Assembly: GCA_021205375.1 (NCBI GenBank)
Contig: JAJPXR010000060.1
Span: 1 to 36,959 of the forward strand
Source: Clostridiales bacterium
Lineage (GTDB): Bacteria; Bacillota; Clostridia; Oscillospirales; Oscillospiraceae
Length of the DNA stretch: 36,959 bases
Reading direction: 5' to 3'
In this document: positions 1 to 36,959 of the stretch, piece by piece
How the letters are laid out: each line of letters starts with the position of its first letter
How positions within the stretch are numbered: position 1 is the stretch's first letter
Notes under the pieces: generated by a model
What the model was told of the DNA's origin: nothing
Seen by the model: only the letters and a program-made list of their open reading frames with translations
Database searches by the model: none
Translations under genes and position numbers: made by a program

Positions 1-416
1 TTACAGGTAAATTCCTGCCCCACCACGTCGGCGCTGCCCCAGAGTTCTAGCGCCAGCCCTTTGGACACCAGCCCCGCCCCTTGCTGGAGCGCCCCCGGCT
101 CTGCGCCGTCCAGCAATTCCACCTGCACCACGTCCCCCAACGTACCGCAGTACCGCACCGCCAGCGCATCGGCGGCGGCATAGGCCGTCTCCGCATCGCC
201 CGCCTCCTCCCACCAGGAGGTGACGTTGTATTGGGCGGTTTCTTCCTCCAACAGGGCGGCGAGGCTCTGGGCCTGAGCCTCTGTCAGTCCGCTCCCCAAG
301 CGGAGGGAGACGGAGGGGTAGGTGTTTTCAATGGTTCCCGCGCACCGCCAGGCCAGCAGCAGACAAAGGAAGAATGTCCCCACCCAGAGGCAGCGAGTTA
401 TCCTTCGCCGCTTCAT
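1..416 (-). CDS. MacB/FtsX-like ABC permease-family membrane protein (N-terminal part; runs off the window edge)
   Basis: Not in the ORF track because there is no stop. Read manually from ATG at 416 (ATGA overlap with the upstream stop): MKRRRITRCLWVGTFFLCLLLAWRCAG (TM) ... LLDGAEPGALQQGAGLVSKGLALELWGSADVVGQEF, resembling the MacB periplasmic core motif (vs..lA..lfg..dvvG..). Confidence 0.65.
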   Translation of the reverse strand, partial: MKRRRITRCLWVGTFFLCLLLAWRCAGTIENTYPSVSLRLGSGLTEAQAQSLAALLEEETAQYNVTSWWEEAGDAETAYAAADALAVRYCGTLGDVVQVELLDGAEPGALQQGAGLVSKGLALELWGSADVVGQEFTC

Positions 417-2047
417 TGGCTCACCCTCACGTACTCGCCATCCTCTACCGAGCGGCTGGCACTGATGACGATCTGACTGCCGCTGCTCAGCACTCCGTCT
501 ATCGCCGCCAGTTCTCCGTTGCTGGCCAGCAACGTCACCGATTCTCTGCGAATCTGATACCGCAGCCCCAGCACTGACTCCGCCTCCTCCACCACAAAGA
601 CAAAGCCCCCGGCGTTGTCCTCGTGGTAGGCCCCGATGGGAATGGTCAGGTCGTACCGCTCGCTGGTCAGGGTGACGCTAACTGTGGCGCTGCCATCTGT
701 CCAGTCCCCGGTCAGGTAGGCGGTGCCGGTCAGCGTCCCGGTCTCGCTGTCCTGCGTCAGGGCGGCCAGGGTGACGGTGCCTTCTGTGTCCTCTTGCGTT
801 ACCTGGAGGGCCGCGCCGTCGGGTACCTGTTCCAGCTCGCTGCCGGTCAGGGTCAGCACATAACTGTCGCTCTGGGCGGTCAGATGTACCTCCACCAGCT
901 CGGAGGAATCCCCCGCCGCCCCGGTGACAGAGACGACTTTCCCATCGCAGGGGGCGGTCAGCACGCCGCCGTTTTCCTGGAGGGCGGTGAGGGCGACCAC
1001 TTGTTCCTCCTGCTGGGCGACGGTGACGGACAAAATCAGCGTCTCCGCCTGGTTCTGCTGATTCTGGGCCTCTGCGTCCGCCTGAGCGTCGGTCAGGTCG
1101 TCCTGGGCCGCGCTGAGGGCGGCCTCTGCGTCCTCCAGACTGCGCTGACTGCTGCGTTTGCTGTCCGAGGCCGCTGTGTTGGCGTCCTCCAGAGCTTCCT
1201 GGGCGGAATCCAGCGTCTGTTGGGCGCTTTCCACCGACTCCTGCGCCGCCGTGATTTGATCGTCATAGGAAGAGAGACTTGCCTCGTCCGTTGCGATTTG
1301 GGCCTCCAGCGCTTCGATTTGGTTTTGCAGTTCCTGTGTGTCCGCATCCGTTTCTCCCGCCGCTGAGGTGTCGCCCGCCCCGGCGGTTTCTGTTTCAGAG
1401 AGCAGACTTTTCAGGTCAGACAGCTCCGTTTTTTCTTCGCTGATGGTCGTTTTCAGGTCGGAACGCTTGTTTTTCAGGCTTTTCAGTTCCGATTTGGCGG
1501 TGCTCAGCGCTGATTTTGCGTCGGACACCGCCGCCTTCGCCCGGCTGACCTGGGTGGACTGGGCGGCGGCTTCGCTGTTCGCGTCCTCCTTGGCCCGGTC
1601 GTAGGCGGTCTGGGCGGAGGTCACAGGGGAATCGTCCGCCTCCTGCTCCTCCTGATAGGCGGCCATTTGCAGGTTCAGCTTGTCCAGTTCCCCCTGGGCT
1701 TGGGTCAACGCCTGGGCCACGGTGTCCGCGTCCACCTGAACCAGCCCGTCCCCTTCTTTCACGGTTTGCCCCTCCGTCACCAGCACGGACTGAACGGTGA
1801 GGCCGTCAGGCAGGGTCAGCACCTCCACGCTCTGGCTCTCCACCGTGCCGGTCAGCGTCAGCGTCTCCGCTACCGTGGCGGCGGCGGGGGCCTGGGTGGT
1901 CACGGTGGTCAGGGCCGCCCCTGCCATGCCCCGTGAAAACAGGGTCAGCGCCAGCATCAGCAGGAAGAACGCCCCAATGCGCCAGGCCGCTTTGCCCTCA
2001 CCACTGTCTCCCGCGCCCTTCGGCAAGTGGATTTTGTCCCATTTCAT
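413..2047 (-). CDS. HlyD/MacA-like membrane fusion (periplasmic adaptor) protein with very long coiled coil
   Basis: N-terminal TM, lipoyl-like half motifs (VQSVLVTEGQTVKEGDGLV; LTAPCDGKVVSV), long Ala/Gln/Glu coiled coil, C-terminal LTIP..A...FVFVV...GSQIV..VEDGEYV. Start set to MKWDK after RBS AAGGGGG. Confidence 0.8.
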   Translation of the reverse strand: MKWDKIHLPKGAGDSGEGKAAWRIGAFFLLMLALTLFSRGMAGAALTTVTTQAPAAATVAETLTLTGTVESQSVEVLTLPDGLTVQSVLVTEGQTVKEGDGLVQVDADTVAQALTQAQGELDKLNLQMAAYQEEQEADDSPVTSAQTAYDRAKEDANSEAAAQSTQVSRAKAAVSDAKSALSTAKSELKSLKNKRSDLKTTISEEKTELSDLKSLLSETETAGAGDTSAAGETDADTQELQNQIEALEAQIATDEASLSSYDDQITAAQESVESAQQTLDSAQEALEDANTAASDSKRSSQRSLEDAEAALSAAQDDLTDAQADAEAQNQQNQAETLILSVTVAQQEEQVVALTALQENGGVLTAPCDGKVVSVTGAAGDSSELVEVHLTAQSDSYVLTLTGSELEQVPDGAALQVTQEDTEGTVTLAALTQDSETGTLTGTAYLTGDWTDGSATVSVTLTSERYDLTIPIGAYHEDNAGGFVFVVEEAESVLGLRYQIRRESVTLLASNGELAAIDGVLSSGSQIVISASRSVEDGEYVRVSQ

Positions 2048-2064
2048 GGTATCCCCCCTTGTAG

Positions 2065-2214
2065 AATGTGCAATGTGCAATTAGCAATGTGCAATGACCT
2101 GTTTTCCACCATAGCTGTCCTGTGGGGGCCATCAGTGGAAAACAAAGGCTTTTAGGAGCTGCCAGCGTCCGATTCCCCTCATAATTGCACATTTCACACT
2201 GCAAATTGCTAATT
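2065..2214. repeat. Inverted pair of heptamer tandem arrays (AATGTGC-type)
   Basis: aatgtgc-aatgtgc-aattagc-aatgtgc-aatgacc (2065-2099) and complementary gcacatt-tcacact-gcaaatt-gctaatt (2187-2214). Confidence 0.8.
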
Positions 2215-2215
2215 G

Positions 2216-4477
2216 TTAAAATTGTTCTGCCAGCATCAGTGCCAACTCGTCCTCCACCTGCGCCACGGCCTCGTCCAGCGTCAGCTCCCCGGAGCAGTAC
2301 GGCTCCGCCAGCTCCAACACGGTCTCCGTCACCAGCTCACTGGCCGCCGCCGGGGTGGTGCGGCCGTCCAGCAGCTCCCGCAGCTCTTCGATGTCCCAGC
2401 CGTACTCTGCGGCGGGGTCGGTGAAATAGTCCAGTTGTTTGTCCATGGCCTCCTGCAAGACGGGCAGACCGTCCCCGTAGGTGTACTGCTGCACCTCCAT
2501 GGACAGGGCGCAGGCCACGAACTCCTTCGCCGTCTCGGTGTCGTCGCTGCCGGCGCTCACTGCCAGCAGCACCTCTGGGGTATAAGCCCCTTCCACCAGG
2601 CCGGGGAGCGGAGCTACAGAAAACGAACCTTCTTTCTCGTATTTCTCATAGGTGGAGAGGGCCATCACCAAATCCTCCACCGCGTCCAGGGTGGTGAATC
2701 CCCAGGGGCTGTCGCTGTTCAGCCAGGTATAGGCGTCGTCCTCCACATACGTGTTCAGGTTGCCGTAGTCATAGGTACCGGGGATGACCTCCTCGGACAG
2801 GGAATCCACCGCATCATCCTTCGGAGCATAGTAACCGTAGGTATCGCAGATGGTTTTCAGGGCGGTGAGCCAGGTGCGCAGGTTTTCAGTCTGCACTCCA
2901 TCGCTGTTCACCAGCGCCGACGCGCTGGAATCCCACAGGCTCCATACCATATCATACTTGGTGGTTGCCAGACAGGGGTCGTCTCCGCCCGCCTGTTCTA
3001 CAGCCTCCGCCAACTCTTCCAGGCTGTCCGGCGTCTCCTCCTGGCTGCTCAGCAGCAGGGGCACCGTGAACCGGGCGGGAATCACATACGTTCCGCTATC
3101 CTCCTGCCGGAAAGCGGACACGGTCCCTCCCACAAAGTCTGTCCCCTCCACCAGGTCGCTCAAGTCCTCCAGTACACCCCGGCTGGCATATGTCTCGTAG
3201 TCCGCGCCGTCCAAAATCAGCACGTCCGGGCCGCTCCCCGCCAGAAGCTGGGTGTTCAGGGTGGTCAACACGTCGTTCAGGGTCTTGCTGTCGTCCTCTC
3301 CGTAGTCCTGCACCTGGAAGTCGATCTCTACCTCCGGGTGGGTCTCCTGAAAGGCGTAGATGGCCTGCCGGACGGTGGCGCTGTCCTCCAGCGCCCAGAC
3401 GGTCAGGGTGGTGTCGCCGTAGGTCGCGCCGGTGTCGTAGTCGTAGCGGTAGAGGGAGAGGTCTTTCTGCTCGCTCCGGGCGTTGATGTAGATGGTGTTG
3501 TCCTCTGCCACATAAAAGTCCTGGCTGTCGCCGAGGAGCGCCATGTCAGAGCTGTAGCGGTAGTCGGTGCCGTCCAGCACGATTTCCTTCAGGTTTGACC
3601 CCAAAATGCCCATGCAGAAGTTCAGGTCCTCGTCAATGAAGTAATAGTTCCCCGCCTCCTTCATGAGGCAGCTGGTCAGGAGGCGGCCATTGTCGTACAT
3701 TCCGGTCAGATCCAGCGCCTCCAGCGATGTTCCGTCGCTGAGGTTATAGGAGTTGTGGAACTCTAAACCGTCGCTGACAAACACTGTGTCCCCGGCCACG
3801 GCGAAGTCGAAGTTGTAATAATCCGAGGATACCGACCACAGAAATTCCCCGGTGGTGATGTCCATAGCGTAGAGCGTAGAGCCGACCTCGCCGCTCATGC
3901 TGAACAGCAGGTATTTGTCCTGATAGAGACCGCACTGGCTCCAGCCGTTGATGTTCTTGTCCGGGTCGCAGAAGGGGTAATCCGTGGTGGTTTCCTCCCC
4001 GTCCTTCTGCCGGTACAAGCGCACCGCCTCCACGGTAGAGGTGTCGTTGTCCTCATCGTAATCCATCACAAACGTCCAGCTGTAGACCGTACCATCTGCC
4101 GCGAAGTACCAGTAATCAGAAAAATCTCCTGTCCACAGGCCGGACAGCTCCTGTTCCGCCCAGGTGTCCCCCTTGTCCTCAGAGTGGTACCAGATGGTTT
4201 TGGTGGTCATATCTCCCTCATCGGCCCAGGAGCTGAACCGCACCGCCAGGTCAAGGGTTCCGTCATCGCCGTATTGCAGGGTGGTACAGGTGTTGACATC
4301 CGCATCGGCGGCGTAGGCAGCGTAGCTCTCCGGGGTGATGTTGGTCTCCACATAGCGGCCAATGCTGCTGGTGAGCTGGTCGCTGTCGTCGCTGGACGCG
4401 CCCCCGCCGCCGCAGGCGCACAGGGTCAGCAGCAGGGCGAAGGCCAGGGTGAGGGATAGGTATTTTTTCAGTTTCAT
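2216..4477 (-). CDS. Large extracellular solute-binding lipoprotein (N-terminal beta-propeller-like region plus family 1 SBP domain)
   Basis: Lipobox LCAC; Asp-box YHSEDKGDTW; PQQ-like repeat LYAMDITTGEFLW; SBP motifs LTVWA, FQETHPEVEI, LLAGSGPDVL, GVLEDLSDL, AKEFV; RBS AAGGAGG. Confidence 0.85.
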   Translation of the reverse strand: MKLKKYLSLTLAFALLLTLCACGGGGASSDDSDQLTSSIGRYVETNITPESYAAYAADADVNTCTTLQYGDDGTLDLAVRFSSWADEGDMTTKTIWYHSEDKGDTWAEQELSGLWTGDFSDYWYFAADGTVYSWTFVMDYDEDNDTSTVEAVRLYRQKDGEETTTDYPFCDPDKNINGWSQCGLYQDKYLLFSMSGEVGSTLYAMDITTGEFLWSVSSDYYNFDFAVAGDTVFVSDGLEFHNSYNLSDGTSLEALDLTGMYDNGRLLTSCLMKEAGNYYFIDEDLNFCMGILGSNLKEIVLDGTDYRYSSDMALLGDSQDFYVAEDNTIYINARSEQKDLSLYRYDYDTGATYGDTTLTVWALEDSATVRQAIYAFQETHPEVEIDFQVQDYGEDDSKTLNDVLTTLNTQLLAGSGPDVLILDGADYETYASRGVLEDLSDLVEGTDFVGGTVSAFRQEDSGTYVIPARFTVPLLLSSQEETPDSLEELAEAVEQAGGDDPCLATTKYDMVWSLWDSSASALVNSDGVQTENLRTWLTALKTICDTYGYYAPKDDAVDSLSEEVIPGTYDYGNLNTYVEDDAYTWLNSDSPWGFTTLDAVEDLVMALSTYEKYEKEGSFSVAPLPGLVEGAYTPEVLLAVSAGSDDTETAKEFVACALSMEVQQYTYGDGLPVLQEAMDKQLDYFTDPAAEYGWDIEELRELLDGRTTPAAASELVTETVLELAEPYCSGELTLDEAVAQVEDELALMLAEQF

Positions 4478-4583
4478 ATTCGTTTCCTCCTTTGGGTTTT
4501 GACATATATATTTGCGATTGCGAACGATTCAGTTTGTGAAAACATTTGAATCTATCGCTTGCGTTCCGTGATTGACCACCCCT

Positions 4584-4718
4584 CTTGCCTCCCCTGTGAA
4601 GCGCTGGCCGAATGGCCAATTCCTCTTTAGCGCAAATGCAGGGAGCTATGGCCTTTAGGCCATGCGAGTCGCAAAGGGGAGGAGGGCCGCCGCCTTTAGG
4701 CGGTGGCGGAGGGGTTTC
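4584..4718. repeat. REP-like palindromic intergenic element, copy 1
   Basis: cttgcctcccct...aaaggggaggagggccgccgcctttaggcggtggcggaggggtttc; 4673-4718 matches 6771-6815 except for one indel. Confidence 0.8.
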
Positions 4719-4746
4719 TGGCACATGGTTATTCACAGCGATAACC

Positions 4747-4767
4747 CCAAATTGCACATTGCAAATT
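4747..4767. repeat. Short AATGTGC-type heptamer array at the permease stop codon
   Basis: ccaaatt-gcacatt-gcaaatt overlapping the TAA at 4766-4768. Confidence 0.6.
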
Positions 4768-5614
4768 ATTCCTTCACGGCTCCCTGCAAGATCCCCTGCT
4801 CCAAATACCGCTGCCCGAACAGGAAAATCAGCAGGGCCGGCAGCAGGGCGATGAAGCTGGCCGCCATGGAGAGACCCAGGTTATCCATCACCACCTGGGG
4901 CAGGTACAGAGTCAGGGGCCAGTTCTCTGCCGACTCCAGAAAGGTCATGGGCTGCTCCACCGCGCCCCAGGCGTCCAGAAAACCCAGCACAAAGGCGGAG
5001 ATGAGGCCCGGAAGGTTCATAGGCAGCCCCAGCCGGAAGAAAATGGTGAACTGCCCCGCCCCGTCCAGCTCCGCCGCCTCGATGACGCTCTTGGGGATGG
5101 CCTCGAAGCCACGGGTCAGGATGAACACCGGGTAGGTGGAGAAAATGCCCGGCAGAATCACCGCCCAAATGGTGTCCATCAGGTGCAGCCGGTTCAGCAC
5201 CAGATAGCTGGGTACCATCGTCACCTGGAAGGGCAGCAGCATCAGCACCACATACACCCCGAACAGCGCCCGCCGTCCCGGAAACCGCAGTTTGGCGAAG
5301 GCCCAGGCCGCGGGCGCGCCCACCGCCAGCTGCCCTAGCGCCTGGGGAAACGCCTGTTTGCAGCTGTTCCAGAATACCGCGAAAAACTCCGGCGTGTCCA
5401 GCAGCAGTTCCGCCAGGGAGGACAGAGTGGGACAGTTGGGGAGCAGGAACCACCGGGCGTAGCCCTCCCCCTCCCCAAAGACCGGCCCCAACAGGGCGCT
5501 CAGCTCATCGGCGGGGAGGAAAATCCCCATGACGATGAACCACAACGGCCACCAAATCAGCAGCGCCAGCGCCAGCAGCCCGGCGTAGAGCGCCGCCCGT
5601 TTCACCTGCTTCAT
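4766..5614 (-). CDS. Carbohydrate (CUT1) ABC transporter permease, MalG-like
   Basis: EAA loop IPKSVIEAAELDGAGQF, FWNS, LPFQVTMVP, C-terminal QGILQGAVKE; real start MKQVK (ATGA overlap at 5611-5614). Confidence 0.92.
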   Translation of the reverse strand: MKQVKRAALYAGLLALALLIWWPLWFIVMGIFLPADELSALLGPVFGEGEGYARWFLLPNCPTLSSLAELLLDTPEFFAVFWNSCKQAFPQALGQLAVGAPAAWAFAKLRFPGRRALFGVYVVLMLLPFQVTMVPSYLVLNRLHLMDTIWAVILPGIFSTYPVFILTRGFEAIPKSVIEAAELDGAGQFTIFFRLGLPMNLPGLISAFVLGFLDAWGAVEQPMTFLESAENWPLTLYLPQVVMDNLGLSMAASFIALLPALLIFLFGQRYLEQGILQGAVKE

Positions 5615-6480
5615 GCTCCGTCCAGCCTCCAATACCTCCGGCCCAGACCGATGACGGCCAGCAGCGCCAGCACCATCAGGCAGGCGGCGGCGGTGAGCCG
5701 CCCCATGTCCAGGTCCAAAAACCAGTTGTTGAACAGGTGCTGGAGCAGGTACATACTCTCGTGGGGGTAGTTCCCCGCCACCAGATACGCCTCCCGAAAT
5801 ACCTTGAAGCTGTTGAGGAGGGACAGCAGTCCCACCACCCCCGCCATAGGCCGCAGCTCCGGCAGGGTGACGTAACGGAACTGCTGGAAGGTCCCCGCGC
5901 CGTCTGCGGCGGCGGCCTCGTAGAGGTCTTTGGAGATGTCGTCCAGCCCCGCCAGCCACAAGATCATGTCATACCCGGCGTTTTTCCAGAGGTATGTCAC
6001 CACCAGTACCCAAAAGGCGGCGTTGGTGCCGAGGAAGGACACCGGCTCCCCGCCCAGACGGACGATGACCCCGTTCACCAAGCCGCTGTCGCTGAACAGC
6101 ACCTTCCACAGCAGCACGATGGCGCTGACCGGCACCGCCATAGGCAGCAGAAAGGTGCTCTGGAACACGCCGCCCTTGTTCTTTTGCGCCCGCACCATCA
6201 GCGCCAGAACCAGGGACAGCCCCAGCAGCAGGGGCAGGCAGACGCAGAGGAATTTTGCGGTGTTCCTCGCCGCCAACTGAAAGGCGCTGTTGCCGACCAC
6301 CTGGCGGTAGTTGGTCAGCCCCACCCAGCGGTTGCCCATGGCGTTGCAGAAGGAGCGACGGACAGTGTCCCAGAAGGGGATCAGCACGAACACGCTCAGC
6401 CCGGCCAGGCTGGGGGCCAGGAAGGGGAGGGCGGTTTTGAGCTGGCGCAGGTGCGGATGGGTATTCTTCTTTCGCTTCAT
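5611..6480 (-). CDS. Carbohydrate (CUT1) ABC transporter permease, MalF-like
   Basis: FLAPSL, VGLTNY, LLPMAVP, WKNAGY, ISKDLYEAAAADGA, SFKVF; RBS AAGGAGG before MKRKK. Confidence 0.92.
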   Translation of the reverse strand: MKRKKNTHPHLRQLKTALPFLAPSLAGLSVFVLIPFWDTVRRSFCNAMGNRWVGLTNYRQVVGNSAFQLAARNTAKFLCVCLPLLLGLSLVLALMVRAQKNKGGVFQSTFLLPMAVPVSAIVLLWKVLFSDSGLVNGVIVRLGGEPVSFLGTNAAFWVLVVTYLWKNAGYDMILWLAGLDDISKDLYEAAAADGAGTFQQFRYVTLPELRPMAGVVGLLSLLNSFKVFREAYLVAGNYPHESMYLLQHLFNNWFLDLDMGRLTAAACLMVLALLAVIGLGRRYWRLDGA

Positions 6481-6514
6481 AGCGGCCCCTCCTTGTGGTT
6501 TTGCTTTCTGCCCT

Positions 6515-6558
6515 ATTGTAGCGCGTTCTTTGACCGCGTACCTCAAAGGAATCTTAAA
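6515..6558 (-). promoter_or_regulatory. Response-regulator box plus -10 for the permease operon
   Basis: Minus strand TTTAAG-ATTCC-TTTGAG (6558-6542), 21 nt, TACAAT (6520-6515). Confidence 0.75.
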
Positions 6559-6622
6559 TTAGCTCTTAGCTTCTAGCTATTAGCTGTTAGCCTGGTGGTG
6601 CTTGCCTGTTCGCTCTGCGCTT
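6559..6622. repeat. TTAGCTN heptamer array plus flank homologous to 8941-9005 (inverted)
   Basis: ttagctc-ttagctt-ctagcta-ttagctg-ttagcct, then gtgcttgcctgttcgctctgcgctt, which resembles the reverse complement of aagcgcagagcaaaacagcaagcac at 8941-8965. Confidence 0.75.
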
Positions 6623-6655
6623 TTGGGGTGCGTTCCTCCTGTTTGGAGGGGAAAT

Positions 6656-6699
6656 TTTCAGGTTCCTTTGAGGTTTCCTGCGTTGGTTTCTGGTATAAT
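6656..6699 (+). promoter_or_regulatory. Response-regulator box plus extended -10 for the two-component operon (autoregulation)
   Basis: TTTCAG-GTTCC-TTTGAG (6656-6672), 21 nt, TG-n-TATAAT (TATAAT at 6694-6699). Confidence 0.75.
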
Positions 6700-6724
6700 G
6701 GGAGTAAACGACCCCTACTACCCC

Positions 6725-6815
6725 CTTGCCTCCGCCGTCAAGCGGCACTTCCGCTACGCTCCCTGCCCTGAAAGGGGAGGAGGGCCGCCGCCTTTGGCGG
6801 TGGCGGAGGGGTTTC
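6725..6815. repeat. REP-like palindromic intergenic element, copy 2, with nested module
   Basis: cttgcctcc[gccgtcaagcggcacttccgctacgctccctg]ccctgaaaggggaggagggccgccgcctttggcggtggcggaggggtttc. Confidence 0.8.
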
Positions 6816-6890
6816 CGCTGAAATAACCGACAAGGCTGATGCAAAGAGATAACCAATAAAGATAAAAATGTTTGAAAAGAGGGAACTACT

Positions 6891-7655
6891 ATGCACATCC
6901 TGCTCATAGAGGACGACCCCCAGCTCTCCCAACTGGTGGCCGACCAGCTCCGTCAACTGGGGCATCAGGTGGATACCACCAACCACGGCAACGAGGGCCT
7001 CTCCCTGCTGCGCCGGGGGGACTACGACGGCTGCATCCTTGACAGGATGCTTCCCGGTCTGGACGGGCTGACCCTGCTCCGCCGGGCCAGAGCCGCCGGG
7101 GTAACGACCCCCGTACTGATGCTCACCGCCCTAGGCCGGACGGAGGACCTGGTGGACGGCTTTGAGACCGGCGCCGACGACTACCTGGCCAAGCCCTTCG
7201 CTATGCCGGAGCTGCTGGCGCGGGTGGGGGCGTTGCTCCGCCGTGGCGCGAAAAAGTCCCCCGCCACGCTGGAGGCGGGGGACCTGACGCTGGAATTAGA
7301 TTCCATGGTGCTCACCGGGCCGGAGGGTAGCTGCACCCTGACCCGGCGAGAGCTGGACCTGCTGGCCCTGCTGCTGGAGCAGCCCGGCCAGGTGGTGCCG
7401 CGGGAGCGGTTCTTTCAGGCGGTCTGGGGGGTAGACGCCCCAGTGGGGGATGCCTCCCTGGACACCTATATCTATTTTCTCCGGCGGCGGCTGAAAACCG
7501 TGGGGACCCGCTGGAAGCTGACCACCCGCCGGGGAACGGGGTATCTGTTGCAGGCAGGGAGCGCAGCGGAAGTGCCGCTTGACGGCGGAGAAGCGCAGCT
7601 TCGGAAGTGTCCCTTGAGGGCAGAAGTGCCGCTTGAAGGCGAGGAAACGCCATGA
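6891..7655 (+). CDS. OmpR/PhoB-family DNA-binding response regulator
   Basis: ILLIEDD, ILDRMLPGLDG (phospho-Asp), LMLTA, GADDYLAKPF, LTRRE, winged helix ending RGTGYLL; ~30-aa tail is repeat-derived. Confidence 0.95.
   Translation: MHILLIEDDPQLSQLVADQLRQLGHQVDTTNHGNEGLSLLRRGDYDGCILDRMLPGLDGLTLLRRARAAGVTTPVLMLTALGRTEDLVDGFETGADDYLAKPFAMPELLARVGALLRRGAKKSPATLEAGDLTLELDSMVLTGPEGSCTLTRRELDLLALLLEQPGQVVPRERFFQAVWGVDAPVGDASLDTYIYFLRRRLKTVGTRWKLTTRRGTGYLLQAGSAAEVPLDGGEAQLRKCPLRAEVPLEGEETP
7553..7640. repeat. Repeat module GAAGTGCCGCTTGACGGC (three degenerate copies) within the regulator 3' end
   Basis: 7553-7590 is the reverse complement of 6730-6767 with one mismatch; further copies at 7603-7621 and 7622-7640. 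Confidence 0.8.
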
Positions 7656-8908
7656 TTTCAGCTCTGCGGCGGCGGCTGGCGGCGCTGTTCGGCGGTTTGA
7701 CCAGTCTGGTGCTGGCGGTCATGCTGGTGATCACCTGCGCCCTGAGCTGCACCCAGTACCAAAGCAGCCAGGAGGTGCTGTACCAGAACCGATTCCAAAC
7801 CCTGCTCCAACAGCTCCAGCGCAACGGTGAGGTCAGCGACAGCTACCTCTCCCAGGTGGCGGGGGAGGAACCGCTGCTGTTTTACGCCCAGGTGGAGGGG
7901 GTGCCGCTGCACTTCTCCGCCCTGTGGTCGGACACGGTGGGGGACAGCGGCGTTCTCTCCGCCATGCAGGAGGAGGCCGCCCGCCAGGGGGCCAGCGAAA
8001 AGGAAAACAGCCTGCTCACGTTCACTCTCGCCGTGAGCGGGACCCGCTACCGCTGCACCGTCTACACCATCCCGGACTATCAGGTGTACTTCGCCCAGAA
8101 CCTGACCCGGCAGCGTGCCCACCTCCGGGGGCTGGTGGGCCTTTACCTGCTGCTGGGGGCAGTGGGGGTGTCCGCCATGCTGCTGGTGAGCTGGCTGCTC
8201 TCCCGCCTCGCCACCCGGCCCACGGAACAGGCAGTGCAGGAGCAGCAATCATTCATCGCCGCCGCCAGCCACGAGCTGCGCAGCCCGTTGGCGGTGGTGC
8301 GGGCCAGCCTTTACACCGCCAGCCAGCAGAGCGACCAACCGGCAGTACGGAGCCAACTGGCCCTGGCCGACCAGGAGGCGGAGAGGATGAGCCGCCTGGT
8401 GGGGGACCTGTTGACCCTGACCGGGGGCAGCGTGGGGCGTTTGACCTGTAAAAGTGACCCGGTGGAGATGGAGACAGTGTGTATCCGGCTCTACGACCTG
8501 TTTTCTGTTCAAGCAGAGCAAAAACAGCACCCCTTCCGGCTGGACCTGCCGGATGAGGTGCTGCCGGTAATTTCATCGGACGAGCAGCGGCTCATTCAAC
8601 TGCTGTCGGCACTGCTGGCCAACGCCCTGGACCACACTCCCGCGGGGACAGCGGTGGAACTGCGGGCCAGGGTGGAAGGGACTTTTGTGACCCTCGCTGT
8701 GGTTGACCACGGCCCAGGCATCCCCGACGGCGAAAAAAAGGCGGTGTTCCGCCGGTTTTACCGCGCGGAGCAGAGCCGCACCGACAAGGGGCACTTTGGA
8801 CTGGGCCTCTCCATCGCCCAGGAGCTGGCCGGGCAGTTGGGGGGACAACTGACGCTGGAGGACACCCCCGGCGGCGGAGCCACCTTTGAATTAGCCCTTA
8901 GCCATTAG
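7652..8908 (+). CDS. Sensor histidine kinase (HisKA + HATPase_c)
   Basis: Two TM segments, H-box FIAAASHELRSPL, N-box LLANALDHT, DHGPGI, FRRFYR, GLGLSIA; ATGA overlap with the regulator. Confidence 0.95.
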   Translation: MISALRRRLAALFGGLTSLVLAVMLVITCALSCTQYQSSQEVLYQNRFQTLLQQLQRNGEVSDSYLSQVAGEEPLLFYAQVEGVPLHFSALWSDTVGDSGVLSAMQEEAARQGASEKENSLLTFTLAVSGTRYRCTVYTIPDYQVYFAQNLTRQRAHLRGLVGLYLLLGAVGVSAMLLVSWLLSRLATRPTEQAVQEQQSFIAAASHELRSPLAVVRASLYTASQQSDQPAVRSQLALADQEAERMSRLVGDLLTLTGGSVGRLTCKSDPVEMETVCIRLYDLFSVQAEQKQHPFRLDLPDEVLPVISSDEQRLIQLLSALLANALDHTPAGTAVELRARVEGTFVTLAVVDHGPGIPDGEKKAVFRRFYRAEQSRTDKGHFGLGLSIAQELAGQLGGQLTLEDTPGGGATFELALSH

Positions 8909-9005
8909 CCGTTAGCTGTTAGTTTGGCACTACAAACGATAAGCGCAGAGCAAAACAGCAAGCACTTTCAAGCTAATAGCCGTCAGCTAAAAGCTAACAG
9001 CTCTA
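8891..9005. repeat. Inverted pair of TTAGCNN heptamer arrays
   Basis: ttagccc-ttagcca-ttagccg-ttagctg-ttagttt (8891-8925, includes the kinase TAG) and agctaat-agccgtc-agctaaa-agctaac-agctcta (8971-9005). Confidence 0.8.
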
Positions 9006-9049
9006 TTTCAGATTTCTTTTAGGTAACGCGGGGCAAAGCGCGGTATGAT
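9006..9049 (+). promoter_or_regulatory. Response-regulator box plus -10 for the second lipoprotein gene
   Basis: TTTCAG-ATTTC-TTTTAG (9006-9022), 21 nt, TATGAT (9044-9049). Confidence 0.72.
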
Positions 9050-9079
9050 GGACCCATCAACCGACAGGAGGTCACGTTT

Positions 9080-11302
9080 ATGAAAAAACTGCTATCCCTT
9101 TTGCTGTGCCTGGCCCTGCTGCTGCCGCTGGCGGCCTGCGGCGGCGGCAGTGTAGAGACACAGGGAGACGCCAGCGGCGAATGGACGGTCAACAGCACCG
9201 GCACCACCCTGCGCTACGGGGAGGAAAACATCACCCCCACGCTGGCCGACGGCTCCGCTGCCAGCATTGAGAAAATGCAGGGCTGGGATGACGGCAGCCT
9301 GGATGCCTTTGGCTACCGGGAGTGGTATCACTCGGAGGACGGCGGCGACACCTGGGAGACCCGAACCGTGCCGGAGGACTTTCTCGCCATCCTGTGCGTG
9401 GACGGCGAGGGTGCGCTCTACGGTCTGGGACAGGACAAGGAGAGCGAGCAATATGTCCTCTACCAGTACACCGCCGACGGCGAAACAGAGACCCTGCCCC
9501 TGGACAGCGGCATCGAATCCTTCTCTTGCTGCGCCATTTACGACAATCGCATTGCATTTGTGAAAGATGCCCGCGATGCTTTTAGCTCCACCCTCTACGC
9601 GGTGGAGCTTGCCACCGGGACCACCCTCTGGCAGCGGGAAAGCGACAGCCCCTCCCCGACGTGCTTCTGCTATGACGGGGCGCTTTACCTCTACGAGAGC
9701 GCATACCCCCTGCTGGCCCTGGACCCGGAGACCGGCGAGGAGCTGGGGGAGTATGGTGAGGACTTTATGTGCAACACTACCCAGCCCCTGCTGGCGGAAA
9801 ACGGGTACTATTTCTTCCTGGATGAGGACAATTTCAACCTCTGCCGGGGCATTTTCAATTCCAAAATTTACGAGGTCGTTCTTGATGCCGCTGACTACCG
9901 CTACAGCCTGGAGTGTCTGGAGGGGTATACCCCTCTGTCTGGCTTTTACATGGATGAGGATTACACCCTCTACCTGACCACCTACGAGGGCAGTCTGTAC
10001 CGCTTCGCCGTGGGCACAGAAGCGGTGGAGGCGGATAGCACCTTCACCATCTGGGCGCTGAACGAGACGGACACCCTCCGGGAGGCGGTGCTGGCCTTCC
10101 AGGAGGCCCACCCAGAGCTGGATGTGGAGCTGGAGGTGCAGTTGGACGAGGATGGTTCCGCCGAGGGCAGCGCCACCGTCAGCGACATCCTCTCCAACCT
10201 GAACACCCAGCTTCTGGCGGGGGACGGCCCGGACGTGCTGATTTTGGACGATGTGGATTACCAGACCTACATCGACAAAGGGGTACTGGAACCCCTGAAC
10301 GACCTCTATCAGGAGTACGATTTCGTGGGCGGTACTGTCTCCACTCTGCTGACCGAGGCGGGGGACTGCTATGTGATTCCCGCCCGGTTCTCCATGCCGG
10401 TCATCATGACCGACCAGGGAGAATTGCCCACCACGATGGAGGAACTGACCGAGCGGGTGCTGACCGGCGGCGGTCGGTCTGCGGAGCAGGCGACGGAGGA
10501 CGACCTGGGCTGGGAGGAAAACGCCTATCTGTTGCTCCAGCCCTCCGGCGAGTTCTATTCTGTCTGGCTGGCAGCCAGCGGCGGTTCTCTGGTGACGGAG
10601 GACGGGGTGGACGCTTCGGCCCTGACCACCTGGCTCAATGACTTGAAGCAAATCAGCGACCACTACGACCTGACCGACGGGGTGGAACTGGCCGGCAGCT
10701 CCTCCGGCAGTTCCTATGAGGGCTTCAGCTACGGCAACCGAAACGAGTATTTCCCCTCCGACGGTTGGTGGGGCGACGGCGCCGCAGGCGTCATGGTGAT
10801 GAACGACGTGCAGTCGCTGCTGGGCCAGATGGTGGCTATCTGCTCCGAATATGACGAGGAAACCGGCGAAACTGCGATTTCCCCCGACCCGAAACGCTTC
10901 CAAATCGCCCGGTGCCCCGGCCTGACGGAGGGAGCTTACAGCCCGGAGATGCTGATGGCGGTCACCGCGGGCAGCAGCCAGACGGAACTGGCGAAGGAGT
11001 TCATCGAAACCGCCCTTTCCGATGACGTCCAGCGCTACACCTACGGCGACGGTCTGCCCGTCACCCAGGCGGGCATAGACGCGCAGTTGGATTACTTTTC
11101 CGATTACGCCGAACAGTGCGGTTGGGACATTTCGGCGTTGGAGGCGATTTTCGACAGTTGCACCGCCCCGGTGACGCTGGAGCTGGAGGTACAGGACGCC
11201 CTGTACAAGGCGGCGAACGGTCTTTGTCTGGGGGAAATCGACCTGGACGGCGCGGTGACGCAAATCGAGGACGATTTTGCCCTGAAAATCGCAGAAAAAT
11301 AA
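9080..11302 (+). CDS. Large extracellular solute-binding lipoprotein, paralog of 2216-4477
   Basis: Lipobox LAAC; Asp-box YHSEDGGDTW; shared blocks LNTQLLAG.GPDVLILD, FVGGTVS, YVIPARF, EGAY.PE, VQ.YTYGDGLPV; RBS AGGAGG. Confidence 0.85.
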   Translation: MKKLLSLLLCLALLLPLAACGGGSVETQGDASGEWTVNSTGTTLRYGEENITPTLADGSAASIEKMQGWDDGSLDAFGYREWYHSEDGGDTWETRTVPEDFLAILCVDGEGALYGLGQDKESEQYVLYQYTADGETETLPLDSGIESFSCCAIYDNRIAFVKDARDAFSSTLYAVELATGTTLWQRESDSPSPTCFCYDGALYLYESAYPLLALDPETGEELGEYGEDFMCNTTQPLLAENGYYFFLDEDNFNLCRGIFNSKIYEVVLDAADYRYSLECLEGYTPLSGFYMDEDYTLYLTTYEGSLYRFAVGTEAVEADSTFTIWALNETDTLREAVLAFQEAHPELDVELEVQLDEDGSAEGSATVSDILSNLNTQLLAGDGPDVLILDDVDYQTYIDKGVLEPLNDLYQEYDFVGGTVSTLLTEAGDCYVIPARFSMPVIMTDQGELPTTMEELTERVLTGGGRSAEQATEDDLGWEENAYLLLQPSGEFYSVWLAASGGSLVTEDGVDASALTTWLNDLKQISDHYDLTDGVELAGSSSGSSYEGFSYGNRNEYFPSDGWWGDGAAGVMVMNDVQSLLGQMVAICSEYDEETGETAISPDPKRFQIARCPGLTEGAYSPEMLMAVTAGSSQTELAKEFIETALSDDVQRYTYGDGLPVTQAGIDAQLDYFSDYAEQCGWDISALEAIFDSCTAPVTLELEVQDALYKAANGLCLGEIDLDGAVTQIEDDFALKIAEK

Positions 11303-11305
11303 ACG

Positions 11306-11343
11306 AAAAACACTCCGGGCGCAGTATTCCGGAGTGTTTTTTT
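11306..11343. terminator. Rho-independent terminator, possibly bidirectional
   Basis: aaaaa-cactccgg-loop-ccggagtg-ttttttt immediately after the stop. Confidence 0.85.
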
Positions 11344-11435
11344 GCCGCAGAACAGGCAAGACAAAGAGAGGGATGCAGAACAAAAACTTTCCTGAGCGGT
11401 GAAACGCTCCTGAGAGTTTGCCACGCGCTTTCGTG

Positions 11436-11969
11436 CTATAATTTGCTTTTCAGCAATCCCAGTACGTTGGAGATCTTCTCCACCGGCTCCGGGTTTTCGC
11501 TGTTCAGCCAGTCGTAAAGGACAGAAAAGGTCCCCTGAAAGACAAACTGGCGGATATACTTTACCTCTGTCTCTGAATAATTGCTTTCGTCGAGCATATT
11601 CTGAAAAATAACGCCGATACTTGGGAGGGCGAACAGGTGCGAGGAAAATTCCTGCATGGGAACAGAGCGGACAAGGAGGCAGAACAGGTCCCTTTGTTCA
11701 TATAGGTGCTGTAAGGTCAGGAGCATAGCGTTGGAGCTTTGGGTGATGACCTGCTTGAGTTCCTCATCCAGTTGTCTGAGAAAGTCTGATTCAATTTCGT
11801 TCAGCAGTTCCTCTTGACTTCCATAGTATTTATAGAACGTGGTGCGGTTGATCTCCGACACCTTGCAAAGCTCATAAACCGTAATTTGGCTCAGCGGCTT
11901 TTTTCTGAGCAGCTTGAGCAGTCCTGTCTTGAGCATGGTTTTGCTGATACGCACTCTCTGATTTTCCAT
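11436..11969 (-). CDS. TetR/AcrR-family transcriptional regulator
   Basis: ITVYELCKVSEINRTTFYKYY HTH; start MENQRVRISK. Confidence 0.92.
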   Translation of the reverse strand: MENQRVRISKTMLKTGLLKLLRKKPLSQITVYELCKVSEINRTTFYKYYGSQEELLNEIESDFLRQLDEELKQVITQSSNAMLLTLQHLYEQRDLFCLLVRSVPMQEFSSHLFALPSIGVIFQNMLDESNYSETEVKYIRQFVFQGTFSVLYDWLNSENPEPVEKISNVLGLLKSKL

Positions 11970-12053
11970 CCCTTGCTCCACCTCGACAAATGTTTGATAA
12001 CTGTTGACTTTAAGACAATTGAGTTGAAAGTGTTGACCGCAGAACATTTCAAT

Positions 12054-12070
12054 GTCAACAGTATGTTGAC
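12054..12070. promoter_or_regulatory. Putative TetR operator palindrome
   Basis: Perfect GTCAACA-gta-TGTTGAC between divergent genes; further TGTTGAC half sites at 12002 and 12031; TATAAT at ~12090. Confidence 0.6.
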
Positions 12071-12319
12071 TTTAACTGCTTTCGTCTATTATAATGAAAG
12101 AGCGGAGATTTGTCAACTTTCAATTGCGGAAACCGCAGTAAGAAATCGACATCAACTCTGCGCAGAAGAAGAGGATAACACCACGCGGAAAAGCGCGCCT
12201 TTGGAATAAGCGGGCCTTGCCCGCTCAAGAAGAGCGGATTCCGACAAACAATGGAGCAGCGGGCTTGCGGCGAAAGCAGGACCGCTGCTCGAACGACCGG
12301 CCTGAAGGAGGCCAACACT

Positions 12320-13789
12320 ATGAATCATACTACCATTTACGAACGTTTTGCAGAAACCGTGACACAATTCCCTGACCAGCCTGCCATTATAGAACAGGCG
12401 CAGTCCCTGACCTACGCCCAGCTTGACCGGCGCATTGATGTAATTGCAGGAAACTTTCCCTCGCGGGAAAACTGCATTGGCATTGTGGCCGACCACGGGG
12501 CCGATTTCGTTGCCGCCATCTTTGCCGTGCTGAAAACCGGGGCGGCTTACGTTCCGGCAGAGCCGGATTTCCCGGAGGAACGCATCCGCTTCATGATGCG
12601 GGAGAGCAATGTGGGCTTCATCATCACCCAGAAAAAGTATCGGGAGAAGCTGGTTGGATTCCCTCTGCTGTTTCTGGAGGACATGACCGGGGAGACCGCT
12701 GTGCAGGAAAACAGACCCTTGACACGTCCGGCGTCTCTGGCCTATATTTTATATACCTCCGGCTCTACCGGCGTGCCGAAGGGCGTTTGCGTGACGAACG
12801 CCAACGTCTGTCATTATGTCCGGGCGTTTCAGCATGAGTTTCACCCCTCAGCCGGGGACGTGATGCTGCAATACTCCGTCTGCTCTTTCGATATTTTCGT
12901 GGAGGAGGTGTTCACCACCCTTCTCTCCGGGGCAGCCCTCGCCATCCCCGACGGTCAGGCGAGAGCGGATATCCATTCCCTGATGGACTTTGTGCGGGAG
13001 AAGAACGTGACCGTGCTCAGCGGGTTCCCCTATCTGCTGATGGAGCTGAACGAGCTGGAGCGCATCCCCTCCAGCCTGCGGCTGCTCATCAGCGGCGGCG
13101 ACATCCTCCGGGAGAGTTATGTGGACCATCTGCTGCCCCAGGTCACGGTTTACAACACCTATGGGCCGTCGGAGACCACCGTCTGTTGCAGCTATTTCCG
13201 CTGCAACGGCCAAAAGGCGCTGGAGGACGGCACCTATCCCATCGGAAAACCGGTGCTTGGAACGCAGATCGAACTGTTGGATGAGGACGGGCAGCCTGTC
13301 CCCGCCGGTTCTGTGGGGGAGCTTTGCATCTCCGGCGGCGGTGTCTCCAACGGATACCTCGACCAGAGCAAGAATGAGATGTTCGTGACCACAGAGGATG
13401 GAAAACGGCTCTACCGGAGCGGCGACCTGGGCTATCTCCTGCCAGACGGCAATCTGGCGTTCCTCCACCGCAGGGACTCTCAGGTGATGATCCTGGGGAA
13501 ACGGGTGGAGCCGGAGGAGGTGGAAAACGTCCTCTGCGACTGCGAGGAGGTGCAGACCGCTGTGGTCTGCCCGTTCACGGATGAGCATGGCCTCTCCTAC
13601 TTGACCGCCTATGTGGTCCCGGAGGGGACGAATTTTGTGCTATCTGAGGTCAAGAAAAAGCTGCGGCGTTATCTGACCTCCTTCATGATACCGGAATTTT
13701 TCGTGATTCTGGACCACATCCCGCTGACCCCCAACGGGAAGCCGGACGTAAAAAGCCTGCCGGTGGTGCTGAAAGAGGGGACCTGCTGA
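12320..13789 (+). CDS. Stand-alone amino acid adenylation domain protein (NRPS-like A domain)
   Basis: LTYAQL, LKTGAAYVP, YTSGSTGVPKG, SFDI, NTYGPSE, GELCISGGGVSNGY, YRSGDL, GKRVEPEEVE, PLTPNGK; no fused C or PCP domain; RBS AAGGAGG. Confidence 0.9.
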   Translation: MNHTTIYERFAETVTQFPDQPAIIEQAQSLTYAQLDRRIDVIAGNFPSRENCIGIVADHGADFVAAIFAVLKTGAAYVPAEPDFPEERIRFMMRESNVGFIITQKKYREKLVGFPLLFLEDMTGETAVQENRPLTRPASLAYILYTSGSTGVPKGVCVTNANVCHYVRAFQHEFHPSAGDVMLQYSVCSFDIFVEEVFTTLLSGAALAIPDGQARADIHSLMDFVREKNVTVLSGFPYLLMELNELERIPSSLRLLISGGDILRESYVDHLLPQVTVYNTYGPSETTVCCSYFRCNGQKALEDGTYPIGKPVLGTQIELLDEDGQPVPAGSVGELCISGGGVSNGYLDQSKNEMFVTTEDGKRLYRSGDLGYLLPDGNLAFLHRRDSQVMILGKRVEPEEVENVLCDCEEVQTAVVCPFTDEHGLSYLTAYVVPEGTNFVLSEVKKKLRRYLTSFMIPEFFVILDHIPLTPNGKPDVKSLPVVLKEGTC

Positions 13790-13790
13790 A

Positions 13791-14264
13791 TTGGAACTGA
13801 CAATCAGAAAAGCGGACGGCTCCGACTTGGAGGAGCTGGTGCGCTGGCGGGAAGTCGTTCTGCGGGAGGTTTTTTCCATTCCCGCCGGGGAGAATATGAC
13901 AGAGCTTCTCGCCGCAAACCGGGCGTATTACCAGACCGCGTTGGAGACGGGGGAACACATCGCCTGCTTCGCCTGCGCCGGAGAAAAAATCGTGGGCTGC
14001 GGCGGCGTCTGCCTCTACCGGGAGATGCCCTCGCCGGACAATCCCAGCGGCAAATGCGGGTATCTGATGAACATTTATACCCTACCCGCTATGCGTCAGC
14101 GAGGCGTGGGAAAAGAAGTCGTGCAGTGGCTGGTGCAGGAGGCGAAGGACTGGGGCGCGGAGAAGATTTATCTGGAGGCGTCGGAACAGGCGTATTCCCT
14201 GTATCGGTCGTTAGGCTTTCAGGATATGAAAGGATATTTGAAGTACAACGAAACATCGTTTTAG
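13791..14264 (+). CDS. GNAT family N-acetyltransferase
   Basis: NIYTLPAMRQRGVG acetyl-CoA motif, LYRSLGF; TTG start directly after the A-domain stop. Confidence 0.9.
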   Translation: MELTIRKADGSDLEELVRWREVVLREVFSIPAGENMTELLAANRAYYQTALETGEHIACFACAGEKIVGCGGVCLYREMPSPDNPSGKCGYLMNIYTLPAMRQRGVGKEVVQWLVQEAKDWGAEKIYLEASEQAYSLYRSLGFQDMKGYLKYNETSF

Positions 14265-14280
14265 GGCAAGGAGAGGGAGT

Positions 14281-14973
14281 ATGAAGGCAGAAAATGCAGT
14301 CACATTGCAAGTGAACGGAAAAAAGATACAGGTCTACTGCGCGTCTCAGGCAGTGCCGCTGGTGATTTACCACGCCGTAATGGGGGAGGGGAAAGCCCTG
14401 TGGCAAGCCTGCCAAAAGCTGGATTGCCCGGCGTTTTCGCTGGCGGTCATCAACGGCGTGAGCTGGGACGACGATATGACGCCGTGGGCCATCCCGCCCA
14501 TCTCCAAGGGAGACACCCCCTGTTCCGGCGGCGCAGACGCTTATTTAGCGCAGTTCACCGGCGAACTGCTGCCGCAAATCACGGCGGCGCTCCCGTTCCC
14601 GCCGACGTACTGCGCCCTGGCGGGTTACTCGCTGGCGGGGCTGTTTGCCGTGTACGCGGGGTACAAGACGGACTGTTTCTCCCGCTTGATTTCTGCATCC
14701 GGTTCGATGTGGTATCCTGATTTTGTGACCTTTGTCCGGCAACATCGCATTTCGGAACAGGTGAAGGTGATCTACTTCTCCCTGGGAGATCAGGAGAGCC
14801 ACACGAAAAATCAGTACCTCGCCCCGGTGGAGGACAATACCCGGTTCCTGGCACAGTATTTTTCGGAGCAGGGCCTTCAAACGACCTTCCAGTTGAACAA
14901 AGGGAATCACTATCGCAACTCCACAGGCCGGATGGCCGCAGGGATTCAATGGGCGCTGGAGCAGCAGCTTTGA
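14281..14973 (+). CDS. Alpha/beta hydrolase (putative esterase)
   Basis: GGADAYL, nucleophile elbow GYSLAG, SGSMWY, GNH. Confidence 0.85.
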   Translation: MKAENAVTLQVNGKKIQVYCASQAVPLVIYHAVMGEGKALWQACQKLDCPAFSLAVINGVSWDDDMTPWAIPPISKGDTPCSGGADAYLAQFTGELLPQITAALPFPPTYCALAGYSLAGLFAVYAGYKTDCFSRLISASGSMWYPDFVTFVRQHRISEQVKVIYFSLGDQESHTKNQYLAPVEDNTRFLAQYFSEQGLQTTFQLNKGNHYRNSTGRMAAGIQWALEQQL

Positions 14974-15024
14974 GCGAAGCAGGAACCGGGAACGGCGGCA
15001 TCATCTGAACAGAGAAATAAGAAC

Positions 15025-15069
15025 CCGGCAGGCCGTCACAGAAATTGTGGCGGTCTGCCGGACCTTTTT
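15025..15069. terminator. Hairpin between convergent genes (terminator)
   Basis: ccggcaggccgtcaca-gaaat-tgtggcggtctgccgg followed by a T run. Confidence 0.7.
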
Positions 15070-15079
15070 AAGGATGGTT

Positions 15080-15433
15080 TCACTGTTCGTTCTGCGCCTT
15101 ATAGTTTTCGCCCCAATCCCACATGGCGTCCAAAATTGGTTTCAGGCTGTAGCCCAGTTCCGTCAGGGTGTATTCCACATGGGGCGGCACTTCTGGGAAA
15201 ACGGTGCGGGTCACAAGGCCGCTCGCCTCCATTTGCCGCAGTTGAGCAGTTAGCACCTTCTGGGATACATGGCCGATGGATTTTTTCAGCTCGCCAAACC
15301 GTTTCGTTCCGGGCATCAGGTCCCGGAGGATCAACACCTTCCACTTGTCACTGATCAGCATTAAGGTCGTCTCCACCGGACATTCGGGCAGCTCTTTTTT
15401 GGGCGTTGTCTGAATGTCTTTTTTGTTTTCCAT
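15080..15433 (-). CDS. HxlR/DUF24-family winged-helix regulator
   Basis: CPVETTLMLISDKWKVLIL, KRFGEL, SQKVLTAQLR, VPPHVEYTLT. Confidence 0.95.
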   Translation of the reverse strand: MENKKDIQTTPKKELPECPVETTLMLISDKWKVLILRDLMPGTKRFGELKKSIGHVSQKVLTAQLRQMEASGLVTRTVFPEVPPHVEYTLTELGYSLKPILDAMWDWGENYKAQNEQ

Positions 15434-15460
15434 GTGCGGTCCCTCCTATGGTTTCCAAAT

Positions 15461-15494
15461 GGTAACTATAGCACAATATTGTGCTTACGTTACA
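15461..15494. promoter_or_regulatory. Putative HxlR operator, copy 1
   Basis: ggtaactata-GCACAATATTGTGC-ttacgttaca; perfect 14-bp palindrome. Confidence 0.65.
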
Positions 15495-15603
15495 AATTCT
15501 CCGTACACCCTTATTATAGAGTCAGCAAGAGGGAATTGCAAGATGATTCCGCTCAAATCGTTTCCCCAAACGCAGAAAACCGGCTGGGGCATGGTATCCT
15601 GCC

Positions 15604-15637
15604 GGTAACTATGGCACAATATTGTGCGTACTTCACA
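15604..15637. promoter_or_regulatory. Putative HxlR operator, copy 2
   Basis: ggtaactatg-GCACAATATTGTGC-gtacttcaca, followed by TGnTACAAT. Confidence 0.65.
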
Positions 15638-15711
15638 GGCTGCCAAACTGCTGGTACAATAAAAGCAGTTAAGAAAAACCTTGCAGAAAACAAAATTTGG
15701 AGGTCATCATT

Positions 15712-16281
15712 ATGAAAAAGGTACTTATCGTCAACGCCAGCAAGCGCCGCAATGGCAACTCCTATGCCCTGGCAAAGAGATTTGCTGAGCAGATGGAGGG
15801 GAAGGCTGAGGTCACGACCTTTAACATCGGTGAGAAGGATGTGCGTGTGTGTCTTGCCTGCGACGGCTGCAAGCGTCAGCATACCCCCAACTGTGTCCAG
15901 AAGGATGACTTCACCGCTCTGATCCCCGCCATCGACAGCTGCGACGCCATGCTGATCCTGGCTCCTGTCCATTGGGATCAGTTCCCCGCCCAGCTGAAGG
16001 CTTTCCTGGATCGCACCTACTCCTTCATGGACTTCACCCAGCCGGATATGTCCATGGCCACCCGCAAGGACAAGAAGCTGGCCGGTTACTTCTTCGCTGG
16101 CTTCGGCCCCGTGGATGTGTACACCCAGATGGTGGAGACCAACCTGAAGAGCTTCGCCACTGCCGGCTTCCGGGATTACAAGGCTTATGTGGTCGGCAAT
16201 GTCAACATTCCCGGCTCCGCCATGGAGAACGAGGAAGCTATGAAGGCAGCCGACGAAGTGGCCGCCTGGCTCATTGGCTGA
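15712..16281 (+). CDS. Flavodoxin-fold iron-sulfur flavoprotein / NADPH-dependent FMN reductase family
   Basis: ASKRRNGNS, CLACDGC..C.QKDD, APVHW, QLKAFLDR; RBS GGAGG. Confidence 0.88.
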   Translation: MKKVLIVNASKRRNGNSYALAKRFAEQMEGKAEVTTFNIGEKDVRVCLACDGCKRQHTPNCVQKDDFTALIPAIDSCDAMLILAPVHWDQFPAQLKAFLDRTYSFMDFTQPDMSMATRKDKKLAGYFFAGFGPVDVYTQMVETNLKSFATAGFRDYKAYVVGNVNIPGSAMENEEAMKAADEVAAWLIG

Positions 16282-16421
16282 TTGCTCACATTCTATCCAT
16301 CAAACATCTGCTGATTGCTGACTTCTCCGGCAATCCGCCCTATGAGTTCTAATTTGGAGCGCCTGGCGGCAGGAATATGCTGCCAGACGCTCCATCCAGC
16401 AATACGGGGGAGCGATACGAT

Positions 16422-17030
16422 ATGAACAGAAACGACTATTTGAAGCTGCTGGTGGAGGACATTCACTCCACCACTGTCGCCACTATCGGCGCAGACGGAC
16501 ATCCCCAGACCCGCACCATTGACATGATGCTGTGGGATGAGCAAGGGGTATACTTTCTGACGGCGAAGGGCAAAGCCTTTTACAGCCAGCTCATGGAGCA
16601 GCAGTACATTGCCCTTTCCGCCACGAAGGACAAAAAGTCCGTCTCCCTGCGGGGCAAAGTTCAGAACATCGGCGGCGAAAAGCTGGATGAGATGTTTGAA
16701 AAGAACCCCTATATGCAAAAGATTTACCCCGGTGACACCCGCAGCGCCCTGGAGGTGTTCCGGCTGTACAAGGCCAGCGGGGAATACTTCGACATCAGCG
16801 ACCCGGCTCATGTGACGCGGGACAGCATTGTCATCGGTCAGCCGGAAACTGTGGTCAACGGCTATTTTGTGGGCAGCGCCTGCATCGGCTGCAAGCTGTG
16901 TTACTCCGCCTGTCCCCAGAAGTGCATCGACATCTCCACCACACCAGTGGTCATCGACCAGAGCCGCTGCCTCCACTGCGGACGCTGCTCGGAGATTTGC
17001 CCCAGGCAGGCCATCGAAAAGAGAGGATAA
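16422..17030 (+). CDS. Pyridoxamine 5'-phosphate oxidase-like (FMN split barrel) protein with C-terminal 2x[4Fe-4S] domain
   Basis: ATIGADGHPQTR, YFLTAKGKAFY; CIGCKLCYSACP and CLHCGRCSEICP. Confidence 0.88.
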   Translation: MNRNDYLKLLVEDIHSTTVATIGADGHPQTRTIDMMLWDEQGVYFLTAKGKAFYSQLMEQQYIALSATKDKKSVSLRGKVQNIGGEKLDEMFEKNPYMQKIYPGDTRSALEVFRLYKASGEYFDISDPAHVTRDSIVIGQPETVVNGYFVGSACIGCKLCYSACPQKCIDISTTPVVIDQSRCLHCGRCSEICPRQAIEKRG

Positions 17031-17032
17031 CC

Positions 17033-17806
17033 ATGACCCAGGACGAACGCAGAGTATATCTAATCAAGGCGCTTCTCGCGGAGGCCCCCCGGTATCAGGG
17101 AATGGAGATACCCGCCGACGTGTTCCAGCAGAAGCGGCTCCTCCGGGCGCTGTTCAATGTGCGAATGCCGAAGCCGGTCAGTCAGGACTTCCTGACGGTG
17201 CAGGACGCCTATTTGCAGGAGGCGACCCGACAGAAGGGGATTACGGACCTTTCCGGCCTGACGCCTGTGCAGGAGGGCCTCTATCTCTGGCAGGGGGACA
17301 TCACCACCCTGCACTGCGGGGCCATCGTCAACGCCGCCAATTCGCAGATGCTGGGCTGTTTCTGCCCCAACCACGGCTGTATTGACAACGCCATTCACAC
17401 CTATGCGGGGGTGCAGCTTCGCGCCGCCTGCGCTGAATTGATGGCGCAGCAGGGGAATGAGGAGGAAACCGGCGCGGCCAAACTCACGCCTGCGTTCAAT
17501 CTCCCCTGTGACTATGTACTGCACACTGTCGGCCCCATCGTCGGCCACTGGCTCACCAGAAAAGACAGAGAACTGCTGGCCTCATGCTACCGCTCCTGCC
17601 TGGAGCTGGCGGAGCAAAACGGGATTCAAAGCGTTGCGTTCTGCTGCATCTCCACCGGAGAATTTCACTTCCCCAACGACAAGGCGGCGGAGATCGCCGT
17701 CAACACCGTGAAAGAGTACAAGCAACAAACCCACAGCAAAATTGAGGTGATCTTCAATGTTTTTAAGGACATCGACCTGGAAATCTACCAAAACCTGCTC
17801 CAATAA
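17033..17806 (+). CDS. Protein-ADP-ribose hydrolase (Zn-binding macrodomain)
   Basis: WQGDITTL, IVNAANSQMLGCFCPNHGCIDNAIH, HTVGP, AFCCISTGEFHFP. Confidence 0.93.
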   Translation: MTQDERRVYLIKALLAEAPRYQGMEIPADVFQQKRLLRALFNVRMPKPVSQDFLTVQDAYLQEATRQKGITDLSGLTPVQEGLYLWQGDITTLHCGAIVNAANSQMLGCFCPNHGCIDNAIHTYAGVQLRAACAELMAQQGNEEETGAAKLTPAFNLPCDYVLHTVGPIVGHWLTRKDRELLASCYRSCLELAEQNGIQSVAFCCISTGEFHFPNDKAAEIAVNTVKEYKQQTHSKIEVIFNVFKDIDLEIYQNLLQ

Positions 17807-17953
17807 CATCGAACGGCTGAAAAACGAGCTGGAGACGGCGGACGCCATCGTCATCGGCGCCGGAGCGGGGCTTACTACTTCGGCGGGGATGCGCTACGAC
17901 GGGGAGCGCTTTGAAAAATATTTCTCGGACTTTCACAGGAAGTACGGCATGCC
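17757..17953 (+). pseudogene. Truncated macrodomain-linked sirtuin (SirTM-like), 5' fragment only
   Basis: ADAIVIGAGAGLTTSAG..YDGERF..YFSDF..KYG is the Sir2/SirTM N-terminus; similarity ends at ~17950, where antisense acyl-CoA dehydrogenase sequence begins. Confidence 0.85.
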
Positions 17954-18561
17954 CATCTTCTTTTCTTTCTTGCCAAAGGTAAAGCCGGGGGTGCCTTTCT
18001 CCACCACAAAGGCGGAAATGCCCCTGGTCCTCTGGCTTGGGTCAGTCACGGCGCTGGTAAAATAGATGTCCGCATAGTAACCGTTGGTGATAAAGATTTT
18101 GGAGCCGTTGAGCAGCCAGTGGTCACCCTTGTCCTCGGCTTTTGTGCGCTGGCCGCCGCCCAAATCCGTACCGGCTTCCGGTTCCGTGCATCCAAACGCG
18201 CCCAGCTTTTCGCCCTTCATCAGTGGCAGCAGGTATTTTTCCTTTTGCTCTGGCGTCCCAAGCACGGAAAGTGCAAAAGCCCCCAGAGAGTGGTGGGCGG
18301 CAAACATGATGGAGTGGTGGCGCAGTATTTTGCCAGTTCCTCCACCATGGCGATATAGGCCAGATAGGAGTGTCCGCCGCCGCCGACCTCTTTCGGGTAG
18401 CAGACCCCCATCAGATTCATCTCGCCCAGACGCTTGAATGCCTCGGACGGGAAGCGTTCCTGCTCATCCAGTTCCGCTGCCAACGGAGCGACCTCATTGA
18501 CCGCAAACTCGTGGATTTGTGCCAACAACCGTTGTTCTTCCTCCGTAAAGTGAAAATCCAT
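17946..18561 (-). pseudogene. Acyl-CoA dehydrogenase (butyryl-CoA dehydrogenase-like) pseudogene, frameshifted and 3'-truncated
   Basis: MDFHFTEEE..EVAPLAAELD..YPKEVGGGG..EELAK in one frame, then AAHHSLG..GAFGCTEPEAGTD..LNGSKIFITNG..GISAFVVEKGTPGF..KKMG in another (1-nt slip near 18315); C-terminal half absent. Confidence 0.9.
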
Positions 18562-18716
18562 TGTTCTTCCTCCTCGTGTCATTTTTGAACGGGCATTGTA
18601 TTTCAGCGCTTGCCATCTCCCGCCCTCTGGATTATAATAACATCAGAAGCCGTTCAGAAAAAGCGAATGATTTGAAATGCAGGATTCGGCTTTTTCGTAC
18701 AATTTGGGAGGATACG

Positions 18717-19634
18717 ATGGACACGAAAAATCTTGCCACACTGGTTGCCATTATAGAAACCGGCAGCTTTCAAAAGGCGGCAACGCAGCTCAATTATGCG
18801 CCTTCCACTGTTACCTCTCAGATACGGCAGTTGGAGGACGAACTCTCCATGAAGCTGTTTGAAAAGGTCGGACGAAAAATGGAGCTGACCCAGGCGGGGC
18901 GGGACATTCTGCCGTTCGTCAGGGCCATTTTGCAAAACGTGGAGCAGATCAACAACTATCACAAAGACATCTCAGAAATCACGGGGACCCTGCGGCTGGT
19001 CGCGCCGGACTCGATTTTTATCTATCTCATGCAGCCCATCATCAAGGAAATTATGTTTGAGGCCCCCAGGGTCAATCTGGTTTTCAATTCGCTCCCCTCG
19101 GAGGAAATCAATCAGGCCATCGTCAATGGAACTGCGGACATTGGAATCGACTGCGATAAGGGCCACTTCCCGGATACGGTGGCGCATCTGCCCGGCAGAT
19201 CATTCCAGGCGTGTTTGATCGCTTCGCCCTTTATGGCCCCAGATGAACGTGATTTCACCACCCCACACCAGCGGAAAGCGGTCAGCATGATTCTGAACGA
19301 ACCGTATGCAAATTATCAGAAAGGAATCTCTGCTTATTTTGACCGAAAGGACATTGTATTGAACCCCGACATGAAGCTGCAAAGCATCGAGGCGGTCAAA
19401 AGAAGCGTCATGAACAACCTGGGGATCGCCTATGTTCCGCAGTTTTCTGTGGAGGAGGAATTAAAGAATGGCTCTTTGCTCCGATTGGAGACGGAGTTGG
19501 ATGACAAATCGTTTCCAGGGGTAATTGTGTTTCACAAAAACAGGTGGGTCAGTCCGCAGATGGAATTGGCGTTTCGGATTTTGCAGGAGCAAATTGAGGT
19601 TGACTACAGGAAATATAAGAATAGCACTAATTGA
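18717..19634 (+). CDS. LysR-family transcriptional regulator
   Basis: GSFQKAATQLNYAPSTVTSQIRQLEDEL..LFEK..LTQAG; 305 aa; divergent from the dehydrogenase relic. Confidence 0.95.
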   Translation: MDTKNLATLVAIIETGSFQKAATQLNYAPSTVTSQIRQLEDELSMKLFEKVGRKMELTQAGRDILPFVRAILQNVEQINNYHKDISEITGTLRLVAPDSIFIYLMQPIIKEIMFEAPRVNLVFNSLPSEEINQAIVNGTADIGIDCDKGHFPDTVAHLPGRSFQACLIASPFMAPDERDFTTPHQRKAVSMILNEPYANYQKGISAYFDRKDIVLNPDMKLQSIEAVKRSVMNNLGIAYVPQFSVEEELKNGSLLRLETELDDKSFPGVIVFHKNRWVSPQMELAFRILQEQIEVDYRKYKNSTN

Positions 19635-19847
19635 CTGTTGTAAAACAGAGTATATGATAACAACAGGAAGCCCATGTACAAACAATGAGCGCCTGCCAGA
19701 GAATGTGCTGACCGGACGCGCAGAAAGACCGCGTTAAAAACCAATGTCACAACCCATTACATCCTTTATGGTATCAGCCTTGCGCAAGTCATTTATCTTG
19801 GGTAAACCAGCGTGATACAATGCAATCAGGACAAGGAGGTGAACCGC

Positions 19848-21356
19848 TTGACAGACCGTTCCTATATCGCCATTGATCTGAAATCCTTCTATGCCTCGGT
19901 GGAGTGCGTAGAGCGGGGGCTTGACCCGCTGACCACCAATCTGGTGGTGGCCGACCAGAGCCGTACAGAGAAAACCATCTGCCTTGCGGTGTCCCCCTCT
20001 TTGAAATCCTTTGGGATTCCCGGACGGGCGAGGCTGTTCGAGGTCGTCCAGCGGGTGAAGGAGGTCAACCGGGAGCGTCAGCGCCGAGCGCCTGGCCACA
20101 CCTTTACCGGTTCCTCCAGTGACATCAACGAGCTGAACGCCGACCCGTCTCTGTCGTTGGACTATATTGTGGCCACGCCCCAAATGGCCCATTATATCCA
20201 GCGCAGCACCGAGATTTATCAGGTCTACCTCCGGTTTATCGCCCCGGAGGACATCCATGTGTACAGCATCGACGAGGTGTTTATGGATGTGACCAACTAT
20301 TTGCAGACCTACCGGCTCACGCCCCACGAGCTGACGAGAAAAATCATTCGGGCAGTCTTGCAGGAGACCGGTATCACGGCCACCGCCGGAATCGGGACCA
20401 ACTTATACCTCTGCAAAATCGCTATGGACATCGTGGCAAAGCACATCCCCGCCGATAGGGACGGGGTTCGTATCGCGGAGCTGGATGAGATGAGCTATCG
20501 GCGGCAGCTCTGGACACACCAGCCCCTCACGGATTTCTGGCGGGTGGGGCGCGGTTACGCCAGGCGACTGAACAAATTGGGGCTTCACACGATGGGCGAC
20601 ATTGCCCAGTACAGTCTCAGCAGCTACGGCGAGAATCGACTGTACAAGGAGTTCGGTGTCAACGCCGAGTTGCTGATCGACCACGTATGGGGTTGGGAAC
20701 CCTGCCGCATCTCCGACATCAAGGCTTATAAACCAGAGAACAACAGCATCAGCTCCGGGCAGGTGCTGCAATCGCCCTATGAATTTGACAAGGCAAAGTT
20801 GGTCGTTCGGGAGATGGCGGACGCCCTCTCCCTCGACCTGGTGGACAAGGGGATGGTGGCCGACCAAATCGTGCTGACCATTGGGTATGATATTGAAAAC
20901 CTGACCGACCATGAGAGGCAGAAAGCCTATAAGGGCGAAGTCACTACCGACCACTACGGCAGGAAGGTTCCCAAGCAGGCCCACGGCTCCATCAATCTGG
21001 GGCGACAGACGGCCTCCACCATGCTCATCACCAACGCCGCTATGGAGCTGTTTGACCGCATCGTTGACCGGAATTTGCTGGTGCGGCGGATGTATGTGGT
21101 CGCCAACCATGTGGTCAGCGAGGACATGGCCAAGCCACCGGAGCCGGAGCAGCTCGACCTGTTCACCGACTATGCCGCGCTGGAGCAGCAACGGGAAGCG
21201 GAGCAAGCGGCGCTGGAAAAGGAAAAGCGGCGGCAGAAGGCCGTCCTCGCCATTCAGAAGAAATTCGGGAAGAACGCCCTGCTGAAAGGCATGAATCTGG
21301 AGGAAGGCGCCACCGGCAAAGACCGCAACGCACAAATCGGAGGGCATAAGGCATGA
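19848..21356 (+). CDS. Y-family DNA polymerase (UmuC/ImpB-like)
   Basis: YIAIDLKSFYASVEC, YSIDEVFMD, ATAGIGTNLYLCKIAMD, FWRVGRG, clamp motif QLDLF, C-terminal IGGHKA; TTG start after AAGGAGGTGA. Confidence 0.93.
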   Translation: MTDRSYIAIDLKSFYASVECVERGLDPLTTNLVVADQSRTEKTICLAVSPSLKSFGIPGRARLFEVVQRVKEVNRERQRRAPGHTFTGSSSDINELNADPSLSLDYIVATPQMAHYIQRSTEIYQVYLRFIAPEDIHVYSIDEVFMDVTNYLQTYRLTPHELTRKIIRAVLQETGITATAGIGTNLYLCKIAMDIVAKHIPADRDGVRIAELDEMSYRRQLWTHQPLTDFWRVGRGYARRLNKLGLHTMGDIAQYSLSSYGENRLYKEFGVNAELLIDHVWGWEPCRISDIKAYKPENNSISSGQVLQSPYEFDKAKLVVREMADALSLDLVDKGMVADQIVLTIGYDIENLTDHERQKAYKGEVTTDHYGRKVPKQAHGSINLGRQTASTMLITNAAMELFDRIVDRNLLVRRMYVVANHVVSEDMAKPPEPEQLDLFTDYAALEQQREAEQAALEKEKRRQKAVLAIQKKFGKNALLKGMNLEEGATGKDRNAQIGGHKA

Positions 21357-21928
21357 GAGCGATTGAACACCGCTGCTCCTATGTGAATCTGAAAAACCCA
21401 CTCTACGTCCGGTATCACGATGAGGAGTGGGGTGTGCTGGAACATTCCGACCAGAAGCTCTATGAGCTGTTAATTCTGGAATCCTTTCAGGCAGGTCTGT
21501 CCTGGGAATGTATCCTGAACAAGCGGGAAAACTTTCGTATTGCCTTTGACGGGTTTGACATCGACAAGGTCTGCACTTACGATGAGGCAAAGTGCGCAGA
21601 ACTGATGGGCGATACTGGCATCGTCCGCAACCGACGCAAAATAACAGCGGCAGTCAATAACAGTATCGTTTTCAAAGCAATTCAGCAGGAGTTCGGCTCC
21701 TTCGATGCGTATATCTGGGGCTTCACCAACGGCGAAACCATTGTAGAGGATTATCACATTCGCACCACCTCTCCGCTCTCCGATACCGTCTCGAAGGATT
21801 TGAAAAAACGGGGCATGAAGTTTGTTGGCTCCACCATTATCTATTCCTACCTCCAGGCTATCGGAGTGCTGAACGCGCACGGGGAGGAATGTGATTTGTG
21901 TCCCCATAGATTGGAGGCAACGCCATGA
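21353..21928 (+). CDS. tag: DNA-3-methyladenine glycosylase I
   Basis: RC..., YHDEEWG, LESFQAGLSW..IL.KRENFR.AF, GIVRNRRKI, LKKRGMKFVGSTI.YSYLQA.G..NAH...C. Confidence 0.95.
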   Translation: MRAIEHRCSYVNLKNPLYVRYHDEEWGVLEHSDQKLYELLILESFQAGLSWECILNKRENFRIAFDGFDIDKVCTYDEAKCAELMGDTGIVRNRRKITAAVNNSIVFKAIQQEFGSFDAYIWGFTNGETIVEDYHIRTTSPLSDTVSKDLKKRGMKFVGSTIIYSYLQAIGVLNAHGEECDLCPHRLEATP

Positions 21929-22359
21929 GCCAGGATTACAGCGACATCATCCATCTGCCCCATCACGTCTCGGAGACCCGCCCCCATATGTCCATGCGAG
22001 ACCGGGCGGCCCAGTTTTCGCCCTTTGCGGCCCTCACCGGTTACGATGCCGCCGTGAAAGAGACGGCACGGCTGACCGACCAACGGGCGGAACTGGATGA
22101 GGAAATGAAGCAGAATCTTTCTGAGCGGTTGAATTTGATTCAGGAGAATCTGGCGGCAGCTCCAGTAGTGGAGATCACCTACTTTGTCCCGGACGAACGC
22201 AAGGAGGGCGGCGCTTACAACACCGTTACCGGCGCCGTGAAAAAGGTTGATGCGTTTCAGAGGCATGTTGTGCTGACAGATGGGACAGATATTCCAATTG
22301 ATGAAATTATTGAAATCAGCGGAGCAGTGTTCCGGTCTTTGGATGATTCCTTTGTCTGA
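21925..22359 (+). CDS. YolD-like protein (partner of Gram-positive UmuC-type polymerases)
   Basis: YSDIIHLPHHVS..RPHMS..DRAAQFSPFAALTGY, VEITYF, TGAVKKVD. Confidence 0.85.
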   Translation: MSQDYSDIIHLPHHVSETRPHMSMRDRAAQFSPFAALTGYDAAVKETARLTDQRAELDEEMKQNLSERLNLIQENLAAAPVVEITYFVPDERKEGGAYNTVTGAVKKVDAFQRHVVLTDGTDIPIDEIIEISGAVFRSLDDSFV

Positions 22360-22426
22360 TTGACGGGGAGCGGTCTCTCTGGTGGGTGCAATGTTTCGCT
22401 GTATTAAGAAGAAGGGATGATTTACG

Positions 22427-22699
22427 ATGCGGGAAAAGAAAAAAGCGGATGGCTTCAAATATGATTTTACGTTGTCGGAAATGAAAGCGCTGTTGTTCCA
22501 TTCAAGGAAGTGCCCAGCGTGTTCGGGGCAGCTTACGCGAGAAAAGACCTGCGAGAGAGTGGAAGGCCGGGATGTCAATTCGAAGTCTGATCCGTTTTTT
22601 GTCCAGAACGCCCAGGTCAACCACTACGGGTTCCTTTTTCGCTGCCAAAACTGCGGACGAGTATTCACGCTGCAAGAGCTTGCGGAACGCGCCGATTGA
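22427..22699 (+). CDS. Hypothetical small protein with CxxC...CxxC (possible zinc ribbon)
   Basis: KCPACSG and FRCQNCG; AAGGGA upstream. Confidence 0.6.
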   Translation: MREKKKADGFKYDFTLSEMKALLFHSRKCPACSGQLTREKTCERVEGRDVNSKSDPFFVQNAQVNHYGFLFRCQNCGRVFTLQELAERAD

Positions 22700-22808
22700 C
22701 CATATAATACGAGCTGGCAAGCTTTTATGACCACACAACAAAACTATGCGACTTAGAAATTCCATAGGCGTTCAGACGCGCATCAGGGCTAAGGAGTGGC
22801 GTGGAATC

Positions 22809-23324
22809 GTGAGGACAAACAAGAATAGAAAGGATCAACAAATTCTCAATGCGCAACAAATTCAGATGACCATACAAAGTCTGTCCAAGGAGGGGCGGTT
22901 CGCATCAGAAAAAACATTCCTGCACCACAGGGAAACGACAGTGTACGACCATAGTATGCATGTCGCCGAAGTAAGCTTGACGATAGCCAATGCTCTGCCA
23001 TTCTCGTTTGATATGGACTCTCTAATCAGAGGCGCTTTGCTCCATGATTACTTTTTGTACCACAGGAATGAAAGTGTAAAAACTTATGTCACACATGGAT
23101 ACCGGCACCCTGTTATTGCAGCAAACAATGCCAAGGCAGACTACGGGATCAATGACATCGAGGAAAACATTATCCGGCGGCATATGTTTCCGCTGACCCC
23201 TATACCGCCCAAATACAGAGAGGCGTGGGTCGTGTGCGTTGCTGACAAATGCTGCGCAACGATGGAATTTCTTCCGGCAAGGTTTACGAGGCGTCGCCTG
23301 TCAAATGGTCATAGTTACAGTTGA
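22809..23324 (+). CDS. HD-domain phosphohydrolase
   Basis: HH..TTVYDHS..VA, GALLHDYFLY, HGYRHP, IIRRHMFPL, VCVADK; start uncertain (GTG 22809 or ATG 22746). Confidence 0.85.
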   Translation: MRTNKNRKDQQILNAQQIQMTIQSLSKEGRFASEKTFLHHRETTVYDHSMHVAEVSLTIANALPFSFDMDSLIRGALLHDYFLYHRNESVKTYVTHGYRHPVIAANNAKADYGINDIEENIIRRHMFPLTPIPPKYREAWVVCVADKCCATMEFLPARFTRRRLSNGHSYS

Positions 23325-23372
23325 ACGCATCAGCCTCGCATTGCGGTTGGAGCACGAAAGGGGGACAGGTTT

Positions 23373-24053
23373 ATGAATACAGATTTGGATTTTATCATAA
23401 GAACGAAAGACGATTTAATCTGTACGGTGCAGCAGCTTGGCATCCTTCCTCTGTTTCAAAACAGTCTCCACGGCTTCTCCGTGGAGGAACACGTCGCACC
23501 CTCTGCATGGTTCTCCGATGAGCCGGGTGTGTGGGAGTGGAAAGGCCCGGTCATTCAGGAGGCGGGCTGTGCCTACGGGAAATTCTTCGAGAAAAAAGCG
23601 GCGTTCATCAGCGCAGAGTGGTTTCCGGACTTCGCCAACTACCGCAGAGACGGGTATGACTTCGATGCGCGATTTGACGATGGGCTGGCCTCGTACAAAG
23701 ACAAACAGCTTTTTGATTTGGTGGACGCCCGTGCGCCGGTGCTGTCCAAAGCACTGAAACGGGAGGGCAACTACAGAAAGGGCGGCACGACCGGCTTTGA
23801 TACCTCCATGAATCGGCTGCAAGCCCAGGGTTATGTAGTCATCAGCAACTTTGTTTACATGAAAGACCACTACGGAAAAGAGTACGGCTGGGGTGTGGCG
23901 GAGTATTCTACGCCGGAGAAGTTCTTCGGAGAAGCGTTTACCAATGCGGTTTATCAGCGCCAACCAGAGGAATCTTTTCAGCGCATACTGGAGCACTTGC
24001 ACATGATTTTGCCGGACGCTTCGGACAAGTCTTTACGCAGTTTTCTCAAGTGA
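23373..24053 (+). CDS. Conserved hypothetical protein, possibly AlkZ-related winged-helix
   Basis: Clean ORF with RBS; WEWKGP, AYGKFFEKKAAFIS.EWFPDFANYRR, RLQ.QGYV, YGWG. The family assignment is from recollection and unverified. Confidence 0.55.
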   Translation: MNTDLDFIIRTKDDLICTVQQLGILPLFQNSLHGFSVEEHVAPSAWFSDEPGVWEWKGPVIQEAGCAYGKFFEKKAAFISAEWFPDFANYRRDGYDFDARFDDGLASYKDKQLFDLVDARAPVLSKALKREGNYRKGGTTGFDTSMNRLQAQGYVVISNFVYMKDHYGKEYGWGVAEYSTPEKFFGEAFTNAVYQRQPEESFQRILEHLHMILPDASDKSLRSFLK

Positions 24054-24203
24054 CGTCTCTGAAATAGCGCTGTTTTTCGAGAATTTAGGGATGTTTTCGC
24101 TCCATTGCTCGCACTCCCGCTGTTAGAAAAGCGAATGAGGACGAGATTGCTGCGTACAGGTGTAATCGAGAAGAAATCCAACAGGAAAGGCAACGGTGAC
24201 AAT

Positions 24204-24806
24204 GTGAATGTCTTGAAAAAGTTGGAGCCGGACGAGCTGCGAATCATTTACAAAGAACATATCAGAGAGGACTTTCCCCGTGGAGAGCGCCGCCCTCTGT
24301 TTGCGATGGAGAGGATGCGGAAAACAGGACGATATGACTGCTATGGCTATTATCGGAATGACAGCCTGCTTGCATATGCCTGTTATATTCTGACCCAGAG
24401 CGGTTCTTATGCGCTGCTGGATTACTTCGCTGTTATCCCCGAATTGCGCGGCCAGGGAATCGGCAGCGAGTTTCTGCGGAGCTTGAAAGGAGCTGTGTCC
24501 GCAAAAAGCGGCGTGTTCATCGAGGCCGAAAGTCCCGATTCGGCAAAGTCGGAGGATGAGAGGCGGGTGCGGGAACGCCGCATCCGTTTCTATCTGTCGA
24601 ACGGCGCAAAACAGACAAACTCAAAATGTTTGCTGTTTGGAGTGGACTACAATATCCTGTTCATCTCCACTGACGATGTTGCCAACACGCGGGAAAAAGC
24701 GGCGCAGCACCATGCGGAAGAAGAGCTGTATCGGGAATTATATGGACGGGCGTATGGACATTTGTGTAAGCCATATGAAAGCAGCGCCAAACAGGATGCA
24801 CGATAA
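24204..24806 (+). CDS. GNAT family N-acetyltransferase
   Basis: DFPRGERRP, LDYFAVIPELRGQGIGS, RRIRFYLSNG; start uncertain. Confidence 0.85.
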   Translation: MNVLKKLEPDELRIIYKEHIREDFPRGERRPLFAMERMRKTGRYDCYGYYRNDSLLAYACYILTQSGSYALLDYFAVIPELRGQGIGSEFLRSLKGAVSAKSGVFIEAESPDSAKSEDERRVRERRIRFYLSNGAKQTNSKCLLFGVDYNILFISTDDVANTREKAAQHHAEEELYRELYGRAYGHLCKPYESSAKQDAR

Positions 24807-24847
24807 GAAATGCCTATTTTGTTTATCATCAGGAAGGGAGCCTCACC

Positions 24848-25609
24848 ATGAAATTTTATGAAATCACGTTCAGCCCAACCGGAGGGACGAAGAAAGCCGC
24901 CGACATTTTGAGCCGCAGTCTGTCGGAACAGACGGTAGAAATCGACTTGTGTGACCGGAATGTTGTTTTTTCAGAGATAGCGCTTGCAGAGGACGATGTT
25001 GCCCTGATTGCCGTTCCATCCTACGGTGGGCGTGTCCCCCAGACTGCGCTTGACCGGCTGTGTGCCTTATCCGGGAACAAAGCCAGAGCAGTCCTTGTGT
25101 GTGTTTATGGGAACCGTGCCTTTGACAACACCCTTGCTGAGCTGATGGACGCCGCAGACAAAGCTGGGTTCAGACCGGTTGCCGCTGTTGCTGCCCTGGC
25201 GGAACACTCGATTGCCCGGAAGGTCGCGGCTGGTCGGCCAGACGCGGAGGATGAAAAGCGGTTGAAAGAGATGGCAGTCCAAATTCGCCAGAAGCTCGGC
25301 GGTGCGGATCGTTCAGTTCCAGAAGTTCCCGGCAAAGTCCCGGAGAAACCCGGAATGCAGACTCCCGGCATGGCGCCGAACGCTTCGGATGCCTGTGTCA
25401 AGTGCGGCCTCTGTGCCGAAAAATGTCCCGTTGGGGCAATCGATCCCGTGACGATGAACCCGGACTCGAAAAAGTGTATCAACTGTATGCGGTGCATTTC
25501 CGTCTGCTCCGTTGGAGCAAAGAAGTTAGGCCGTGTTATCACCAGCGTGGGCGGAGTGGCGCTGGGCGTTCTCTGTGCCAACCGGAAGGAATGTGAGCTG
25601 TTTTTATGA
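24848..25609 (+). CDS. Flavodoxin-ferredoxin fusion (EFR1-like)
   Basis: FSPTGGT, PSYGGRVP, VYGNRAFDNTL.EL, GRPD; CVKCGLCAEKCP and CINCMRCISVC. Confidence 0.88.
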   Translation: MKFYEITFSPTGGTKKAADILSRSLSEQTVEIDLCDRNVVFSEIALAEDDVALIAVPSYGGRVPQTALDRLCALSGNKARAVLVCVYGNRAFDNTLAELMDAADKAGFRPVAAVAALAEHSIARKVAAGRPDAEDEKRLKEMAVQIRQKLGGADRSVPEVPGKVPEKPGMQTPGMAPNASDACVKCGLCAEKCPVGAIDPVTMNPDSKKCINCMRCISVCSVGAKKLGRVITSVGGVALGVLCANRKECELFL

Positions 25610-25658
25610 GATGAGGTAAGATAACCGACAATATATTTGCGAACATTCAAGCGATAAA

Positions 25659-25705
25659 CCCGGCAGGACACTGCATTTTTTGCAATGACCTGCCGGGCTT
25701 CTTTT
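25659..25705 (+). terminator. Putative rho-independent terminator
   Basis: cccggcagg...cctgccggg followed by cttctttt. Confidence 0.6.
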
Positions 25706-26006
25706 ATCTGTCTGGTTTACTTTCAGCGATTTAAAATCGGGGAATAAGCCATGTCGTGAAAACCAGTTTGTCAGAGGAACAGCGAATCCACTTTTTCGTG
25801 GCTTCGCTGTTGCTTTTCGTTTTTTGACCCATATCTTATGAGACGGACACGCAACGAGAAGCATAGATGAAATACTAATGGGTCAGACAAAAGATTTACG
25901 GAGACTTTAAAGGTTCGTGGTAGAAGAAATTACACAAAAGCCAGTATCATTGTTTACGGTCTTACAAAGACCAAATAAGAGAGAACGATCAAGGAGGCGC
26001 TGTTTT

Positions 26007-26873
26007 GTGGTCCAAAGCAAAAGTAAGTTCTCAAAGATAGAACCATACCTGTATTTGCTGCCGGCGGTGATCCTGTTCGGGCTGTTCACTTTTTATCCGT
26101 TTTTCAAAACGATCGTGTACAGCTTCGGCAACACAGATACCGCTGGACGGTTGACCGGTCTGGCAGGACTGGCCAACTATGCAAAGCTCCTGACGGACAG
26201 TGTGTTTCTCAAGTCCCTGAGCGTGACGGTGGTTTACTCCGTGCTGACGGTGATCTTTTCCATGTTCATCGGTGTGTTCCTCGCCCTGATGACCAGCGAA
26301 AAATTCCCCGGCCATAAGGTGTTCCGCACCGTGTACGCCCTGCCCATGGCGGTTTCCGCATCGGCCGCCGCAGCCATCTTCAATTTCATCTTCCACCCCT
26401 CCATCGGCATTTTGAACGGCATCCTGGGCACCAAGATCGGCTGGCTGACCGATTCCCGGTATGCGCTCATTTCGGTGGTCATCGTCACGGTCTGGATGAA
26501 CATTGGCGTCAATTACATCTTTGCGCTGGCCGCCGTCCAGGGCGTCCCCCAGGAGCTGTATGAAAGCGCCACCGTGGACGGTGCGGGCGCGTTGAGCAAG
26601 AGTTTGCACGTCACGCTGCCCTGTATTTCGCCCACCCTGTTCTTCCTGCTCATCATCAACGTGATCTATGCCTTCCAGCAGTACGCTCAGGTGAAGATGA
26701 TGACCAGCGGCGGACCAGACAACTCCACCCGCGTTCTGGTGTATGAGATTTACGAACAGGCCTTTATGTACGGCAAGTTCGGCTATGCCTGTGCGGAATC
26801 GGTAATCCTGTTCCTGATTTTGCTGCTGCTGACGCTGGCACAGTTCCGGCTTGAAAGAAAGGTGACTTACTGA
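26007..26873 (+). CDS. ugpA: ABC transporter permease, glycerol-3-phosphate/glycerophosphodiester (UgpA-like)
   Basis: YLYLLPA, GLANY, LPMAVS, ELYESATVDGA, ISPTLFFL; GTG after AAGGAGG; operon ends in a GDPD. Confidence 0.75.
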   Translation: MVQSKSKFSKIEPYLYLLPAVILFGLFTFYPFFKTIVYSFGNTDTAGRLTGLAGLANYAKLLTDSVFLKSLSVTVVYSVLTVIFSMFIGVFLALMTSEKFPGHKVFRTVYALPMAVSASAAAAIFNFIFHPSIGILNGILGTKIGWLTDSRYALISVVIVTVWMNIGVNYIFALAAVQGVPQELYESATVDGAGALSKSLHVTLPCISPTLFFLLIINVIYAFQQYAQVKMMTSGGPDNSTRVLVYEIYEQAFMYGKFGYACAESVILFLILLLLTLAQFRLERKVTY

Positions 26874-27700
26874 TGGACAAAAAGACGAAAAAGCGGCTCA
26901 CAAATGGCCTTTTGATTGCGGGGAACTTGGTGCTGGCGGCATTGCTGCTGTTCCCGATCTTCTACTGCCTGTCCATGAGTCTGATGACCAACCAGGAGAT
27001 TTACGCACAGAAGATCTTCTCCTTTTCCTTCAACATTGAGAACTACGCAAAAGCCCTGAAAATGGCCCCTCTCTTCCGCTACATCCTGAACACCGTTATT
27101 GTGGCCGGTGTTTCGGTGGTGCTGCAAATGGTCACCGGCACTCTGGCGGCGTTCGCCTTCTCCATGCTGCGGTTCCGCGGCCGGAACGTGCTGTTCCTGC
27201 TGTTCCTGGCCACCATGATGATCCCCGGACAGGCCATCATCATTGCCAACTACCTGACCGTCAGCAGTTGGAACATGGCCAACACCTACACGGCCCTGAT
27301 CCTGCCCTATGCCTGCACGGCGTTCGCCGTGTTCAATCTCCGGCAGGGATTCCTGAGCCTGCCCAAGGAGCTGCACGAGGCAGCCATGATCGACGGCTGC
27401 ACCAACTTCCGGTACTTCTACAGCATCGCCCTGCCGCTGCTGAAGCCCTCGCTGGGCGCTCTGGGCATCTATGAGTTTTTGCAGGTCTGGAACAACTATC
27501 TGTGGCCCCTGCTCATTACCAGCAAAACGGAGATGCGCACGGTACAGATCGGCCTGTCCATGCTCCAGGACGGCGAGGCCGCCCAGTATGGCCCGGTCAT
27601 GGCGGGCGCTATGCTGGTGCTGATCCCCTCCATCATCGTGTTCCTGGTGGGGCAGAAACAGATGGTCGCCGGTCTGACCTCCGGCGCGGTCAAGGGCTGA
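26873..27700 (+). CDS. ugpE: ABC transporter permease (UgpE-like)
   Basis: LATMMIP, LPKELHEAAMIDG, WNNYLWPLL, RTVQIGL, GLTSGAVKG. Confidence 0.75.
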   Translation: MDKKTKKRLTNGLLIAGNLVLAALLLFPIFYCLSMSLMTNQEIYAQKIFSFSFNIENYAKALKMAPLFRYILNTVIVAGVSVVLQMVTGTLAAFAFSMLRFRGRNVLFLLFLATMMIPGQAIIIANYLTVSSWNMANTYTALILPYACTAFAVFNLRQGFLSLPKELHEAAMIDGCTNFRYFYSIALPLLKPSLGALGIYEFLQVWNNYLWPLLITSKTEMRTVQIGLSMLQDGEAAQYGPVMAGAMLVLIPSIIVFLVGQKQMVAGLTSGAVKG

Positions 27701-27788
27701 TACCCGCTCTCCTTCTTTGCAGTCCGGGCCGCTGGCCCTGACGATAGATCATTGCAAGCAAACCCAAACAGAAAATTAGGAGGATCTT

Positions 27789-29198
27789 ATGAAGTTCAAT
27801 TCCAAACGTGGCTGGCGGCGTATGCTGGCCATTGCTACCGCTGCCGCTCTGACCGTCGGCGTTTTGTCCGGCTGCGGCTCGTCTTCTTCAACAGCGGACA
27901 CCACTTCCGATACCACCACCGCCGACAGCACCACTTCCGCTGCCAGCGATACCGAGTCCACGGGCAGCGTCATCGAGATAACGCTGTGGCACGCCATGTC
28001 CGGCACCAACGGCGAGGCGGTGGACTATCTGGTGGAGCAGTTCAACGAGTCCCAGAGCGAGATCCATGTGACCGCCGAATATCAGGGCACTTACGACGAC
28101 TCCAAAACCAAGTTTGGCGCCGCTGTGCAGAGCGGCGATGTGCCAGACATCCTGCAAATGTATGAGGTCGGCACCCAGTACATGATCGACCTGGATTGTT
28201 ATGTGCCGGTGCAGGACTTTATGGACGCCAACGGCTATGACGAGAACATCATCGAGGCCGTTTCCAACTACTATACCTACGATGGCAAGATGCTGAGTAT
28301 GCCCTTCAACACCTCCACTCCGGTGCTGTGGATCAACAAGGACATCTGCGCCGAGGCGGGGCTGGACGTAGACAATCCCCCGACCACCTTCGCGGAGGTG
28401 CTGGAGTGGTCCAAGGTCATCGTGGACGGCGGCTACTGCGAGGCCGGCTTCGCCGCAGCGGTGTACGGCTGGTACTTTGAACAGATGATCGCCGGTCTGG
28501 GCCTGAACTACGGCAACAACGACAACGGGCGCACCAGCCGCATGACGGAGGTGGAGTTCGACTCCAACGGCGCGCTGAACCAGGTGCTGACCACCTGGAA
28601 GGAGTGGATGGACAGCGGCTACTGCGCCAGCTACGGCACCACCACGGCGGACACCCAGACTGCGTTTAAGGCGGGCCAGGTGGCCATGATCCTGGAAAGC
28701 TCCGGCTGCCTCGGCTCCTTCATGGAGGACTGCGCTTTTGAAGTCGGCAACGCCAACTTCCCCAAGATCGAAGAAAATGACGACGGCGGCGTCATCATCG
28801 GCGGCGCGTCCATGTGGATGATCGACACCGGTGACGAGGAGCGGGAGAACGCAGCCTATCAGTTCCTGGCTTACTGCTCTCAGGCGGAGCAGCAGGCGTA
28901 CTGGTCCACCGCCACAGGCTATCTGCCGGTGAACGCGGACGCCGTGGACACCGAGACCTTCTCCAGCTATGCGGAGGAGACCCCGCTGGCCCTGACCGCG
29001 GTGAACCAACTGCTGAACAACCCCGTCAACACGGCGACCCAGGGTTGCCTGACCGGCGTGTCCTCTGAGGCCGGCTACATCTTCCAGGACGGCCTGGAGG
29101 ACCTCATCAATGGCAAGAAGAGCATCGAAGAGGCGGAAGCGGACATCACCGACCGCATCAACGCTGCAATCGAGGATTACAACGCAAACAACGGCTGA
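27789..29198 (+). CDS. ugpB: ABC transporter substrate-binding lipoprotein (UgpB-like)
   Basis: Lipobox LSGC, Ser/Thr linker, ITLWHAM, YQGTY, YEVGT, SMPFNTSTPVL, IIGGASMW, TGYLPV. Confidence 0.8.
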   Translation: MKFNSKRGWRRMLAIATAAALTVGVLSGCGSSSSTADTTSDTTTADSTTSAASDTESTGSVIEITLWHAMSGTNGEAVDYLVEQFNESQSEIHVTAEYQGTYDDSKTKFGAAVQSGDVPDILQMYEVGTQYMIDLDCYVPVQDFMDANGYDENIIEAVSNYYTYDGKMLSMPFNTSTPVLWINKDICAEAGLDVDNPPTTFAEVLEWSKVIVDGGYCEAGFAAAVYGWYFEQMIAGLGLNYGNNDNGRTSRMTEVEFDSNGALNQVLTTWKEWMDSGYCASYGTTTADTQTAFKAGQVAMILESSGCLGSFMEDCAFEVGNANFPKIEENDDGGVIIGGASMWMIDTGDEERENAAYQFLAYCSQAEQQAYWSTATGYLPVNADAVDTETFSSYAEETPLALTAVNQLLNNPVNTATQGCLTGVSSEAGYIFQDGLEDLINGKKSIEEAEADITDRINAAIEDYNANNG

Positions 29199-29215
29199 TT
29201 CGTTTTCCTCCAAAA

Positions 29216-29251
29216 GGCCCGCCGGAGCAACGCTCTGGCGGGTCATCTTTT
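29216..29251 (+). terminator. Hairpin/terminator after the ugpB-like gene
   Basis: ggcccgccggagc-aac-gctctggcgggtc-atctttt. Confidence 0.75.
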
Positions 29252-29355
29252 CGGGAAACTGTGCTATCCCTTGCTTCTTTCGGAGCGGCGGCGTAGAATG
29301 AAACTGGCTGTTTCCCATAGTTTGCGTTTTGTACGCATAGAAAGGTTGCATCGCA

Positions 29356-30117
29356 ATGAAACACACACGCAATATCAGTCACCGCGGTTACTCCGCGAAA
29401 TACCCGGAAAACACCCTTTTGGCCTTCCGCAAGGCCATTGAAGCCGGGTGCGACGGCATCGAACTGGATGTGCAGCTCAGCCGGGACGGCGTACCAGTGA
29501 TCTGCCACGACGAGACGCTGGACCGCACCACCGAGGGCAAGGGCCTGCTCTGCCAATACACGCTGGCGGAACTGAAACAGCTTTGTGCCGGGACGGGGGA
29601 AAATGGCGAGGTGTGCCGTATCCCCACGCTGCGGGAATATTTTGAACTGGCGGCGCCCGCAGGTATCAGCACCAATATCGAGTTGAAAACCGGCGTTCTG
29701 CCCTATCCTGGCATCGAGGAAAAGGTGCTGGAGCTGGTGGACACGTTCGGTCTGCGGGAGCGGGTGCTTATTTCCTCCTTTAACCATTACTCAGTGCTGC
29801 GCTTCAAGGCGCTGGCTCCTGAGATCCCCTGCGGTCTGCTGACAGAGAGCTGGATCGTCAATTTCGCCGCCTACGCCAAAAGCCTGGGAGTGGAATATGT
29901 GCATCCGGTCTACTTCTATTTGGAGCGGGCAAACGTAGAGGAACTGCAACGCGCCGGGGTCGGTATCAACACCTGGACCGTCAACGACCCGAAGGTCATG
30001 CGGCAACTGCTTGCCATGGGGATCGACGGACTCATTGGCAACGACCCGCTGGTCATTGGCCAGGAGATACGGGCCTTTGAGGCCGCCAACAGCAAGGCTG
30101 AACGGGCAAAGCTGTGA
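29356..30117 (+). CDS. Glycerophosphodiester phosphodiesterase (UgpQ/GlpQ family)
   Basis: SHRGYS..YPENTL.AF, IELDVQLSRDG..VICHD, NIELK, ISSF, WTVND. Confidence 0.95.
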   Translation: MKHTRNISHRGYSAKYPENTLLAFRKAIEAGCDGIELDVQLSRDGVPVICHDETLDRTTEGKGLLCQYTLAELKQLCAGTGENGEVCRIPTLREYFELAAPAGISTNIELKTGVLPYPGIEEKVLELVDTFGLRERVLISSFNHYSVLRFKALAPEIPCGLLTESWIVNFAAYAKSLGVEYVHPVYFYLERANVEELQRAGVGINTWTVNDPKVMRQLLAMGIDGLIGNDPLVIGQEIRAFEAANSKAERAKL

Positions 30118-30434
30118 AACAGAAACCAGGACTGCTCTTGTCACGAAGCTCGGCTTGATAAAAAAGAAGCCTCGTTTGTGAAGAAAACTCCTGAGTTGGT
30201 ACATACTTCCTGCGGCGGGTGATTCAGGAAAGGAACATCCCCCCAGCGACGACAGCCGAGCAGACCCAGCAACAGAGATATGGAACGATCACAGGCACTG
30301 TCTCTGTGAGGCGGACTTTTTCTGAAATCGGCATACGAATGATGCACGCTTCCCTGCAAAATGTGTTATACTAAGGGCAACGGTTCTTATCTGGCGTACC
30401 CTTAAATGTTTTCCTATGAGAAGGGAATCGCGCG

Positions 30435-31157
30435 ATGTATTTTTTTACCTATGAAACAGATTTGCCGGGTGGAGTGGGATTTTCTCACTTTTCCCCGACG
30501 CACCTTATCTGGCTTGCCGCAATTGCTGTGTTTATCGTACTGCTGTCAAAGTGGTTTTCCCGGAAAAGCGAAGAAACACAGCGAAGGCTCAGCAAAGCGC
30601 TGGCATGGTCGATGTGTGGTATTCTTGCGGCAGAGCATATGATCCTGCTCGTAACGGGACACCAGACGATTTATCAGCTTCCGCTGCACCTGTGTACGCT
30701 TATGCCGGTCGTATGCCTGATTTTTTCCTATACGCACTGGGACTGGGCGGGGCAAACGATTTACAGCCTGGGGATCGTAGGTGCAGCATTGGCGCTTCTC
30801 TTTCCGGACTGGAACAGGTATCCCCAGTGGAATTACATGAACCTGACCGGTTTTGCCGTTCACGGCGGTCTGATCCTCTACGGCGTTTGGCAGCTTACAG
30901 GGAAAACGGTCCGTCCCCGTATCACGGCGATGTGGAAACCGGTGTTGTTTCTGGCCGTTGTGGTGCCTCCCATTTACCTGTTTGACCGGTTTTTCGGGAC
31001 AAACTATTTCTTTTTGATGCGCGGGTCATCTGGCTCTCCGCTTCAGATTTTGGCGGAACAGTTTAGCGCTGCGTATCTTCTTGCCTATGCAGTTCTGGTG
31101 CTTTCAGTGATGGTGATCGAATACCTGCCCTGGCTCGGTAAGCGCAGGAACAAATGA
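30435..31157 (+). CDS. YwaF/TMEM164-like integral membrane protein
   Basis: FSPTHLIWL, LPLHLC, ALLFPD, HG, TNYFFL, SPL; multiple TM segments; TGnTATACT upstream. Confidence 0.75.
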   Translation: MYFFTYETDLPGGVGFSHFSPTHLIWLAAIAVFIVLLSKWFSRKSEETQRRLSKALAWSMCGILAAEHMILLVTGHQTIYQLPLHLCTLMPVVCLIFSYTHWDWAGQTIYSLGIVGAALALLFPDWNRYPQWNYMNLTGFAVHGGLILYGVWQLTGKTVRPRITAMWKPVLFLAVVVPPIYLFDRFFGTNYFFLMRGSSGSPLQILAEQFSAAYLLAYAVLVLSVMVIEYLPWLGKRRNK

Positions 31158-31255
31158 CCTTTTGATACGTTTTTAGTTATCCGCACGCGGAAAGCAAATG
31201 CCTTGGTATCATCTCCGCTGTCTGTCGGTGGCCTGCTGCCCCCAAGCTCCTGCGA

Positions 31256-31428
31256 CCCCAGCCAGAAATGGCTGGGGTTTTATGCGTTACCAACCTGTTT
31301 ACCATGCGTAAATTCCAGTTTCTATACGATGGCAGCAAAGAAGCCCAGGCACTCACCAGAAGTGCCTGGGCTTCCTGTTACTGCCGTCATGGGAGATGTT
31401 GCAAAACAGCAAAAGCTGCAACGCTCCC
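31256..31428. terminator. Cluster of hairpins between convergent genes
   Basis: ccccagcca-gaaa-tggctgggg-tttt; gaagcccaggcact/agtgcctgggcttc; gggagatgttgca...tgcaacgctccc. Confidence 0.65.
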
Positions 31429-31474
31429 TTGTCTTTGTGGGGCTGTTTTGCGCTATCCCTTTGTGTTTTTTAGC

Positions 31475-33823
31475 TCAATAATGCAGACCGAACCCGGAGC
31501 GGTAATAGTTGCCGTCCGCGTCGTAATAGGCGTAGCTGCCGCCTTTGACCTTTGCCAGCACCTCCGGGTCGATGTACTGGTCCTTGTCGTAGCCGGGGAC
31601 ATCGTTGGGGGAGGCGCAGACCTCCCGGACCACACCGTCGATCTCCTTCTCGGTGATGGCGATGACCTCCGGCGAGGACACCATGGTCAGGCTCATCTTG
31701 CCGGTGGGGTTGAACGCACCGGACAGAACGTCCATTTGTGCCCCCAGCGCGTTGTCCATGGCCACCGGAGAGATGGTATACTGGAAGGTCAGACCGTCGC
31801 AGTAAGGCTCCAAATTGGACAAAATCCAGGGGTTGTTGACCACGCAGGTGGCGATGACCTTGCCGCCGTGGGCGTGGACTGTTTCCGCAATGCCGGGAAT
31901 CTCATCGACGCCCCGGAGGGTGTGGATGGGAATCAGGTTGCCGGTCTTTTTCTGGGATTTGTTCATCTCGCGTTCTTCATGCATCAGGCCGTCCACCAGT
32001 TCCAGGACGGGCATAGAGCGCTGAACGAAGATGATGTTATTCTGCTTGGGCCAGACGTGGAGATAGGCGTAATCGCAGTCCTCCGCCTTGTCAACGATCT
32101 CATAGCCCCGCCCGGCCAGCAGCTCCTCCAGTTGCTTCCGCAGCGCCTCGTTGTCGGAAGTTCCGGCAGTACCGGCGCCCATGGACTGAGCAAGTGCTGC
32201 GCCTGCATCGTCTCCGGCGAAAACCGCCACAAAGACCTTCTTCCCCTTTTGCATGGGCAGAGCGCCCTCGTGGTTCTTGGCCAGGACCACTTCCTTTTGG
32301 CAGGCTTTGTAAGCGGCCTTTTTCGCGCCCTCGTAGTTCTCGGCGCGGATGCGGTCCGCTTCGTCCGGGTCGAGATAGGGGTTGTCCACCCGCTTCTGCT
32401 TGAACAGGCTCAGGAGGCGGCGGTAATTGGCGCGGTCCAGGTCCTCCTTCGGCAGCAGGCCGTCCTCTACCGCTTTCACAATGTTTTCCGCGTCCGTGTT
32501 GCCGCCGATGACATCCGTTCCGGCGGAAATGGCCTTGGCATAGCGCTCCGGGATGGACAAATCTTCTACGCCGTAAATCTGCACGGCGGTAATGCCGGAG
32601 TCGGAGTTTACATAGCCCTCGAAGCCCATGGTTTCTCTGGCCAGACCGGTGATCAGCTCTTTGGAGTAGGCAGAGGCCACCTGCTCGGAGGAGGTCAGCT
32701 TGCCCCGGTAATACTGGGGCTTGGAGCGGCCATCCGTCCCCACGCGGGAGTAGTCGGGCATCAGGGAGGAGGCTTTCATGTCCATCGCGGCCTGGAAAGG
32801 CGGCAGATGGTATTTTTCCATAGACCCTTCCGTGGGGTATAGCCGCCACTGGCCGATGGGCATATGCGGCTCAAAGCCGTTCTCTGCGGGGCCGTCGCCG
32901 GGGAAGTGCTTGACCGTCAGGACGACGCTGCCCTCGTTCAAACCGTCCTCCCCGTTTTGGTAGCCCCGGACCAGCTCTCTGGTGATGCCCGCGGTGATGT
33001 TGGGCCGCTCGCCATAGGTGCCGGAGTTCCGCGGCCAGCGCGGGTCCGTGGACACGTCCACTTGGGGGCCGTACATGATGTTCAGGCCGCAGCCCTTCAT
33101 CATCTTCCGGTCCGTGTCAGCCATTTCATAGACCATGTCGAAGTTTCCGTCCCCCAGGCAGGCGGCGCCAAACCCCAGGAAGTCCGGGTAGCCGATGTTG
33201 ATGGGGTTGGTGTGCATGGAGTATGGGATGGCAACGCCGCCCTGGACAGCTCCGTACTCCAGGTATTGGGTGCCGATGTTGTGGTAAAGGGCGGCGACGC
33301 CGGCCTCCGCCACCATATCGCCCCGGTAAACGCCGGCGGTGATCTTCTTCTCCAGCACATCGGTGTCGTCACAGCGCATACTGATGCCGGGCAGCGGCGA
33401 AGTCGGCTCCGGCTCGGTGGGGTCAAAGTGCTTGAACACCTTTGTTGGGATGATGTTCCCCTCCTCGTCCTGGGCCTCTTTCCGGGTGAAGGAGACCGGG
33501 GTGTTCCACAGGGCGTTCAGCACCAGACCGGCCTGCTGTTCCAGGGACAGATGCTTCACCATGTCCGCAGCGCGGACCTCGTCGGAATTGCGCCAGTCCT
33601 CATAAGGGGAGAGAACGCCGTCGTTGTCCATGTCCTTGAAATACAGGCCGTCCTGCACGATCACGCCGCAGGTGGTGACGCCGATGTCGGGGCCGTTTTC
33701 GTTGTGGAAAACCACCGGTTCCAGATAGACATCGGTGATGTTGTCGCCCTCCTCCAGCACGTATGGAGCGGGGATGTAACCGTCCTTCACAGAGGGGTCG
33801 ATGGTGATGGGATTCTTTTTCAT
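31475..33823 (-). CDS. Glycoside hydrolase family 3 (beta-glucosidase-like), no signal peptide
   Basis: FKDMDNDG.LSPYEDWR, GPQVDVSTDPRWPR..GTYGE, TVKHFPG, YHLPPF, MPDYS, GFEGYVNSDS, GFGLHY; RBS AAGGAGTGA. Confidence 0.92.
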   Translation of the reverse strand: MKKNPITIDPSVKDGYIPAPYVLEEGDNITDVYLEPVVFHNENGPDIGVTTCGVIVQDGLYFKDMDNDGVLSPYEDWRNSDEVRAADMVKHLSLEQQAGLVLNALWNTPVSFTRKEAQDEEGNIIPTKVFKHFDPTEPEPTSPLPGISMRCDDTDVLEKKITAGVYRGDMVAEAGVAALYHNIGTQYLEYGAVQGGVAIPYSMHTNPINIGYPDFLGFGAACLGDGNFDMVYEMADTDRKMMKGCGLNIMYGPQVDVSTDPRWPRNSGTYGERPNITAGITRELVRGYQNGEDGLNEGSVVLTVKHFPGDGPAENGFEPHMPIGQWRLYPTEGSMEKYHLPPFQAAMDMKASSLMPDYSRVGTDGRSKPQYYRGKLTSSEQVASAYSKELITGLARETMGFEGYVNSDSGITAVQIYGVEDLSIPERYAKAISAGTDVIGGNTDAENIVKAVEDGLLPKEDLDRANYRRLLSLFKQKRVDNPYLDPDEADRIRAENYEGAKKAAYKACQKEVVLAKNHEGALPMQKGKKVFVAVFAGDDAGAALAQSMGAGTAGTSDNEALRKQLEELLAGRGYEIVDKAEDCDYAYLHVWPKQNNIIFVQRSMPVLELVDGLMHEEREMNKSQKKTGNLIPIHTLRGVDEIPGIAETVHAHGGKVIATCVVNNPWILSNLEPYCDGLTFQYTISPVAMDNALGAQMDVLSGAFNPTGKMSLTMVSSPEVIAITEKEIDGVVREVCASPNDVPGYDKDQYIDPEVLAKVKGGSYAYYDADGNYYRSGFGLHY

Positions 33824-34165
33824 AGGTTCACTCCTTGTAGTCATGGTTTGGTGGTTATTTTCTAACGATGTCAGGACATACGGAAACAAGCCGCAAAATC
33901 GGCTATGGCAGATGGCGTGAAACGTGTCTCGCAACTATGCGGTATTGCCTTAGCGTCCTTTCCTATTGTTATACTATGTTTTTTCCAAAAATACAAGTGT
34001 GAAATGCGGGAAAATTGTATTATTCCGACAAGACACAACCGGTTTCCGATGCAAAAACGCTTTTCCGTCGCCGCTGGGAAGAAGCGGCCCAGGTGCGAAC
34101 GAAAAGAACAGGATTTTCACGATAAACCGTGCGAAAATCCTGCTTTTATTCAATCTATCTTCGAC

Positions 34166-34501
34166 TTACTGTTTGCGCGTCAGATGGTTCCCCCATACAG
34201 CCAGTTCCGTCAGGATGGGCTTCAAGGCGCGGACTGCATCGGTGATTTCATACTCCACCCGAATGGGAACCTCCATATACTCTGTCCGCTTCACCAGCCC
34301 GTCCTCCTCCAGTTTCTTCAGGGACTTGGCAAGCATCGTGTTGGAAATACCATTCATTTTTCGTTTCAGGTCATTATAACGAGTTGAGCCGTCCTGGGAC
34401 AGGGAACACAGAATAGACATCTTCCATCTCCCACCGATTGCACTCATGGCTCGCTGCAAAGGACAAGCTGTCGTACACGGGCAAATATGTTCGTTCGCCA
34501 T
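34166..34501 (-). CDS. HxlR/DUF24-family winged-helix regulator
   Basis: CPLQRAMSAIGGRWK, RYNDL, ISNTMLAKSLK.LEEDGLV.R, VPIRVEY; RBS GGAGG. Confidence 0.92.
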   Translation of the reverse strand: MANEHICPCTTACPLQRAMSAIGGRWKMSILCSLSQDGSTRYNDLKRKMNGISNTMLAKSLKKLEEDGLVKRTEYMEVPIRVEYEITDAVRALKPILTELAVWGNHLTRKQ

Positions 34502-34678
34502 TTCAATTCCTCCCACTCAATACGTTTTTTCTTACCTGCTCCACAAAAACTGCGTAGTTGACTTGAACAGATTTCATGACTATAATCACATTATAGTAGG
34601 TAGCAAATTAAGAGCAAAGCAATTTTTCGGAGTTAAAAAGGAGCGGGTCATCTTTTCTGCAAAACAAGAGGAACGATC

Positions 34679-35104
34679 ATGGACAGAACCAACACGGCTG
34701 TGCGTTACTTTCCCAAATCGGGAAACACGAAAAAGCTGGCGGATGTGATCGCGGAGACGGCGGACTGTGCAGCAGTGCAGATTCCAGCACCAATCGACAA
34801 CAAGGCGGACATTCTGTTTCTGGGCGCGTCCGTTTACTGTGGTGGTATCAGCGCAGAGGGGAAAGAAGATATCCAGACACTGGATAAAAGCAAAATTGGA
34901 AAGGTCGTGGTTTTCTCTACCTCTGCCCTTGCAGAGCGGGCGTTCCCGCAATTACAGAAGAGGCTGGAGGGCAGAGGTATTCCAGTCGAGAGCAGAAATT
35001 TCTACTGCCGTGGAACGTTTGCAGCCCTCCACAGGGGACGACCGAATCAGGATGATTTGAACGCCGCAAAGAAATTCACGGCGGAAATAATAGAAAGGAA
35101 GTAA
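34679..35104 (+). CDS. Flavodoxin family protein
   Basis: YF.KSGNTKKLA, DILFLGASVY, VVVFSTS, FYCRG, GRPN..DL. Confidence 0.8.
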   Translation: MDRTNTAVRYFPKSGNTKKLADVIAETADCAAVQIPAPIDNKADILFLGASVYCGGISAEGKEDIQTLDKSKIGKVVVFSTSALAERAFPQLQKRLEGRGIPVESRNFYCRGTFAALHRGRPNQDDLNAAKKFTAEIIERK

Positions 35105-35110
35105 CACCTT

Positions 35111-36208
35111 ATGGCGGAGAATGAATTTAACCTGGGGGAATACCTGACGGGTGGCGTTGAAAAAATCGTCAAGGGCGCGGTCAGAGCGAGATTAAAAGAC
35201 CCGATGGAAAGAGTTTTCATGGAGGGGTATGCTCTGTCAAGCCGGGAAGCCTCTAAAAGACGTGCTGAGTTGGAAGAACAGGGAGAGCATATCCCGCCTT
35301 TTTTGATTGCCAGCATTACCAGCAGTTGCAATTTGCACTGTGCGGGATGCTATGCAAGGGAGAACCACATCTGTTCGGACGGGAAAGCGTTCGCTCGGCT
35401 TTCCGCAGAGGAGTGGGAGGCCATCTTTCGGGAAGCAAAAGAACTGGGGATCGGCTTCATTCTTTTGGCAGGCGGAGAACCCATGATGCGCCGGGACGTT
35501 CTACAAAAAGCGGCGGAGATTCCAGAGATTTTGTTCCCTGTTTTCACCAATGGAACTCTGATGACCGACAGCTATCTCCAACTGTTCGATCAGTCCAGGA
35601 ATTTGGTCCCAATTTTCAGCATTGAAGGCGATGAGAAGAAAACCAATGAGCGCCGGGGAACCGGGATTTATCAGAGCCTGATTCGGGCGATGGACAAAAC
35701 CAGAGAAAATCATCTGATTTTCGGCGCATCCGTCACAGTGACCACGTCCAACCTGAACGAAGTCGTTTCGGAAGAATTTCTCTCCGTTTTGCAGGAGCGC
35801 GGCTGTAAGGTCGTGATTTATGTGGAATTTGTACCCGTTACGTCGGACAGTACCGAACTGGCTCCCCAGGATGCAGAGCGGGAATTTTTGAAAGAGAAAC
35901 TCGCTGAATTGCGGGAGAAGTACCCGGAAATGTTGTTTGTTTCCTTCCCTGGGGATGAGAAAAGCTCTGGTGGCTGCCTGGCCGCGGGGCGTGGCTTCTT
36001 CCACATCAATCCGCATGGCGGCGCGGAACCCTGTCCCTTCTCCCCCTATTCCGACATCAATGTTCGGGATACATCTGTCAGAGAGGCACTACATTCCAGG
36101 CTTTTCACCGCTTTGCAGGATGGGGATGTATTGATGGAGGATCATGCGGGAGGCTGTGTCTTATTTGAACGGAAGGACCGTGTGGAAGCGCTCCTGTCTG
36201 CTGAATAA
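35111..36208 (+). CDS. Radical SAM protein with C-terminal SPASM/Twitch-like cysteines
   Basis: CNLHCAGC, AGGEP, FTNGT, SIEG, GCLAAGRGFFHINPHG.AEPCPF. Confidence 0.92.
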   Translation: MAENEFNLGEYLTGGVEKIVKGAVRARLKDPMERVFMEGYALSSREASKRRAELEEQGEHIPPFLIASITSSCNLHCAGCYARENHICSDGKAFARLSAEEWEAIFREAKELGIGFILLAGGEPMMRRDVLQKAAEIPEILFPVFTNGTLMTDSYLQLFDQSRNLVPIFSIEGDEKKTNERRGTGIYQSLIRAMDKTRENHLIFGASVTVTTSNLNEVVSEEFLSVLQERGCKVVIYVEFVPVTSDSTELAPQDAEREFLKEKLAELREKYPEMLFVSFPGDEKSSGGCLAAGRGFFHINPHGGAEPCPFSPYSDINVRDTSVREALHSRLFTALQDGDVLMEDHAGGCVLFERKDRVEALLSAE

Positions 36209-36251
36209 TACAGGAAACAGCTTATATTCTATCGTTTGATACTTTTTACAT

Positions 36252-36290
36252 AGCTCACACGACTTAAACCTTCGTGTGAGCTTATTTTTT
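36252..36290 (+). terminator. Rho-independent terminator
   Basis: agctcacacga-loop-tcgtgtgagct-tattttt. Confidence 0.75.
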
Positions 36291-36308
36291 GTGTTGGAGG
36301 TGAAAAGT

Positions 36309-36440
36309 GTGGAACATGGTTCACGGTATGGCCCGCTCATTGAGCGGCATTCGGACGGGACGTTATACCGAATGTCCCCCAGCCAGCAGAAGCAAGCGGT
36401 AAAGCTCATCAAGAGGTATTGTTGCAACTGCGACAAGCTA
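36309..36440 (+). pseudogene. Probable truncated cysteine-rich VLP-like gene of clostridial mobile elements
   Basis: RBS GGAGGTGA; (V)EHGSRYGPLIERHSDGTLYRMSPSQQKQAVKLIKRYCCNCD resembles the recalled family N-terminus, then the frame runs into the CRISPR array. Confidence 0.55.
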
Positions 36441-36446
36441 GGGAGT

Positions 36447-36959
36447 GGTTATAAACCCGCCCCCGCGAGGGGGCGACTCAACCGCCGCTTGCCAACCGTG
36501 GCAGATAGTGGCATTTCAATCCACGCTCCCCGTAAGGGGAGCGACGTGGGCAATCCAGCGGGCGTAAGTCTGCAACTGGTTTTCAATCCACGCTCCCCGT
36601 GAGGGGAGCGACCCCACCTCGGAGGAAGAGGAAGAACCGGCGCAGGAATTTCAATCCACGCTCCCCGTGAGGGGAGCGACCGCAGCCAAAGACACCGTGA
36701 AGTTGGCGAACCTATTTCAATCCACGCTCCCCGTGAGGGGAGCGACTTCAAATGGAGAAATCACCGGAGCTGCCTTTGTGATTTCAATCCACGCTCCCCG
36801 TGAGGGGAGCGACCGGCGTTTTACCGCCGAATGTAAATCTATACGGATTTCAATCCACGCTCCCCGTGAGGGGAGCGACTGGCACGCTTGGCACCGTCGT
36901 TGGTAGTGGCGAGGTATTTCAATCCACGCTCCCCGTGAGGGGAGCGACTCTGTCTGCGG
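36447..36959 (-). CRISPR. CRISPR array with type I-C-like repeat (trailer end; continues beyond the window)
   Basis: 33-nt repeat ATTTCAATCCACGCTCCCCGTGAGGGGAGCGAC at 36513, 36580, 36648, 36714, 36781, 36847 and 36916, plus a degenerate copy at 36447-36477; unique spacers of 33-36 nt. The minus strand reads GTCGCTCCCCTCACGGGGAGCGTGGATTGAAAT. Confidence 0.98.

What the first reader, a model, noticed from the sequence alone, without database searches (positions are those of the whole stretch)
1..11302. Hybrid importer/exporter-like envelope system under its own two-component system
Seen: one co-directional gene run joins import-type parts (MalF- and MalG-like permeases, solute-binding lipoprotein) with export-type parts (HlyD/MacA-like adaptor translationally coupled to a MacB-like membrane protein). 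It lies next to an RR/HK pair and a second paralogous lipoprotein, and no ATPase is in view. Established: CUT1 importers do not use membrane-fusion proteins, and MacAB-type systems do not use SBPs. Inference: these form a single uncharacterised surface machine for sensing, export or envelope-stress handling rather than a sugar importer. No catabolic gene or LacI/AraC regulator is adjacent. This is the best candidate for a new system in the window.
Basis: partly seen in the sequence, partly recalled or inferred. Interest (0 to 1): 0.8.

Follow-up and report, generated by a model that had tools for sequence, protein, structure and literature searches.

The report
Importer-type ABC pump with efflux adaptor
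Many Clostridia and some Bacilli carry a conserved gene set that joins a nutrient-importer-type ABC transporter to an adaptor protein otherwise known from efflux pumps; it likely forms one sensor-controlled cell-wall machine handling something other than sugar, and its one studied relative, long filed as a cellodextrin importer, was later reported to bind none of the sugars tested.

Summary
Observation confirmed, with corrections. Two CUT1-type permeases, a 753-aa beta-propeller/binding lipoprotein, an AcrA/MacA-fold adaptor and a MacB-like protein form one run; the RR/HK pair and a second lipoprotein run the other way. One 19-bp box sits exactly 19 nt before a -10 site at all three promoters. 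The adaptor accompanies this permease family in 33 of 37 genome/plasmid loci and 17 of 20 further hits, and in 0 of 17 ordinary CUT1 loci. The MacB-like protein ends on the next contig, has no FtsX domain (0 of 43 relatives) and no ATPase follows, so it is not an independent exporter. The motor is likely MalK/MsmK: 8 of 37 loci carry one in the run. The lipoproteins' closest solved structure is Clostridium thermocellum CbpC, reported to bind no tested sugar, with a blocked pocket and no knockout phenotype. Best reading: a binding-protein-gated, non-sugar type I ABC transporter with a wall-side adaptor scaffold. Physical assembly, direction and ligand are untested: the complex predictor was unavailable and no tree could be built. 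The scan noted this module before on other genomes; its 'never with an ATPase' is contradicted here.

The parts
3..416 (-). 5' part (138 codons) of the MacB-like membrane protein: TM1 and start of the MacB periplasmic core domain; remainder on G000:C172, whole protein about 330 aa, no FtsX domain
413..2047 (-). Periplasmic adaptor (membrane fusion) protein, 544 aa: TM helix 17-44, lipoyl halves, long helical hairpin (107-358), beta-barrel, membrane-proximal domain
2216..4477 (-). Lipoprotein 1, 753 aa (Cys22): N-terminal all-beta, propeller-like domain (about 41-348) plus CbpC-family solute-binding domain (354-753)
4766..5614 (-). MalG-like type I permease, 282 aa, EAA loop present (VIEAAELDGA)
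5611..6480 (-). MalF/UgpA-like type I permease, 289 aa, EAA loop present (LYEAAAADGA)
6515..6558 (-). Permease-run promoter: 19-bp box TTTAAGATTCCTTTGAGGT, 19-nt spacer, -10 TACAAT
6656..6699 (+). RR/HK promoter: box TTTCAGGTTCCTTTGAGGT, 19-nt spacer, -10 TATAAT
6891..7655 (+). OmpR-family response regulator
7652..8908 (+). Sensor histidine kinase (HisKA, HATPase_c)
9006..9049 (+). Lipoprotein 2 promoter: box TTTCAGATTTCTTTTAGGT, 19-nt spacer, -10 TATGAT
9080..11302 (+). Lipoprotein 2, 740 aa, paralogue of lipoprotein 1
11306..11341 (+). Terminator-like hairpin closing the plus-strand unit
   Evidence: z -4.45, 0 of 200 shuffles

Best explanation
This is a conserved gene module of two type I ABC permeases, CbpC-family lipoproteins, an efflux-type adaptor and a MacB-like protein without an FtsX domain, which likely assemble into one MalK/MsmK-powered, binding-protein-gated transporter that is predicted to take up or clear a non-sugar, envelope-side ligand when its two-component system switches it on. 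Shown here: linkage, family specificity, folds, intact EAA loops, loss of the MacB FtsX domain, the shared promoter box. Inferred: (a) the motor is a MalK-type dimer, in this genome probably the stand-alone one on C86; (b) the adaptor's TM helix and membrane-proximal domain dock on the permeases, because this is all that remains in the 122-130-aa versions; (c) the hairpin and the MacB periplasmic domain build a passive wall-side scaffold or funnel; (d) interchangeable lipoproteins dock through their conserved C-terminal lobe and supply specificity through variable parts; (e) the RR binds the box and activates all three promoters; (f) the ligand is probably peptidic or envelope-derived.
For: Adaptor hit in 33 of 37 genome/plasmid loci with the family permease (the adaptor profile was trained on many of them; among loci not used to train it, 10 of 14), 62 of 80 redundant metagenome loci, and beside 17 of 20 permease hits in 15 further genomes; 0 of 17 ordinary CUT1 loci. 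Permease profile scores split at >=347 versus <=233 bits. MalK-type ATPase in the run in 8 of 37 loci and 6 of 80 metagenome loci; one MsmK-like gene elsewhere in 5 of 5 genomes tested. MacB_PCD in 28 of 43, FtsX in 0 of 43. Miniature adaptors in L030, L032, L169. Five genomes with no lipoprotein in the locus hold several scattered 550-1080-aa family lipoproteins, most matching to the conserved C-terminus. CbpC is the top structural and profile match (Z 29.2, rmsd 3.7, 360 aligned, next 24.9; 251 versus 118 bits). PMC9601137: CbpC bound no tested sugar, pocket blocked by a loop, knockout grew normally on glucose, cellobiose, Avicel. Box plus -10 at 19 nt occurs at exactly these three promoters in the genome and in L004, L005, L029. 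Neighbours in a hand-picked set include VanZ, D,D-carboxypeptidase, BlaR1, HtrA, LCP, C39 and radical-SAM-linked exporters.
Against: No physical interaction was tested, and no permease-adaptor fusion was found (a weak search). Nataf 2009, as cited in PMC11212667 and PMC9601137, reported sugar binding by CbpC; PMC8303734 saw msdC1/msdC2 up on glucose. Some loci lie beside GH5, GH9 or GH94 genes, and this genome has a GH3 gene downstream. Single-sequence search with lipoprotein 1 did not retrieve CbpC; the link is by profile and model, 19% identity. Whether the window's lipoproteins have a blocked pocket was not tested; an insertion CbpC has after its GPDV motif is absent from them. Stress-type neighbours were picked by me, not counted against a background, and none lies in this locus. 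Exceptions exist: L034, L051, L133, L138, L170 show no scored adaptor; L056/L057 lack the MacB-like gene. The box was not found by my fixed pattern in most distant loci.
Confidence: 0.45

Rival explanations
1. Repurposed motor: the type I permeases no longer carry a ligand inward. A ligand-free, pocket-blocked lipoprotein triggers MalK cycling, and the stroke is passed to the MacB-like domain and adaptor ring to expel or extract envelope-active molecules across the wall, as MacAB-type pumps do.
For: MacB-like protein lost its own motor-coupling half yet is kept in 28 of 37 loci; adaptor keeps the full AcrA/MacA fold with a very long hairpin; CbpC pocket reported blocked; invariant C-terminal glutamate and variable middle in the lipoproteins; peptide-export and wall-stress neighbours.
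Against: Loci with a hairpin-less adaptor and no MacB-like gene keep permeases, lipoprotein and (L032) ATPase, so a trans-wall tunnel is not the core; several different lipoproteins per genome fit receptors better than a trigger; no type I exporter is known to me (recalled).
Confidence: 0.25
2. Ordinary carbohydrate (CUT1) importer with accessory wall-spanning parts that help large oligosaccharides reach the binding protein.
For: MalF/MalG homology, EAA loops, cluster D-type binding fold; shares MalK/MsmK; Nataf 2009 binding data as cited; glycoside hydrolase genes beside some loci.
Against: PMC9601137 ITC, NMR, structure and knockout; OmpR-type control by a three-promoter box rather than LacI/AraC; no conserved catabolic neighbour seen in the gene maps; controls never carry the adaptor (0 of 17).
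Confidence: 0.15
3. Mainly a sensing complex: the transporter and the second lipoprotein feed the histidine kinase, as PstSCAB or BceAB do for their kinases (recalled), and transport is secondary.
For: Divergent RR directly beside the run in 34 loci (of about 117 family loci, many truncated); second lipoprotein behind the kinase; autoregulatory box.
Against: In this genome the box marks only the module's own three promoters, so there is no visible output regulon; many loci have no TCS, or a NarL-type one.
Confidence: 0.1
4. Two independent systems (importer and MacAB-type exporter) that merely sit together.
For: Gaps of 288 and 168 nt with hairpin repeats separate permeases, lipoprotein and adaptor in this window.
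Against: Those gaps shrink to 11-77 nt or overlaps in close relatives; the adaptor usually follows the MalG-like gene directly; no FtsX domain or MacB-type ATPase; linkage survives rearranged gene orders.
Confidence: 0.05

Closest known systems
Clostridium (Acetivibrio) thermocellum 'transporter C' (Cthe_2125-2128 / Clo1313_2783-86; CbpC, PDB 7X0O)
   Same: CbpC is the best profile and structure match of the lipoproteins; a four-gene operon with two permeases, CbpC and no ATPase; Fig. 1 legend of PMC9601137 lists an 'acra' gene among the transporter clusters (that it is the unassigned Cthe_2127 of cluster C is my inference; the figure and genome were not seen).
   Different: Window lipoproteins have an extra 300-aa propeller-like domain and come in two copies; a MacB-like gene and a dedicated OmpR TCS are present; no MacB-like gene is reported for cluster C in the passages seen. 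The papers treat it as a putative sugar importer and do not discuss the adaptor in the passages I read.
CUT1 type I importers with shared ATPase (MalFGK2-E, UgpAEC-B, MsmX/MsmK-served systems)
   Same: Permease homology, EAA loops, binding-protein fold, MalK-type ATPase in cis or trans.
   Different: Distinct permease family (family-specific motifs such as FREAYLxxGxYP and LQHxxNNxF); obligatory-looking adaptor; MacB-like partner; giant lipoproteins with invariant C-terminal Glu; no sugar ligand shown.
MacAB-type (type VII) systems: MacAB-TolC, B. subtilis YknXYZ, S. pneumoniae Spr0693-0695
   Same: Adaptor fold, MacB periplasmic core domain, adaptor gene coupled to MacB-like gene.
   Different: No FtsX domain, no MacB-type ATPase, single short MacB-like chain that is dispensable in some loci; paired with type I permeases and binding proteins.

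Membership tests
Type I (CUT1-fold) ABC transporter | Two BPD_transp_1 permeases with EAA loops | tested here: met
Type I (CUT1-fold) ABC transporter | Family-1 solute-binding lipoprotein | tested here: met
   PF01547 above cut-off, lipobox, fold
Type I (CUT1-fold) ABC transporter | MalK/MsmK ATPase in cis or trans | tested here: met
   In the run in 8 of 37 loci; G000:C86 holds one; pairing itself is inferred
CUT1 carbohydrate importer | Binds and imports a carbohydrate | not testable with these tools
   Relative CbpC: negative in PMC9601137, positive in Nataf 2009 as cited
CUT1 carbohydrate importer | No adaptor or MacB-like accessory | tested here: not met
   33 of 37 family loci have the adaptor, 0 of 17 ordinary loci
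MacAB / type VII exporter | Periplasmic adaptor with lipoyl, hairpin, barrel and membrane-proximal domains | tested here: met
MacAB / type VII exporter | MacB periplasmic core domain | tested here: met
   PF12704 in 28 of 43 relatives; profile hits MacB/YknZ structures; hhalign 97.5%
MacAB / type VII exporter | FtsX-type C-terminal TM domain with coupling helix | tested here: not met
   PF02687 in 0 of 43; alignment to MacB breaks down after TM2
MacAB / type VII exporter | Dedicated MacB/LolD-type ATPase | tested here: not met
   None after the gene on C172 or in L004/L005; in-run ATPases are MalK-type
Transporter C (CbpC) family | Binding protein of the CbpC sequence/structure group | tested here: met
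   missed by single-sequence search
Transporter C (CbpC) family | MsdC1/MsdC2 belong to the same permease family and Cthe_2127 is the adaptor | not testable with these tools
   C. thermocellum genome not retrievable by name; inferred from PMC8303734 locus tags and PMC9601137 legend
Transporter C (CbpC) family | Ligand pocket blocked by an extra loop | not tested
   Coordinates and Fig. S4 not available; loop residues not given in passages read
Dedicated permease clade | Monophyly on a tree | tested here: inconclusive
   Tree script lost; profile-score gap, more graded

The most novel reading that the evidence does not exclude
A new class of ABC machine in Gram-positive bacteria: a type I importer core is used as the motor of an adaptor/MacB-domain assembly that reaches into the cell wall, gated by a repertoire of interchangeable, pocket-blocked pseudo-binding lipoproteins whose beta-propellers choose the target. 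It would be the first type I ABC fold coupled to a periplasmic adaptor, and possibly the first working outward or by mechanotransmission.
Probability: 0.3. Interest if true: 0.9.

Novelty: new variant of a known kind. Interest (0 to 1): 0.7.

Why it matters
Periplasmic adaptors are known (recalled) with RND, MFS, type IV and type VII pumps, not with binding-protein-dependent importers. This family is large (at least 5,571 protein clusters at E<=1e-90; 49 of 398 genomes of the class at E<=1e-70) and is annotated everywhere as sugar uptake. It offers an explanation for a published puzzle, why C. thermocellum transporter C has no sugar ligand or phenotype, and makes it directly testable in an organism that already has a knockout and a crystal structure. 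The three-promoter box gives a ready reporter for finding the inducing signal.

Tried and rejected
Complex prediction (permease pair plus the 122-aa adaptor of L032, 63-row alignments prepared) was not available; nothing was folded. The permease tree was not obtained because the script machine was lost. The paper reader closed before supplements could be seen; Nataf 2009 is not held; supplements, above all Fig. S4 of PMC9601137 and C. thermocellum expression tables, may bear on the blocked pocket, on Cthe_2127 and on inducing conditions. The ESM Atlas gave no answer and the representatives search was busy. Search for fused permease-adaptor proteins: none among 7,996 candidates of 715-2,040 aa (weak). 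Paper searches for a description of the combination listed none that describes it by title or abstract start; two locus tags were guesses. The generic promoter scan missed the three promoters, which lack a -35. A CiaR-like TTTAAG-N5-TTTAAG pattern (recalled) hit only 3 of 34 divergent intergenic regions, so the box is lineage-specific. The propeller domain was not folded or searched alone; its label rests on DSSP and profile hits to PQQ, Pizza and WD40 propellers. A weak OEP hit in a 916-aa frame on C73 (24 bits) was not followed and is probably coiled coil. Rejected: independent MacAB exporter; GH3 neighbour as substrate clue.
Full report
1. What is in the window. The window is the whole of contig C15 of a 2.48-Mb, 95%-complete genome. 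Minus strand: MalF/UgpA-like permease 6480-5611 and MalG-like permease 5614-4766 (PF00528; MalG E 1e-22, UgpA 2.5e-20), lipoprotein 1 4477-2216, a 544-aa protein 2047-413 with sub-threshold HlyD/RND-MFP hits, and an ORF from 416 to the contig end with no Pfam hit. Plus strand: OmpR-type RR, HK and lipoprotein 2. ATGA overlaps join the permeases, the adaptor and last ORF, and RR/HK. Gaps of 288 and 168 nt around lipoprotein 1 hold hairpin repeats and are mostly much shorter in relatives (11 nt before the adaptor in L004; 77 and 54 nt before the lipoprotein in L005 and L029).

2. The left end. The full relative in L004 is 333 aa and is followed by a CRISPR array. Its residues 135-325 match G000:C172 at 76%; C172 begins with 12 bases identical to the window's end. 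After the stop come a 350-nt gap, a HAD hydrolase and a GH3 gene, no ATPase. The genome's MsmK-like ATPase (385 aa) stands alone on C86, divergent from lacZ and galK genes.

3. Conservation and specificity. A permease search of 300 scored genomes of the class gave 25 with E<=1e-50 including the window's own; I fetched all 25 non-self hit regions. A profile of 29 such permeases split 401 phylum genomes into 7 hits at 347-414 bits and 29 hits at 206-233 bits; I fetched the 4 new high hits and 16 of the 29 low hits. With plasmid regions and close relatives this gave 37 family loci and 17 ordinary controls. Local profiles found the adaptor in 33 of 37 (misses: L039 and L052 at contig ends, L034, L051), the MacB-like gene in 28 of 37, a family lipoprotein in 30 of 37, a MalK-type ATPase in the run in 8 of 37 (L032, L041, L056, L057, L060-L063), and adaptor or MacB-like genes in 0 of 17 controls (8-13 kb each). 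The profiles were trained on many of these loci; of 14 loci outside the adaptor alignment, 10 had it. In the best 80 of 509 metagenome hits (redundant), 62 showed the adaptor, 12 misses were cut by contig ends and 6 are unexplained; 6 had MalK in the run. A 63-row profile matched 49 of 398 class genomes with a more graded score range; in 15 of those genomes not used before, 17 of 20 permease hits had an adaptor within 3 kb on the same strand; one miss (L170) reads permease-permease-lipoprotein-recombinase. At least 5,571 protein clusters score E<=1e-90; named ones include Paenibacillus, Anaerocolumna and Cellulosilyticaceae. Kin are not independent, and no tree could be built.

4. Anatomy. The adaptor model (pLDDT 86, pTM 0.44) has a TM helix, lipoyl halves, helices 107-131, 140-224 and 232-358, a barrel and a membrane-proximal domain; Foldseek's top hits are AcrA, MacA, EmrA, MexA (E 5e-14 onward). 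Length varies from 122 to over 770 aa across loci; L030, L032 and L169 encode only TM helix plus C-terminal domain, without a MacB-like gene. Conserved columns lie at the end of the TM helix and in an LG turn of the C-terminal domain. The MacB-like proteins match PF12704 in 28 of 43 and PF02687 in 0 of 43; their profile aligns to MacB through TM1, the periplasmic domain and TM2 only. Both permeases keep EAA loops and family-specific motifs, with 41-42% mean column identity. Lipoprotein 1 (pLDDT 87, pTM 0.81) has an all-beta N-terminal domain whose profile hits propellers and a binding-protein domain; conserved positions cluster in LNTxLxAGxGPD and a C-terminal Glu, and the middle varies. Five genomes of one genus with no lipoprotein in the locus carry several family lipoproteins elsewhere, mostly about 800 aa, so one permease set can be served by a repertoire. 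Five of five genomes tested have one MsmK-like gene elsewhere.

5. Regulation. Reading the intergenic DNA showed the same 19-bp box before the permease run, the RR and lipoprotein 2. The pattern was built from those three sites, so their count is circular; the independent support is that each lies exactly 19 nt before a -10 hexamer, that no other site in the genome has both, and that L004 (3 sites), L005 (2) and L029 (1) have variant boxes with the same spacing (2 of 41 genomes, 0 reversed-pattern controls). A direct repeat in place of the -35 is how OmpR-family activators work (established knowledge); that this RR binds it is inferred. A divergent RR lies directly beside the run in 34 loci.

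6. The studied relative. The lipoprotein model's best match among 48,161 chains is C. thermocellum CbpC (Z 29.2, rmsd 3.7, 360 aligned; next 24.9; rank 2 by Foldseek). Family profiles score it 89 bits and 251 bits against 118 for the next chain; single-sequence search missed it. PMC9601137 (passages and section 5 read; figures and supplements not seen) reports no binding of CbpC to glucose, xylose or cellodextrins by ITC and NMR, a pocket blocked by an extra loop, normal growth of the transporter C mutant, an unexplained conflict with Nataf 2009, and lists an 'acra' gene in the operon figure legend. PMC8303734 (passages) assigns Cthe_2125, 2126 and 2128, leaving 2127, which I infer is the adaptor; it saw msdC1/2 up on glucose. 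PMC4788478 (passages) found Clo1313_2783-86 up in scaffoldin mutants. PMC11212667 (passages) still lists it as a cellodextrin transporter. PMC11466899 (12 passages) has no occurrence of 'membrane fusion' or 'periplasmic adaptor'. Searches (listings only) showed no paper treating the combination as a class; subscription journals are largely not covered.

7. Mechanism. Shown: one module, type I core with intact ATPase-coupling loops, adaptor as its most constant partner, MacB-like protein without its FtsX half, shared box. Inferred: MalK drives it; the adaptor's TM and membrane-proximal parts contact the permeases; hairpin and MacB domain form an optional wall-side scaffold; lipoproteins are interchangeable gates. 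Because the minimal versions lack hairpin and MacB-like protein, I favour binding-protein-gated uptake or clearance of a non-sugar ligand (0.45) over an outward, mechanotransmitting pump (0.25), a sugar importer (0.15), a pure sensor (0.10) or chance adjacency (0.05). The peptide/envelope guess rests on hand-picked neighbours (VanZ, D,D-carboxypeptidase, BlaR1, HtrA, LCP, C39 and radical-SAM-linked exporters), against glycoside hydrolases beside other loci, and is the weakest step.

8. Verdict. Real, widespread, specific and mis-annotated; not a MacAB member, a type I ABC transporter by its core but not shown to be a carbohydrate importer. New variant of a known kind, interest 0.70; categorically new if the adaptor proves to be driven by the type I core. 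Five earlier scan notes describe the same module in other genomes; they are not independent evidence, and the claim in one that it never carries an ATPase does not hold.

Noticed in passing
window 25917-30117: Second, ordinary CUT1 locus (two permeases, SBP) followed by a glycerophosphodiester phosphodiesterase: Ugp-like, also without ATPase.
   Followed up: partly
window 11436-14973: TetR gene, stand-alone NRPS-like adenylation enzyme (512 aa), GNAT and esterase; lower GC than the module.
   Followed up: no
window 19812-24053: DNA-damage cluster: Y-family polymerase, methyladenine glycosylase, YolD-like, HD protein, AlkZ-related.
   Followed up: no
window 2060-2215, 4670-4720, 6770-6815, 7560-7655, 8890-9002: Small repeated intergenic elements (7-nt repeat hairpins; a GC-rich hairpin present twice); a similar repeat appears to extend the RR C-terminus by about 30 residues.
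   Followed up: partly
L032:5771-6139, L030:10701-11078, L169:7334-7726: Natural miniature adaptors (122-130 aa: TM helix plus membrane-proximal domain only) directly behind the permeases.
   Followed up: partly
G305, G258, G100, G182, G233: One permease/adaptor locus but several scattered giant CbpC-family lipoproteins per genome.
   Followed up: partly
L168:11379-14531; L032:633-2806; L153: Module directly downstream of radical-SAM plus ABC exporter genes or a C39 peptidase exporter, as in peptide natural-product clusters.
   Followed up: partly
G078:C106:3530-4384 (585-aa frame); P0176 (617 aa): Possible fusion of the two permeases.
   Followed up: no
L036:14666-15916, L038, L040:4818-6056: Lipoprotein of about 415 aa upstream of the module with a NarL-type TCS; no Pfam hit, subtilase-like by eye.
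   Followed up: no
L056, L057: Bacillus cereus-group plasmids carry permeases, adaptor, lipoprotein(s) and UgpC but no MacB-like gene.
   Followed up: yes
L004:12700-21656: Long CRISPR array and cas genes (type I-C-like by eye) directly after the module.
   Followed up: no
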